The notes beneath the pieces are model-generated. The model was given only the letters and a program-made list of their open reading frames with translations. It had not been told where the DNA came from and did no database searches. Both the position numbers and the translations under genes were made by a program. A stretch of DNA of 64,000 nucleotides, taken from NCBI GenBank assembly GCA_002269645.1, contig NIVC01000296.1, forward strand, positions 434,001 through 498,000, given 5' to 3'. The stretch is from Macrostomum lignano. Taxonomy: Eukaryota. Numbering within the stretch: the stretch's first letter is position 1; each line of letters opens with the position of its first letter. Shown here one piece after another: positions 1 to 64,000 of this stretch.

Positions 1-61
1 TAGGCATTGAGTGCCACAGATGGATTCTACACTGTCTATAGAATGCTATTCATGCTTGGGC

Positions 62-211
62 GCAACCTTTGGATTCACTTGACCTTTATTATTGGCAACA
101 CACATGTATGTTGCTATTGGACAGAATAGTAGTCACGTGACTGCTCTCAGCCAATAGCGAATTACATGTGTGTGTTGTCAATAGAAATGGCTGGGTGATT
201 CCCAAGGTTGC
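62..211. repeat. ~150-bp imperfect palindrome (MITE-like foldback)
   Basis: Three nested inverted arms: gcaacctttggattcac (62-78) vs gtgattcccaaggttgc; attggcaacacacatgta vs tacatgtgtgtgttgtcaat; gctattgg vs ccaatagc. The centre is the perfect palindrome agtcacgtgact. Confidence 0.6.
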
Positions 212-960
212 ACATATATGATGCTATTTATAGCTGCATTCTTCAAATTGGAACAGTTAGCAGCAAAAATTCTTAATGCCTAATCAGTGACATTCTTATC
301 AATTATTGCTGGCTAGTAGCACATTGCAACCACAGCAAGAAAGTTATACATTGTAGGAAGTTACAGAAAATTTACAAGCTATAGATATGGATATAAAATA
401 GACTATGGGAAATTTTTTGAGATATGGCTATAGATATTAATATAGGAAAATTTTGCTTATAGTGAACTTCTATTATAAATTACAGAACAAATCTTTTGGT
501 TTATAGAAACTTTTATAATTCAAAGTTAAACACAAATATTGTATAACGATTCTAATATGCAGAAATCAATTATCTTTATATTGTCTAAATTTATTTTAAA
601 TTTGTAGTTTAAAAATGATGCAAATAACTTTTTTATCATTCAATAATTTTTAATATCTTGCTATATCATATAGACTATTCTAAAAAGTTTCAGCAATCAA
701 AAATTATTTTACTGATCATATTAATTGAATTTAATAAATTACTAAATCAAAAGTACTACCTACCTTGAAACTCATTCAAAACTTTTTTGTCCTTTGCAAA
801 TGTGTTATTTCTTGATGCATATTAAGTAGAGACTAAGTTCTATAATTATATATTAACTGCTATGAGTATATTGATATTGCTATATGATGCATTATTTAGT
901 TAATCTTACTAAAAAGCTAGGCTTATTTATAAATCTAATATGTTGGCTCATATCCATATA

Positions 961-1735
961 GCAAATATCAAGCAATGCAAATTTCAGGCTAAGCAAATGC
1001 CAGGCTAAGCAAATATCAAGCAATGCAAATTTCAGGCTAAGCAAATACCAGGCTAAGCAAATGTCAGGCTATGCAAATGTCAGGCTAAGCAAATGCCAGG
1101 CTAAGCAAATGCCAGGCTAAGCAAATGCCAGGCTAAGCAAATGTCAGGCTATGCAAATGTCAGGCAATGCAAATGTCAGGCAATGCAAATGTCAGGCTAA
1201 GCAAATGTCAGGCTAAGCAAATGTCAGGCAATGCAAATTTCAGGCTAAGCAAATGCCAGGCTAAGCAAATGTCAGGCTAAGCAAATGCCAGGCTAAGCAA
1301 ATTTCAGGCTAAGCAAATGCCAGGCTAAGCAAATGTCAGGCTAAGCAAATGTCAGGCTAAGCAAATGCCAGGCTAAGCAAATGCCAGGCTAAGCAAATTT
1401 CAGGCTAAGCAAATGCCAGGCTAAGCAAATGTCAGGCTAAGCAAATGTCAGGCTAAGCAAATGTCAGGCAATGCAAATGCCAGGCTAAGCAAATGCCAGG
1501 CTAAGCAAATGCCAGGCTAAGCAAATGCCAGGCTAAGCAAATGCCAGGCTAAGCAAATGTCAGGCTAAGCAAATGTCAGGCTAAGCAAATGTCAGGCAAT
1601 GCAAATGTCAGGCAATGCAAATGTCAGGCTAAGCAAATGCCAGGCTAAGCAAATGTCAGGCTAAGCAAATGCCAGGCTAAGCATTTGTCAGGCTAAGCAA
1701 AAGTCAGGCAATGCAAATGCCAGGCTAAGCAAACG
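961..1735. repeat. 16-bp minisatellite (CAGGCTAAGCAAATGC)n
   Basis: Directly visible tandem array with period 16, just upstream of COX16. Confidence 0.95.
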
Positions 1736-1832
1736 CATTATAGTATCTGTGAGTAGTCTGCAGTGCAATGCAATTTTTGCTGTTTTGCTGCCAAACCCAG
1801 CTAGACTGCAAGAATCTCCTTAGAAAGCAGCA

Positions 1833-2141
1833 ATGATACCGGGCAAGGGCAGCAGTTTTTATTCTTTAATCCGGCCCGGCCTGCCGTTCATAGGAGGCCT
1901 GGTGGCCCTGGCTTTCATGGTGGGGTCAATGGCCGACACTCGGCACAGGCTGCATCGAATTAAAAGCTTGCAAAGCAACGCTTATTACGACGCGTCAATG
2001 AAGATACCAGATGCGCCGAAGATGCTGAACGACATGCTTGGCAATCGCGACATCGATAATTGGGACAATCTGCGCGGACCCCGACCGTGGGAGGACAGTC
2101 GGGCCATGCAGACCGAGCAGCGCAAAGTTCAGTCCAAGTGA
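1833..2141 (+). CDS. COX16: Cytochrome c oxidase assembly protein COX16 homolog (102 aa, single exon)
   Basis: N-terminal G-x-PF hydrophobic helix and C-terminal DNWDNLRGPRPWED, matching the COX16 signature (human DDWKNIRGPRPWED). Length is typical for the family. Confidence 0.88.
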   Translation: MIPGKGSSFYSLIRPGLPFIGGLVALAFMVGSMADTRHRLHRIKSLQSNAYYDASMKIPDAPKMLNDMLGNRDIDNWDNLRGPRPWEDSRAMQTEQRKVQSK

Positions 2142-2508
2142 TCAGTTGAAGGGCCTGGTGCCAAATAATGGCGTCATCAGCTCTTACATTATTGAATGAC
2201 GAGGTCTGTTTCTTCCCCAAGAAGTTCATATCGTGCCATATTGGACAACTCGGGTAAAAGGACTCTACAGTCGCAATTCCTAAGTTTTCTGCCTGTTCTG
2301 TCTGTAGAATCCTACTCATTTAATTACGTAATAATGAACACCTTCACATGGATTTACCTGAATCCCCATAGTTAATTATAGAATTTAAATCAGAATAAGA
2401 AATTTACAGAATATTGTTTATGAACAAGGGAACACAGCTTTTTAATTAATTTAGTGATATAAGAACTTATTAGAATCTAAATTAAAATTAGTTAACACTG
2501 ATTCTGAA

Positions 2509-2968
2509 CCATATATACTTGAATAACTAGATGGGCCGCTCAGCACATTTGCATGTAAGCTACTTTCAGTTCAGTAGCAAGTTAAACAGAAGCATTTTAA
2601 TGTATTTTTAAAGCCAAGGCTCAATTTATTGGCTCTTACCCACCCCCCCCCCGCATAAACTTCGGCCTCTAGCCGCGCCTTTCCACCCCACCCCAATTTT
2701 TATTGCCTTTCTCGGAATTCCAGCCTAAAGCTGCCATGTACATTTCAGTGGACTGGCTAATGTACATTATTGCTGAACCAATTAGCAAGCTGTTTACGCC
2801 TGCAAGCTTTTGTTGGGCTTCTGAACTTATCAAAGTTAGTTCAGCTGCCTTTTTTTATAAAATTAGCTTATGTAGTCTTTGCTACTGAACTGAAAGTAGA
2901 AAACTGTTTTGCTAAGTTCACTAAGTATATATGCCTGAGTGGCTCATCTAGTCATTCTAGAATCTGTG
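2509..2968 (-). mobile_element. MITE family A, copy 1 (~450 bp, terminal inverted repeats)
   Basis: TIR gaataactagatgggccgctcag ... ctgagtggctcatctagtcattc, plus sub-terminal inverted ctactttcagttcagtagc. Closely similar to 43003-43466 and 61110-61551, in opposite orientation. Confidence 0.85.
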
Positions 2969-3368
2969 CACTAGAATCAGAGGCAGACGAATCAGTTATA
3001 TTTGTCCCTAATTTCTGAAGCCCATTTTCTCATTAATGGCTTGCAGTCTCCAATCATCGATTGTCCGTTGTATATAAAATAGAGCTCCTGTCCTAGAAAA
3101 GTAAATGTCCCGAATGAACTGTTGGACTCTGTGGACTGGGGCGCATTTCATGATTTTTTTATTTTATATGACAAATACACCTTTAAATACGGTACTCGTA
3201 CACTGCCGGCCGCCATCTTATTGGTATTGGCATTGTTTTTTTCTGAATTGAGAAATTAACCTTAAGGTCTCCATTGCTACTATAAGTAACTGAAATAGGA
3301 TATTACTGTTTTTTAGCCATGTTTTGTAAAACGTTGCATTTCTCTTGTGGGTGCACGCAAATCGACTG

Positions 3369-3650
3369 CCACAATTTAACTGCGGATAATTTGACAATTT
3401 CACTGTGGACAATGTCACTGGGGGGGGGAATTTGACTGCGGACAATTTCACTGGGGGGGGGGCAATTTGACTGCGGACAATTTCACTGGGGGGCAATTTG
3501 ACTGCGGACAATTTCACTGGGGGGCAATTTGACTGCGGACAATTTCACTGCGGACAATGTCACTGGGGGCAATTTGACTGTGGACAATTTCACTGGGGGC
3601 AATTTGACTGTGGATAAAATTACTGCAGAAAATATGACTGTGGACTGCGG
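3369..3650. repeat. ~30-bp tandem repeat (GCAATTTGACTGCGGACAATTTCACTGGGG)
   Basis: Visible degenerate tandem copies. Confidence 0.85.
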
Positions 3651-4355
3651 AAAATCGACTGCTTCAAAAAAGACTCCATGCTATTTATGCATGCTCGCAT
3701 TATATGCAAGGCTAACAACGCTCTTTACACAAGCAAAAATGCAAGCTACTTTAGCTTTTGACTAATAGCTTTTCTGATGGCACAGGTATATGGATTGCAT
3801 TTTAAAAAAACTCTGAAAGATTCTATTTAGAAAGATTCTAAAATATGGAAGTCTGGGAATAATATTAGGTGTAGTAAATTTATAAATTCTCAGTGGGATT
3901 TGTTAATGTTTTGAGAAATCTCAATTTATCTTTGTATTTAAACGTTGTTGTTGTGACGACTAAATGGCATCAGTATGATACTTCACCGAACTACGCATAC
4001 ATGTAGACGTAAAAAAGTGTGACAACGTGCTAATCTTCAAGAGTGTCATTTTGTCTGTAGTGTACATAGCTTTGAAAGTTAAAATGGATTAGTTCGATTA
4101 AATTGCTTGCTTGCATTAGTAATGCCAACGCTGTGCTAAAAATAGACTAGCGGAGAGAGGGATTCCCCAGCCCTCCGGCCGGATTGCAACACACATGACG
4201 CTTGTTGCTAAAAATAGATTCCGCCTTGCATGGCCTATTTAAATGCAGTGAGCGGGCGCAAGTGACAAGACTGCTAAGGTTAGAGAGGCATTAAAAGAAA
4301 TTCGCGTTTGATTTTGTTCTGCCATATTCTAAGCATTCTTGCAATACTTCCAGTC

Positions 4356-4533
4356 ATGTCATTATCATCTTTCGAGCCCCACACAAAGCAGCAGGTGCTA
4401 GAAGAGATTAGCGCAATTACCGAACAGCTTAGCGTCCGTTGTCGAGTGATTGATAATGTCGGCTCATTCCAGTTTGTAGTCAGCCTGGCCTGCGACCGGT
4501 CACCGCAGCTGGCCGTTAAATTGCAACTGACTG
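4356..4533 (+). CDS. LENG9: LENG9-like protein, exon 1 (N-terminal half of RWD domain)
   Basis: ATG at 4356 (MSLSSFEPHTKQQVLEEISAI...LAVKLQLT) and donor g|gtgaga at 4534. A phase-1 join to 5243 gives LTDQYPLEPPCVSV, the RWD YPxxxP motif. Confidence 0.75.
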
Positions 4534-4813
4534 GTGAGATATTAAATATTGTATACTGGTGTTAATTGGTGCCATAATAATAGGTTCAGATGGGTTAAAG
4601 ATTTTTTCATGATGGTGGAATTAGGGGTTCCAAATTTAGGCTGAGAAATACAGAGATTTCGAGATCGGGATTCCCTTCCACTTCTTTTGTCATGCTACGA
4701 GCGTAATTGTAATTTAAAAAAACTCTGAACTGTCGCTACGACAATTGACTGCCGAACGTAATTCTAAATTACGAGTAACCTACACCCTTACCAGGGCCTA
4801 TATGTACCTTATA

Positions 4814-5110
4814 CCTTAATTCCTAAACCCTGCACTAAACCTTAATTCCTAAACCCTACACTAAACCTTAATTCCTAAACCCTGCACTAAACCTTAATTC
4901 CTAACCCTGCACTAAACCTTAATTCCTAAACCCTACACTAAACCTTAATTTCTAAACCCTACACTAAACCCTAATTCCTAAACCCAGCACTAAACCTTAA
5001 TTCCTAAACCCTACACTAAACCCTACACTAAACCTTAATTTCTAAACCCTACACTAAACCCTAATTCCTAAACCCTACACTAAACCTTAATTCCTAAACC
5101 CTGCACTAAA
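4814..5110. repeat. 26-bp intronic minisatellite (TAAACCCTACACTAAACCTTAATTCC)n
   Basis: Period 26, inside LENG9-like intron 1. Confidence 0.92.
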
Positions 5111-5242
5111 TTCTTCCCTGCCTGAGCGACTGTCATGTTGATACAAGCATAAGCAGTGGTTGGTAGTACAGTAAGTAGTATGTAGCGCACATGTAAAAGC
5201 TAAATTATTTAGAGATTCGATTCCATCGCACCAACACGGCAG

Positions 5243-6288
5243 ACCAATACCCGTTGGAGCCGCCCTGCGTGTCGGTCCGCTCCGCCCCAGCTACGGAAGC
5301 CGAACTGGCCGCACTGGCCAACTCGCTGCGCGGCCGAGCCATGCTGCAACAGCTGGCCGCTGCCGCCTTCCCTGCGGGGACTGCTGCTCTGTCAGCTGTG
5401 AATGAAGCCGCGGAAGTCTCCAACAGCAAGCAGGCGGCCGCCCCGCCGTCCCGCCAGCGTCGCTACGAGTCCGCCCGCACCAAGCGACGCCGGCGAGCCG
5501 CCGCGGCCGCCGCAGCCGACGAGTCCAAGCAGGCGGCCAGTTTTAAGGCCAAACTGAAGCCAATGAAAACCGCCGACGATGTCTTGAAGCGAATCCAATG
5601 GGACGAGGGCATTCCGGCCCAGGACATCTTCATCGGCTATCTGGACAGGTTCAAAGGCGTAGTTGAAAAACAATTCGACGAATTCAGCTGGGAGGACATC
5701 GCCAGCGTCGACTATTACACGTTCGTGATCCCCCGGCACCGGATTTGCTACTTCAAGTACAGGCGCGCGGTCATCTGGGACAAGCGGCGCCGGCTTGACC
5801 TGGTGTTCGGCTCCACGGCCACTGCCGACGATGTCGCTGAAGGCGCCGACATCTACAAGCTCATCGCCAACTACCGGGACGAGGACTATCCGGACGGCGA
5901 GGCGTCCATGGCCTCGGCCGCGTCGTCCTCAAACTCGGAGGCTGACGAATCCGACGAATCTGATGAATCTGACGACGACGGCGTCCAGGTGCGGCTCGAC
6001 CGGCGCATCGTCGAGTCCGCAGCTCAGCGGTGCGGCGATGACGGCGACAGTCTGAGCGAAGGCGAGGACCAGGCCCAACTGTCCGGCACCGCCAAGGTCT
6101 ACTGGCGCGACCTGCTGCGCCCAAATTTCTTTGTCTGCGTCCGGGTTGTCGATCCGGCCGTCGCCTCCGCCGCTGCCGCCGTGCAGGCCAGCATCGTCCG
6201 GCAGCAGCCCGCCTTCGCCTCCTGCTGCATCCCGCCGGAGATGCTGCACTGCACCCTGGCCACCCTGCGGCTGGACTCCGCAGAGCAG
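5243..6288 (+). CDS. LENG9: LENG9-like protein, exon 2 (end of RWD, MJ1316/DUF504 domain, acidic linker, start of AKAP7-like 2H phosphoesterase)
   Basis: Acceptor ggcag| at 5242. MKTADDVLKRIQWD...IGYLDRFKG...IPRHRICYFKY...WDKRRRLDLVFGS is an MJ1316 signature. LRPNFFVCVRV and the first HxT motif (LHCTL) follow. Donor cag|gtgagg at 6289. Confidence 0.9.
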
Positions 6289-6296
6289 GTGAGGAT

Positions 6297-7880
<1,584 letters not shown>

Positions 7881-7904
7881 ACTGTCACTCAATCATTCAA
7901 TCAG

Positions 7905-8360
7905 GTGTCCGCCTGCTCCGCTGCCCTGTCCGCCGCCCGCTCCGAGCTGCTGGCCAGCCTGCCGCGGGAGCCGCTCCGCCTGCGCGGCCTCGGCTGTTTC
8001 TTCGGCCGGGTGCTGCACGCCCGAGTCGACCCGGCGCCCGCCGGCCTGACCGACTTTGTCGACCACCTGCAGGCGGTGATCCGGGCCGCCGGGCTGCAGG
8101 TGCTGGAGACGCACGAGTTCGTGCCGCACGTCACTCTGCTGAAGACCTCCCGACCGGTGTCCCGGCAGCTGGGCTCGCGCCTCATCCCGCCGCGCCTCTA
8201 CGCCGGCTCCGAGGGCGTCGATTTTGGCGAACAACCGCTGGACGCCGTCTACCTGTGCAGCATGGAGAAGGCGCGCGGACCGGACGGATTCTATGTGGCC
8301 CCAGGCTGCGTGCAGTTCGTGCGCACCGTGCTGGAGCAGGCGGCGCCCAGCCACGACTGA
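7905..8360 (+). CDS. LENG9: LENG9-like protein, exon 3 (C-terminal 2H phosphoesterase)
   Basis: Acceptor tcag| at 7904, phase 0. Contains the second HxT motif (FVPHVTLLK) and LCSM...DGFY, typical of AKAP7-like domains. Joined CDS 178+1046+456=1680 nt = 559 aa + stop. Confidence 0.9.
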   Translation: MSACSAALSAARSELLASLPREPLRLRGLGCFFGRVLHARVDPAPAGLTDFVDHLQAVIRAAGLQVLETHEFVPHVTLLKTSRPVSRQLGSRLIPPRLYAGSEGVDFGEQPLDAVYLCSMEKARGPDGFYVAPGCVQFVRTVLEQAAPSHD

Positions 8361-8419
8361 CTGCTTCACGAGTTAACCTAATCTAATGTACCGCACCGGT
8401 CCACCATCGACTTCCGTTT

Positions 8420-8735
8420 AGCTGCTTCTTCCGCCCCCTTATCCGCTTCTTCCGCCCCCTTTATCCGCTTCTTCCGCCCCTTATCCGCTTCTTCCGCCCC
8501 TTATCCGCTTCTTTCGCCCCCTTATCCGCTTCTTTCGCCCCCTTATCCGCTTCTTCCGCCCCCTTTATCCGCTTCCTCCGCCCACTTATCCGCTTCTTCC
8601 ACCCCCTTGTCCGCTTCTTCCGCCCACTTATCCACTTCTTCCGCCCCCTTATCCGCTTCTTCCGCCTCCTATCTGGTTATTCCGCCCCCTTATCCGCTTC
8701 TTCTGCCCCTTTGTCCGCTTCTTCCGCCCCGCAGC
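8420..8735. repeat. ~20-21-bp pyrimidine-rich tandem repeat (CCCTTATCCGCTTCTTCCGC)
   Basis: Visible array directly downstream of the LENG9-like stop codon. Confidence 0.88.
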
Positions 8736-10373
8736 CGCTTATTCTTCCCCTTAGAATTCCAAATATTGTCTCCCCATCCGTTCCCCTATTATTTTTTAAG
8801 CTCTTCTTTGTACCCATTTCCATTGGAAATTTTTATTATTTCCAATCAAAGAAATAAAAATTAATATCATTAAAACAACTATACATTCCTGTTATGTATT
8901 TTGTGAGGATTTCTTGTACCAGGGGCTTCACTTCTGTCCCTACAAATGATTCCACAGCTGTCACCAAGTTGTAACAGTGGTGATTCCTATACACTGAGAA
9001 TCTCACCGCTGAGACACTAAGTTGTAACAGGCCTTTTGACTCCCTATGAGAATCCCTCCGTTATGTCACCAAGTTGTTATAGGGGGGATTCTTCCTTCTT
9101 AATAATTTCTCACTGCTGTTACCAAAGTTGTAATAAAGCTGTTTCTCCTTAACAATTCTACTGGTTGTTAATTGTATTTCTACTGGTAGCGCATGTACTT
9201 CTATTGGTAGCGTATGTACTTCTATTGGTAGCGTATGTACTTCTATTGTACTTTCTGGCCTGAGCGGTCTATCGGCACTGTCTATTCTATTCCTATACTT
9301 CCCCGAAAAATATTATTCTCTCAGTCCTGGCGTTCCCGGGATCAGAGGGTCACAGCTCTATGCGTTTTCCCTGCCCTGAGGCGATCTTTCCCTCGCTCTG
9401 AGGCGGTTCTTCTGCCCTGAGGCGAATTTACTATTACTGCCCTGAGGCGATCTCTCGCTGTTAGCGGTCTTCCCCAAATCGGGGGTAATACTTATAGAAA
9501 TGAACAATGCAAATAAGAATGCTTAAAGATTTCTTATTGAGTGAACTTATTGCTTCAATATTATTCGAGCAAGCGAATGAAGCGAGCAAGTTGCTCGTCT
9601 TGGCCCCATCTGGGCTCCTATTTATACCATTTCGTATATATATATTTAAAACAAACTTTGATTTTCTACAATATTATTTGCGCACACAACGTTAAAACAA
9701 AAATATTACTATTTGGCGGAAATTTGAATATGGTAATTTCTAAGAAAGCAATTGTTCGTGTAAACTAAAAATAAAGCCATATTTCATACTGTAAAGCAGA
9801 TATATTACACTGCCTCATTCTCTTAATTATTTTGGCTGAGGACATCGATGTACTGGGCCTTACTGTGCCATCTATTGGTCAAAAAATAATATCATATGAT
9901 TATACGAGCAGCATTATTGCAGCTTTTTACTTTCTTTCACTTAAACAAGAATGTTGCCTGTGATTGTCTATGCTCTTTCATTTATTTAGTCCAGTTTTAT
10001 AGAGGTCAAAATTTCATATTCTCACTATAAGGAGTAACGAAAAGATGAAAACTTTCTCATGCAAACCAAATTCTAGTTTGTTGTTTTACTATTTTGTACT
10101 TATTTTTTACAAATATACTACATTAACTACTTAAAGTGAAGTGGCAATCATTTTTATGCCTATTTTTATTCCAGTAATAAATATAGATGTCTTTCCTGCT
10201 ATTAAATAAATCTTTTCGATACATATCGGACAGTTCTAAGTGAAGCGTGTATACACTGTTAAGGTACTGCCATTAACGATTAGCAATTATTGCATACTAT
10301 TCTGCACAAATTGGCGTTATCCTTACCGGCTGAAGAAAGCAGCAGTAGAAAAAATGTTTTTATTTAAAAAAGA

Positions 10374-10445
10374 AGGTCCCACCGAGATTCGAACTCGGGT
10401 CGCAGGATTCAGAGTCCTGAGTGCTAACCGCTACACCATGGGACC
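10374..10445 (-). tRNA. tRNA-Gln (anticodon CTG)
   Basis: Reverse complement GGTCCCATGGTGTAGCGGTTAGCACTCAGGACTCTGAATCCTGCGACCCGAGTTCGAATCTCGGTGGGACCT: 72 nt, paired acceptor stem, canonical D and T loops. A T6 Pol III terminator follows (A run 10366-10371). Confidence 0.95.
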
Positions 10446-10509
10446 GCTATCAAATGCAGAGTTACTGTTGCTTCATTATTTGTACACAGATGTCTACCAA
10501 GGGAAAAAT

Positions 10510-13500
10510 CTAGGGTAATCCCCTTCCAGTAGCTTCGGTAGTTGCCCCCTTGGTGGCTGTCGGACGCCTGGATGAGGCGCTATCCACACGGCAGCTTCAT
10601 CAACGTCGGCCTTTGGAAGCTGCGCATCCGCTCCTACGAGGCCAACCCTCCCCGTGGCAGTGAGCAGGGCGGGCGGGATGCTGAGGCGGCCGGGGCCGAG
10701 GCGCGAGCTTCTGCTCAGGCTGCCAAAGCAAACCGCCCCACCCGGCAGCACGGCCGCGCGGGTAAAGCTGAGCGCGCTGCTGAGGGCGGAGGCGACCGAC
10801 GCCCGGCGCGCAGCACCAAGCGGCGCGGCCTGTACCAGCGCGCAGCTGAGGCGGTCCGTACCGCCAAAATCACCCAGCTGAGGCGAGAGGTCGCCGGGAC
10901 GCCTAGGCGCACCAGCTCGTCCAGGGAGGGTGGGGACAACCCAGCTGGGCCCAACCCCTCGGGGCAGGGCCGACTGGAGACGGACCCGCCTGCCCAGGCG
11001 GCTGGCAGCTCCAGGGCATTGGGCCAGTCTGAAGCGGAGGACCCCATGGCTGGTAGGCGAAGGGCGGCGAACGCTGCCTATTGCCTTCCGACCAATCGGG
11101 GGCCTTTTGCTGAAGAAGAGCCCATGGACACCGGCGACCCCGACCCGAAGCTGGTGAGCGCCGAGGAGGAGGAGGAACTCCTGGCGACTGCAACACCCGA
11201 TCTGCACTGATGCCAGCGGCTACCTGGTGTCTGCAGATCAACACCCAGCACTGCGTGGCGGCGTCAGTCAACCTGATGCGCACGACAGAGCAACAGCTTC
11301 CGGGCCTGGTCTTCGTGCAGGAGCCCTGGATGACTAGGTGTAAGCCAAATAATGTGCCATCTGGCTACCACTGTTTTTGCATGGCGGACTCTCAGCCTCG
11401 CCCAAGATCTCTGGTCTTTGCTGCAAAAGCTTTTGAGGCATGGATGAGACCTGATCTCTCGACTGGGGACATCTGTGTTGTTCAAATCAATAACCTCATT
11501 CCAAATAAACCTGTGCTGGTAGCTTCTGCCTATTTCCCGGGCGATGCCCCAGTTGTCTGCGACGCGTTAGTCAACCTTACTGACTATGCTGCGTCCCATC
11601 GATTCGAGCTGCTCATTGCAGGGGATGTGAACGCACACCACCTGCATTGGGGCAACAGGAACCCCAATAACAGAGGCGAGGAGCTGCTGGCCTATGTCAG
11701 CAGCACAAACCTCAATTTCTGTAACGTGGGCAATGAACGAACGTTCAGGGGGGCCGTAGCGCAGCGGTAGCGCAGCTGCTCTGGTGTGCCAGCGACCCAG
11801 GCTCGATTCCAAGTGCAGTCACATTAATTTGGGGCTGAATTGGAATCTCGGCTTGGCTCTGCTAGTGCAATTAACGGCCTTGAGAGCCAACCCCCCCAAG
11901 GCGCAGTGAAGTGTACATGCCTAACGATAATATAAGTTACATGTAGGGCCGCTGTACACTCCTGTGTGAGTGTGTGCCTGCGTACGTATCCGCGCGCTTG
12001 TATGCCTGCTCAGGGGAGTCGGCGGAATGGGCAGTAATGCCTCTCGCCGGTTGTGCGCCAGGGTGCACACAACCCCCCTGTCTCTAAAAAAAAGAGCCAA
12101 TGCCAGAGCTTTCCGCAGTCACGGGCTGGCGAGTGTGGGACGAGGACTCGCTCTCGGACCACCGCTTTATCCGCTTTTGCATTGGGCCGACCAAGCAAAA
12201 GCCCAAGGTCACTTGGAGTCGAAACGTCAGGAATACCGATTGGGCCGCCTAATTTGGCTCGAAGCTGAGCCGCGGCCTTCGCGATCTTGTCCCCCTCCCC
12301 CCCAGTGACCTCTCTGACTGCCAGGTGGTGGATGATCTCGCCTCCTCCCTGGGCGGGGCGATCACCACTGCCTTTGAAGCAGCCTGCCCTCTAAAAGACT
12401 ACAAAGGCAAGAAATCTGCTCCCTGGTGGAACCCAGAGCTCAGGGCCCTTCGGCGCCGAGCCAGGACCCTCCAAAGGCGAGCGCTCAAAACCAAAGACCC
12501 ATCTGAAAGAGAGGCCTATACCCGTGCGATCCACGAGTTTAAGGGCCAAGTCAGAACGGCCAAGACGGCCACGTGGCGCCAATATTGCGAAGGGCTTGAG
12601 GGCTCTCGCCCCGTAGCCCGCGTGGTTAAGGCACTCACTAATGACCGTTTTTCTAAACTGTTGTGAAGAGACCTGATGGCTCGGTCACAGAGAGCTCTGA
12701 AGAGACTCTAGAGCTAATTCTCAACAGTTTCTTCCCTAAATCTCCGACTCAGCAGGGCCCGCCTGACCACACCGTGGGAGGGCAAGGCCTAGCAAAGTCT
12801 ATGATCACCAAAGACCGCATTATTAGAGCGGCAAGGTCCTTTAACCCGTTCAAGGCGCCTGGGCCCGACGGCATCTACCCAGCGTTCTTGCACGAGGCGG
12901 TAAAAAACCACCGCTTCCTGGACCTCCTCTGTCGTCTCCTCCGAGCTTGTGTGGAACTGGGCTATGTACCAGTTACGTGGAGAGAGGCCCTGGTGGTCTT
13001 TATCCCCAAGCCTGGAAAGAGCGACTACCAATCGGTGAAGGCCTTCAGGCCTATCAGCCTTACCTCCTTCTGCCTTAAGCTCCTCGAGAGACTGGTGCTT
13101 TGGCGCCTACTTTCGGTCGAGCTGAAGCGCTTCCCACTCTCGCAGAACCAGCACGCCTTTTGCGCGGGCAGGTCTACCGAGAGTGCCCTCCATGTCATTG
13201 TTGACTTCCTGGAGAGGGCCGTTCTTAACAGCGGCTTTGCCCTCTCGCTTTTCTGGACATTGAGGGGGCCTTCGACAACGTCATCTTCGAGGCCTTCTGC
13301 AGAGCCCTGGAATCCAGGGCCACGCACCATCATCACCTTGTCCGGTGGATCATGTTCATGATCCGAAACCGCACTGTTGTGGCCCACCTGAACGGCAGCT
13401 CTCTCTGGGCGCCTGTCCAGAAAGGGGGCCCCAGGGCGGAGTTCTCACCCCGTTCTCTGGAACATGGTCAAGGATGAGTTGCTTTGCAGTGATCTCCATG

Positions 13501-13616
13501 ACCCCATTCTCAAGGTGGGCTATGCCGATGATGTGACCGCGACATGCGCGGGCCCCTCGGTTGATACCATCAGAGATCTTCTGCAGGGCTTTCTGGGACG
13601 AGCGGAGCGTTGGGCA
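10510..13616 (+). mobile_element. Degenerate non-LTR retrotransposon (LOA/R1-group-like): partial ORF1, APE endonuclease and RT with frameshifts; truncated at both ends
   Basis: Endonuclease motifs LQINTQH, FVQEPW and IAGDVNAHH. After the SINE insertion it resumes with GWRVWDEDSLSDHRFI. RT motifs KAPGPDG, IPKPGKSDY..K.FRPISLTSF, QHAF..GRSTESAL, PQGGVL and GYADD. Several frameshifts and a stop. Clade call is by motif resemblance only. Confidence 0.85.
11750..12093 (+). mobile_element. tRNA-derived SINE inserted in the LINE endonuclease
   Basis: Head GGGGCCGTAGCGCAGCGGTAGCGC (A box) and GCTCGATTCC (B-box-like, 11801-11810), 3' stem-loop ggttgtg...cacaacc, A8 tail at 12086-12093. Interrupts the endonuclease reading frame. 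Confidence 0.75.
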
Positions 13617-14609
13617 GTAAAACCTATGGGTGGACATGCCAAATGCTTTGTCCCCCACCCCATTTTTTGGGACCAGTTATGGAAATCAATAATTTTGTTT
13701 CAGGGCACCAAAATATAGCACCTGCGGCGCCAAAATGAGTGCCTGTGGCGCCAAAACGAGTGCCCAAATGAGTGCTTGCGGCGCCCAAATGAGTGCTTGC
13801 GACGCTAAAATGAGCGCTGACAAACACCGAGTCTCAAAATAACGTACATGTACATGTAGGAATCTTAGTCATGTACATGTAAAATTCTTGGCTTTGTCCC
13901 CCCCATCATAAAATCCATCATGGCGACGTCCCTGTACATAAATATATATTCGCAGGAGGGCTGTACTCCAGAATTTACCATGTCTTCAGTACATTGAGCT
14001 GCTCTTCCAATAAATTTCAGGCAAGGCCAAGCTCACCTGTCCAGAAAAAGGAGCTGGAAGCGACATCTGCCGACAGACCAGACTCAAACCCAGAAACATT
14101 CGCCACCATTCCTGCTGGAGCTTCGGTGCGGTACTTTCTTGGAAAGCCGGAGCACTTTGGCTCCCTCATTTTTATCAGAAAGAAGGACTGCTGCTCAAAG
14201 GACGTTGAGGACATAAAAATCACATTTCCTAAAGATGACTATTGCATAACTGGTACAGCAAGCACGGAGAACAGCACTGAGAACTACTTGAGATTGAGTT
14301 ACCCCGTTACCCCGTTACTGCGGCTATGAATACGTAAAAAATACTTTGACGTGTCTTCGTGGAGAACCAACCGCAGCATAACTTTCTGAGACATCGAATT
14401 TGAAGCTTGGCTACCAAAAATTATCACTTAGTTAAACTGAGGGACTGTTAATTACTGTTTGGCTTCATAGCTGGATTAAGCCACAGCTCACCTAAATAAA
14501 AAAAATGAATTCCGACTAAAAACATGCATCTTACGATTATACAATCCAAAGCCTTAACGTGCATAACATGTACATGTACATGTACTGTATACATGTAAAA
14601 TGTATAGTT

Positions 14610-14790
14610 ACAGGAGAGCACAGCCGAGTAGGTTCACTCGCGCTCGTCACCGATTTTTAAGGCGAAGCGCCGCTAGCAGGCCAGCGAACGCCACGTCAAC
14701 TTGCAGTGCAAGCGAGTCCGTCAGCGTCCAGGTCTCGGCTCCGCAGGACGGCCCCGTCAAAAGCTGCCTTTGCGGCCGGATATGATCGAT
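14610..14790 (-). mobile_element. RTE-clade LINE fragment (region C-terminal to RT)
   Basis: Minus-strand translation GAETWTLTDSLALQVDVAFAGLL, then KIGDER after a frameshift. Resembles the LLYGAETWTLT motif of RTE elements. Confidence 0.55.
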
Positions 14791-15901
14791 TGGTACACTG
14801 TAGGACAAAAGACAAATAGAGCCAAAATCAAGTCTAAAATAACTCATGATTTCAGTGAGGAATACCGAATTAGTAGATATTCACATTTTATTTGCAGGTT
14901 CCATCCGTCTTAATTGTGTGTTGTCCAGTCGACAAATTCGCGCTTAAGAATTCTGTACACGTCACTTTTTGGTTTCAATGCCTCCTTTACACAAGAAAGC
15001 AAGACGCAGTACGACTTGTTATAATTTATTAATTTCCTTTGCTAATGTCTCCTTCTTTATTCTTAATCTCTTTGTTGCTCCTAATTCTCCTTAATTCCCA
15101 TGCCGCGACTAAGGATCCAAGGCCGTCTCCAATTTACGGTTTGCCCAATCCCAAATATTCTCTAGAAATGTTTTTTAAGATTCATTTTTTCTGTAACATT
15201 GATTTATAGTAAAGAAAACAATTTTTTTGCTAACGTTTAATTAGTATGTATTTAAATAAATGAATTTGTTTATCATAGCAGTTAGGCCTTGCTAGTTTTT
15301 TAAAACGCTTTGGCGATTTCTTAGGAATTGAAAATCACCATGCATCTGGGCTTCATGGACAATGGTTTGTCCCATATTGCACTATACAAAAATTACAGAG
15401 CGTTTTTAGATGGACATAAACTATAGCATATAGAGTTCCACCGTATCCGTATCCGTATCTGTATCCACAAAAAGTTAAAAATTTGTGGATATACAATGAC
15501 GTGGATAATGAGTGGATATTAAAAATTTGTTGATATTTGTGGATATACAATGTATCCTAAAAAACTATTAGTATATACAAATGCCACTGGGGCCTAGGCC
15601 CCACCCCAAGCCTTTTCTAAATTCTATTTTAAAAATAATACCAGGCTTAGGGTAGGCATACGCCTAGGCTAGGCTTGAGGGCCTAGTAAAAAATCAATAA
15701 GAATTTTACTCCTTGACCTTAGCAATTTCAAGTATATCTAATACAAAAATGGTTAATAATTGAAAAAAGTTTATTATATTGGCAATGTTTTTTAAATTTT
15801 GGCCTATAAATTGACTTATTATGCTAGAAATTACCATTTTTTCAATTTCAAAAATATAAACTATCTAACTAGGCCCAAAAGGTGCCTCTATTTTTATTAT
15901 A

Positions 15902-16292
15902 AAGAGCTTGCGTGCACGGCCGCCGTTCACATAAGCTTAGAATTGCGTGCACGGCAGAGCTATATCTTATAGGCTTATACACTAAGTCATATACTATTCG
16001 AATTAATATTCAAGTTAACAAAAAAAACAATGAATTAAGATTACATTTGCAGTCCATGGTGTATGGGGGATAAAACATTATAAAACAATATAGTAAAAAT
16101 ATTTTTTAATTAGGTTTGCCAATGCCAATGCGTGGATTTAAGGGCCCCAGTCCCGGCCAATTGCCGGCTACCGTGCACGCAATTACAACACTAGGTGTAC
16201 TGCTGCATACATGCAAATAAAGCACTAGGTAGATAGCCGCCGTGCACGCAATTCTGAGCTTATGTGAACGGCTGCCGTGCACGCAAGCTCTT
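15902..16292. mobile_element. MITE family B (~390 bp, ~55-60-bp TIRs)
   Basis: Left aagagcttgcgtgcacggccgccgttcacataagcttagaattgcgtgcacggc is the near-perfect reverse complement of right gccgtgcacgcaattctgagcttatgtgaacggctgccgtgcacgcaagctctt. Confidence 0.85.
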
Positions 16293-18687
16293 CGTTTTTA
16301 TTATAGATTTCTAATAATTATTTTATAAAATATGATTTAGTTATCATCCCAATGAAAGCCAGGTACATATTTAGGCCTATAAAAATGTTTCTCTAGTCTC
16401 AGTCTATGAATTTTTTTGTTTCTTTTTAGTTTGTTTTACACTCTGGATCATGTAGTATATGCCCCAAAATCTAGGTGTGCTGCATAGGCGCATGACTAAG
16501 ACTGTCACACACCAAGATTGCTATACCTATTATTGGCTACTGGTATTGAGGGGGGGGGGCTACCAATCCAATCTTCTAGCATTGCTATTCCTCTCATAGG
16601 TTCTTCTTTTATAGGCTTGTCCTATAGGCTCTCCTACCTAGGGGCCTACTCATCTGCTCTCTAGCTATATTGAGTAAGGCGGCAGATATGCCAGAATTTT
16701 CTAGCGTGCATATGGACAGGGTATGCTAGATGTTTATGGCATGCTTTTTTGGCATGCTCAAAGCACTGATAAAAAATATAACACAATTGTCATGCTTAAG
16801 ATGATAGGGCCTAGTAAAAAATATGGTGCAATCCATAAGGCAGCTACAGAGGCTTTGAGTCTGATTCTATGAAACAATGTCCAATGAAGTATTTAAATTT
16901 TTAAAGCTTCTAGACAATCCAATGACAAGATGGCAACAGACAATCTAGCAATAATCAAAGCAACAATAGACAATCTTGGAATAGATTATAGATTTTTTAT
17001 GGAATTTATCTGAGACAGCAGATAAACAACACTTATGGAAATGTTTATATAATATAGTGACCTAATTAATAATATATTACTTTCTAGTGATAAAAACATT
17101 ATGTATTTCATTGTTGTAGAATAATCATTTCAAAAAGTATCACAATGTTTTTAATAGCCTAAAAAATTCAAGGCTGAAAATGTTAGGCCTAGTATGTTTA
17201 TATTGCATAGTAAAAAGGGTCATTAAAATTTTGGCATGCTTGGCATGCATTAAACAGTTGACTAAAAATTTTGATATGCATGACATGAATTAGTAGCTTT
17301 GCTCATCTTCAATTCTAGCATGTCTCTGTCACCTTCCTGAGCATGGCTCTCTAGTATAATCCAATAACACATTGAGCCAAATTCCTCCCCTAGCTCCCCT
17401 AAGTGTAATGGTCTTGGTTTTATACCACTGTATGTATCAACCTTGCATGCCAAAAGTTAGGCGTACATAGTTGGCATGCATTACCCCTAAGAAATAGTGT
17501 GTACACATACCTGGTGTACACTTTATCAAATCATGCAAGAGTTAGAGTTAAGTTAAGTGGAAAAAATATAGAAAATTTGATTTTTAATTTAAGAATAAAT
17601 TTCAAGCTTTTTAGTTTTTAAGCTTATAGTAAAGCATTTGAACAAATGTTTATGTGTATCAGTTTTGTGCTATAAATAGTATAGACAAGAAAGATGAATA
17701 ATCAACCAAATTATTAGTTAATAAAAGTCCTTTACATATTGCTAAAAAGGTCATTTATTATTGCAACATTAGTCTAGATTTGAGAGTATAGGTATACACT
17801 CATTTTTTGGCATGCATTTGTAACTATTCAATTTTTTGGGCATGGACCAATATAATCTAGACTATGGTTTATATTTGCTTTTCATTCTATGCAATAGCAT
17901 TGCAAAGTTATTTATTTGCAAAAAAAACTATTTTTATATAAATTTACCTTTTGCATATATATTATCAAGTCATTAAACCCTCATTGAAGTCCCTAATTTT
18001 AATAAATGGATTGGAATTAGGATCCTATCCTACACTTAGCTAAATTTGGACCCTGTATAATAAATTGGCATTCTGTTTTTTAAGATAGGTATATGTGTTC
18101 AATTTTCAGTAATTAAAATTGAACTTAATTTTTCAAGATAGATATATTTATTTATTTTTAAGTTCCATATTTTTGTTACTCATTTTCTCAAGATTTCAAT
18201 AAGTTTATAATTATTGGAGTTCTTTAAATTTCAAAATTTCATTCAATTGTTAGATTTGAGTAATTAGAAATGTAAATGGCATTCATGCGCAACCCGCTTG
18301 ATTTATACTGGCTATGCAACTTTTTGACCAAAAATGCAACTTACCTATTAAATAAATAGCAAAATACATAAGTATGGGTAAACGGCAGGAGTAACTGTAA
18401 CTGTATTATTAAGGCTAAATGCCTCGTCATCTAATTAGCACTTCATCTGTTTTTGGTGGGCATTTTTTGTGACTTACCTTGTTTAGGCCCCTCGCCAGCC
18501 AGCTGCATTGGCCGGTGTTACGCATGTTTGGTAATGGGTAGGGTAGAGATATTGGTATTTCATTTAATTGTGAACTCATCTGGCTCAGCTTGGATCCAGA
18601 AGAGCCATCCAGTCCAGCAGTCAGGCAGAAATTACACAATAGTTTGCTATTCATGTACCGCATGTTGCTGCACTAGAAGGCAAAGCA

Positions 18688-19164
18688 ATGCCACTCTCCT
18701 GTCGCTACTATGAACGCAAGTTCCCCGAACTAGAAGAGGTGGTCATGGTGAACGTGCGCAGCATCCAGGAGATGGGAGCCTATGTGCACCTATTGGAGTA
18801 CAACAACATTGAGGGCATGATCCTGCTGTCCGAGCTGTCTCGTCGGCGGATTCGCTCCATTAATAAGCTCATTCGAGTCGGTCGCAACGAAGTCGTGCTG
18901 GTGATCCGAGTAGACAAGAACAAAGGCTACATCGATCTATCCAAGCGGCGCGTGTCCCAGGAGGAAGTGGAAAAATGCGAAGAGAAGTTCGCCAAAGCCA
19001 AGGCTGTCAATCAAATTTTGAAACGCGTCGGAGAAAAGTTGGGCTACGAGAAGGACGAACAGCTGGAGGAGCTGTACAACAAAACTGCCTGGCATTTCGA
19101 TCGCAAGTACAACAGGCCCGGGGCCAGCTTTGAAACATTCAAGCACTCCGTCACTAATCCTGAG
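18688..19164 (+). CDS. EIF2S1: Eukaryotic translation initiation factor 2 subunit alpha, exon 1
   Basis: [23 protein letters not shown]...[22 protein letters not shown] (S1 domain, Ser51-equivalent intact). Donor gag|gtgggc at 19165. Confidence 0.97.
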
Positions 19165-19214
19165 GTGGGCGCTGCGCTTGGCTGTTTTTTGTTTCAAATT
19201 CTCCTTTTCTTCAG

Positions 19215-19785
19215 CTGCCCTGTCACAATCCCTCAGTTACAGCTGCTGCCCTGTCCCTAATCCCTCAGTTACAGCTGCTACCCTGTCCCTAATCCCTCAG
19301 TTACGGCTGCTACCCTGTCCCTAATCCCTCAGTTACAGTTGCTACCTGCCCCAAATCCCTCAGTTACGGCTGCCACCCTGTCCCTAATCCCTCAGTTACA
19401 GTTGCTACCTGCCCCAAAGCCCTCAGTTACGGCTGCCACCCTGTCCCTAATCCCTCAGTTACAGTTGCTACCCTGTCCCTAATCCCTCAGTTACAGTTGC
19501 TACCCTGTCCTTAATCCCTCAGTTACAGCTGCTACCCTGTCCCTAATCCCTCAGTTACAGCTGCTACCCTGTCCCTAATCCCTCAGTTACAGCTGCTACC
19601 CTGTCCCTAATCCCTCAGTTACAGCTGCTACCCTGTCCCTAATCCCTCAGTTACAGCTGCTACCCTGTCCCTAATCCCTCAGTTACAGCTGCTACCCTGT
19701 CCCTAATCCCTCAGTTACAGCTGCTACCCTGTCCCTAATCCCTCAGTTACAGCTGCTACCCTGTCCCTAATCCCTCAGTTACCTG
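19215..19785. repeat. 32-bp intronic minisatellite (CCCTGTCCCTAATCCCTCAGTTACAGCTGCTA)n
   Basis: Period 32, inside the eIF2-alpha intron. Confidence 0.95.
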
Positions 19786-19836
19786 CTCTAAAGCTTAAAA
19801 GGCTTTCAGTAACAAAACAAAACTCGCGCATTGAAG

Positions 19837-20343
19837 GTTCTGAACGAATGCGAGATCGACGACCAGGTCAAGGAGGTGCTGCTAGAAAACATCCGGCGGC
19901 GCCTGATGCCGCAGTCAGTGCGAATCCGCAGCGACATCGAGGTGTCCTGCTTCACCTACGAAGGCATCGACGCTGTTAAAGCCGCGCTGAAGGCCGGTCT
20001 AAAGCACGCCACCGAGGAGTTCCCGTTGCACATTAACCTGATTGCGCCGCCTGAATACGTGGTGACCACTTCAACGCTGGATAGGCAGGAAGGCCTCGTC
20101 AAGATGCGCGCCGCCCTGGACGACGTCAAGGCCAATATCGAGGGTCGCGGCGGCGTGTTCAGCATCAAACGCGAGCCGTGGGTCATCTCGGACACTGAGG
20201 AGGCCGAGCTGAAACAGAAACTCGAAGACCTCGAACTGGCTAATAAGGAGGTCAGCGGCGACGAGGACTCCGATGGTGACGAAGACGACGACGAGGAGGG
20301 CGGCGGCGACGACGGCGATGAGAACGGGGACGGGGCAGACTGA
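19837..20343 (+). CDS. EIF2S1: Eukaryotic translation initiation factor 2 subunit alpha, exon 2
   Basis: Acceptor aag| at 19836, phase 0. IRSDIEVSCFTYEGIDAVK, INLIAPPEYV and an acidic tail. Joined CDS 984 nt = 327 aa + stop. AATAAA at 20431-20436. Confidence 0.95.
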   Translation, partial: VLNECEIDDQVKEVLLENIRRRLMPQSVRIRSDIEVSCFTYEGIDAVKAALKAGLKHATEEFPLHINLIAPPEYVVTTSTLDRQEGLVKMRAALDDVKANIEGRGGVFSIKREPWVISDTEEAELKQKLEDLELANKEVSGDEDSDGDEDDDEEGGGDDGDENGDGAD

Positions 20344-20831
20344 GAGACATTCGCTAGTGCGCAGATGAGGCGTTTGATTAGTGCGTTTGAGTTAAAGTGG
20401 TTAGCAAGTTGCTACATTGCATTGAATTTCAATAAACAAAATGAAAGCTCCTAAAGGGTTAAATGTTATTTGTTTTCGTTTGGGCAGAGAAACGAATTAT
20501 TGATGCTGTGCGGCAGTTTCATGACTGTTGGTTTTTTGTGTTTAAAAACGGGACTTTTCAAGTAAATAAAATATTAGTAAAATGCCTCTTGCTACTACTA
20601 CTTCATGTAAGTAGTACAATTAAGATTCCTAATAGCCAGTTTTAGCTGACGCTGCAAGTTCTCAGAAGGCTGTAAGTACCTGCATGGTTTGCATCTTGCA
20701 GTACGCCCTTTTTATGGCTGCAAAATATGAAATCTCCATTTAGCTCGTATAGACAAAGGCGGTGAGTGAGTTCAAATTGTTCAAACTTGGGCGATTCGAA
20801 TCAACCTTAAGCTAAGGAAGATCATATATAT

Positions 20832-21920
20832 AGATTCGAGTCTGGGGTCAGGGATTCGAGTCTGAAGTCAGGGATTCGAGTCTGAGATTAGGGATTCGAG
20901 TCTGAGATTAGGGATTCTAGTCTGAAGTCAGGGATTCGAGTCTGAAGTCAGGGATTCGAGTCTGAGATTAGGGATTCGAGTCTGAGATTAGGGATTCGAG
21001 TCTGAGATTAGGGATTCGAGTCTGAGGTCAGGGATTTTAGTCTGAGGTCAGGGATTCGAGCCTGAGATTAGGGATTCTAGTCTGAAGTCAGGGATTCGAG
21101 TCTGAAGTCAGGGATTCGAGTCTGAGATTAGGGATTCGAGTCTGAGATTAGGGATTCGAGTCTGAGATTAGGGATTCGAGTCTGAGATTAGGGATTCGAG
21201 TCTGAGGTCAGGGATTTTAGTCTGAGGTCAGGGATTCGAGCCTGAGATTAGGGATTCGAGTCTGAGATTAGGGATTCGAGTCTGATATTAGGGATTAGAG
21301 TCTAGAGTCAAGGCAAGGATTCAAGTCTGAGATTAGGGATTCGAGTCTGGGATTAGGGATTAGAGTCTAGAGTCAAGGCAAGGATTCGAGTCTGAGATTA
21401 GGGATTCGAGTGCGAAGTCAGAGATTCGAACCTGGCGAGTCTGGGTCAGGGATTTGAGTCTGAAGTCAGGAATTCGAGTCTGAGATCAGGGATTCGAGTC
21501 TGTGATTAGGGATTAGAGTCTAGAGTCAAGGCAAGGATTCGAGTCTGAGATTAGGGATTCGAGTGCGAAGTCAGAGATTAAAACCTGGCGAGTCTGGGTC
21601 AGGGATTTGAGTCTGAAGTCAGGAATTCGAGTCTGAGGTCAGGGATTCGAGTCTGAGATTAGGGATTCGAGTCTGAGATTAGGGATTCGAGTCTGAGATT
21701 AGGGATTCGAATCTGAAGTCAGAGATTAAAACCTGGCGAGTCTGGGTCAGGGATTTGAGTCTGAAGTCAGGAATTAGAACCTGGCGAGTCTGGGTCAGGG
21801 ATTTGAGTCTGGGGTCAAAGGATTCAAGTCTGGGGCCAGGGTTTTGAATATTGAATCAAGGAATTTGATTATTGAGTCAAATACTTGAGTTTGGGGTCAA
21901 GGGATTCGAGTCTGGGATTT
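20832..21920. repeat. 20-bp minisatellite (GAGTCTGAGATTAGGGATTC)n with a diverged distal part
   Basis: Period 20; many units contain TTAGGG. Confidence 0.93.
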
Positions 21921-23502
21921 TGGAAAATCTGGAAAAAAAACATTTTTAGTATATGGATATGCATTCGAGTCTTCATAGTCGAACCGAAATTCGAGTTGGG
22001 GAATAGTGATTCAGCGGGGTGGTGGTTTATAGCTTTTCGCGATTAGAATCCTTCTCTAGCTGTCTTCAAGCATGGCCCCGCCCCCATTGCTACTCGAGTC
22101 CCGAATGTATTACCGCAGGTTTTAAACAGGTGTGCGTGTCAATTTTAATAGAAATCCACTCGACTACAGCTAGCTGAGAGCCGAGCGCTGTCCTGATCAG
22201 AAAACATCAACCTCCCTATCCTCTCAGTGCCCCGCGGCTACTCCATACCGGATTGGATGTCAAGCAGCCCCTGCTATTGGGAGCTTAGCTCTGGACTCCC
22301 CTTCCTCCTCTTGCCTCCCCACCCCACTCAATCCCCTTCCTGAATGCAGTGCATAATTCAGATCCCTGCAGTAAGTGAGCGCGGAACTAGGTGCGCTCGT
22401 GCTTCACTCGAACTGCTGCTTGCTGCTTCCCGTCTTCTAGAAGCAATAGCTAGCTAGAAAATTTCTGCTCCCCCTCCATCCGGCCCTGCCCAGCTTGCGA
22501 CTCTCAGCCAGTCACTGCCAGAGCCGCGCAGTCTCCCCTGCATCGCCATATCTTCCTTCTATTGTCTGTCGCGCAACCCGCATTGCCGCCACCTGGCCTC
22601 TTCCCGGCTCCCTCCCTCCCTCTCTCTCAATTTCGGAGTCTCCAATCTGGTGACGACTAGCAAAGCCAGAAAGTAGGCGAAGCAACCGCAGCAGCCTAAC
22701 TTCAAATCGGTAAGTTTATATCGGTTACGCGGACGATCCTCACCCAGATCCTCAGTTTGATCCTCTCTCCGAATCCCCAGCTCTACAGTAGCTTTCAAAT
22801 TCCCTCGGGCCACGATTGCCTCATCTCCTGTGGGATTCTGCTTAGAGCCTTTGTTTCCGCCTCCGGCTCGACCCCTTTTTGATCCCCATCCAGTAGTTCC
22901 CCTCGGAAGGTGTAAAGGTAAGGGCAGAAATCAATTTTCCAAACTAATTGCTGTTCGATCCCAATAGCCCTGCTCCTACGCGGAACAAAGTGTAGGGGAT
23001 TAAATAAATCCGTGATTTGCACCAAATATAGATGTTAGTAAATTATTGCCATTCAACAGAGCCGACAACTAAAATAGGTCAGTTTAACTATCGAGCATCA
23101 GGAGTAGATGTTGCTCTGAAAATGGACTCAAAAAATCATCCCAGCCGCCCCTTTAGCTAGTCTAAGGACTCAATGAAATTGAGAGTGCATGGCAGTGCGC
23201 GGATAAACGGGGGCAAGTCAACACGCAACGCAAGAGGATTTGGGGTCTATGCAAAAAGGAATGCTCTTTCCAGCTTTCTATGCTGTCGATTTAAACAGCT
23301 TTTAGTTCCCACAGTCTCGTCGAATTTTTGCCAATTAATTTAGCTCTTCTCCCTTTCTCACCACTCTCAACGGCTCCTAAACTCGGGATGTGCAGACAAA
23401 GCAGATTCTTCACGCAAACCCCTCAGAGACTTCACAAACCCGACTTCAAGAAACCATTTCCACCAACCCTCTCCACGCTTAGACATTCTACTTAAAATTG
23501 CA

Positions 23503-23812
23503 GGGCTTGTAGCCTAGTGGTAAGAGCGTGGGACTCACGACTTGAGGGTCAAGGGTTCGATTCCCGATCACACCGGAACAATTTGTGTCCTTGAGCAAGA
23601 CACTTAACTCTGCATTGCTTCAGTTCACCCAGCTGTAAAATGGGTGCCAGCATTAGCTGGGGTAATTGAGGGTGTGTGGCGACCCCCCAGTCCTTGGACT
23701 GAACAGCCGTACGCAGCCTTCAGATGCGCCGCGCAATAGCTGCGGCTGAGCTGATCTGCCCACCAGGGCAGGTGTAATCAGATATATATTATTGTAATTA
23801 TAATTATTATCA
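23503..23812 (+). mobile_element. tRNA-derived SINE with CORE(MIR)-like central domain
   Basis: A box (TAGCCTAGTGGT) and B box GGTTCGATTCC (23554-23564). Then TGTGTCCTTGAGCAAGACACTTAACTC...CAGCTGTAAAATGGG (23584-23644), resembling the CORE-SINE consensus. AT-rich tail. Confidence 0.75.
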
Positions 23813-24659
23813 TAGTTGCAAACAGAATTGCACAGAGAGGGGGAGTCCTCCCTAAAGAGTCTGGGCATTCAATCAGCAGATAAACTATAGAAAACATGCT
23901 TCTCTACTACGAGTAACAACCACGCTTGCGGTTGTAATCGCCTCCCAAAGGAAATGTGGCGCTTGTACCGTTAAATTATTATGATGGCGAAATTTCCCTG
24001 CTAGTCAACTAGAAATGCGATAATGGCTACATATATTCTATCAAATCGATCCGAGATCGTACTAAAAGCCGTATAAAAGACTGGCAGGAATGACAAAACA
24101 ATCTCTGTAATGCATCTCGGCCATAAGCTTGGCGGGATAAGGCGGGATAGAAGGCGATGAGTTGGACAGACAAGAGACAGCTTGGTCCATAGCATAGCCA
24201 TGCGCTGGTCTGGATATCCCAGCCCTGATAGGGTCGGCGCTTGCCATGAAATATTCATCAGTAGAATGCAGGGAGAGTGCATTCGCTAAATGCACGAAGG
24301 AAAAAATACTAGAATAGTATAGAATAAGAAATTCTTCACATTAAAGACGGCGGAGAATTCACTCTGCGACTCGTTCTTGAGGTTGTAGACGAGTGGCTTG
24401 GCTCTGATTCCCAGCTCACGCACATGCTTGCTATATGCTGCACGAGCTGGCGAAATGCTGAGGCGACAGATGCTTGTATAATGCTGACTGACTATGTTGA
24501 GTGTGGGAAACTGACCAGCATGCCCCACCAGCGAATCTGAGTGTCCACTAATGCGTGTGGGGATCACACTGCACGGACTAGTGCTGAGAGTGTTCGGGCA
24601 AGTTCCCGTGCACCGAGTTCCTCTCGGTGCGGGCTGGAGTGAGCATTTCGGACAGGAAT

Positions 24660-24660
24660 G

Positions 24661-24722
<62 letters not shown>

Positions 24723-24793
24723 CTAAGAAAGACAGACAGACACTAAGAAAGACAGACAGACAGACACTAAGAAAGACAGACAGACACTAAGAA

Positions 24794-24826
<33 letters not shown>

Positions 24827-24992
24827 CAGACAGACAAGGCAGGGCAGGACAGGACAGGACAGGACAGGACAGGGCAGGACAGGACAGGACAGGACAGGAC
24901 AGGACAGGACAGGACGGGACAGGACAGGACAGGACAGGACGGGACAGGACAGGACAGGACAGGACAGCAGGACAGGACAGGACAGGACGGGA
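24660..24992. repeat. (GACA)n followed by (GGACA)n microsatellites
   Basis: Directly visible. Confidence 0.95.
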
Positions 24993-25904
24993 AGGCAGAC
25001 ATGCAGCTGAATAGACGGATAAAATGGCAGGGTTCAGACTACTAGTATACAAAGGGCAAAAGATATTGAAAGCAGGCTAAAATGACGGAATCAGCCTTCT
25101 AAATTTTCCCAGCCGAAAACTGCTCAACCGTTTTGCACTTTTATAACTGCATTTTCGCTCAGCTTCAGTCTCAGCCATATTTCTGGGTCCGATGAAGCTC
25201 GCTCAATCACAATGGAGGCTGGAGCTCTGAATAGAACGGGACTGAGAAAGACAGAAAATGCGAAACAGGAGCAGCATAGCTGAGAGCTCTGCTTATTACG
25301 CTTATTGTTCTCAAATTGAAATGCTCATTTTGGCCGATTCTGAATGATTTCTTGTGGGAGAATTTTAGGCAGGGATGTTCTGCCTCGTGTTCTTCATCAT
25401 GTGAATGAAACACAGGCTGCAGGCGCCAAAACTGGATAGCATTCTACAAAATTGGATAGCTCTAGACGCCAGGACTGCAAGTTAAGCAAAGCTGGCCGCG
25501 GTTAGTACACAGGGAGCGGCTATTGGCAAGTTGAAGTGAACTCCAATTCACCCTGCTATGATCGGACAGCAGCCCTGAGCCGCGGTAGACATGCAGGTTG
25601 CTTTCAAATTTTTGGCAATAGTTTCCACTCCAGATGCTACGCCTAGTACTTCGTGACTGGGCGCGCGTTCACCCGTGAACTGAATTCTATAGAGCCATAC
25701 TCTGGCTGCCAGTGGGATCCAACGGGATTAGGGTCAAATTTTTTTTGTGCGACCTGTTTTAGACATTTTCTGCAGCTGATCTCTACGTGATGAATGATGA
25801 CTGGGGCACGAGTTTTGGACCAGCGACAGGACATGCGTTAAGAGCTCGTAAATCTTCTGATCTCCGGGTGACGCCAATTTTGACTGTCAATATTAGCGCC
25901 GACA

Positions 25905-26478
25905 ACTTGGCGCCACCAGCTGATGCCAGTTTTGGCGCCACCAGCTAAGGTCGGTTTTGGCGCCTCCAGCTAATGTCAGTTTTGGCGCCACCAGTTGATT
26001 CCAGTTTTGGCGCCTCCAGCTGTGATGTCAGTTTTGGCGTCACCAGCTGATTTCAGTTTTGGCGCCTCCAGCTAATGTCAGTTTTGGCGCCACCAGTTGA
26101 TTCCAGTTTTGGCGCCTCCAGCTGTGATGTCAGTTTTGGGCGCCACCAGCTGATGTCAGTTTTGGGCGCCACCAGCTGATGTCAGTTTTGGCGCCACCAG
26201 CTGATGTCAGTTTTGGGCGCCACCAGCTGATGTCAGTTTTGGGCGCCACCAGCTGATGTCAGTTTTGGGCGCCACCAGCTGATGTCAGTTTTGGGCGCCA
26301 CCAGCTGATGTCAGTTTTGGCGCCACCAGCTGATGTCAGTTTTGGGCGCCACCAGCTGATGTAAGTTTTGGGCGCCACCAGCTGATGTAAGTTTTGGCGC
26401 CACCAGCTGATGTCAGTTTTGGGCGCCACCAGCTGATGTAAGTTTTGGCGCCACCAGCTGATGTCAGTTTTGGCGCCA
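25905..26478. repeat. 25-26-bp minisatellite (GTTTTGGCGCCACCAGCTGATGTCA)n
   Basis: Directly visible. Confidence 0.93.
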
Positions 26479-26558
26479 GAACTGGCGTCAATTTAGGCGA
26501 CTGCCCCTGACTCTTAGATCCCCTGACTCCCCTGACAGTCTCCAGATCTGACTTCGCG

Positions 26559-27009
26559 ATGCACGCGGCTCTCCAAGCTGACGATCTCGCCGCCACGGAG
26601 GGGACGTCCGCAGGGTCCGAATCGACTGGCCGTCAGCGCCACCGCCAGCGCCGTCACTCATCGGGCGCCGATAGCCACAACGATGCCGACGTCGAAGGCG
26701 ACATCGGCGGCTTCGCTCTTGACGGCGTCGATTTGGCGCCGATGTCGACGCTGGAGCTGCTCAGCGGCGGCTCCGGCAAGGCCGCGGCGAATGTCGGCAG
26801 TGGCGGCGACGACATCGGCGGCGGCGGCGGCGATTATCGAGGCGAGCCGGACCCGCCGACGGTGCTCATCGACTCGGAGGCCGGGCCGCCCACGGCCAAG
26901 CAGCGGCGTGTGGCGCGGATCGTCATGGCGGTGGCCTTCGCCCTGCTGGCCATGTGCGTCATCCTCATCGGCGTGACGCTGTCCATGTCCGACCGGGTGG
27001 ACGAGATGG
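26559..27009 (+). CDS. Uncharacterised single-pass membrane protein, exon 1
   Basis: GC3-rich codons. Disordered Gly/Asp-rich N-terminus, basic KQRR, hydrophobic helix IVMAVAFALLAMCVILIGVTL, then SMSDRVDEM. Donor g|gtgagc at 27010. The start codon is uncertain (an upstream ccag acceptor near 26546 may exist). Confidence 0.7.
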
Positions 27010-27015
27010 GTGAGC

Positions 27016-27230
27016 CGCTCCGCTCTCTGCTATCCGCTCTCTGCTATCCGCTCTCTGCTATCCGCTCTCTGCTATCCGCTCTCTGCTATCCGCTCTCTGC
27101 TATCCGCTCTCTGCTATCCGCTCTCTGCTATCCGCTCTCTGCTATCCGCTCTCTGCTATCCGCTCTCTGCTATCCGCTCTCTGCTATCCGCTCTCTGCTA
27201 TCCGCTCTCTGCTATCCGCTCTCTGCTACC
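27016..27230. repeat. 14-bp intronic minisatellite (CTATCCGCTCTCTG)n
   Basis: Period 14; starts a few nt after the donor. Confidence 0.95.
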
Positions 27231-27805
27231 CGTTATCTACTATTCCTTCCCTATTATATGTACAGTAGTCTTCGCTTCAAAAAAGTCTCTTTTGTTATAC
27301 TGCACTCCCTCGTGACTCTCCAGCTCCCGCTCGCCTCCACTTGCTCTGCTTATATCGGCACTCCACCCTTCTTATCTGCTCACCCGCAAACGCTTATGCC
27401 TCCCATCCCCTCTACATCTCTGATTATTTTGGAAAAAAGGTTTCCATAGGCAAAACATATTTCAGCTTGTCATTGTGCGACAGCTTCTACAAGGAAGGAA
27501 ACAAAAATGATTCATAAAGAAAGCCAGCAGCAGTGGCATGAAATTGCTTATTGTCCCAGCTTGGGGAGTAGCTCGATCTTCATCAATCCAGGAGGCTGCA
27601 GTGATTGACAGGAAGCATAGAGTCGATCGTTGATAATTAAACTGTGTGAGAAAACATGTTAGAAATAACGAAACGTTACGACTACTTAAAGTAAAAAATA
27701 GCGAAAACGTTAAAAAACATTACAATCATAATGTACACTACTAGAAGTAAAAATATTTGTTTTTTTAATTCGTCACAACGCGACACGCGCCCATTGGTTT
27801 TGCAG

Positions 27806-27873
27806 ACAAGCAGCGACGCCTCGCTGAGCAGCAGGAGAAGTCGGCCATGTCGCCACCAGCCGCGCAGCCCTGA
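27806..27873 (+). CDS. Uncharacterised single-pass membrane protein, putative exon 2
   Basis: Acceptor ttttgcag| at 27805. A phase-1 join gives DKQRRLAEQQEKSAMSPPAAQP*; total 172 aa. Confidence 0.55.
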
Positions 27874-28112
27874 CGCGATGCGGTGAATGAGCTTACAGTC
27901 AGTCTGTCCGACGAGTGTGTAGCGAAGAAATGCGAGAATGTTAATTAAATTCTTTGTTGCTTACTGCATACCTCGGTTTTATCAAAAAAATATACTACTG
28001 ACACGTGCGTGTACATCACACGGAGTTTTATAGCTTATCTTTTTTCGATGAACAGATTGAGGTGTTCCTACTCCTATTTTGTGTTCGAACCATACGAGCG
28101 TAGATACTAGCC

Positions 28113-28161
28113 GTCTGTCTGTCTGTCTGTGTGTCTGTCTGTCTGTCTGTCTGTCTGTCTT

Positions 28162-28234
<73 letters not shown>

Positions 28235-28246
28235 TTATCTGTCTGT
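28113..28246. repeat. (TCTG)n microsatellite
   Basis: Directly visible. Confidence 0.95.
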
Positions 28247-28516
28247 CGGTCTATTATCGGCACAACACTTTATACCTATCCTGTTCATTTTAACTATATA
28301 ACTGTTAATGTGGGTACAAGTACATGTAGATACAAATAGAAATTTTGATGACATGTCGAATGGTGTTCTGGTTTTAAAATCGAGCTTGCTGCATGGCCTC
28401 GGCAAACTATTTAAATTACATTAGGGGCCTCGGAAAAAATTCAGATCATCGCCGCGGGTCTGATGAGCTAAGGAAGGAGAGACAATTGAGCCTAGAGGAG
28501 AGTCAAGAGGAAAAAT

Positions 28517-28767
28517 GAGATGAGAGAGAGAGAGGAGATAAGAAAAGAGAGAAGAGAGAGAGAGGAGATAAGAAAAGAGAGAAGAGAGAGAGAGGAGATA
28601 AGAAAAGAGAGAAGAGAGAGAGAGAGGAGATAAGAAAAGAGAGAAGAGAGAGAGAGAGAGAGAGGAGATAAGAAAAGAGAGAAGAGAGAGAGAGAGGAGA
28701 TAAGAAAAGAGAGAAGAGAGAGAGAGGAGATAAAAAAAGAGAGAAGAGAGAGAGAGAGGAGATGAGA
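28517..28767. repeat. GA-rich polypurine compound repeat
   Basis: Repeating GAGGAGATAAGAAAAGAGAGAAGAGAGAGA units. Confidence 0.9.
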
Positions 28768-31700
28768 AGAGACACAAAGCCAGATAGAGAGGAGCTTCGC
28801 GGGCCGGAGTTTGCCAGCTCCTGCCTTTATTGGCGATCTCCATTTTGCAAAGCAAAAATTTTTACGCCAAACGGAACTGTTGATCATTTTTATTCATCTT
28901 TACAATGACATCAACGTTCACTAAAAATCGATCCAGCCAACCAAAAAAGGCTGGAGTCAGCCTAATGTTGGCTGAATATAGCCTGGGTTTGGGGGACGAG
29001 TTGCTGTTCTAGATTCTGGTCCTCGACAATTAAGAGGTGTCGTCGTTATATTATCAATCTTTTCATATCTTATCAATTAAGAGGTGTGGTCGTTACAATT
29101 AAAATTTTTCTGCGTCAGCAAATTGTTTGTAGATAACCGAAGTATTTTTATCTGCTGGATTGTTGCACCTGAGCCCAGATATTTCTGTCAAATTTGTGAC
29201 GTTTTTTAGTGCAGACTACCAGCATGCAGTTATATGTAAATTTACATGGATACAATATTGCAGTTAACTTACGCAAGGCAATTAGACGTTGCTTGTAGAC
29301 AGTCTATTTATGCAATATTGTTAAGGAAAAAAGGCCTTTTACAAAAAATACAGACAAATCTAAAATCGATCTCGCTGTACCATGAATATTACTGGCAGTA
29401 GCAATGGTATTTTTATTATTTTATTATTTCTGTAATTCATCTGGCTTACAGGATTCTCTGTATTGCTCTCTGGATTCTTTATTCTAATGCCGTCTTCTTT
29501 AGGTGGCACCACATTTTCATATATACAGTATCAGCTGGAAGGTAAAAAAGTAGAGTACCAGTTTCTGCCTGGCCGTCTGAGAGAGTCATATGACGTGATT
29601 GCCACACTTTTTCTTCGGAATGTGTTATTGAAGTCAATCAGATTAATGCACGCAAATATTCTTCCAAGTAAAAAGATTATTTGTATAGCTATTATATTCG
29701 CAGTGTATCTGTCCTAATAGCTCTTACTTATTTTACATGCTAATAATGTTAATATGTACTGCAGGTAGAAGGGTCGCTAAATTCGATTTTCTATAAAATG
29801 AGACGGAGGCCAAAGGAACATCGAGCCATACACATTTATCGTATCGCTAGTGCATTTAATATGATCTAGAGACAAGAGCTGAATGGGTTTCGCCAAATAA
29901 ACCAGAAAAATTCAGAAATCCGCGAAAAACATTCTAGTAGAGAGCAGCATGCACTAGCGATTCGACAAACATCGTTCCGTAAGAATCGGGGGCATCACAA
30001 ATCCAAATATCAAATTCTCGAAGCACCTTAAATCATAAACCCGAAATATCACAAACCCTAAAAATCATATTCTCGAAAATCCAAAATGCAGGCATGCTAA
30101 TTAAGGATCGTTTATGATCGGAGGTGCGTTCGAGGTTGTGATTTTTAGGGTTTGTGATGGCGCCCCTTACGAATCTCTAGCTCATTTCTAGAAAAATCGA
30201 ATGTGGAGACAGTGGAGTCATACTGCACTCTGCAGTTTTTCAGGTAGTTAGCATGCATCCGTATTTACATGTATATTCATGTGCAGAGATGCATGTACAT
30301 TAGATTATTTCGATTTGCCATTTTTTAAACTCGCATAAGTCATTCATATGGTGCTTTTTAAAACTAAGTATTTAAAATATGAACTCCGCTGTTTATGTCT
30401 ATGCTCCCCTGGAAGGACCCGTGCTGACCACTTAGTCGACAAATAAATTCGGCGACAGAGGGTGGACAGAGATTCACCATGGACAAATTCGGCGAAAGCA
30501 AATTCAGCGACAATCTAATCAAATTTAGCATCATAATAATTCTGTATAACATTATCAATTATTTCAGTAAAATAGTGGCAAACAATGCATACTAGCTTTC
30601 TTTTTAATTGAGTTTGTTTTATCCATTATTTCCTGTACTTTTTAAAAGTTGCTTTCAAAGAAATGTTCATAATTCATTCTTAACTTAGACGCGCGACATC
30701 TGTCTATTTCGATCGATCACTCAGACTGATTCAGTTTCTTCTATTATAGGTCATGCAGCACTCAGGAGTTTAGTGGCTGGAGATTTAAGGCACTTGTTTG
30801 CACAGAAATCTCAATGGACCCTCATGTACAGCAGTAGTATCAATTGACAGTACTTCTCAATTTTCTCATACATGTACGTTCTTGGTTTTTTGTCAGTAGA
30901 GTGTGCGTATGCACCCTAAATTTTGAAATCGCACCCTGAAATAGAAAAGTGCGTGCGGTTTAGGTGCGGTCTCATAACCTATTTTCCTTTTAAGGCGTAA
31001 GCCTCATTTAATAAAAGAAATTGCACTCTAAGCCCTAAAATCGCACCCTGAAATTGGGCACAGAGTGCGATTTTGCACCTTGTCTCTGGCGAAAAAAACA
31101 GTGTCACATTTTTCTGCTGTGCGCTCAGCTGACACTGCTGACGATGCACATCTCGTACTTAAGTTAAGTTATGTGTTGTGTTGTACTGTTATCGAAGGGG
31201 ATGGGGTTGGTCTGACAGATGGCTTATATCTGAAGCCTTGGTTGCAATCATAAAATCAGACTTGAAGTCTTGTTGCCAAATTTGTGTTCGTTAAATTTGT
31301 CTGAGTTAAATTTCTGTTGCTGAATTTGTTTGTTATTGAATTTGCATGCATTCTTTTTCCTATGCTATGAGATAATCTGACCTAGTCACTAGTGTAGTAG
31401 CTTTGATGTAGCAATCAATAAGCTGCTTAGCAAATTTCATAATTTATAGGTTTATAGCCCCCCTCCCTATTGAATAAATATTAGGATAGGCCTTAGGCTA
31501 GGCCTATAGCTATATTTTACAAAATTAAAAATCCTAAGTTTTGTCAATCAAAGGATTCTTAAGATTGAAATATTCCATACTTTGCCAATCCTAAGATCCC
31601 AACTATTTGAACCAGGATCTTAGGGTCCCAGGGTTGAACATTTTTAAATCTATATTAGGGCCTAGCCATAGTCAGGATCATGTCATGGTATACGCTGGAA

Positions 31701-33724
31701 TAAAAAGTCCCCTAAAAAATCTACGCCACTTCATACTGAAACGTATGCCAAGGTCCTAGGAACTTACGCCAGGTTTTCTAGGCTTTACGACAATAAATGA
31801 CCTTTTTTGCATGTTACACATTTTTCTTCAAATAAATTATTTAACAAATGTGTGGTTTTCATTTAAAGTAGGGCCTAAATTGGCTTACAGATAATGCCAA
31901 CAAAAAAATCAATTTTTGTTTAAGTTTTTTTAAAAAATTACACAATTAGTTTGCATAGAATTTTTTATTTTTATAAATCACAAATGGTTATAAACTTTCA
32001 TCTTATGAGTTTTATGGTTTTTATGATTTTATAATAAGATTCTGAGGTTATAGCGTTATGCCAACAATTGTTAATATTAACTTTGGCATGAAGGTTGGAG
32101 TTGGCATATGAGCTGCTTGGCATATTTACGTCATGGCATCACGCCAAAAGGTATGCCAAATATATTTTGCCTCATTTTTATGCCAATTGTACACCAAAAA
32201 AGTAAAATTTTCAATTGTACGGCAGAAATTTCCGGCATATTATACATCATCCTGACTATAGGGGCCTTAGGGCCTAATAGTACAATTTTGGTTTATAAAG
32301 CCATCTAATTTGACATAAAAATTTGTAAACAAGAAACTTATTGTAAGCTCTAAATTGGAATGTGATATATAGAATAGTATATATAAACCTAATAGATGTG
32401 CTTTTTACATGTTAGTATCGCTATCAGCTTAGAAAAACACATTTGATTATAACATAATTGAGTTTAGTTTATAAAGCAATAGCCTAAGGAAGGCCTAGGC
32501 CTATTGATATTAGGATAAAAAGAAATCAAACATCACCCTCCTAGGCAGTCCTATGGCCATGGCATCTACTATAGAACCTTCTTAAATAGAAAATTAGTAG
32601 CTTAGAGTTATGGTCTAATAACAAAAACTAGAATTTTTATTCTGACATAGGCTTATTCTTGCTATTATTGTTGGTAGGTTTGTTGGTAGTTTTTGACTAG
32701 AAATGCAACTTATATATAAAAGAAATGTAAGGAAAGTTTAACATAATTTTGGGTAAATGGCAAGAATAACTATGACTTTATTATTAAGGCTAAATGCCTC
32801 ATTATCTAATTAATAACTGTGCATATATTTTTTGTATAAACATTTTTGCAACTTACATTGGCTAGGTAATATGCATATATGGTCTTCAATAAGGAAGAAA
32901 GAGGCTTGTTTCTTGGCGCTAAGAAAATAGATTAAGCCATGAAATATTATTAGGCTGGCAAGCATTGTCTAGGAACAAGTTGGGCCCAAGATAATGGAGC
33001 TAGTCTCAGTTGAAAGCTAGGCAGTAGTGGACAAAGTGCTTCATATTTTTATTCTTAAGGTTGCAAAAGGGGCAAAGTTTGCCCTAATGGTTGCCTTAAA
33101 GGAAACAGTGCTTAGAAAAGCAGCCATGACCTATGAAAGTCATTGTGAGAGTGTAGATATCTTTTCAATTCTCATTCAAAACAATTCTCTGAGACTTGAT
33201 AGATTGGGCACAGCCACTTGAGAATATCATCCTATCTGCATAAGTGCAGGGTATCCACCTAGTCATTAATCCAATCCTTAGGCATTACTAAGATTAGATG
33301 GTCATGGCCTTCTTAACACTGTATGTATATTTCTAATATCTATGGGTACTTCATTTCACTTTGATCTTGTTAGTATTCTATCAGTAGTATATATGGTGTG
33401 TTTTCCTTCTACTTCATTGAAAAAGTATATGCTTATTAAAGAGCTTATTTACTAATTAACACTACTATAATAAAAATGATATGTATAAAATAGCATTAAT
33501 TTTTTAACATTAAAATCTATATAGATCACTTGAACTTTAATCAAATCTAATTAATATACTTTGAAATATTATTGAATATTGGAATTTTTGTTTATTGCTA
33601 TACTTCCTGATAATAAAGTTTATATCTTGGGCCCAGTCATCTAGAATAAGTTAATTTAAAACGTTATTCAAGTTTACAAACAGCAAGTAAAGAAGTCCGG
33701 TCATTTCCCACTCTGCTAGCACTC

Positions 33725-33892
33725 ATGGCAAATTTCTTTGAAGTTGGCGAAGTTCGCGTGGCCACCAACGAAGATTTCATGACTTTCAAAGCATTGTGCA
33801 CCAACCGCGATGGCTGGAAGCAGGAGTACTTGAAAGGCACGACAGAAGTGTGCACCAAGTCTACTGACCAGACCAATATTAAAATGATGAAG
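33725..33892 (+). CDS. STARD10: STARD10/PCTP-like START-domain protein, exon 1
   Basis: MANFFEVGEVRVATNEDFMTFKALCTNRDGWKQEY...IKMMK. Donor aag|gttcga at 33893; 168 nt. Confidence 0.8.
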
Positions 33893-34158
33893 GTTCGACC
33901 CTAAAACTTGCTGTCTCATGGTTTCTGAGCAGGTTGTATCTATGCAATTTTGCTGTGTTAAATAGTGCTATATAATTAGCAAGTGAGATACCAGTCACAA
34001 ACTGATATCTCAGTCACAAGCTGATATCTAAATCACAACTCAAAATTTCTCAGCAAAACTAGTTTGCTTTTTCAAATAGCTGCTATTAGTAGGAAAGCGA
34101 AATAATTGATGTCAATCAGTATATTTTTATTACTCCACCCGTACCGTATCCCATTCAG

Positions 34159-34306
34159 GTCGACTTCGATTTGAGCGACGTGTCAATGGAGCTTGTCTAC
34201 GACGTGCTGCACGACCCTGATTATCGACGCCTATGGGACCGCTGCATGGTTGAGGGCCGAGACCTCTGCCACATTGATGCGAATAACGATATCGGATATT
34301 ATGCTA
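34159..34306 (+). CDS. STARD10: STARD10-like, exon 2
   Basis: ttcag| then VDFDLSDVSMELVYDVLHDPDYRRLWD...NNDIGYYA (cf. human LYDVLHDIEYRKKWD). Donor a|gtgagt. Confidence 0.9.
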
Positions 34307-34319
34307 GTGAGTCTCCGCT

Positions 34320-34745
34320 GATTAGATTGGCGAGAGATTAAATGGAAATGGATTAGATTGGCCATAGACTAGATGGAGATGGATTAAATTGGTTAGAGAC
34401 TAGATCGAGTTTGATTAGATTGGTTAGAGACTAGATCAAGATGGGTTAGATTCGCCGTAGACTAGATGGAGATGGATTAAATTGGTTAGAGACTAGATCG
34501 AGTTTGATTAGATTGGTTAGAGACTAGATGAAGATGGGTTAGATTGGCCATAGACTAGATCGAGATGGATTAGATTGGCCATAGACTAAATCAAAATGGA
34601 TTAGATTGGCCATAGACTAGATCGCGATGGATTGTATTGGCCATAGACTAGATAGAGATGGATTAGATTGGCCATAGACTAGATCGAGATAGATTAGATT
34701 GGCCATAGACTAAATCGAGATGGATTAGATTGCCCATAGACTAAA
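34320..34745. repeat. 31-bp intronic minisatellite (GATTAGATTGGCCATAGACTAGATCGAGATG)n
   Basis: Period 31, in STARD10 intron 2. Confidence 0.9.
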
Positions 34746-35077
34746 TCATTAAGATAAGTCGAACTTGAGATATATTGAGATTAATATATGCGTCATATTG
34801 GGTAGACAATGGATGCAAAAACGCTGCCATTGACTAAATCTTTTACTATAAGTAGTGAAACTTGGCAGCGAGTGGATAATTTTGCTGTCTTGCATCTAGT
34901 TGCCTTGATTAGCATAATCAAAGATCTGTGTTTTCTGCAACTAACATCTGCTGCTAAATTGTCGGATTCACGTGACATTCGAAAAAAGAAATAAATCAAG
35001 TCTTTGCTAATCAGCGGTCAAGCAGACACGAAAGCGACAGTCCCCGCCTATTTCGTGTAAAACAATCACCATTTCAG

Positions 35078-35181
35078 TTCAGAGCCTGCCGCCCTTGAAA
35101 AATCGCGATTTTGTGACGCAGCGGTCTTGGATGGCCACGCCGCTGGAATGCATCATTCTGAATCATTCCGTCTTTCACAGG
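35078..35181 (+). CDS. STARD10: STARD10-like, exon 3
   Basis: tttcag| phase 1, (I)[34 protein letters not shown]. Donor agg|gtgaga at 35182. Confidence 0.9.
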
Positions 35182-35221
35182 GTGAGAATTGTCATTGGTA
35201 TTTGTCTCCTTACAGGATACT

Positions 35222-35678
35222 CCCTCCCCATGCTGTGTCTGCTCTGTCCCTTCTCCATGGTGCTGTGTCTGCTCTGTCCCCTCCCCATGCTGCTGTGTCT
35301 GCTCTGTCCCCTCCCCATGCTGCTGTGTCTGCTCTGTCCCCTCCCCATGCTGCTGTGTCTGCTCTGTCCCCTCCCCATGCTGCTGTGTCTGCTCTGTCCC
35401 CTCCCCATGCTGCTGTGTCTGCTCTGTCCCCTCCCCATGCTGCTGTGTCTGCTCTGTCCCCTCCCCATGCTGCTGTGTCTGCTCTGTCCCCTCCCCATGC
35501 TGCTGTGTCTGCTCTGTGCCCTCCCCATGCTGTGTCTGCTCTGTCCCCTCCCCATGCAGCTGTGTCTGCTCTGTCCCTTCTCCATGCTGCTGTGTCTGCT
35601 CTGTCCCCTCCCCATGCTGCTGTGTCTGCTCTGTCCCCTCCCCATGCTGCTGTGTCTGCTCTGTCCCCTCCCCATGCT
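35222..35678. repeat. 30-bp minisatellite (CCCCATGCTGCTGTGTCTGCTCTGTCCCCT)n, left arm
   Basis: Period 30 with 27-bp variants. The same array resumes at 40438 on the other side of the retrotransposon. Confidence 0.95.
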
Positions 35679-35723
35679 TCTTCTTCTTCTTCTGTTTCCC
35701 GGCACGCCGTTGACGCTTCGGCG

Positions 35724-35905
35724 TCAATATTGGCGGGGGCTCAGGCGCCCCACAGCACGTACGAACGCGATGATCCGGCCTGTCGGCGCCGATAGGGGGT
35801 CCTCGACGCCGAAGTAGCGGGCTCTGGCGGCGTCACCTCTTGGGCAGCGGCGGAGGAGGTGGTCGGCCGTGTCCACCGCGCCGCAGTCACTCCACTTTTT
35901 TGTCC
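35724..35905 (-). pseudogene. Frameshifted C-terminus of the retrotransposon ORF (CCHC-type zinc knuckle)
   Basis: Alternative frame reads KKWSDCGAVDTADHLLRRCP...[11 protein letters not shown]. Removing one A from the A6 run at ~35896-35901 fuses it to the main ORF. The expected first Cys position is Trp. Confidence 0.7.
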
Positions 35906-38900
35906 TCTTGGAGACCAAGACGTTGGCGGGTGGCGGCGCAGATGGTGGAGACGCCCGCTCTGAGTTGATTAACCAACACCTGCTCGCGTCGATTGCGGGT
36001 GGTGTCGGTGGGTGACGGCTGGTTGGTAGGCTCTGCGTCGCGGCGTCGGCGATCGCGGCGGATAGCGGCCCTCGCGGAGTCTAACGTGATGGCAGCTTCG
36101 CTCTGCGGAAGGGTAGCTGCCGTAGCCGCCGCTCTGTCAGCCGCTTCGTTGCCGGCAATCTGGCAGTGGCCAGGTACCCATCCGAAGTAGACCTTGGAGT
36201 AGGTGGCTCTCGCGATGGTGTCCCAGCAGGCGTGCCCGGCAGCATTTCGCTGGCCGGCCGGGCCGCGGGCCAGTGCCGACAGGGCGCTGAGGCTGTCAGT
36301 GAGGATGGCTATACTGTTGGCGGCGGCGTGTAGCTCCAACGAGGCACGAAGGGCGGTTGCGATAGCAGTCATTTCTGCTTGGTAGCTGCTGCAGTATGTC
36401 CCGGCCGGTGCTAGGTGCTCAGTGGTGGTACCATTATAGTGGATCACGGCCGCTCCCCCTCCGTGGGTGCAGCCTTCGTTGGCGGAGCCGTCCGTCCAGG
36501 CCGTGATCTCGAGCTCTTGGGCCGCTCTGAGGACCGCGTCGGCCGCTCTGGCGCGTTCTTCTGCCGGGGCTTTGCGGTTGACCATACTCGCCGTTGTGTC
36601 GAAGATAACTTCCGCGCTGGTGTCGCTTTCCCAGGGGGCGGCGATGATGATCTGCTCGCGCGCCATTTCATCGAGCGTTGCTACAACAGGGAGTTCTCGT
36701 GCGGCCCTCCTCCAGCATCCGCGGTGTGGCCGTTCGCGGTCTCGGGCTCCTATTCCGCTTCCCGGTTCGTCTTGCGGGTCATAGCTTCGATTTTTTAGGC
36801 GGGGTCTCGTCGAGCGGGCGGCGGTATCCACTGCCGGGCAGTCCGGCGGGAGACGAAGAATGCGCTCGCGAAGCATTGCCGCGCGTTCTATGGCGATCGA
36901 GCCGATCGGGGGGAGCCTGGCGATGTTGAGCGTGGTCTCGTTGCGGGTAGTACTGCAGCAGCCTGTGATCATCCGCGCGCATATCGACTGCTGTTGTTCG
37001 ATCATGCGTCGCGTGCTAGGCGCTGCTCCGGTTAGCCATATACCGCTTCCGTAGTCTGCACACGCTCTGATAGTGGTGATATAGGCCAAGCGGAGGATGT
37101 TTTGGTCCGCTCCACTGTTGCGGTGGGCAATGGCCGTGATTGCGCCTCTGCGCCGGGCCATGCGGGCCTTTACCTCGGCTCCATGCTTGTTGAAGGTTAG
37201 CTGATCGTCAAGGGTCAGGCCTAGGAGTCGAGGGTGCGGATCGTATTTAAGTTCGGCTCCGTTAATGTGCAGGTTGAGTCGGACTTTGCCGTTGTTCTCT
37301 TGTGGCGAGAGAGTGAAGGTCGAGTAGATGCATTTCTCGGTGCTGAGGGTGACCTTCCACCGCTTACACCATTCGGCGGCCGCATCAATGGCTGGTTGCA
37401 GGATGTCGGCGCAGTCCGTTAGCTTCCTGCTGGTGGCTAGCAGTGAGCTGTCGTCGGCGTATAGGTTAATTTTACAATCAGGGCTAGCCCTTTTTATGGT
37501 CGTCGGCAGGTCGTTGACGTACGTAGTCCACAGGGTGGGGGCGATGACGCTTCCTTGTGGAAGGCCCTCCTCGAGGACTCTTTCCCTGCTGATAGTTTGT
37601 TGCCATTTCACCCTGGCGCGGCGGTCTCTGAGGAATTTGTGCACCCAGAGGATGAATCTAGCAGGTACCGTGAGCTCGTATAGCTTAACAGTCAGAGCAG
37701 CGCGCCATACTCTGTCATAGGCCTTGCTGAAGTCGAGTAGGCATATGGCAGAGCGTTTCGCTGGTTGTTCCTCAAAACCATCAAAAATCGATTGGCAGGT
37801 GTGGGCGAGGACCTCTTCGGTGCTCCTGCCCTGGCGAAAGCCCGCCTGCTCTGGGGCCAGTTTGTGTTCACGTTCGAGGTAAGCGTTAAGTCTTTGCTGT
37901 ACGAGTTTCTCTCCGACCTTGCAGATGGAGCTCGTAAGGGCAATAGGTCGGTACGAGGACGGTGAGCTTGGCGATTTGTCCTTTTTAAGAATCGGTATGA
38001 TAGTGGCTCTTCGCCATTCGGTGGGGACTTGGTCACCCTTCCAGACTCTGTTCAGAAGGTTGAGGATCTGAAGCTCCATGGCCAGGGGGAGCTGTTTCAA
38101 CATCTCATTGCTGACCTGGTCAGGGCCAGGGCATTTACCGGATTTAAGTCTGCGGATTATGTGACGGAATTCGCCGATAGTAAAGTCTGATTCCGGGCCG
38201 TGGTTGGTGGCGGTAGCTCTGCAGTTGCGGAGGATGCGGTTAGCCTCTTTCACTATAGCCTCGTCGTTGTCTCCCTTATCTAGCCGGGATTCTTTAGCGT
38301 AAATTTGCATGAAGAGGTCGGCCTTATTCTTTTTAGTGATAGCCACTTTAGTCCTACCAGAAGTTGGGTTGGTATAACTAATGGTGGAGCTGGATGCTTG
38401 TGGTTTGGCTTCGCCTCTCATGTTGCGGAGGGTCCTGTAGAGATTGGTGTCTAGCTTCATGTCTTTACACGTTTCCGACCAGAATTCTTTTTTGGCGTTG
38501 TGAATGGTATTGCGAAGGCACGTGCGCGCTTGCGTGAGTTCCTGCATGTTTGTGTCGGATGCATCTGTTTCGACATTTTTGCGGGCTTGCTGATTTCTGT
38601 GTAGCGCTGTGTCGCATTCGTCATTCCAGAAAGGTCTCGAAATGTTCTGCGCGCCGTTCCGGGCTCCCTTCGGGATAGCTGCTGCGGCGGCTTGCAGTAT
38701 GGCTTTGCAGATACGTTTGTGTTCTGCTTCGGGGGATTCCGCCGCGTCCTGGACATGATTTTGAAGGGTCTCTTTAAATATATGCCAATTCGCCTTCTTG
38801 TACGACCACTGCGCTTGTCGTTGTTGTCGATGAGGGCGACGCGCTTGCACGCAGAAGGTGATAGGCAGATGATCGGAGCCCAGATCTTTAGCGGTGGACC

Positions 38901-40431
38901 AGGTTCTGCAAACAACTGCGCTCGGACGGCCTCGGGCCAAGGTGCAGTCCGGTGCCGAATTGCCTCCCGTCGCTGGGTTGAGTCTTGTCGCAGAGTTCCT
39001 GGTGTTGCAGATGTTGAGGTTGTTATTACTCGCCCAGGTTTCCAGTTCGGCGCCCCTGTTGTCTCCGGGCTGGAAAGGGTCCCAGTAACCGTGACAATTG
39101 AAATCTCCGCCTATGACGGTGTTGCCCGTTATCGGTATACAAGAGAGATCCGGAGTCCAGGCTTCATGTTGGCGTTGGCTACTGTGAGGGGCAGCGTACA
39201 CACTGGCGATGTTGAGGTCGCCTTGACCTTTGAGGTGGAGAGTGCACGCAGCAATATCAAGTGCGGCTTTGGATTGGTCGGGCAGGGTGGTGAAGTTGAT
39301 ATCGTTTCTGACCATGATGAGGGCGCCTCCCCGACCGGCTCTCTTGGAGCGGCGTTGCGGTGGGGTCGACGGGTTGGCTGGTCTGACCGTTACTGGATCT
39401 TTAGGTGTAGACTTGGGCAATGTTGACGGTGTGCTGGATCGGCTCGCATCTTGTGGTGTCGAGCAGCAGCTTCCGATGTATTCGTCGTTCCAGTCTTTAC
39501 TGCGCTTGAGGCCGCTACATTTCAGGTGTAGCCAGTTCCAGCACTGGTTGCAGCGGAGGCTAGTCTGGCGTTTGGTAATGATATTGTTGCAGGCTGCGCA
39601 CAGCCATGTGGAGGCGGTGTCGAGACCGGGTTGCAAGTTTATGTTTTTCGGCTTTTCAGTGGTGTTTTTGCCGAGGGGTCCCGACGTCGCTCCGGTTGTA
39701 TCGTTTGGTTGCGTCGTGGCCGTGTGGCGGTCAGGTCCGGATTGCGCGTTGTTATTTTTTTGGGTTTTATTGTGGTTGTCCGCGCCGATTTGGGCCTTCG
39801 CGTCTGGCCATGGCTCATTGCGCCGGGTGCAAGCCGATCGGGATGATCTGCAGCCTTTACACCAGTCAGTTCTGTCATCAGGCCAGCGTAGACGGCACCG
39901 TGGCCTTCGCGGGAAAGTGCGGGCGGTGCACGTGGCGCCGGGCTGGAATGGCCGGGTGGCGGTGGCAGTTTCTGTTGCGCTCTCGGTGGCGTCTGAGCCT
40001 GGGAAAATGTCAATTTTGTTGCTGCCGTCGGCACGGGCTGCTACACTATAGCCGCTCGGGGCGGTGTAGCTCGTGTCCGGCGTTAGTTTTGTCTCTTGCA
40101 GAAGGACTGCCGCAGGGCGATGCGTATCCAGCCACCTGGTTAGTTCCGGAGTCCTGGCTCTAATGCCGTTACAGTTGAACTGTAGGATAAGGAGCTCTTC
40201 CAGTGCTTTAGCATGGCGCCTGTTGCGACGGTTGCCGTGTCTGCTTCCTTTAGACGGGGGGTCGCTGCCGCCCCGTAGGCGGAGGACGTGATCGAGGTTC
40301 CCGCTTTCCCGCTGATCGGGTGGGCCGTTGTCGTAATCGTTGCTCTTCGTACGTGCTGTCCGGGGAAGGAGGGACACTTCGCCACATGGGGGATCCATGT
40401 GCTCGGGGGCGCTACGAGAAAGCGGTCCCAT
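35887..40431 (-). CDS. Retrotransposon polyprotein (~1514 aa from the first element-internal ATG): leader ending in LRLRGG, APE endonuclease with PHD insertion, reverse transcriptase, RNase H
   Basis: Endonuclease: LQFNCNG, LLQETK, GGDFNCH, GSDHLPI. RT: CPGPDQV, YRPIALTS, QAGFRQGRST, LDFSKAYD, GLPQGSVIAP, YADD (37450-37461). RNase H: WTDGS, ILTDS, WVPGHCQIAGNEAAD. The extra 540 N-terminal aa in the supplied ORF lie in the minisatellite. Confidence 0.9.
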   Translation of the reverse strand: MGPLSRSAPEHMDPPCGEVSLLPRTARTKSNDYDNGPPDQRESGNLDHVLRLRGGSDPPSKGSRHGNRRNRRHAKALEELLILQFNCNGIRARTPELTRWLDTHRPAAVLLQETKLTPDTSYTAPSGYSVAARADGSNKIDIFPGSDATESATETATATRPFQPGATCTARTFPRRPRCRLRWPDDRTDWCKGCRSSRSACTRRNEPWPDAKAQIGADNHNKTQKNNNAQSGPDRHTATTQPNDTTGATSGPLGKNTTEKPKNINLQPGLDTASTWLCAACNNIITKRQTSLRCNQCWNWLHLKCSGLKRSKDWNDEYIGSCCSTPQDASRSSTPSTLPKSTPKDPVTVRPANPSTPPQRRSKRAGRGGALIMVRNDINFTTLPDQSKAALDIAACTLHLKGQGDLNIASVYAAPHSSQRQHEAWTPDLSCIPITGNTVIGGDFNCHGYWDPFQPGDNRGAELETWASNNNLNICNTRNSATRLNPATGGNSAPDCTLARGRPSAVVCRTWSTAKDLGSDHLPITFCVQARRPHRQQRQAQWSYKKANWHIFKETLQNHVQDAAESPEAEHKRICKAILQAAAAAIPKGARNGAQNISRPFWNDECDTALHRNQQARKNVETDASDTNMQELTQARTCLRNTIHNAKKEFWSETCKDMKLDTNLYRTLRNMRGEAKPQASSSTISYTNPTSGRTKVAITKKNKADLFMQIYAKESRLDKGDNDEAIVKEANRILRNCRATATNHGPESDFTIGEFRHIIRRLKSGKCPGPDQVSNEMLKQLPLAMELQILNLLNRVWKGDQVPTEWRRATIIPILKKDKSPSSPSSYRPIALTSSICKVGEKLVQQRLNAYLEREHKLAPEQAGFRQGRSTEEVLAHTCQSIFDGFEEQPAKRSAICLLDFSKAYDRVWRAALTVKLYELTVPARFILWVHKFLRDRRARVKWQQTISRERVLEEGLPQGSVIAPTLWTTYVNDLPTTIKRASPDCKINLYADDSSLLATSRKLTDCADILQPAIDAAAEWCKRWKVTLSTEKCIYSTFTLSPQENNGKVRLNLHINGAELKYDPHPRLLGLTLDDQLTFNKHGAEVKARMARRRGAITAIAHRNSGADQNILRLAYITTIRACADYGSGIWLTGAAPSTRRMIEQQQSICARMITGCCSTTRNETTLNIARLPPIGSIAIERAAMLRERILRLPPDCPAVDTAARSTRPRLKNRSYDPQDEPGSGIGARDRERPHRGCWRRAARELPVVATLDEMAREQIIIAAPWESDTSAEVIFDTTASMVNRKAPAEERARAADAVLRAAQELEITAWTDGSANEGCTHGGGAAVIHYNGTTTEHLAPAGTYCSSYQAEMTAIATALRASLELHAAANSIAILTDSLSALSALARGPAGQRNAAGHACWDTIARATYSKVYFGWVPGHCQIAGNEAADRAAATAATLPQSEAAITLDSARAAIRRDRRRRDAEPTNQPSPTDTTRNRREQVLVNQLRAGVSTICAATRQRLGLQEDKKVE

Positions 40432-40439
40432 TGCCCACC
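40371..40439 (-). ncRNA. HDV-like self-cleaving ribozyme (predicted) at the retrotransposon 5' end
   Basis: Minus strand: P1 GG(U)GGGC/GCCCCC; J1/2 AAU; P2 GGGACC/G(U)GUCCC; P3 GCU/AGC; L3 UUCUCGU; P1.1 UC:GA; P4 CACAUGG/CCAUGUG; J4/2 GCGAA (catalytic C at 40381). Confidence 0.7.
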
Positions 40440-42045
40440 CCTCCCCATGCTGCTGTGTCTGCTGCTGCTCTGTCCCCTCCCCATGCAGCTGTGTCTGCTC
40501 TGTCCCCTCCCCATGCTGCTGTGTCTGCTCTGTCCCCTCCCCATGCTGCTGTGTCTGCTGCTGCTCTGTCCCCTCCCCATGCTGCTGTGTCTGCTCTGTG
40601 CCCTCCCCATGCTGCTGTCTGCTCTGTGCCCTCCCCATGCTGCTGTGTCTGCTCTGTCCCCTCCCCATGCTGCTGTGTCTGCTCTGTCCCCTCCCCATGC
40701 AGCTGTGTCTGCTCTGTCCCCTCCCCATGCTGCTGTGTCTGCTCTGTGCCCTCCCCATGCTGCTGTCTGCTATGTGCCCTCCCCATGCTGCTGTGTCTGC
40801 TCTGTCCCCTCCCCATGCTGCTGTGTCTGCTCTGTCCCCTCCCCATGCAGCTGTGTCTGCTCTGTCCCCTCCCCATGCTGCTGTGTCTGCTCTGTGCCCT
40901 CCCCATGCTGTGTCTGCTCTGTCCCCTCCCCATGCTGCTGTGTCTGCTCTGTGCCCTCCCCATGCTGCTGTCTGCTCTGTGCCCTCCCCATGCTGCTGTG
41001 TCTGCTGTGTCCCCTCCCCATGCAGCTGTGTCTGCTCTGTCCCCTCCCCATGCAGCTGTGTCTGCTCTGTCCCCTCCCCATGCTGCTGTGTCTGCTCTGT
41101 CCCCTCCCCATGCAGCTGTGTCTCCTCTGTCCCCTCCCCATGCTGCTGTGTCTGCTCTGTGCCCTCCCCATGCTGTGTCTGCTCTGTCCCCTCCCCATGC
41201 TGCTGTGTCTGCTCTGTGCCCTCCCCATGCTGTGTCTGCTCTGTCCCCTCCCCATGCTGCTGTGTCTGCTCTGTGCCCTCCCCATGCTGTGTCTGCTCTG
41301 TCCCCTCCCCATGCTGTGTCTGCTCTGTCCCCTCCCCATGCTGCTGTGTCTGCTCTGTGCCCTCCCCATGCTGTGTCTGCTCTGTCCCCTCCTCATGCTG
41401 CTGTGTCTGCTCTGTGCCCTCCCCATGCTGTGTCTGCTCTGTCCCCTCCCCATGCTGTGTCTGCTCTGTCCCCTCCCCATGCTGCTGTGTCTGCTCTGTG
41501 CCCTCCCCATGCTGTGTCTGCTCTGTCCCCTCCTCATGCTGCTGTGTCTGCTCTGTGCCCTCCCCATGCTGCTGTCTGCTCTGTGCCCTCCCCATGCAGC
41601 TGTGTCTGCTCTGTCCCTTCTCCATGCTGCTGTGTCTGCTCTGTCCCCTCCCCATGCTGCTGTGTCTGCTCTGTCCCCTCCCCATGCAGCTGTGTCTGCT
41701 CTGTCCCCTCCCCATGCTGTGTCTGCTCTGTCCCCTCCCCATGCTGCTGTGTCTGCTCTGTGCCCTCCCCATGCTGTGTCTGCTCTGTCCCCTCCCCATG
41801 CTGTGTCTGCTCTGTCCCTTCTCCATGCTGCTGTGTCTGCTCTGTCCCCTCCCCATGCTGCTGTGTCTGCTCTGTCCCCTCCCCATGCAGCTGTGTCTGC
41901 TCTGTGCCCTCCCCATGCTGCTGTGTCTGCTCTGTCCCCTCCCCATGCAGCTGTGTCTGCTCTGTGCCCTCCCCATGCTGCTGTGTCTGCTCTGTGCCCT
42001 CCCCATGCTGCTGTGTCTGCTCTGTCCCTTCTCCATGCTGCTGTA
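40438..42045. repeat. 30-bp minisatellite, right arm (same unit as 35222-35678)
   Basis: Directly visible; no stop codons in most frames, which produces several artefactual long ORFs. Confidence 0.95.
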
Positions 42046-43002
42046 CTGCACCCCAGCAATTCTAAGTGTTTTGTTTCTTCACTTATTTAAACCTCATTAC
42101 GATTCATGTTAATCTTTTATGCTTAAAACTCGTAAATATTCTTTATGATTGTTTTAAACTGAATTTTGCCTGAAAAAGCTTTAAAAAATGAAACTAGTTT
42201 TCGTCTGAAGTTTAAGTACTTAGTACGTTATTTCTCATGTTAATCTTAGAATTAAAGATTTCTTGTAGCCCCTTTGTTTTCGCAATTGACTATTTTTTCA
42301 CCTGTTTTTGAGATGCTATACCTTCATGTAAAGCACCTTAAGCAGCCCGTATTTACTCAAACACCCACTCGCAGCTTTTAGAGGTCGCGGGATAGAGGTT
42401 GTTTATTATTTCCCGTTTTTGACATTCATTTGTTTGCCAAGTTTCAAGTTTTAATTAAAAAAACAAATCTATTCTTTATAGACTTTTTGAGCTCACAACT
42501 TCAATAAATGAATGGATATGCGGTATAAGGTTATATTAGGGCTATAAGACTGGATTACTTACTAAGTGGATCATAACTGGCTGGATACGATCTATGAAGC
42601 AGATGTACGCATACGGTACTCGGAGACTTATGTAATTATTATTCTAAAACCTGTGCACAGAGCCTGAAGCAATAGAGGCCAATCCCTCATCGTTTCCCAT
42701 CACAGCGCTTGTCAGACGGGAATCGAATCATAACTGCTCATTTGAGCTCTCCCTCTATCTCAAACCCTAGCTAAAATCAGGGGTCTCGACCTTGCGCAGA
42801 TCTCGACCCTATGCAAAAGACCTCATTCTCGGCACTGTCAGGACCATCCTTTAGATGCCCAGAATAGGGTTGGTGGCAGAACTACTTTAAGCAGTTCATA
42901 CCTTCTTGGCCCGTAGTTGGGATTAGAATAGCTATCGGACCACAACCCAAGCTACCAATTCTCCATCTAGGTCGGGTGCCCCTGGGAAGGTGAGGTCAAA
43001 AA

Positions 43003-43466
43003 TTCTAGAATGACTGGATGGGCCACTCAGGCTCAGGCATATATACTCGTACTTAGCAAAACAGCTTTCTACTTTCAGTTCAGTAGCAAAAAAGATGCAT
43101 AAGCTATTTTATAAAAAAAGGCAGCTGAAATGACCAAGCTTGGTCATTTAGCAAGCCTGCCAAGCTTGCAGGCGTAAACAACTTGCTAATTGGTTCAGCA
43201 GTAATGTACATTAGCCAGCCACTGAAATGTACATGGCAGCTTTAGGCTGGAATTCCGAGAAAGGCAATAAAATTGGGGCGGGGCGGGGCGGGGGTAGTGT
43301 GGAAAGGCGCGACTGGAGGCCGGTTTAGGCTGGGGGGTAAGAGCCGATAAATTAAGCCTTGTCTTTAAAAATACATTAAAATGCTTCTGTTCAATTTACT
43401 ACTGAACTAAAGTAGCTTACACGCAAATGTGCTGAGCGACCCATCTAGCTATTCTAGTATCTGTGG
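43003..43466 (+). mobile_element. MITE family A, copy 2
   Basis: ctagaatgactggatgggccactcag ... ctgagcgacccatctagctattctag; body matches copies 1 and 3. Confidence 0.85.
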
Positions 43467-44558
43467 CTGAGGTCTGATCGCCTTCTACCCTGGTATCAGT
43501 ACCTCGGGCCATAGTTCTGTAAGCTGTCGTTGCCCAGGTTACAGCAAAATCAAGTGTGATTTTCCTGAGCTGATACTGGCATGTAAAAAAGCACATCTAT
43601 TGCGTCTGCTTGCAAAATAATGCATTCTGCTCTACTTTTATTATTGAAAGCCTTTTAAAATCAGACTAGATGACTTCGTAAACCAAAATTGCACTAACAA
43701 AGGTGAATAGAAACTTTTTCATCCAGGATCCCAGGATTGGCAAAACTCGGTATTCTGTATTCCCTAGCGGCATCCTGTTTCTAAGGCAATTTTTGCTGTA
43801 CTATTTCCTTTCTTTTAGCCATATGTTGTCGGGGCAGCATGGTTTCATGTTTATGTCATTATTTTTTATTTTCGTTTTATCTCACAGTCTCCTGTTTTGC
43901 TATGTTAGAACGAGAGTTTTGATTCTGGACAAAAAGTTATTGTAGAAATATACTCATATTTTTTCTCAGACATCAGCTGACACGTAGATAGGTTGGCTTA
44001 CATTTTTAGTCAAGTTTTTAGCCAAAATCGCACGATTCTTTTTACGAGTAATGCCTTAGATTTCAATCTCCTTGAGTTTCTTACTAACAAAGAATTCAAC
44101 TTTCTAAATGTGCGAGATTTTTCAAATGCGACAATATTTGCTACAAAGAAGCTAGAGTGGGAAAAGCAAAAAAGGACATAATTCATCTTTGGCTTTTAAA
44201 CGTATAGTGCAATTGGCGTAAAAGGCTTCTGTTGATTTCTCCAGCTGCGGATATGTTTTTTTTAGAGAGAGATAGAGAGAGAGAGAGAGGAGAGAGATCA
44301 CGGCGTATTGAGTTCTAAATACCTGGAGTTCTAAAATTGCCAACTGGTTTCAAGCCTCTTAGCTCTTCGTCAGGCCAAAAAGTTGCGGCCAATATTTGAC
44401 TTTTAAATATCATTTACGTCCGTTTGATACTATCGGTGAGCAGATGTACTCGTAAGTGATATTAAAAAGCTATTTTTTCCGAAGGACAATAAATAAATGC
44501 AATTCCAATGTCAAACGAGACGAAAAGACTGTCGTTAAAATTTCTTGCAGCTTCTACG

Positions 44559-45172
<614 letters not shown>

Positions 45173-45897
45173 GATGGATACTTGTAGATAGATAGATGGA
45201 AGCCTGAGGGTCCTGAAGAAAGCCGTATTTAAGACAGCAAATTTGCGTGACACTTTTGAGAACAGGAAATATCACAGCCATGGGCTTCCTTGCAGAAGAA
45301 ATTTAGCTTCCATTATCTCAGATAAAAAACAACTGCTTTCTACCCCACAGCGCCCAAGGATTAAGAGGCGATATTTGAATTTAGACACACTTAGCAGACA
45401 CAAGCGAATATTAATTGAAAGCCTTTGCAAATCTATTGACTATTTATTTAGATAGGCGACAAGAAAAAGATGATTCATTACGGAGGAAAAACTGCAGGAT
45501 GAGAAATGCTATTAAGGACAAAATTCAAGCCAAGGAGAGCTAGTCATTAGCCACCTGGAATTGGCAACTCCGCCCAAATCAGCAGAATGAGTTGATTACT
45601 TTTAATCCAGATCCTATATCCAATTGATCTCCTGATCTTGATAATGATAGCAAATCACTAGGGGGTGGCAAAAGCGTCGGGCATTATGAGACCTGCGGGC
45701 ATCATCTTTGACAGGTAGGGGTGGCTGATGGACTCCTGGAGTCAACACTAGCTAATAATCAAACCTATGTGCAGATTTAGTTGTTAAAAATGAAGAAATG
45801 CCTGCGACTGAACGGACAGGGAACTGTTCCTGGGGTAAGAGTTTTGGGGAGCAGATAGGATCAATGCTTGAGCAGAGTCAATTCTCATGCATATTAG

Positions 45898-45966
<69 letters not shown>

Positions 45967-45970
45967 CATC

Positions 45971-46068
<98 letters not shown>

Positions 46069-46099
46069 CATCATCTATCTATCTATCTATCTATCCATC

Positions 46100-46145
<46 letters not shown>

Positions 46146-46150
46146 TTATC

Positions 46151-46197
<47 letters not shown>

Positions 46198-46280
46198 ATC
46201 TATCTATCATCTATCTATCTATCTATCATCTATCTATCATCTATTTATCTATCTATCTATCTATCATCTATCTATCTATC

Positions 46281-46327
<47 letters not shown>

Positions 46328-46331
46328 CATC

Positions 46332-46362
<31 letters not shown>

Positions 46363-46373
46363 ATCTATCTATC

Positions 46374-46436
<63 letters not shown>

Positions 46437-46467
46437 CATCATCTATCTATCTATCTATCTATCCATC

Positions 46468-46498
<31 letters not shown>

Positions 46499-46532
46499 CA
46501 TAATCTATCTATCTATCCATCATCTATCTATC

Positions 46533-46583
<51 letters not shown>

Positions 46584-46587
46584 CATC

Positions 46588-46622
<35 letters not shown>

Positions 46623-46637
46623 ATCTATCTATCTATC

Positions 46638-46692
<55 letters not shown>

Positions 46693-46845
46693 CATCATCT
46701 ATCTATCTATCTATCTATCCATCATCTATCTATCTATCTATCCATCTATCCATCTATCTATCTATCTATTTATCTATCATCTATCTATCTATCTATCTAT
46801 CATCTATCTATCTATCTATCTCTATCTATCATCTATCTATCTATC

Positions 46846-46880
<35 letters not shown>

Positions 46881-46926
46881 ATCTATCTATCTATCTATCT
46901 ATCTATCATCTATCTATCTATCTATC

Positions 46927-46961
<35 letters not shown>

Positions 46962-46976
46962 ATCTATCTATCTATC

Positions 46977-47007
<31 letters not shown>

Positions 47008-47095
47008 ATCTATCTATCTATCTATCTATCATCTATCTATCTATCTATCTATCTATCATCTATCTATCTATCTATCTATTTATCTATCTATCCAT
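45898..47095. repeat. (TATC)n microsatellite (inverted relative to 44560-45172)
   Basis: Directly visible. Confidence 0.97.
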
Positions 47096-48734
47096 AATCC
47101 CCAGGCGCAGCAGGAATATTCTTCTGGTTCAATATTTAAAGGGTTTCCGTTTGTAATTAACACAAATCCATTAAAACCCTTGCTATAGAATTTCCCTAAT
47201 CATCTTGATCCACTTTGTCCTTATTATTTGAATGCTAAAATCGTTCTCTCTTCAAAAATGGTTTTCATAGCCTTCTGTATGTCTAATTCAAAATTTTTTT
47301 AATCATGTTCTAGCGATCACAGATTGACAGGAAGGTAAGGTCGAAATAGAAAATTGAGCTTAATCACTTCAAAACGGTGCAGTCCGTTAAGCAACACGCC
47401 GTTTTGAATTTTGAATTAATTCTCTAACTGGTTAAAAGAGTAAATGCGTTTAGCTGTTCCGATGTTTCCTTGGAACTTTAAGATAATAATTTTTAGTATA
47501 TGGATTCCTGGTTGATCTATATTGGCTCCACTTTTTTGGCCGTCCCGGATGTGTCACCTCCTTGTTGAACGATTCTTTGTGTGCTTTGGCCGAGCCGTTC
47601 GCGCAGCCAAGGAGACCTATGGAACCAAAACCTGGAGTAAGCCAACCTTCCCTTATAAACCCTTTATTTAGACAACTTTAGGCTGAATTCAGTATTTCGG
47701 TTTACACAATTTGTTTCATAGCTTCAATTTGTTTAAACGGATCTTTTGTAAACTTGGTCTCATTTTGAAGCTTAAAAATTGGAAGCAAACAAAGAAAACA
47801 TAATTAAAAATTGTTTTTCTGAATTCTTCTGAAGAGAACTGTGTTCAGCCTAAAGTTGTCTGAAATTATAGGCTAGGGCATTTGGGGAAGAGCTTCTACT
47901 CCAGATCCTGGTTCTGGGTCTCCTTGGAGAAGCGATGACTGATGCGAGATGATTATTCGAGGGGTTCGAGGGGACACGGCTGGAATCTGCGGTCGGTAAC
48001 TGGTATTTTTGTGGGCCCGAAACGATTTGCAAAAGCGAAGAAAAGCTGGGGATCCCTGAAAAGCCGATACCACATTCGAAAATGGGTTTGCGGCCTGCGA
48101 CATGGAGCTCTAGGATTAGCCGTCTGGAGTAAATTCAAACGGGGGGGTTCACAAGACCTAAATTTCAAGACTTTCATCATAGCACCTAAACTTAATCGAA
48201 GTGATTAAGGAGGCTTCCCTGATGCAGGTCATAAACTAAAGAAACTCACGCTCCAGATGTTCTTTTTAGAGTACTCCTTGGCCTTTAACGTGTGAATCAA
48301 TGACTCACCCGATTTGGGAAAAGGCCAGAAAAATATTGAAGGAGTCAAGAAAAAGGGAAAGCTGCACAAAAAAGTCGTGCTAGGCAATAGGAATATAAGA
48401 TGCCACCAATGTTCTTCATGGTGGCTTGACGGAACTTCAGTATTCGCTGACAAAAAGTGTGAGAACTATTCTTGCTTTCTGTACAAGCCTATATTAAAGC
48501 ATCATGTCCTTCAACCTATGTGCCTGTGTGATCGCCTCTCGGTATTATTTATTATTGTATTCGTTTCGTCGTGTACGCGCACGTGACGCTCGCCCCGCCT
48601 CAAGCGTCAAGCCTTCTCGTTTCGTGCATAGCACGTTCGTTATGCACGAAAGCATATTCGTTATAGCACGTCTCGTTTCGTGCAGTGCATAGCCTCCCCC
48701 CGCAAATCTGTGTACTTGCACGTTGCTCTCACAT

Positions 48735-48961
<227 letters not shown>

Positions 48962-49084
48962 TTTATATCTACCCTCACGCATGGGCTAGTAAAGGCAGCA
49001 AGCGGGGGGAGATCCTAATTATGATTTATATGTAAATATAAAGGTTCCCTATATACCAGTACAAAAAAGTGCATAAATATTCAC

Positions 49085-49295
49085 ACGTAGGCTGCGGGCA
49101 CCCTGGCGCAACACCTTTGGCGACACCGTCCCACACCCATCGCTGAGGCAATGCTGCCCATTCCGCTGACTCCTGAGCACATGCAAGCGCGCCAATACTG
49201 TACTCAGGCAGGCACTCGTGCAAACGCTCACACAGGGTGCACAGCGGCCCTGACGTTCTAATAGTCAGGCATTTACACTGCCTTGGGGTTGGAAA
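49085..49295 (-). mobile_element. Partial copy related to the SINE at 11750-12093 (3' part)
   Basis: Reverse complement shares gggccgctgt.cac.cctgtgtgag, gcgcgcttg.atg..tgctcagg.gagtc.gcggaatgggcag and ttg.gccagggtgc with the 11750 SINE. Confidence 0.7.
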
Positions 49296-49449
49296 TTTTC
49301 GAGCACAAGCACCAAATGAATGTTTGCGCACGGCTGCCCCCTCAACTTGTCGATGGATCTTTCTGTAAAGTGACCCGCAATCTCTGTGTCCTCATCATTA
49401 TGTCTGTCATAAGCGTCACCGCTAGTCTGTATTAAACCTTAATCCGCAG

Positions 49450-49567
49450 GACGCCCCGCCGCGCAAAGGCTTCGTTCGCGGCATCTCCTTCATCACTGGC
49501 TACTGGCTGATCTCTACTGGGGTCAAGTCCTGCCACCTCACCTACGTGGCCCAGTGCGATCCCAGGG
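49450..49567 (+). CDS. STARD10: STARD10-like, exon 4
   Basis: ccgcag| then [39 protein letters not shown](G) (cf. human PPRKDLVRAVSIQTGY...TYLAQVDPKG). Donor g|gtgagt at 49568. Confidence 0.9.
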
Positions 49568-49664
49568 GTGAGTCTTTGGCAGTTGCAACTTCTTTGATTC
49601 CATTTAAACGCTTTAGTTTAGATTGATCGCTAGTTTTAAGGGCATTAAGTGCCCTGGAGTCCTA

Positions 49665-50385
49665 GACTGCCATTGTAGCTCGATGGACTGCCATTGTAGC
49701 TTCATGGACTGCCATTGTACTCCATGGACTGCCATTGTAGCTTCATGGACTGCCATTGTAGCTTCATGGACTGCCATTGTAGCTCCATGGACTGCCATTG
49801 TAGCTCCATGGACTGCCATTGTAGCTTCATGGACTGCCATTGTAGCTCCATGGACTGCCATTGTAGCTTCATGGACTGCCATTGTACTCAATGGACTGCC
49901 TTTGTAGCTCCATGGACTGCCATTGTAGCTTCATGGACTGCCATTGTAGCTCCATGGACTGCCATTGTACTCCATGGACTGCCATTGTACTCCATGGACT
50001 GCCATTGTAGCTTCATGGACTGCCATTGTACTCCATGGACTGCCATTGTAGCTTCATGGACTGCCATTGTAGCTTCATGGACTGCCATTGTAGCTCCATG
50101 GACTGCCATTGTAGCTCCATGGACTGCCATTGTAGCTTCATGGACTGCCATTGTAGCTCCATGGACTGCCATTGTAGCTCCATGGACTGCCATTGTAGCT
50201 CTATGGACTGCCATTGTAGCTCTATGGACTGCCATTGTAACTCCATGGACTGCCATTGTAGCTCCTTGGACTGCCATTGTAGCTCGATGGACTGCCATTG
50301 TAGCTCCATGGACTGCCATTGTAGCTCCTTGGACTGCCATTGTAGCTCGATGGACTGCCATTGTAGCTCCATGGACTGCTATTGT
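49665..50385. repeat. 21-bp intronic minisatellite (CATGGACTGCCATTGTAGCTC)n
   Basis: Period 21, in STARD10 intron 4. Confidence 0.95.
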
Positions 50386-51371
50386 AAAGTGTCGCGTGTC
50401 AATTTAATCTGTTGTTTATATAAATTCCTATAATAAGGACCCAAGACCAGACAAAGTGAGAGTGGCAGAGTCAAAAGTACAGTCTGCTGTCTACTCAGAA
50501 TCTGTTAAGTGTCAATATAATTTTTTTTTAATCAAATACTCAGAGATAGAAATGCAGCATAAAATGGTGATTATTATTATTAATACTAAAGCCTTTCTAT
50601 GTTATTTAGGGCAGGTGGCAGGGCCACTTGGTTCGGTTCAATCAACAGACAAGACCATGAGTAAATTTTATTATATTCAGCTATCTGGTTAAATATATAC
50701 TACCGTATGTATGAATGAAGGTAAATAGGGCTCATCCCCGCCACTCCTGCTGTCATCTGTCACTTTAGCATCTTTTGATTCTTGAAATCACAGAAATTCA
50801 TCTTTTTTGAATTGCTTTGTTCGCAATTGAGGCTTTGGGATGGGGGCGGGCGGGTGATGGCCGACTGAGGCGGCATCTCGGAATGATGGCTCCCCTCAGA
50901 CAGGACACCAGATGTTTATAAGCTTGTGCGTGTGTGGCCGATGTGATCTATCGCGGGGAGAGCAGGTTAGGAGCCCCTCGTTGTTCGTTGCTCCCCTACC
51001 TTCCCTCCCTCCCCAGCTCTTGTGTTGATGGCCTATTTTGGTCAAGTGGCATTTTGTCAGAGTTTTACGCATTCAGTCAGTCACAGAGCCGCTAAATATT
51101 GCTGAGCCTCAGAACTGGACTGGAAAGCCAGGTTAGGGAATTTTCATCCTCTACAATGGATTTCAAGAAAGATGTAGGTCTCGTTTGTATAATATGCAGA
51201 GTTATAATTTGCATAAAAGCCTTTTATCGAAACCTGCCCCATCTGTCATCGAATCTCAACTGTCTCGGACAAGTCTGCAGTAGTACTTTTCCCAACTTTT
51301 GGGCAGCTTTTGAATGTTGAACAACTTTTCTCGTAGCTTTCTGGTTAGCATTGGACGATTGTACTATTAGT

Positions 51372-51935
51372 AAGTCAGTCAGACAGTCAGTCAGTCAGTC
51401 AGTCAGTCAGTCAGTCAGCCAGTCAGTGAGTCAGTGAGTCAGCCAGTCAATCAGTCAGTCAGTCAGTCAGTCAGTCAGTCAGTCAGTCAGTCAGTCAGTC
51501 AGTCAGTGAGTCAGTCAGTCAGTCAGTGAGTCAGCCAGTCAGTCAGTCAGACAGTCAGTGAGTCAGTGAGTCAGCCAGTCAATCAGTCAGTCAGTCAGTC
51601 AGTCAGTCAGTCAGTGAGTCAGCCAGTCAGTCAGTGAGTCAGTGAGTCAGCCAGTCAATCAGTCAGTCAGTCAGTCAGTCAGTCAGTCAGTCAGTCAGTG
51701 AGTCAGCCAGTCAATCAGTCAGTCAGTCAGTCAGTCAGTGAGTCAGCCAGTCAATCAGTCAGTCAGTCAGTCAGTCAGTCAGTCAGTCAGTCAGTCAATC
51801 AATCAGTCAGTCAGTCAGTCAATCAGTCAGTCAGTCAGTCAGTCAGTCAGTCAGTCAGTCAGTCAGTCAGTCAGTCAGTCAGTCAGTCAGTCAGTCAGTC
51901 AGTCAGCCATCAGCCAGTCAGCCAGTCATTCAGTC
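51372..51935. repeat. (AGTC)n microsatellite
   Basis: Directly visible; ends just before the exon 5 acceptor. Confidence 0.96.
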
Positions 51936-51955
51936 AGCCAACCCGCTCCCCACAG

Positions 51956-52248
51956 GCAAGCTGCCAGTGTGGGTGGTGAACAAGGCTTCAACGCTGGTGG
52001 CACCCCGAGTGGCTCGCGGGCTGCACAAGGCTGCACTGAAATACGACGCCTGGAAGTCGAAGAACCGACCAGACTGGAAGCCGTGGCTCAATCCTCAGCA
52101 AATTGAGGTGCCCAGACTGCGGCCAGAGGACGTGCTCCGCTCGCCGGATGTTGAGCTGGGCTCGGCCATAGACGAGACCGGGCTGCAGGAGAGCGAATGC
52201 TCCACGGGCACCTACGAGGCGCCTGACGGGGCGACGGCAACCGCCTAA
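51956..52248 (+). CDS. STARD10: STARD10-like, exon 5
   Basis: cacag| phase 1, KLPVWVVNKASTLVAP...KYDAWKSKNRPDWKPWLNPQQ (cf. human LPKWVVNK...KYPEWK...KPWLHPEQ). Joined CDS 168+148+104+118+293=831 nt = 276 aa + stop. Confidence 0.9.
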
Positions 52249-52359
52249 ATCCGATTTTATAATCCCTGAACAAGCAACTGCTCAGAGTTGACAGTTTTGT
52301 GACAGCGTCTGATGCTCTTTCTGTGGTTTTACGCTGCTGAATATTTTGTTAGATTTTTG

Positions 52360-52705
52360 TCGGTGACCCAGCCACTCCATTGTCCCCCCAGTTCCTTGAG
52401 GGACCCCGCCACTCCATTGTCCCCCCAGTTCCTTGAGTGACCCCGCCACTCCATTGTCCCCCCAGTTCCTTGAATGACCCCGCCACTCCATTGTCCCCCC
52501 AGTTCCTTGAGGACCCCTGACCCCGCCACCCCATTCTCCCAACTTCCTTGAGTGACCCCGCTGCCCTGTTCTCCCCCAGTTCCTTGAGTGAACCCTGACC
52601 CCGCAACTCCATTCTCCCTCAGTTCCTCGAATGACCCCGTCACCCCATTCTTCCCCAGTTCCTTGAGTGACCCCTGACCCCGCCACTCCATTCTCCCCCA
52701 GTTTC
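52360..52705. repeat. ~40-bp degenerate tandem repeat (CCCCGCCACTCCATTGTCCCCCAGTTCCTTGAGTGA)
   Basis: Visible copies downstream of the STARD10 stop codon. Confidence 0.85.
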
Positions 52706-53664
52706 TTCCTGCAGCAGATATCGAACAGGCACATATTACAGCGTATTATGCTGGCTGTTTGCCTCTGTGATAAAAACGTATTACTTATTGCAAGAACATT
52801 TAAAGTTCGCCATCACAGTCATTGGTGAATGGCAGACTCTACCTTTTTCATTTCTGAGCCTTGCCAACTGGAATCTGTTGTGATCGCAATTTACCGTTTA
52901 TTACCCGCGGTTTTGGAAACAAAGAAGCCGTCTTTTTGTCTTGTTTATTCGCGTCACAAAACTTGTGTTTAAGCGTCGCCCGACTATTGTACTTTTTCGC
53001 GGCCCGCTAGCACTTCCAATTAGTCATTGTTGTTGTTTGTTGATTTTCATTACATGCCTCTGCAGCTTTATTAATATTCGATAACCTGTGACAGCTGTAC
53101 CAAATATTGTTGTTTTAACGAACACAATTTTTAATTGCCATTCCATATTATGCTGAACTTGTATTAGAACCTGATTACTGTTAAATCAAGTGTTTTTTCT
53201 AGGCAAGTTGGTTCTTTTGGCTTGCACTTCTGCTTTTTTGATCTGCTGGATTTGCATGCTTTTATGATAATTTATTTTTAATCGATGTTGTTATTCCCTT
53301 GGCACTTTAATCTCTGTTGGTTGTAGCGGAGCGATTGCGCATTACCGAACTTTTGCTTTACTGATTATTGGTAAATATACACACGTGTTGGATATTATTA
53401 GGGACACTTTGACTTAAGGTCTGACTTGCCCGTCTTATACCGACAGTTTTGTGGCGTGTCTTGCGCAGAAATGCATTCTGATCGACTTTTGCCTGCGTCA
53501 TTTTGCAGCAGCTGCAATGTCCGTTTTATTGGCACACTTTAGGCTCTAGACACGGTTTAAAAGCCGCCTTTCAACTCTGGACACCCTTGAGAACGTGTGG
53601 GGACACTTTGTGAATCCTCTTTGGACATTTTAGGAACTGCCCAGGACACACTGAAATTCTATCT

Positions 53665-56210
53665 GGACATCCCTTTAGCCCGGTCTGGACACCCCTTAAA
53701 TCCTGGTCTGGGCACCCCAGTAATCCCGGTCTGGACACCCCTAAAATCCCGGTCTGGACACCCCTTTAATCCCGGTCTGGACACCCCTTTAATCCCGGTC
53801 TGGACACCCCTTAAATCCTGGTCTGGGCACCCCAGTAATCCCGGTCTGGACACCCCTAAAATCCCGGTCTGGACACCCCTTTAATTCCGGTCTGGACACC
53901 CCTTTAATCCCGGTCTGGACACCCCTTTAATCCCGGTCTGGACACCCCAGTAATCCCGGTCTGGACACCCCTAAAATCCCGGTCTGGACACCCCTTTAAT
54001 CCCGGTCTGGACACCCCTTTAATCCCGGTCTGGACACCCCTTTAATTCCGGTCTGGACACCCCTTTAATTCCGGTCTGGACACCCCTTTAATCCCGGTCT
54101 GGACACCCCTGTAATCCCGGTCTGGACACCCCTTTAACCCCTTTAATCCCGGTCTGGACACCCCTGTAATCCCGGTCTGGACACCCCTTTAATCCCGGTC
54201 TGGACACCCCTAAAATCCTGGTCTGGACACCCCTTAAATCCCGGTCAGGGCACCCTTTAAAGCCCGGTCTGGACACCCCTTTAATCCCGGTCTGGACACC
54301 CCTGTAATCCCGGTCTGGACACCCCTTTAATCCCGGTCTGAACACCCCTAAAATCCTGGTCTGAACACCCCTAAAAACCTGATCTGAACACCCCAAAAAT
54401 CCCGGTCTGGACACCCCTTAAATCCTGGTCTGAACACCCCTAAAATCCTGGTCTGAACACCCCTAAAATCCTGGTCTGAACACCCCTAAAATCCTGGTCT
54501 GAACACCCCTAAAATCCTGGTCTGAACACCCCTAAAATCCTGGTCTGAACACCCCTTAAATCCCGGTCAGGGCACCCTTTAAATCCCGGTCAGGGCACCC
54601 TTTAAATCCCGGTCAGGGCACCCCTTAAATCCCGGTCAGGGCACCCTTTAAATCCCGGTCAGGGCACCCCTTAAATCCCGGTCAGGGCACCCTTTAAATC
54701 CCGGTCAGGGCACCCTTTAAATCCCGGTCAGGGCACCCTTTAAATCCCGGTCAGGGCACCCTTTAAATCCCGGTCAGGGCACCCTTTAAATCCCGGTCTG
54801 GACACCCTTTAAATCCCGGTCAGGGCACCCTTTAAATCCCGGTCAGGGCACCCTTTAAATCCCGGTCTGGACACCCTTTAAATCCCGGTCAGGGCACCCT
54901 TTAAATCCCGGTCAGGGCACCCTTTAAATCCCGGTCAGGGCACCCTTTAAATCCCGGTCTGGACACCCTTTAAATCCCGGTCAGGGCACCCTTTAAATCC
55001 CGGTCAGGGCACCCTTTAAATCCCGGTCTGGACACCCTTTAAATCCCGGTCTGGACACCCTTTAAATCCCGGTCAGGGCACCCTTTAAATCCCGGTCTGG
55101 ACACCCCTTAAATCCCGGTCAGGGCACCCTTTAAATCCTGGTCAGGGCACCCCTTTAAATCCCGGTCAGGGCACCCTTTAAATCCCGGTCTGGACACCCC
55201 TTAAATCCCGGTCAGGGCACCCTTTAAATCCCGGTCAGGGCACCCCTTAAATCCCGGTCAGGGCACCCTTTAAATCCCGGTCAGGGCACCCTTTAAATCC
55301 CGGTCAGGGCACCCTTTAAATCCCGGTCAGGGCACCCTTTAAATCCCGGTCAGGGCACCCTTTAAATCCCGGTCTGGACACCCTTTAAATCCCGGTCAGG
55401 GCACCCTTTAAATCCCGGTCAGGGCACCCTTTAAATCCCGGTCTGGACACCCTTTAAATCCCGGTCTGGACACCCTTTAAATCCCGGTCAGGGCACCCTT
55501 TAAATCCCGGTCTGGGCACCCTTAAATCCCGGTCAGGACACCCCTTAAATCCCGGTCAGGGCACCCTTTAAATCCCGGTCAGGGCACCCTTTAAATCCCG
55601 GTCAGGGCACCCTTTAAATCCCGGTCAGGGCACCCTTTAAATCCCGGTCAGGGCACCCTTTAAATCCCGGTCTGGACACCCTTTAAATCCCGGTCAGGGC
55701 ACCCTTTAAATCCCGGTCAGGGCACCCTTTAAATCCCGGTCTGGACACCCTTTAAATCCCGGTCTGGACACCCTTTAAATCCCGGTCAGGGCACCCTTTA
55801 AATCCCGGTCTGGACACCCCTTAAATCCCGGTCAGGGCACCCTTTAAATCCCGGTCAGGGCACCCCTTAAATCCCGGTCAGGGCACCCTTTAAATCCCGG
55901 TCAGGGCACCCTTTAAATCCCGGTCAGGGCACCCCTTAAATCCCGGTCAGGGCACCCTTTAAATCCCGGTCTGGACAACCTTTAAATCCCGGTCAGGGCA
56001 CCCTTTAAATCCCGGTCTGGACACCCCTTAAATCCCGGTCAGGGCACCCTTTAAATCCCGGTCTGGGCACCCTTTAAATCCCGGTCTGGACACCCCTTAA
56101 ATCCCGGTCAGGGCACCCTTTAAATCCCGGTCTGGACACCCTTTAAATCCCGGTCTGGACACCCTTTAAATCCCGGTCTGGACACCCTTTAAATCCCGGT
56201 CTGGACAACC
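53665..56210. repeat. ~2.5-kb satellite, 23-24-bp unit (AAATCCCGGTCAGGGCACCCTTT / AAATCCCGGTCTGGACACCCTTT)
   Basis: Period 23 measured at 54788-54811; two interspersed variant types. Confidence 0.96.
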
Positions 56211-56964
56211 ATTAACGCTAGCTTATTCTGCTGGCAATTTGCATGAGCATTCTAACGCAGCGAAGGCGAACGGAAACAAGACCCAAAGTGCGTGTAGCTA
56301 CACTGGCTTTCTTAATACCCGATCTCCCAGGCATGTTTGCACGCCATGGCCTGTGTTTTTTGTATAAGGCATTCCTTAACTGTAAACGAATTAGAAGCTG
56401 CATAATATTGCCACTTTCTATTCTATATTTCTTATCCAGTTTAATAGGGACCCAATGCAGTCAAATGCGACTGGTCACTGGACCCCGTGTGAAAATTCAT
56501 TGAACTCCAGGTCTTTCACAGTGTTTCACTTCAGTTCGCGTCTTGCTTGTTCCGTGAGGGGGGGGGGTGAGGGGCCCTCTTTCTTCACCGCAAGTCAACC
56601 CCCCTCCCCAAGAGTCCCGGCCGCTCATTCGCTGATTCACCCCCTCCCCCATCTGCTTGAATCCCGATCTCCGAATTCGGCAATGTACAGTCATGGAGGC
56701 CCAGGAACAGATTCTGGAGTCGCAACAGTTCCTTCTCTGATCTGAAACTTGAAAAGAAACTTAGTTGTCTGAAAAAAGAGCTGTCACTCCAAGGCTCTGG
56801 TTCATGCGTACAGGGCAGCCCACCTCCTCTCTCTCCCCAGTCGTCCCCTCCTCTTGCTAGCTCAATAAAAGGCATCGGTGCTTTGAATTTGCTGTGAATC
56901 CTATCTCGAACGAAGAAAGTGATCTTGTGCTGGCTTAGAAGACCGCCGTGATCGCCACTAAATC

Positions 56965-59900
56965 ATGAGCTTAACCTTGGCGTTCCTGGGCTGCCTCATC
57001 CTGCTATCCAGCCTCACCTTGGACGCCACGGCCAACCTGGACTCGACTCCAGCCGTCTGCCAGGGCACGCATCAGTCTGAGTTCACCAGAAGCAGCTCCG
57101 TGCAGATCTTGAACTCCATCCGCAGCCAGTTGGACGGCTGCCAGATTGTGATAGGCGATTTGCACATCATGAACATCCGGGAGAAAGACTTCCAAAAAAG
57201 CAGCGCCAACTTTAGCCTGGCGTTTCTCGACTCCATCCAGGAGGTCACCGGCTGCGTCTGGATTGTCAACAGCTGCTTCAGAGTTCCCATCATCTTCCGC
57301 GGGCTTCGGGTCATCCGCGGCGCCAACTGCGACAGCGCTGTCACTATCCAGTACCTCAGCGAGTGCCGCATGCAGCCCGACGCTGTCTTCAGCCGCCTGG
57401 TATTCATCGCAAACGGCGGCGTCACGGCGGTTGGACTGCGGTCCTGTCACCTGGTTCGCGACATCAACTACACCGAGCTATTTCAGAACCCCGACAGGCA
57501 GCGCCTGATTGTCCAGCCGAAGTGCTCCGGCCCCAGCGGCTGCCACTCGGACTGTCCGGTGTGGCGGGACGGCCATCGCCACTGCTGGGGCCCCGGGCCA
57601 GACCACTGCCAGGAGCGCAGTCGCTGTTCCACACTGACCGCCAAGCAGTGCCCCGGAGGCCGCTGCTACCTGGACGGCCAGGACTCGATGACAATGCCCG
57701 AGCGCTGCTGTGCCGAGCAGTGCCTCGGCGGCTGTCACGGAACCGCCGCCAGCCACTGCATCGCCTGCGCTAGCTTCAACAAGTCGGGCGTCTGCGTCGG
57801 CGCCTGCAACCCAAGCGCCGTGTACGACTCGAGCAGCGCATCCTTCATTAAGTCGACGGAGTCCAGCAGCCTCATCCCGCTTGGCCCAGTTTGCGTCGCC
57901 AGGTGCCCGAAGACGTATTTCACTCAGGAGGGCGCCTGCGTCAGCCGCTGCTCCGAGGGCTTCGCGCCAACCAGCGACGGCGTCTGCGAGACGAACGAGG
58001 CCGGCCGGGCCTGCGAGCAGCGGAAAGGTTCGGCCATTGTATGCGACTTGGCCAACCCGCTGCTGGCCGGCGGCCGCAACTCCAGCCTGCTCTGCTCGCA
58101 CTACACTGGCGAACTGGCAATCTTTGACGACTGCATCGCGACTGACGTCCAGAAATCATACCAACCCAGGCCCGGGCTCCGGCCGCTGGCCCTGGACGAG
58201 CTGTACTTCTACCTCAGCCGCCTAGCCGTCATCCGGGGCAGCATCACCGTCGTGCTGAACAACCGGACGAACATGTCGTTCCTAAGCGGCCTCCGCCGGA
58301 TTGACAAACGGCCGGGCCACCCCAATGACGGCTACATGCTCGTGCGCTCGTCCAGCCTGCGCTTCCTCGGGCTGGCCTCGCTGAAGCACCTGGCCAGCTT
58401 TTTACTGGCCCAGCCGAAGCCTCCTCTCTGTCCAAGCCTCCTGCCAACCAGGCGCGCTTTCGACGACCGACTAGTAACGCTGCTGAATCCTAATGAGACT
58501 AGCGCCCAGTTTGACGCTGTCCGGAAGAGCAGCCTGACCGCCGACTGTCAGAGCTGTCACCCGGAGTGCGACCCCGCCTACGGCTGCTGGGGTCCCGGGC
58601 CTGACCTGTGCATCCGCTGCCGGCGTCACCGACTGCCAATCGACGAGTCCGGCGGCCGCGGAATCTGCGTGTCCGACTGCGACGGCATCGACGGCTGGTA
58701 CAACGCTGGCAAAGTTGAGGCGGTCGGCCTGCAGGTGAACGAGAGCCTCTGCAGCCGCTGTCACCCGCTGTGCAGCAGCTGCACTGGCAACAGCCAGCAG
58801 GACTGCACCAAATGCGCCCCGGAGGCCTTTGCCGAGGCCGACACCGGCGCCTGCGTGCCGGCTTGCTCGAACATCCGTCAGTTCGCCGACGCGGATCGCG
58901 TCTGCCGACCCTGCCCAGACGCCTGCACTCCGGCTATCGGCTTCGGCCAGGAGCCCACCTGCTCCGGCAACCTGTCTGCGGTCGGGCCGGGCGGCTGCAG
59001 CTACTGCTCCAAGGTGATGGAGCCTGACGAGCGCGATGGGGAGTCCGACAGCGAGCAGGCAGTCATTCGGTGCCTGAACCCGCTGGTGGCGTGTCCTGAG
59101 GGCTACCAGCTGCGTGTGCTGGAGTTTGACGAGGCCCAGCGACATTTTGCCTGGCGTCGCCGGCGACCGCACAGCTTCGTGTCAATCTGCAAGCGCTCGG
59201 ACGCCGAGGCTGAGCTCAAGAAACGCCGATCGGTCCGGGAAGCCCGACTGGCAGTGGCCTACGTTGGCGCGGGCGTCGTCGTTGTCATCACTCTGATCCT
59301 GGGCGGCATCACCTGCCGCTGTCTGCGCCAGCGAGCCGCCGCCGCGGCGGACACGGAGAAACGACGCCAACTTGGCGAGAACGGCCATCGGCGAGTGATG
59401 ATGATGGATGGCAGCTGGGATGAAGACGCCGAGCTTTTGAATGCCAACGACGGCATCGAGGGCGTCAACAGAGGGGACGACGCCGCGGGCGGCATCGAGC
59501 TTGAAGGCATCGCCGTTCTGCGCACCATCTCAGAGAACGAGCTGACCAGGGGCGCCGAAATCGGCTCGGGCGCCTTTGGCACCGTGTACCGCGGCGAGTG
59601 GCTTGCCGAAGCTTCGGTTGGCAACGGTCCGGTTCGTCAGCACGTTTCAGTGGCCATTAAAATCCTGGCAGACTCGAGCGACTGCGGCGGCAGCTGCCTG
59701 TCCAGCGAGCTACTCGCCGAGAGCCGCATAATGGCCTCCGTGCGGCACCGGCACTGCCTCAGCCTGGTCGGAGTGTGCATGACTCAGCCGCCGCAGCTCA
59801 TCAGCCGCTTCCTGCCGCTTGGCAACCTCCGCGACTTCCTGCGGGCCCGCCGCGGCACCGGGCAGCTCGGGAGCAGCCACCTGCTGCGCTTCGCGGCCCA

Positions 59901-60447
59901 GATCGCCAGCGGCATGGCCTACCTGGAGCAGCGCAGCGTCATCCACCGGGACCTCGCCTGCAGAAACGTGCTGGTCGCCTCGCCCAGGTGCGTGAAGATC
60001 ACTGATTTCGGCCTGGCCCGCCTCATGGATAATCCCAACGAAGAGTACCAGGCCTCCGGTGGCAAGCTGCCTGTGAAGTGGCTGGCCCTCGAGTGCCTCG
60101 TCTGCCGGCGGTTCTCTCACAAATCCGACGTCTGGGCCTACGGGGTGACGCTCTGGGAGATCTTTATGTTCGGCGAGCCGCCCTACGCCAACGTGAGGCC
60201 GGTTGACCTCGCCGACTACCTGGAGAAAGGCGAACGTCTGCCGCAGCCGCCTATCTGCACCCTCGACGTGTACATCCTCATGATCAAATGCTGGATGCTG
60301 AACGAGTCCCAGCGGCCCAGCTTCGACCAGCTCGAGTCCAGCTTCCGCAAGATGTGCGACTCTCCGGGGCGCTACGTCTACATCAAAGGCGACAGGTTCG
60401 CGGCTGGTCGAAGGCCTCATCGCGACGACGGCAACTGCGGAGGAGGC

Positions 60448-60478
<31 letters not shown>

Positions 60479-60969
60479 ATGGCTGCAACGGGAGTTCCGG
60501 GTCCTCACCGACTGGCAGCGGCAGCAGCAGCTCGCAGGAGGCGCACCACGCGCCCGATGGCAGCGCCGGAGACGGTCTCGACGATGGCGAATATTCGCCT
60601 CTGGAGGTCAACGAGGAGGTGAACGTTGACGAGGTGTTCAGAGTGTCGCCTCCGCCGCTGGCTTCCGCCGAAACCGGCAGCACTGAGGTCGACGCCGACG
60701 CCGCCGCCTACGGCAACGCAGCGGCTATGGCGAATCTTGGACCGATGAAGCACGGCGCAGTCCCTGAGAAGCTCGTGAACAACAAGTACTGCAGCGACCC
60801 GAGCTCCGACCAAGAGCTGCAAGACGACTACCTGAGGCCCAACTGCTCGACACAGGCCAGCCTGGCTACCGCGGTGTACAATCCCGAGTACTTCTTCAAC
60901 GCGTCTCGTGCCGCGACGCCGAAGCCGCCGCCGCCTCAACAGGTGGGACAGACTGTGGATTCCCAATGA
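56965..60969 (+). CDS. EGFR: EGFR/ErbB-family receptor tyrosine kinase (1334 aa, intronless)
   Basis: Signal peptide, receptor-L domain (CQGT...GCQIVIGDLHI), furin-like Cys-rich repeats (CWGPGPDHC, CHPEC..GCWGPGPDLC) and a TM helix. Kinase motifs IGSGAFGTVYRG, VAIK, HRDLACRN, DFGLARL and GGKLPVKWLALE. Tail tyrosines (NNKY, DDYL, NPEY). Confidence 0.95.
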
Positions 60970-61109
60970 CATAGTCGTTTTAATTTTTGTACGTATTGTT
61001 CGTCTGTAGGCATTTCCAGAGATATGCGACTTTTTTAGTCCGGAAATGGAAGCGGAATATCATAGCTGAATAACTGTAGAAAGTTTAGGGGAAAACACAG
61101 TCTAGGACT

Positions 61110-61551
61110 CTAGAATGACTGGATGGGCCACTCAGGCATATATACTCGTACTTAGCAAAACAGCTTTCTACTTTCAGTTCAGTAGCAAAGAAGAATACAT
61201 AAGCTATTTTATAAAAATAAAGGCAGCTGAAATTACTTTGATAAGTTTAGAAGCCAAGCTTGCAGGCGTAAACAACTTGCTAATTGGTTCAGCAGTAATG
61301 TACATTAGCCAGCGCCACTGAAATGTACATGGCAGCTTTAGGCTGGAATTCCGAGAAAGGCAATAAAATTGGGGGCGGGGCGGGGGGTAGTGTGGAAAGG
61401 CCGGTTTAAACTGGAGGTGGGTAAGAGCCAATAAATGAGCCTTAGCTTTAAAAATACATTAAAATGCTTCTGTTTAACTTCACTACTGAACTGAAAGTAG
61501 CTTACACGCAAATGTGCTGAGTGGCCCATCTAGCTATTCTAGTATCTGTGG
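61110..61551 (+). mobile_element. MITE family A, copy 3
   Basis: ctagaatgactggatgggccactcag ... ctgagtggcccatctagctattctag; body matches copies 1 and 2. Confidence 0.85.
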
Positions 61552-62719
61552 GGAAAAATAGCTAACTTGAACATCTGATCACAGAACTGTTCTGTGCCTC
61601 TGATAGGGGGCAGAGCAGCTTGTGGTAAACGCGCCCGACTCTCGCACACCGTGCACGACCCTTGTTCCATAAATCGGTTCCATTTCTAGTCTAGAAACTA
61701 AAGTTGACATAAGATCCCAAATTTTCTCATCTAATTATTCACATTTAAGTACTAATTTTTTGTCTTCGGCTTTGTTGATTTTGTCCGTTAGCTTCATCGC
61801 TGTTTATCAGTGCGCGCCATGCTACCGGTCTCGTGTATTTCAGCAATTTTCGTTTGCGCTTTCTGTAAATTGTTTCTGCTTTTAAAATTTGAACCGCTTT
61901 GAATGCTTTTTCCCTTGCCCTGTTATTGAACTCTAACAACCTAAAAAGGGATCTTAGTTCTCCCTTGTCTTTTCTCCCTTGCTAATGAATAATTTTGACA
62001 CATTCGTCAGTGATTCTCTGCCAGATGTGAGTATTTTTGTAAGCTTACGGAGTCAGCACCGTGTCTATGCTAATGGAGTTGTTTTATACGACCGTAATTG
62101 TATTATGGTCTTATGGAATATGGTTTCATTGCGCAATATAATTAACCGGTATAACTAAAATAAACATAACACCTTAGCTTTGTATGAAGCATTGCATTGT
62201 CTCCGTTTAACTGCATTCTCAAAAAATCTGAGTTTGATCTTATTTCACTTATAGCTACAGCACTAAGTGTAGATTCGAATAGGACTTGCGATTTCAAAGA
62301 ATAAGTCATTAGTTGCACTAGTATGATTATTGCCAAAATCAAAGCCATAAAAGTCAGTATTGTACTGTATTTGTATTTTTGATTTCACTAATTAAGGGAA
62401 GGGGTGGCGGTGCTGATAAGAATGCAAGCCTTGGCCTCAGTCCGAAGGTTAGAGTTGTTGAATAGACAGAGTGCAAGACGTCACAGTGTGAGACGAAGGG
62501 AGAGCTAATCAGAATGAGGCAAGGGTTAGATAAGAGAAGCAAGGGTTTTTTCAACAGACAGGTAGATTGTAGAAGTGCAGACGGGAGGACGATACGCGTA
62601 ACCAATTTGTTACGGAGGCTAACTAAAGGACATAAAAATTGTCTGTACAAAGGCAACAATAGATAAAGAAAGGTTAAATCCGACAAGACTCAGCTCAGCT
62701 CCGCTCCGAACTCAGCTCC

Positions 62720-63350
62720 ATAGCACGCACCATCCACAGCACCCATCACCCACAGCACCTACCACCCCACAGCACCCACCACCCCACAGCACCCGTCAAC
62801 CCACAGCACCCACCACCCGACAGCACCCATCACCCACAGCACCTACCACCCCACAGCACCCACCACCCCACAGCACCCGTCACCCACAGCACCCACCACC
62901 CCACAGCACCCATCACCCACAGCACCTACCACCCCACAGCACCCACCACCCACAGCACCCGTCACTCACAGCACCCCACAGCACCTACCACCCCACAGCA
63001 CCCGTCACCCACAGCACCCACCACCCCACAGCACCTACCACCCCACAGCACCCGTCACCCCAGAGCACCCATCACCCCACAACACCCATCACCCACAGCA
63101 CCCACCACCCCACAGCACCCACCACCCCACAGCACCCACCACCCCACAGCACCCACCACCCCACAGCACCTACCACCCCACAGCACCCGTCACCCCAGAG
63201 CACCCATCACCCCACAACACCCATCACCCACAACACCCACCACCCCACAGCACCCACCACCCCACAACACCCACCACCCCACAGCACCCACCACCCCACA
63301 GCACCCACCACCCCACAGTACCCACCACCCACTGCACCAACTAAACACAG
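62720..63350. repeat. ~17-bp C/A-rich minisatellite (CACCCACCACCCCACAG)n
   Basis: Directly visible. Confidence 0.92.
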
Positions 63351-63884
63351 CACCGACCACAGCATAACACTGATCGTTTTCCTCCTGTTTTGTCCGTCTC
63401 GCTATTCTGAGTCTGTTCTTAGCGGTCTTCGCTTTTTCGTTAAGCAATGTTTCCCTACCGAGTGATTCTGGCAGCTTCTGCGGGACTGAGCGAGCAATTT
63501 ACCTTGGCTCAGCTTATTGCAATTTATTTTTCCGTTATTACAAAAGCATCCGCAGTTTCGTCTCGAGGGTAATAATTAAATTTTCCACCCAGCATGCTGG
63601 TGTGGAATTGTGTTCTTTACTCGTAGGGGCTTTTTTAAAGAATAGATCGTCTTATTACCCATCTGAATTTAGGGAACAGTTTTCAGTGCTCCAGATTTTC
63701 ACCTGCTGTATTTCCTGTCAAATTTTGTCCGGTTACTCAGCTTGACGGAGTGCTCATCTGTTGAATTTTGTTGCCCAGGTTTATTGAAGAAGTGAAATTA
63801 AAACAAATATTTATCCTAATCAGGGCGAGTCCCCCTTTGAAAGAGCCAACAAAAGCATGTCTTGGAGTTAACCTTAAAAATCAT

Positions 63885-64000
63885 TAGCAACAACAACAGC
63901 AAAACAGCAGCCAAAGCAGCAACAACAGCAAAACAACAGCCAAAGCAACAACAGCAAAACAGCAGCCAAAGCAGCAACAACAGCAAAACAGCAGCCAAAG
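63885..64000. repeat. CAA/CAG-rich simple repeat running off the window end
   Basis: Directly visible. Confidence 0.85.

Follow-up and report, generated by a model that had tools for sequence, protein, structure and literature searches.

A non-LTR retrotransposon with a candidate 5′ HDV-like ribozyme, a ubiquitin-tail-like leader motif and a PHD-like finger in an endonuclease insertion

The window, a stretch of 64,000 nucleotides of DNA, carries on its minus strand, at positions 35679-40437, a nearly intact 4.76-kb copy of an APE-type non-LTR retrotransposon (LINE). A kinase ORF is also present in the window. The element has no ORF1 and contains a single ORF, which begins at a distance of 6 nt from the first base that unambiguously belongs to the element and which encodes, in order, a leader ending in VLRLRGG, the N-terminal part of an endonuclease, a Cys4 cluster, a PHD-like finger, the C-terminal part of the endonuclease, a reverse transcriptase (RT) and an RNase H. 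The features are listed below.

35665-35678, no strand: target-site duplication (TSD) copy beside the element 3′ end, CCCCTCCCCATGCT on the plus strand
35677-35692, minus: (GAA)n 3′ tail, sense ...ACAGAAGAAGAAGAAGAAG, read from the sequence
35693-35723, minus: short 3′ UTR
35724-35900, minus: C-terminal tail in a shifted frame, KKWSDCGAVDTADHLLRRCP...QY*, from translation
35844-35894, minus: CCHC-type knuckle within the C-terminal tail, its first Cys replaced by Trp
35887-40431, minus: main ORF, 1514 aa plus stop (ATG 40431, TGA 35887)
36115-36507, minus: RNase H, aa 1309-1439 (Pfam PF00075, E 2.1e-11)
37321-37989, minus: reverse transcriptase, aa 815-1037 (Pfam PF00078, E 2e-34)
38842-39348, minus: endonuclease C-terminal part, aa ~362-530, GRGGALIMV ... 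GDFN ... SDH (Pfam PF14529, E 8e-14)
39463-39606, minus: PHD-like finger, aa 276-323, in the endonuclease insertion
39829-39897, minus: Cys4 cluster CRLRWPDDRTDWCKGCRSSRSAC, aa 179-201, in the endonuclease insertion
40024-40200, minus: endonuclease N-terminal part, aa 78-136, QFNCNG ... LLQETKL ... GYSVAARADG (Pfam PF03372)
40207-40245, minus: basic stretch SRHGNRRNRRHAK immediately after the GG
40267-40314, minus: ubiquitin-tail-like segment QRESGNLDHVLRLRGG, aa 40-55 (BLASTP against ubiquitin)
40371-40439, minus: HDV-like ribozyme candidate (descriptor search, Rfam RF00094, pair table)
40438-40451, no strand: TSD copy beside the element 5′ end, identical 14-mer

The two identical copies of the 14-bp TSD bracket exactly 35679-40437, and the sense (minus) strand of the element ends in (GAA)5, in agreement with the original observation of both junctions. 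On each side the outer two nucleotides of the TSD could equally belong to the element, to its tail at one end and to its first G(s) at the other. The host sequence around the insertion is a 30-bp minisatellite, the phase of which is set back by 12-14 nt across the element; since the TSD lies within a tandem repeat, it could strictly be a variant of repeat-unit length instead. The insertion is recent. A related element, L006, also has a 3′ end of the form GAGGAGAAGAAGAAGAAG. ViennaRNA folds a 7-bp hairpin (UUGACGC-CGAA-GCGUCAA, 35710-35727) that overlaps with the stop codon used once the frame is repaired. Self-BLAST within the window detected neither other copies of the element nor long internal or terminal repeats. 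The element thus combines the attributes of a LINE, namely a TSD, a simple-repeat tail, no terminal repeats, and an EEP domain upstream of the RT in the same ORF (Pfam PF03372/PF14529 and PF00078). The lack of terminal repeats speaks against an LTR or DNA transposon, and the TSD, the tail and the satellite context speak against a domesticated host gene; both readings were rejected.

Among the enzymatic modules, Pfam placed Exo_endo_phos at aa 83-128, Exo_endo_phos_2 at aa 407-524, RVT_1 at aa 815-1037 and RNase_H at aa 1309-1439, and found no protease domain in the ORF. The YADD motif of the RT lies at 37444-37464, and the RNase H displays the motifs TDGS, AEMTAI, TDS and NEAADRAA. All modules had originally been assigned to one ORF. 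This holds for the leader through the RNase H, which share the 1514-aa frame, but not for the zinc knuckle, which is encoded in another frame beyond the main-ORF stop. The shift stems from one additional base in or close to the A6 run (35896-35901), and the counterpart of this tail in the predicted protein P0001 (...DVCPDCGARDTEQHILFDCPRG) is in frame. The C-terminal CCHC knuckle has thus been lost from the window copy by a 1-nt frameshift and, as its first Cys is also a Trp, the copy is near-intact rather than a perfect single ORF.

The closest traceable relatives of the element are found in the flatworm Macrostomum lignano. One of these, L003 (38-47% amino acid identity), encodes in a single frame a leader ending in NLHRVLRLRGG, the N-terminal part of the endonuclease, CRLRWPQDKTGWCNGCRSGRSAC, a PHD, the C-terminal part of the endonuclease and the RT; its 5′ junction was fixed by a homeologous empty site, L004. 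The window and the M. lignano loci have no repeats in common. The protein P0001 likewise bears MRLRGG and the Cys cluster. The architecture is therefore not peculiar to the window copy, and the same module order in L003 marks it as a trait of the lineage and not an artefact of one copy. The order most often seen across 181 relatives is 2A-PHD-endonuclease, and ~60 relatives have the PHD ahead of an endonuclease without interruption. Presence of the Cys cluster defines a subclade, and RLRGG is limited to the small lineage of the window element. The sister elements P0016/L008 and P0170/L005 have the layout 2A, PHD, endonuclease N-terminal part, Cys cluster and endonuclease C-terminal part; 2A was found in P0016, P0164 and P0170. 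L005 is truncated at its 3′ end and therefore lacks both a (GAA)n tail and a TSD. Word-indexed protein searches returned no homolog with the N-terminal 215 aa and 2A-type relatives only with alignment A2, and a JGI metagenome scan with the same alignment yielded no confirmed locus.

The leader comprises 55 aa, of which aa 49-55 are VLRLRGG. In BLASTP against ubiquitin, 11 of 16 positions were identical to QKES-TLHLVLRLRGG (ubiquitin residues 62-76), the match ending at G76. The part of ubiquitin present is limited to the last ~15 residues, and Pfam, searched to E<=10, detected no ubiquitin domain in any of the three leaders (window element, L003 and P0001). Across these three leaders xNLxxV(L/M)RLRGG is the sole conserved block, the remainder being unalignable. 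In its nine conserved codons (N, L and VLRLRGG), five codons of the window element carry synonymous differences from L002/L003 and none a non-synonymous one, which indicates selection on RLRGG at the level of the peptide. The motif occupies the slot of the 2A peptide in sister lineages, and the window ORF lacks the NPGP of the 2A motif D(V/I)ExNPGP.

Such a motif could owe its conservation to something other than release by a deubiquitinase: it could be an uncut docking site for host ubiquitin-binding or ubiquitin-processing proteins, form part of a segment for nuclear import or regulation, or be cut by another LxGG-specific protease. The leaders bear the tail without a ubiquitin fold in three of three cases, and deubiquitinases are, as a general rule, very inefficient on bare RLRGG peptides and need the ubiquitin body for efficient catalysis; with no fold and a tail of ~15 residues, efficient cleavage by a deubiquitinase is uncertain. 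Moreover, a basic stretch directly follows RLRGG in all three proteins, and that of the window element may possibly serve as a nuclear localisation signal. Against these readings, the motif reproduces the exact scissile end of ubiquitin, to ...LRLRGG, it is situated where the sister lineages have a self-processing 2A, and the element has no protease domain of its own. We regard the alternatives as unlikely, although they retain appreciable weight, and favor release of the downstream protein after the GG.

The ribozyme candidate, which spans the start of the ORF, is a 68-nt nested double pseudoknot whose position coincides exactly with the element 5′ end. It comprises P1 (G(G)UGGGC/GCCCCC), P2 (GGGAC/GUCCC), P3 (GCU/AGC), an L3 of UUCUCGU, a P1.1 formed by G with a C of L3, and P4 (CACAUGG/CCAUGUG), and its J4/2 (GCGAAGU) contains the candidate catalytic C at 40381. 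An HDV-like fold had originally been noted at this end, and the double pseudoknot at 40439->40371 was recovered both by descriptor and by Rfam. The descriptor, which was composed after sight of the window sequence, matched once on the sense strand of the 4.76-kb element, at 40438->40371, within 1-2 nt of the junction; shuffled sequence gave a background of 2.1e-5 matches per nt, and the corresponding strand of the entire window 5.6e-4. Of 4227 Rfam families compared with the 5′-most 101 nt, the best was RF00094 (HDV_ribozyme), a model whose name and description cover hepatitis delta virus only; its score (22.1 bits, E 0.12) is far below the gathering score of 50. The global Infernal alignment to this model, 40441->40370, gave the same P1, P3 and P4 as the descriptor. 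The family emerged only in this narrow search; the broader one, which covered 35000-41000 with Rfam to E<=10, listed no HDV family. A plain MFE fold of the first 200 nt was unremarkable (z 0.77), which is uninformative since the fold is a pseudoknot.

The candidate shares with known HDV-like ribozymes (R2, RTE, Baggins, L1Tc; HDV/CPEB3) the P1-P2-P3-P1.1-P4 topology, a compact size (62-79 nt), a C followed by purines in J4/2 and a location at the exact element 5′ end. It differs from them in that the first pair of P1 is G-C rather than G.U, in a bulged or mismatched U in P1, in its score below the Rfam gathering threshold, and in holding the start codon, at 40431-40429 within J1/2, so that the ribozyme candidate also encodes the first 20 residues of the protein.

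Comparison with related elements lends support to the ribozyme reading, in that HDV-like folds with other helix sequences appear in the 5′ regions of L008 and L005. The fold of L008 (62 nt) overlaps the ORF start and has every helix perfect, and RF00094 is its only Rfam match (E 1.7, 16 bits). That of L005 lies at the switch from an AT-rich flank to the GC-rich element; it received no Rfam support, and the locus has a high descriptor background. Although their helices differ in sequence, all three have a G at +1, a G following P1 and an L3 that begins with UUC. With the exception of a single U.C in the window element, P1, P2 and P3 pair fully (14/14 to 16/16), in a comparison of three sequences that were all found with the same descriptor. 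As MAFFT did not align the three beyond P3, the pairs were counted by hand rather than in a covariance model. Neither the descriptor nor Rfam gave a convincing ribozyme in L002/L003, L006 or L007.

A rival reading is that the fold arose by chance or has decayed and does not work as a ribozyme in this lineage; the 5′ end would then be set, as it is for many LINEs, by a promoter within the element. The subthreshold Rfam score and the imperfect P1 of the window element are compatible with this reading, as are the 36 minus-strand matches of the same descriptor across the window and the failure to find the fold in L003, the closest relative with DNA. The L003 copy, however, is old and partly deleted, possibly without its first ~9 nt. 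In addition, the solitary match along the element begins next to the junction, HDV_ribozyme is the top Rfam family in both the window element and L008, and the same fold recurs in three related elements with differing helices and shared L3 and junction motifs. A chance or relic origin is rather improbable in our estimation, and we prefer the reading of a ribozyme that functions in the lineage.

The endonuclease is predicted to be split yet complete, with an excursion of ~230 aa from the beta3-beta4 loop. In alignment A3 the insertion site falls between GYxVAxRxD and GGG(V/L), and all of the EEP catalytic motifs are present. In the AlphaFold2 model, both halves of the endonuclease (pLDDT >90) pack as one EEP fold, the best Foldseek matches of which are the endonucleases of TRAS1, L1 and R1Bm, whereas confidence is low for the insertion with the Cys cluster and PHD. 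The Cys4 cluster also occurs in P0020, P0028, P0163, P0167 and P0173, and C179, W190, C191, G193, C194 and C201 are invariant in five relatives. The PHD-like finger follows the pattern CxxC-x14-CxxC-x4-H-xxC-x16-CC, with an unusual CC as its last ligand pair in place of the standard CxxC, and its Pfam score is below the cut-off (E 0.064). Its best PDB matches are nevertheless all PHD fingers (BPTF, E 3.8e-4; TAF3; PHF13), and the cage Trp aligns with that of BPTF. Homologous PHDs are found in dozens of related elements; the window PHD aligns with those of P0022, P0102, P0128 and others, is homologous to the N-terminal PHD of the 2A-PHD-APE relatives, and has a counterpart at the same place in L003. 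That the two modules reflect a nested insertion or assembly artefact peculiar to the window copy, with a dead endonuclease, is highly improbable: P0001 has no PHD between its Cys cluster and the C-terminal part of the endonuclease, but this gene model lacks most of the RT and may simply be mis-spliced, and the artefact is rejected by the same layout in one open frame of L003, the frame of the window copy being intact over 1514 aa and the two halves, with their catalytic motifs kept, being predicted to fold together.

Several of these traits are known from other systems. R2 has an HDV-like ribozyme at the element 5′ end (PMC3774820). The L1Tc/ingi elements of trypanosomatids carry 5′ HDV-like ribozymes in the first ~70-77 nt of their RNA (PMC3185411, PMC4035085) and an N-terminal 2A peptide upstream of the endonuclease (PMC3708506). 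The window element resembles L1Tc/ingi in its single ORF with APE endonuclease, RT and RNase H, in the candidate HDV-like ribozyme at the RNA 5′ end and in a short N-terminal leader ending in a putative self-processing signal, but it has VLRLRGG instead of 2A and an endonuclease split by the Cys4 cluster and PHD. The tail of L1Tc/ingi is poly(A) and the C-terminal knuckle of L1Tc is of the C2H2 type, in contrast to the (GAA)n tail, the CCHC-type knuckle and the animal host of the window element. A trypanosomatid element, P0005, was among the few full-length matches, which is not decisive for the clade. By its organisation the element is an Ingi-like, RNase-H-bearing LINE of known kind but new layout; given this basis, the (GAA)n tail and the CCHC-type knuckle, the label "Ingi/L1Tc-type" is not established.

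A 2A peptide, in many cases with a PHD behind it, is also present in metazoan single-ORF LINEs such as Crack, CR1, Rex1, L2 and Ingi-1_AC (Odon et al. 2013, PMC3708506). These LINEs share with the window element the type of PHD and a leader with a processing signal in the same slot. In them, however, the PHD precedes an endonuclease that is not interrupted, whereas in the window element and L003 it is inside, after the Cys cluster, and RLRGG takes the place of 2A. Ubiquitin-ribosomal protein precursors and the ubiquitin inserts of cytopathic pestivirus polyproteins are cut by host ubiquitin hydrolases, and ubiquitin fusions carry a whole ubiquitin domain. By analogy, a host enzyme would be expected to cleave right after ...LRLRGG, freeing the downstream protein, and the window element, like the pestiviruses, would be a selfish genetic element exploiting a host ubiquitin hydrolase, albeit with the terminal segment in place of the domain. 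The literature search found no published family with this layout, Repbase lying outside that search, which is consistent with the original suggestion of an undescribed combination.

From these features a life cycle can be proposed. The RNA of the element would be transcribed within a longer transcript and would cut itself free through the HDV-like fold at its extreme 5′ end. Translation would start at the AUG 8-9 nt from the 5′ end, the position of which inside the ribozyme means that RNA structure would dictate the first ~20 codons. The 55-aa leader would present the C-terminal strand and tail of ubiquitin, and a host deubiquitinase may cleave after the GG, freeing the enzyme from the leader or, in unprocessed read-through transcripts, from an upstream-fused host peptide. 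The released protein would begin with the basic, NLS-like stretch, and its Cys4 and PHD modules may bind DNA or chromatin beside the active site, biasing the sites of nicking. The standard LINE mechanism, with target-primed reverse transcription that starts at the (GAA)n tail, RNase H action and second-strand steps, would then produce the 12-14-bp duplication. We consider the proposal as a whole, from LINE identity through ribozyme release, deubiquitinase trimming and the reader within the nuclease to target-primed reverse transcription, somewhat more probable than its negation. The evolutionary reading is more tentative, and we offer it as a possibility that may well prove wrong: the lineage would have swapped 2A for a minimal ubiquitin C-terminus trimmed by a deubiquitinase, and moved the PHD and Cys4 modules into an endonuclease loop as a chromatin or DNA reader steering integration.

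If this is correct, dependence on the ubiquitin-processing machinery for maturation would be demonstrated for a retrotransposon for the first time, and the element would offer a natural example of a bare ubiquitin tail of ~15 residues that suffices as a cleavage signal in vivo. Two independent solutions would then exist for shedding a leader dictated by a ribozyme or by the host, viral-type 2A and hijacked host ubiquitin hydrolases. Compact cleavage tags could draw on a natural minimal deubiquitinase substrate, and the retargeting of LINE-based gene-insertion tools on an endonuclease able to accommodate a reader module of 230 residues in a loop near its active site. The candidate described here would also extend 5′ HDV-like ribozymes to a further group of animal LINEs. 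Independently of function, the movement of the PHD into the endonuclease appears to be an undescribed domain rearrangement.

The ORF of the element, an APE-type non-LTR retrotransposon (LINE) on the minus strand, extends from an ATG at 40431 to a TGA at 35887 and encodes 1514 aa. A complete catalytic set was observed (QFN, QET, GDFN, SDH, YADD and the RNase H acidic residues), and no protease domain was detected in the ORF by Pfam.

Pfam matches in the element ORF (residues of the minus-strand product)
Residues 83-128: Exo_endo_phos, E 2e-08 (best of two matched stretches)
Residues 278-313: PHD (weak), E 0.064
Residues 407-524: Exo_endo_phos_2, E 8e-14
Residues 815-1037: RVT_1, E 2e-34
Residues 1309-1439: RNase_H, E 2e-11

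The description in the original prediction was essentially correct, except that the zinc knuckle is not part of the same ORF. The knuckle segment (KKWSDCGAVDTADHLLRRCP...QY*) is read outside the main frame, beginning at 35900 and ending with the stop codon at 35724-35726. Its homologue in the related protein P0001 (...DVCPDCGARDTEQHILFDCPRG) stays in frame, and the window copy thus holds one additional nucleotide, within or close to the A6 run at 35896-35901. In addition, the first knuckle ligand of the window copy is changed from Cys to Trp.

On the plus strand, a 30-bp minisatellite (35231-35678 and 40438-42044) is split by 4759 bp of unrelated sequence, with a GC content of 58% versus 47.5% window-wide. 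Identical 14-mers (CCCCTCCCCATGCT) at 35665-35678 and 40438-40451 enclose exactly 35679-40437, the span originally proposed for the element. In the sense direction, the 3' end reads ...GGGAAACAGAAGAAGAAGAAGAAG followed by CATGGGGAGGGG..., and the 5' start reads ...CATGGGGAGGGG followed by TGGGCAATGGGACC.... At the edges of the duplication, the outer AG could equally be tail, and the last one or two Gs could equally be where the element RNA starts. Variation in unit length could imitate such a duplication, because the element inserted into a tandem repeat; the simplest reading is a target-site duplication of 12-14 bp. Neither a second copy of the element nor an internal long repeat was found within the window. 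A 7-bp hairpin is located just 5' of the tail, and the related element at locus L006 also has a (GAA)n tail at its 3' end. CA(T/G)G comes after the tail in the only two elements whose 3' junction is intact (GAAG/CATGG at window 35677/35676; GAAG/CAGG at about 4506 of L006), which may hint at a preferred nick site. The minisatellite contains no stop codons in any of its six frames and yields spurious ORFs of up to 2054 aa. ORF finders therefore stretch the element ORF 1.6 kb upstream, and the resulting 2054-aa ORF is an artefact accounted for by the stop-free satellite.

The proposed interruption of the endonuclease was borne out by an alignment (A3) of 22 related endonucleases. In most of these, the strands GYxVAxRxD and GGG(V/L)xxxV are separated by 0-10 residues, while in one subclade the spacing is 70-130 residues and includes an invariant CRxRx6-7WCxGCx5-6C cluster. 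In the window element and that of locus L003 the insertion reaches about 230 residues and is made up of the Cys cluster and a PHD-like finger, with a linker between them. AlphaFold2 modelling on A3 placed residues of both halves in one EEP domain (pLDDT >90), with low to moderate confidence for the insertion, and the top PDB matches of the modelled endonuclease in Foldseek were the TRAS1, human L1 and R1Bm endonucleases. Among solved structures, the closest relatives of the PHD-like finger were PHD fingers without exception, led by BPTF (E 3.8e-4) and followed by TAF3, PHF13, Pygopus and MLL. The Trp that precedes its His aligned with the cage Trp of BPTF, and its last ligand pair is an unusual CC, common to the family. 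We take the insertion point to be the SDKEG-YSG loop of human APE1, a loop that contacts the DNA minor groove; it presumably differs from the beta-hairpin usually tied to LINE target specificity.

The order of modules was examined in 181 proteins, retrieved from the 1538 matches of a HMMER scan (query aa 1-545) against 1.84 billion representatives. The usual order was 2A (NPGP), PHD, and the N- and C-terminal endonuclease parts (EN-N and EN-C); the order 2A - PHD - endonuclease has been published for metazoan single-ORF LINEs (PMC3708506). Among the mapped proteins, a Cys cluster within the endonuclease was observed in P0001, P0016, P0018, P0019, P0020, P0028, P0163, P0167 and P0173, and RLRGG in P0001 and P0018/P0183 only. 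P0018 is PAA56246.1 of Macrostomum lignano, encoded at L003, which reads in one frame ...NLHRVLRLRGG / QFNCNG...LLQETKL...GYHVAAREDG / CRLRWPQDKTGWCNGCRSGRSAC / WHCSDCSKVIRRNSYSVQCTSCSGWLHLKCSGL...GPCC / GRGGVLILV... / RT and is 38-47% identical to the window protein. The M. lignano assembly has the accession GCA_002269645.1. The combination of modules is thus not peculiar to the window copy but a trait of the lineage. In P0016 and P0170, sister elements belonging to the Cys-cluster subclade, the order is 2A - PHD - EN-N - Cys - EN-C, which implies that in the lineage of the element the PHD was moved and the 2A replaced.

The homeologous locus L004 lacks the insertion, and this empty site places the 5' junction of the L003 element after host CTAATG, so that the element starts with TGGGACCG...; the same comparison indicates that the 3' part of the L003 copy is deleted. 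This relative is embedded in frame in a Q-rich C2H2 zinc-finger gene, within the coding exon (L002 1917-4855; L003 from about 8837 onward; empty site at about 8876 of L004), and is annotated as part of the host zinc-finger protein (PAA56246.1, PAA91395.1); in PAA93933.1, the homeologous copy of the gene, the site is empty.

In terms of the leader, QRESGNLDHVLRLRGG was aligned by BLASTP to ubiquitin QKES-TLHLVLRLRGG, with 11/16 residues identical and the end exactly at G76. This match agrees with the ubiquitin-tail-like leader of the original prediction. The rest of the leader showed no ubiquitin resemblance by BLASTP, and Pfam detected no such domain in the leaders of the window element, L003 and P0001. 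These three leaders are otherwise unalignable, xNLxxV(L/M)RLRGG being their sole conserved block, and in all three a basic stretch directly follows the GG. Between the window element and L002/L003, 5 of the 9 conserved codons of the block differ and every change is synonymous, which points to selection of the RLRGG block as a peptide rather than as an RNA element. The simplest mechanism would be cleavage after GG by a host deubiquitinase, functionally standing in for 2A; since bare RLRGG peptides are poor deubiquitinase substrates, we place this at somewhat under an even chance.

The first 68 nt of the element were folded manually, and subsequently by means of a generic HDV descriptor, which was written after the element sequence had been seen.

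Predicted HDV-like fold at the 5' end of the element (minus strand)
P1: GUGGGC / GCCCCC (one U.C; or GG-U-GGGC, bulged U)
J1/2: AAU
P2: GGGAC / GUCCC
P3: GCU / AGC
L3: UUCUCGU
P1.1: G paired with C of L3
P4: CACAUGG / CCAUGUG
J4/2: GCGAAGU; candidate catalytic C at 40381

Within this fold, the start codon falls across the junction of J1/2 and P2, and codons 1-20 are therefore ribozyme-fold sequence. On the sense strand of the element, this site was the sole descriptor match. When the element was dinucleotide-shuffled, background matches occurred at 2.1e-5 per nt, and shuffles of the first 150 nt gave a match in 15 of 2000. The rate on the real minus strand of the window was 5.6e-4 per nt (36 sites), so that the chance of a match within 3 nt of the junction is about 0.4% at worst. 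When 40355-40455 was compared by cmscan with the complete Rfam library (4227 families), RF00094 (HDV_ribozyme) ranked first, with a score (22.1 bits) below its gathering threshold and an E of 0.12 for the whole library, or about 3e-5 for RF00094 alone. The alignment was global (40441->40370), with the same helices as the hand and descriptor fold; a wider Rfam search (35000-41000) missed the fold. The descriptor match and the top rank of RF00094 agree with the HDV-like fold noted earlier, which is quite probably a functional or recently functional ribozyme.

Similar folds were observed in two relatives. On L008 (contig of P0016), a 62-nt fold at 129-190 has perfect helices throughout and L3 UUCACGU; RF00094 was its sole Rfam match (16 bits, E 1.7). 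This fold extends over the beginning of the called ORF, in which no AUG precedes the 2A. On L005 (contig of P0170), the fold (3196-3274) is located about 110 nt 5' of the ATG, where an AT-rich flank gives way to the GC-rich element, and no Rfam support was found for it. The window, L008 and L005 folds have in common a +1 G, an L3 starting UUC and a G after P1, while their P1, P2 and P3 differ in sequence with pairing kept. No convincing HDV-like fold was found in L003, L006 or L007; L003 may have lost its first few nucleotides. Directly 5' of the L008 fold, positions 1-128 appear to be the reverse complement of a related element's 3' end, (GAA)n tail included, with a (TCC)n run in front of it; this arrangement suggests two elements abutting head to head.

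In its organisation, the element resembles an L1Tc/ingi-type LINE, with APE-RT-RNase H in a single ORF, a predicted HDV-like ribozyme at the 5' end and a leader whose removal is probable. Its membership of that clade is tentative: it carries no 2A, its tail is (GAA)n and its knuckle is of the CCHC type. A ribozyme, a PHD and an N-terminal processing signal are modules already known. As far as we can tell, three features are new: a ubiquitin-tail motif that takes the place of 2A, a Cys4 cluster inside the endonuclease and the relocation of the PHD to the same loop as that cluster. Full-text searches of the literature revealed neither a ubiquitin tail nor a zinc-finger-split APE domain in a LINE, and no link between retrotransposons and LRLRGG. 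The functional roles originally suggested (RNA self-cleavage, deubiquitinase trimming, chromatin reading within the nuclease) are hypotheses drawn from sequence.

Elsewhere in the window, fragments of a different, degenerate non-LTR retrotransposon (11210-13361, plus strand) comprise endonuclease and RT pieces with about 35-44% identity to the studied element over short stretches. Two plus-strand ORFs are probably host genes: 5254-6450, with MJ1316 RNA cyclic-end recognition and AKAP7 2',5'-RNA-ligase-like domains, and 18688-19260, with an S1 RNA-binding domain (Pfam). Mini- and microsatellites are unusually abundant window-wide (e.g., 6298-7878, 44559-47092 and 53662-56215), with 44 TRF rows; several arrays span 1-2.5 kb, and tetranucleotide repeats are numerous. 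Finally, an uninterrupted 1334-aa ORF (56965-60969, plus strand), in a very GC-rich block (up to 66%), contains a Receptor L domain, a furin-like Cys-rich region, growth-factor-receptor domain IV and a tyrosine kinase domain (E 9e-83), and is a receptor kinase of the EGFR/insulin-receptor type, apparently intronless.

Follow-up and report, generated by a model that had tools for sequence, protein, structure and literature searches.

How single-ORF LINE-like elements make their enzyme is poorly understood. Many LINE-like elements carry no promoter, are co-transcribed with host sequence and start translation within structured 5′ RNA; to our knowledge, 2A peptides are the sole known answer to how enzyme is produced in such elements. 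The 2A ('StopGo') signal is found N-terminally in the single-ORF APE-type elements L1Tc/Ingi, CR1, L2, Rex1 and Crack (Heras 2006; Odon et al. 2013, PMC3708506). In L1Tc of Trypanosoma cruzi, a 5′ HDV-like ribozyme/Pr77 is followed by 2A, endonuclease, reverse transcriptase (RT), RNase H and a C-terminal zinc motif (PMC4035085, PMC6765202). The element described here resembles 2A elements in that a short linear signal separates a dispensable leader from the endonuclease-RT protein of a single ORF, and the 2A of some relatives, too, leads into a basic linker or a PHD finger. The two signals differ in kind: 2A works co-translationally in the ribosome and requires D(V/I)ExNPGP, whereas the present motif would depend, once translation is complete, on a host protease acting in trans.

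Ubiquitin fusions offer a second comparison. In polyubiquitin, UBA52/RPS27A and the laboratory ubiquitin-fusion technique, ...LRLRGG directly precedes the cargo, as it does here, and host deubiquitinases (DUBs) cut after GG to give an exact N-terminus with any next residue but proline. These fusions carry the whole folded 76-residue ubiquitin, whereas our element has about 11 tail residues and no detectable fold. In cytopathogenic pestiviruses, host ubiquitin-coding insertions create a processing site upstream of NS3. The likeness is that of a replicating RNA element taking up ubiquitin sequence so that host ubiquitin hydrolases free a replicase-type N-terminus, which for our element is a proposal; pestivirus insertions as a rule comprise one or more ubiquitin monomers, complete or almost so, whereas here the tail alone is fixed in a retrotransposon clade. 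For viral papain-like and USP-fold proteases, a ...L-x-G-G tail by itself can be an efficient cleavage site, even where no ubiquitin fold precedes it. There the protease is virus-encoded, whereas Pfam detects no protease domain in the ORF of our element, and therefore any cleavage would be the host's work.

The element is a nearly intact single-ORF APE-type non-LTR retrotransposon, present in one copy in the window, the 64-kb stretch of DNA that was analysed and searched for others (Table 1). A 13-bp target-site duplication and a simple-repeat tail, both hallmarks of non-LTR retrotransposition, are present. The host site is a 30-bp satellite, and joining the flanks regains a perfect satellite unit. 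An open frame running through the upstream satellite was rejected as meaningful because none of the six frames of the 30-bp unit is interrupted by a stop.

Table 1 Features of the retrotransposon copy and its flanks, in positions of the window
Feature	Position	Strand	Residues or content	Basis and remarks
Whole non-LTR retrotransposon copy	35678..40437	-	4760 bp	Ends defined by 13-bp target-site duplication
Upstream flank, 30-bp satellite	40438..42044	.	~54 copies	
Target-site duplication, 5′ copy	40438..40450	-	GCATGGGGAGGGG	Direct reading and joined-flank check
Possible HDV-like ribozyme core	40368..40437	-	P2 GGGAC/GUCCC, P3 CGC/GCG, 9-nt L3, 7-bp P4 hairpin, J4/2 GCGAA	
Variable leader	40300..40431	-	aa 1-44	pLDDT 36-48 (AlphaFold); overlaps structured 5′ RNA
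Conserved ubiquitin-tail block	40267..40299	-	aa 45-55, NLDHVLRLRGG	LDHVLRLRGG = aa 46-55, 40296..40267
Basic linker	40195..40266	-	aa 56-79, SDPPSKGSRHGNRRNRRHAKALEE	9/24 residues K/R/H; low pLDDT
AP-endonuclease, N-terminal part	40027..40194	-	aa 80-135 (LLILQFNCNG..LLQETKL..GY)	Pfam Exo_endo_phos, residues 83-128; pLDDT >90
Large endonuclease-loop insertion	39337..40026	-	aa 136-365	
Cys knuckle within the insertion	39808..39903	-	C179, C191, C194, C201	Common to P0001, P0020-23 and P0026
PHD-type finger within the insertion	39469..39642	-	about aa 264-321	pLDDT ~80
AP-endonuclease, C-terminal part	38842..39336	-	aa 366-530	Pfam Exo_endo_phos_2, residues 407-524; pLDDT >90
Reverse transcriptase domain	37321..37989	-	aa 815-1037	Pfam RVT_1, E=2e-34
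RNase H domain	36115..36507	-	aa 1309-1439	Pfam RNase_H, E=2e-11
C-terminal Cys/His knuckle	35723..35912	-	Out of frame	Shifted-frame reading
3′ tail	35678..35693	-	A(GAA)5	Direct reading
Target-site duplication, 3′ copy	35665..35677	-	GCATGGGGAGGGG	Sequence reading and joined-flank check
Downstream flank, identical 30-bp satellite	35231..35677	.	~15 copies	

The main ORF (40431..35887, minus strand, 1514 aa) matches Exo_endo_phos, which is split, RVT_1 and RNase_H in Pfam, so that AP-endonuclease, reverse transcriptase and RNase H follow one another in one frame. This domain content and order suggest an APE-type element with RNase H of the I/Ingi-like superfamily. The PHD-type finger gives weak PHD/C1_2 matches in Pfam, yet it is alignable with the N-terminal PHD of relatives. 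A frameshift lies near an A-run at about 35895, and the main ORF stops at 35887-35889; in the shifted frame the C-terminal knuckle reads SDCGAVDTADHLLRRCPRGDAAR, and the matching sequence of the relative P0001 is CPDCGARDTEQHILFDCPRGFAAR. Besides this frameshifted copy, the Macrostomum lignano copy is defective too, as it lacks the 3′ part. The order of parts is that of L1Tc: structured 5′ RNA over the ORF start, an N-terminal signal, endonuclease-RT-RNase H and a C-terminal Cys/His motif. The detectable homologues include a trypanosomatid element (P0005). L1Tc differs in having a 2A where our element has a ubiquitin tail, and in its ribozyme, which here is only a candidate. The window endonuclease, moreover, is split by a large insertion, which holds the Cys knuckle and the PHD finger, and the window host is a flatworm-like metazoan.

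The minus-strand translation from ATG 40431 reads ...NDYDNGPPDQRESGNLDHVLRLRGGSDPPSKGSRHGNRRNRRHAKALEELLILQFNCNG. As the first-pass annotation had it, codons 46-55 spell LDHVLRLRGG, identical at 8/10 positions to ubiquitin's LHLVLRLRGG, and our translation bears out the order that it gave for what follows: SDPP, a basic linker and the endonuclease start. A six-frame scan finds this single match of at least 8/10 in the window, for a chance expectation of 0.015 such matches per window (200 block-shuffled windows); the resemblance to the ubiquitin tail is not due to chance. When the window leader is compared with all PDB sequences by phmmer, ubiquitin is the sole match, through its tail part alone (E=0.9). 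The leader of the M. lignano relative likewise has polyubiquitin as its sole match (E=0.08), and both matches span ubiquitin residues 62-76 only. These E-values are non-significant alone, so the case is carried by conservation in relatives. The motif corresponds to ubiquitin residues 66-76, that is, the tail that occupies the DUB active-site cleft plus L67 and V70. Elsewhere in the window, we found no ubiquitin gene or pseudogene that could be a local donor.

Only three lineages of the clade have a readable N-terminus, namely the window element and two in Macrostomum lignano, P0022/P0167 and P0001, with 40-47% overall identity; those of named source all come from one host species. All three (3/3) carry N-L-x-x-V-(L/M)-R-L-R-G-G at the equivalent place, with N, L, V, R, L, R, G and G invariant. 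The motif region is NLLSVMRLRGGNSD in P0001 and NLHRVLRLRGGDS in P0022/P0167, 27-35 residues upstream of the QFNCNG endonuclease start, and LHRVLRLRGG of P0022 equals the last ten residues of ubiquitin at 9/10 positions. The invariant residues are those equivalent to ubiquitin V70-G76 plus L67. The equivalents of H68 and of the buried L69 vary, as is expected, judging from known ubiquitin-DUB complexes, of a linear motif that binds in the cleft and has no folded core. GG is followed by S in the window (VLRLRGG|S), D in P0022 (VLRLRGG|D) and N in P0001 (VMRLRGG|N), never by proline, which directly after GG blocks deubiquitinases.

At the DNA level, the window was compared with a single relative, M. 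lignano L001/L002. Between the window and L002, 9/11 motif residues are identical, five of them through differing synonymous codons, while 0/6 flanking codons upstream and 0/5 downstream encode the same residue. A block conserved through synonymous changes between diverged flanks points to selection on the peptide and not on the RNA; judged from these codons, the motif is under purifying selection. The first-pass annotation had made its case depend on such conservation within the family against synonymous drift, and here it held.

The same block could be seen as an arginine-rich RGG-type region for nucleic-acid binding or nuclear import that runs into the basic linker, its ubiquitin likeness being incidental. 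Nucleic-acid-binding proteins often have an RGG box or a basic N-terminal region, and a K/R/H-rich stretch follows RLRGG in all three lineages. We find this reading decidedly unlikely: it would not require N, L, V and L to be invariant, the sequence of the basic linker is itself unconserved, and with 8/10 and 9/10 ubiquitin matches and ubiquitin as the sole PDB match, coincidence is hard to credit.

Further searches were made for motif carriers. Leader-restricted, word-indexed homologue searches returned nothing new with the window protein, and P0022 found only itself. A metagenome scan with a profile of the leader and the N-terminal endonuclease part gave five loci, all with a PHD finger and then the endonuclease, and none with a ubiquitin tail. 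The start MALEQWLLRGGND of the leech protein P0118 (Helobdella), about 60 residues before its endonuclease, was treated as a chance likeness because a stop lies eight codons upstream and nothing else is similar.

Around the motif, the protein is variable. The first ATG (40431) comes 7 nt into the copy, whose 5′ end (40437) is set by the duplication, the second in-frame ATG is codon 12, and the leader sequence shows no conservation with relatives. Linkers in relatives are of 26-28 aa and differ in sequence, although they are likewise basic. In an AlphaFold model from a 20-sequence alignment, the endonuclease core has a pLDDT >90 and aa 1-78, motif included, 36-51; hence the motif is predicted to sit in a flexible extension, outside the endonuclease fold. 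The P0001 leader modelled alone has a pLDDT of 31, too low to be informative.

A complete ubiquitin fold of about 76 residues (β-grasp) was not found ahead of the motif, in agreement with the caveat of the first-pass annotation: only 45 residues precede it, Pfam gives none and the PDB matches cover the tail only. The isolated leaders of the window and of P0001 have no Pfam match even at E<=10. With the tail removed, the similarity of the leader to the ubiquitin body is not significant, at a score attained by 83/5000 shuffles for the window and by 1117/5000 for P0001, and a ubiquitin-like pattern seen by eye in the P0001 leader was dropped on the latter count. The window score reflects a weak upstream similarity, GPPDQ against ubiquitin GIPPDQQ. 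It would fit a motif that is a neutral relic, functionless now, left by an ancestral fusion to complete ubiquitin or by template switching to ubiquitin mRNA. A neutral block would decay at the rate of its flanks, whereas here the flanks have fully diverged (no identities) around an 11-residue block with nine identities and five synonymous substitutions, which makes a relic highly improbable.

The position of the motif is the one held by 2A in related elements. Canonical 2A sequences (NPGP; D[VI]ExNPGP) occur in the N-terminal part of 51 among the best 150 endonuclease relatives, which, together with the arrangement described by Odon et al. 2013 (PMC3708506), bears out the earlier claim on this point. 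In P0088, P0096 and P0093, the 2A is followed by a basic linker and then by the endonuclease. NPGP is absent throughout the window ORF and the in-frame upstream satellite; NINLQPGL, inside the endonuclease insertion and adjoining the PHD finger, may be a decayed 2A relic. The nearest full-length outgroup, L011, has a degenerate 2A (GIEPKPGP), a PHD finger and then the endonuclease. In an endonuclease tree built from anonymous database relatives, the elements with a ubiquitin tail group together as one clade (SH-like support 96), nested in a radiation where 2A is widespread.

The 5′ end may also encode a ribozyme. The aligned 5′ region of M. lignano offers GCGAC/GUCGC, UGC/GCG, a 9-nt L3, a different hairpin at the place of P4, and ACGAA; relative to the window, P2 shows a compensatory G-C to C-G change, and the P4 stem differs. 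Neither 5′ region matches an HDV-like or other ribozyme in Rfam, at gathering thresholds or at E<=10, and no convincing P1 helix of 6-7 bp was found. A permissive HDV descriptor scan returned 104 and 70 alternative solutions, no clear one among them, and the fold energy of the 5′ region is unremarkable (z = -1.0). Of the ribozyme-overlapping leader that had been claimed, the P2/P3/P4/J4-2-like features common to the relative stand, and a Rfam match and an assignable P1 are missing; the HDV-like ribozyme is thus a candidate, only partly supported.

We propose, at about an even chance given the sequence comparisons, that this linear motif derives from the ubiquitin tail and serves as an N-terminal release site that replaces 2A and is cut by a host DUB. 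What we infer is that it comes from ubiquitin, that it is cut behind GG, which kind of protease does so and what this is for. Most likely, the motif would have been captured from the 3′ end of a ubiquitin coding unit or have come to resemble it by convergence, and it would occupy the place of 2A in the ubiquitin-tail clade. A host ubiquitin-specific protease would cut after GG and shed any translated leader, be it read from a host ORF upstream, begun at an alternative or non-AUG codon, or encoded by the stretch that overlaps the structured 5′ RNA. Cleavage would expose a defined N-terminus, Ser, Asp or Asn and the basic linker, on the endonuclease-RT protein. The Arg/N-degron rule counts Asp and Asn among the destabilising N-terminal residues. 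A fuller version, in which the clade dropped its ancestral 2A and a bare 11-residue tail without the fold is an efficient host DUB site in vivo, setting the Ser/Asp/Asn N-terminus, shedding a leader of any origin and tuning protein half-life, is possible but doubtful.

The conservation equally fits a docking motif that is never cut. For cellular deubiquitinases, tail-only peptides are poorer substrates than folded ubiquitin fusions by orders of magnitude. A selected but uncleaved ubiquitin-tail mimic, acting as a docking or decoy peptide, would sidestep this difficulty: it could recruit, for example, a ubiquitin-specific protease or another tail-binding factor and so keep the element protein deubiquitinated and stable, or it could disturb host ubiquitin signalling. 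The identical conservation pattern and the flexible, exposed location are accounted for too, and a tie to the ubiquitin system has a precedent in non-LTR elements, some ORF2 proteins having DUB domains of their own (Josephin, OTU; PMC13405545). We nevertheless hold docking to be unlikely, as it leaves unexplained why the motif lies at the 2A site of relatives, before a similar basic linker, and why the sequence upstream of it varies freely, when a docking motif could be anywhere in the protein.

The release site, as we propose it, would be a new twist on a known N-terminal release strategy. We found no earlier report of it: no paper came up that combines 'LRLRGG' with 'retrotransposon', and ubiquitin is absent from the 2A papers. 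If true, a ubiquitin tail at the 2A position would be a second answer to the question of enzyme production, post-translational and dependent on a host protease, and a mobile element would have turned a captured piece of a host gene to the processing of its own protein. Physiological DUB sites would then include tails that lack the ubiquitin fold, which bears on DUB specificity, and such a natural tail-only substrate could give a very short, cleavable genetic 'cut-here' tag. Macrostomum lignano is a transgenic laboratory model.

The M. lignano relative itself shows a setting of the kind that would give an N-terminal release site a use. Comparison of an empty paralogous site (L003) with the filled ones (L001, L002) places this relative inside a coding exon of the host, where its frame agrees with that of the host ORF; this is a single case, with a chance probability of one in three.

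The minus strand of the window carries a single-ORF, APE-type non-LTR retrotransposon with RNase H. The first-pass annotation had reported a mimic of the ubiquitin C-terminus in this ORF, and re-translation from ATG 40431 gives the same sequence: LDHVLRLRGG, identical at 8/10 positions to the last ten residues of ubiquitin (LHLVLRLRGG), is followed by SDPP, a basic stretch (SKGSRHGNRRNRRH) and LLILQFNCNG, the first strand of the AP-endonuclease. In a six-frame scan of the window the motif is the sole match of at least 8/10 to the ubiquitin tail, with 0.015 such matches expected by chance per window (block-shuffled windows). When the 79-residue leader, the part ahead of the endonuclease, was compared with all PDB sequences by phmmer, the sole match was ubiquitin, in its tail only (E=0.9); a relative's leader likewise matched only polyubiquitin (E=0.08). 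Such E-values are weak alone, and the decisive evidence for a motif beyond chance is its conservation.

Features of the retrotransposon and its immediate flanks
Feature	Window position	Residues	Strand	Remark
Element	40437..35678		-	one copy in the window
ORF	ATG 40431 to stop 35887-35889	1514 aa	-	
LDHVLRLRGG	40296..40267	aa 46-55	-	
Exo_endo_phos, split		aa 83-128 + 407-524	-	Pfam
Insertion of 230 residues	39337-40026	aa 136-365	-	in endonuclease loop, splits the AP-endonuclease
Cys knuckle CxRxPx5WCxGCx6C		aa 179-201	-	within insertion; common to several database relatives
KNINLQPGLD	39643-39672	aa 254-263	-	just ahead of internal PHD finger
PHD-type finger		about aa 264-321	-	within insertion; N-terminal, after 2A, in most relatives
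RVT_1		aa 815-1037	-	Pfam, E=2e-34
RNase_H		aa 1309-1439	-	Pfam
C-terminal Cys/His knuckle SDCGAVDTADHLLRRCPRG	35723-35912		-	out of frame
30-bp satellite, upstream	40438-42044			about 54 units
30-bp satellite, downstream	35231-35677			about 15 units
GCATGGGGAGGGG, end of 5' flank	40450-40438			
Same 13 bases, start of 3' flank	35677-35665			beyond A(GAA)5 tail

One close relative, the UniParc entry P0001, came from a word-indexed search. When 1.84 billion representative proteins were searched with a profile, 5447 endonuclease relatives were returned, and among the best 150 of these exactly one further protein, P0022, has the motif ahead of its endonuclease, with a tail identical to ubiquitin at 9/10 positions. 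P0022, its cluster mates and the clade member P0016 are proteins of Macrostomum lignano, and P0022 and P0167 represent one lineage. From motif to endonuclease start the three lineages read ..ESGNLDHVLRLRGGSDPPSKGSRHGNRRNRRHAKALEELLILQFNCNG (window), ..DNANLHRVLRLRGGDSNVTASPRQTRSSKKRGRGHRSGSELQVLQFNCNG (P0022/P0167) and ..NSENLLSVMRLRGGNSDISVHRRRPRRRHRRAASRKAEPVQELLVQFNCNG (P0001). All three keep N, L, V, R, L, R, G and G, while up to the endonuclease start the sequence on either side of the motif is unalignable among them; the lack of conservation that the first-pass annotation had named as refuting its reading is thus not what these lineages show. Between the window and L002, a M. lignano locus of the related element, 9 of 11 motif codons specify the same residue, five of them through different synonymous codons, and none of the flanking codons does (0/6 upstream, 0/5 downstream). 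Because synonymous changes fall within the motif and the flanks all differ, it is the peptide rather than the RNA that is under purifying selection. The same codon pattern contradicts the idea that the motif is a neutral relic, which we regard as very improbable.

The invariant residues are the equivalents of ubiquitin V70-G76 and L67, and those of H68 and the buried L69 vary. It is residues 71-76 of ubiquitin that occupy the cleft of deubiquitinases. Across the three lineages GG is followed by S, D or N, never by Pro. We give about even weight to the reading that this is a ubiquitin-tail linear motif, cut after GG by a host ubiquitin-specific protease. The cut would free the endonuclease-RT protein from its leader, whatever the leader's origin, and give it a defined, basic N-terminus. 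A rather improbable alternative is that the conserved residues serve as an RGG/basic nucleic-acid-binding or nuclear-import motif, its resemblance to ubiquitin being incidental.

As the first-pass annotation had cautioned, no full ubiquitin fold lies upstream. No Pfam domain was found in the leaders, their PDB matches reach no further upstream than about ubiquitin residue 62, and with the tail removed their similarity to ubiquitin is not significant. Only 45 residues precede the motif in the window; the 77 of the M. lignano leader are Cys-rich and unlike ubiquitin. An AlphaFold model of the P0001 leader alone was uninformative (pLDDT 31). For window aa 1-545, modelled with a 20-sequence alignment, pLDDT exceeds 90 in both endonuclease halves and is about 80 in the inserted finger, the endonuclease core staying confident despite the insertion; aa 1-78 reach only 36-51. 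The motif is thus predicted to lie in a flexible extension outside the endonuclease fold. Cellular deubiquitinases act poorly on substrates without the ubiquitin fold, which is the main objection to cleavage after GG. It is unlikely, though somewhat less so than an RGG/basic function, that the motif stays uncleaved and offers a docking site or decoy to a deubiquitinase or some other factor that binds the tail.

Cleavage at the ubiquitin tail would be the functional equivalent of the ribosome-skipping 2A peptide, said in the first-pass annotation to occupy this position in related elements. Indeed, in 51 of the 150 best relatives the N-terminal part includes a 2A of canonical form (D[VI]ExNPGP). 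A PHD finger usually comes between it and the endonuclease; in P0088, P0096, P0093 and P0072 a basic linker leads directly from 2A to endonuclease. Odon et al. 2013 and a companion review describe the same 2A arrangement and do not mention ubiquitin (PMC3708506, PMC3894237). In a tree of the endonuclease C-terminal half, the window element, P0167, P0001 and P0016 form one clade (SH-like support 96), although the N-terminus of P0016 is missing. This clade is nested in a radiation with 2A in 41 of 67 scorable sequences. Among full-length outgroups the nearest is L011 (ENA assembly ERZ25071366, 4400-8200), with 37-45% identity across the whole ORF; its N-terminus (...MLIMTGIEPKPGP) has a 2A-like GIEPKPGP (N to K) ahead of a PHD finger, likewise N-terminal, and the endonuclease that follows is undivided. 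A comparable NKPGP occurs in P0017, and both K-variants may be inactivated 2A peptides.

There is no NPGP in the window ORF. Elements of the ubiquitin-tail clade have the PHD finger inside the large endonuclease-loop insertion, adjoining the Cys knuckle. Just ahead of it in the window, NINLQPGL is aligned by MAFFT with IESNPGP of the relatives' 2A (GIESNPGP/GDIETNPGP), keeping I, P and G, and may be a decayed 2A. If so, its place beside the internal PHD finger points to a rearrangement in which the former 2A-PHD module left the N-terminus for the loop, a place where no active 2A could be tolerated. We infer that a new N-terminus with a ubiquitin tail then replaced the old 2A role.

Two forms of the strategy are known: single-ORF non-LTR elements have N-terminal release signals, and ubiquitin fusions are processed by host deubiquitinases. 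In a 2026 preprint, some ORF2 proteins are described as fusions with deubiquitinase domains (PMC13405545). In the literature we found no description of a retrotransposon with a ubiquitin-tail motif. What appears new is the tail-only form in a retrotransposon clade, seen in three lineages of apparently one host genus, with putative cleavage.

The description of the leader as ribozyme-overlapping is partly supported. Alignment of the two 5' regions places the window 5' end at about nt 78 of the M. lignano element. Both share a set of HDV-like features: a P2 helix (window GGGAC/GUCCC; M. lignano GCGAC/GUCGC, a compensatory change), P3 (CGC/GCG; UGC/GCG), an L3 of 9 nt, a P4 hairpin of other sequence at the same place (7 bp; 5 bp) and the same J4/2, CGAA. 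Neither 5' region has an HDV-like Rfam match, no convincing P1 helix was found, and the fold energy is unremarkable. An HDV-like ribozyme in the leader is a plausible candidate; if real, it would account for the leader's first part being conserved as RNA, not protein, and it would fit the ribozyme and 2A arrangement known from L1Tc (PMC4035085, PMC6765202).

The insertion site of the M. lignano relative is filled at L001 (1911-4930) and L002 (6835-9785), a duplicated copy at 99.4% identity, and empty at the paralogous L003 (6868-7410), roughly 90% identical. The empty site reads ...CAGCAGTCGCTAATG/CAGCAGCGC... and the filled site ...TCGCTAATG/TGGGACCGAACGG..., the slash marking the junction. 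A poly-Q/C2H2 zinc-finger gene hosts the element, which lies within one of its coding exons and in its reading frame, and the gene model P0167 is thus a host-element fusion. This illustrates where a release site would matter, as a single case with a one in three chance of being in frame. In this copy everything 3' of about RT residue 979 is gone, together with 534 bp of host sequence at the 3' junction.

Joining the window element's flanks without it regains a perfect satellite unit, and this, with the repeated 13 bases, delimits the element, with a target-site duplication of 13 bp. Only 6 nt separate the element's 5' end from the first ATG. The satellite GGGGAGGGG resembles CAGGAGGG within the 5' region of the M. 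lignano relative, so the 5' border could be a few bases further out. We rejected an upstream extension of the open frame as meaningful, since all six frames of the satellite unit (GCATGGGGAGGGGACAGAGCAGACACAGCA) are open; a mechanical ORF list has ORFs of 400-600 aa or more spanning it on both strands. The satellite may encode a decapeptide repeat within a host gene, or may simply be a minisatellite. The C-terminal knuckle, in frame in P0001, is frameshifted here near an A-run at about 35895 and its first Cys is replaced, so this copy is not fully intact and probably not fully functional. Just past the satellite lies another tandem repeat (31 bp, about 14 copies, 34320-34747).

Elsewhere in the window, pieces of a second, unrelated non-LTR retrotransposon (11210-13361, +) contain endonuclease and RT sequence spread over several frames, with neither 2A nor ubiquitin tail seen among them. 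A 60-bp segment (61167-61226) is 83-87% identical to short repeats in L001, L002 and L003, a hint that the genome of the window is related to theirs. Across 56965-60969 (+) an uninterrupted ORF of 1334 aa encodes a Receptor L domain, a Furin-like region, growth factor receptor domain IV and a tyrosine kinase, the domains of an EGF-receptor-type tyrosine kinase; the gene seems to be intronless, and it marks the host as a metazoan. A further ORF (5254-6450, +) combines an MJ1316 RNA cyclic-end recognition domain with an AKAP7-type 2'-5' RNA ligase-like domain, and a tRNA-Gln with CTG anticodon lies at 10374-10445 (-; 65.9 bits).
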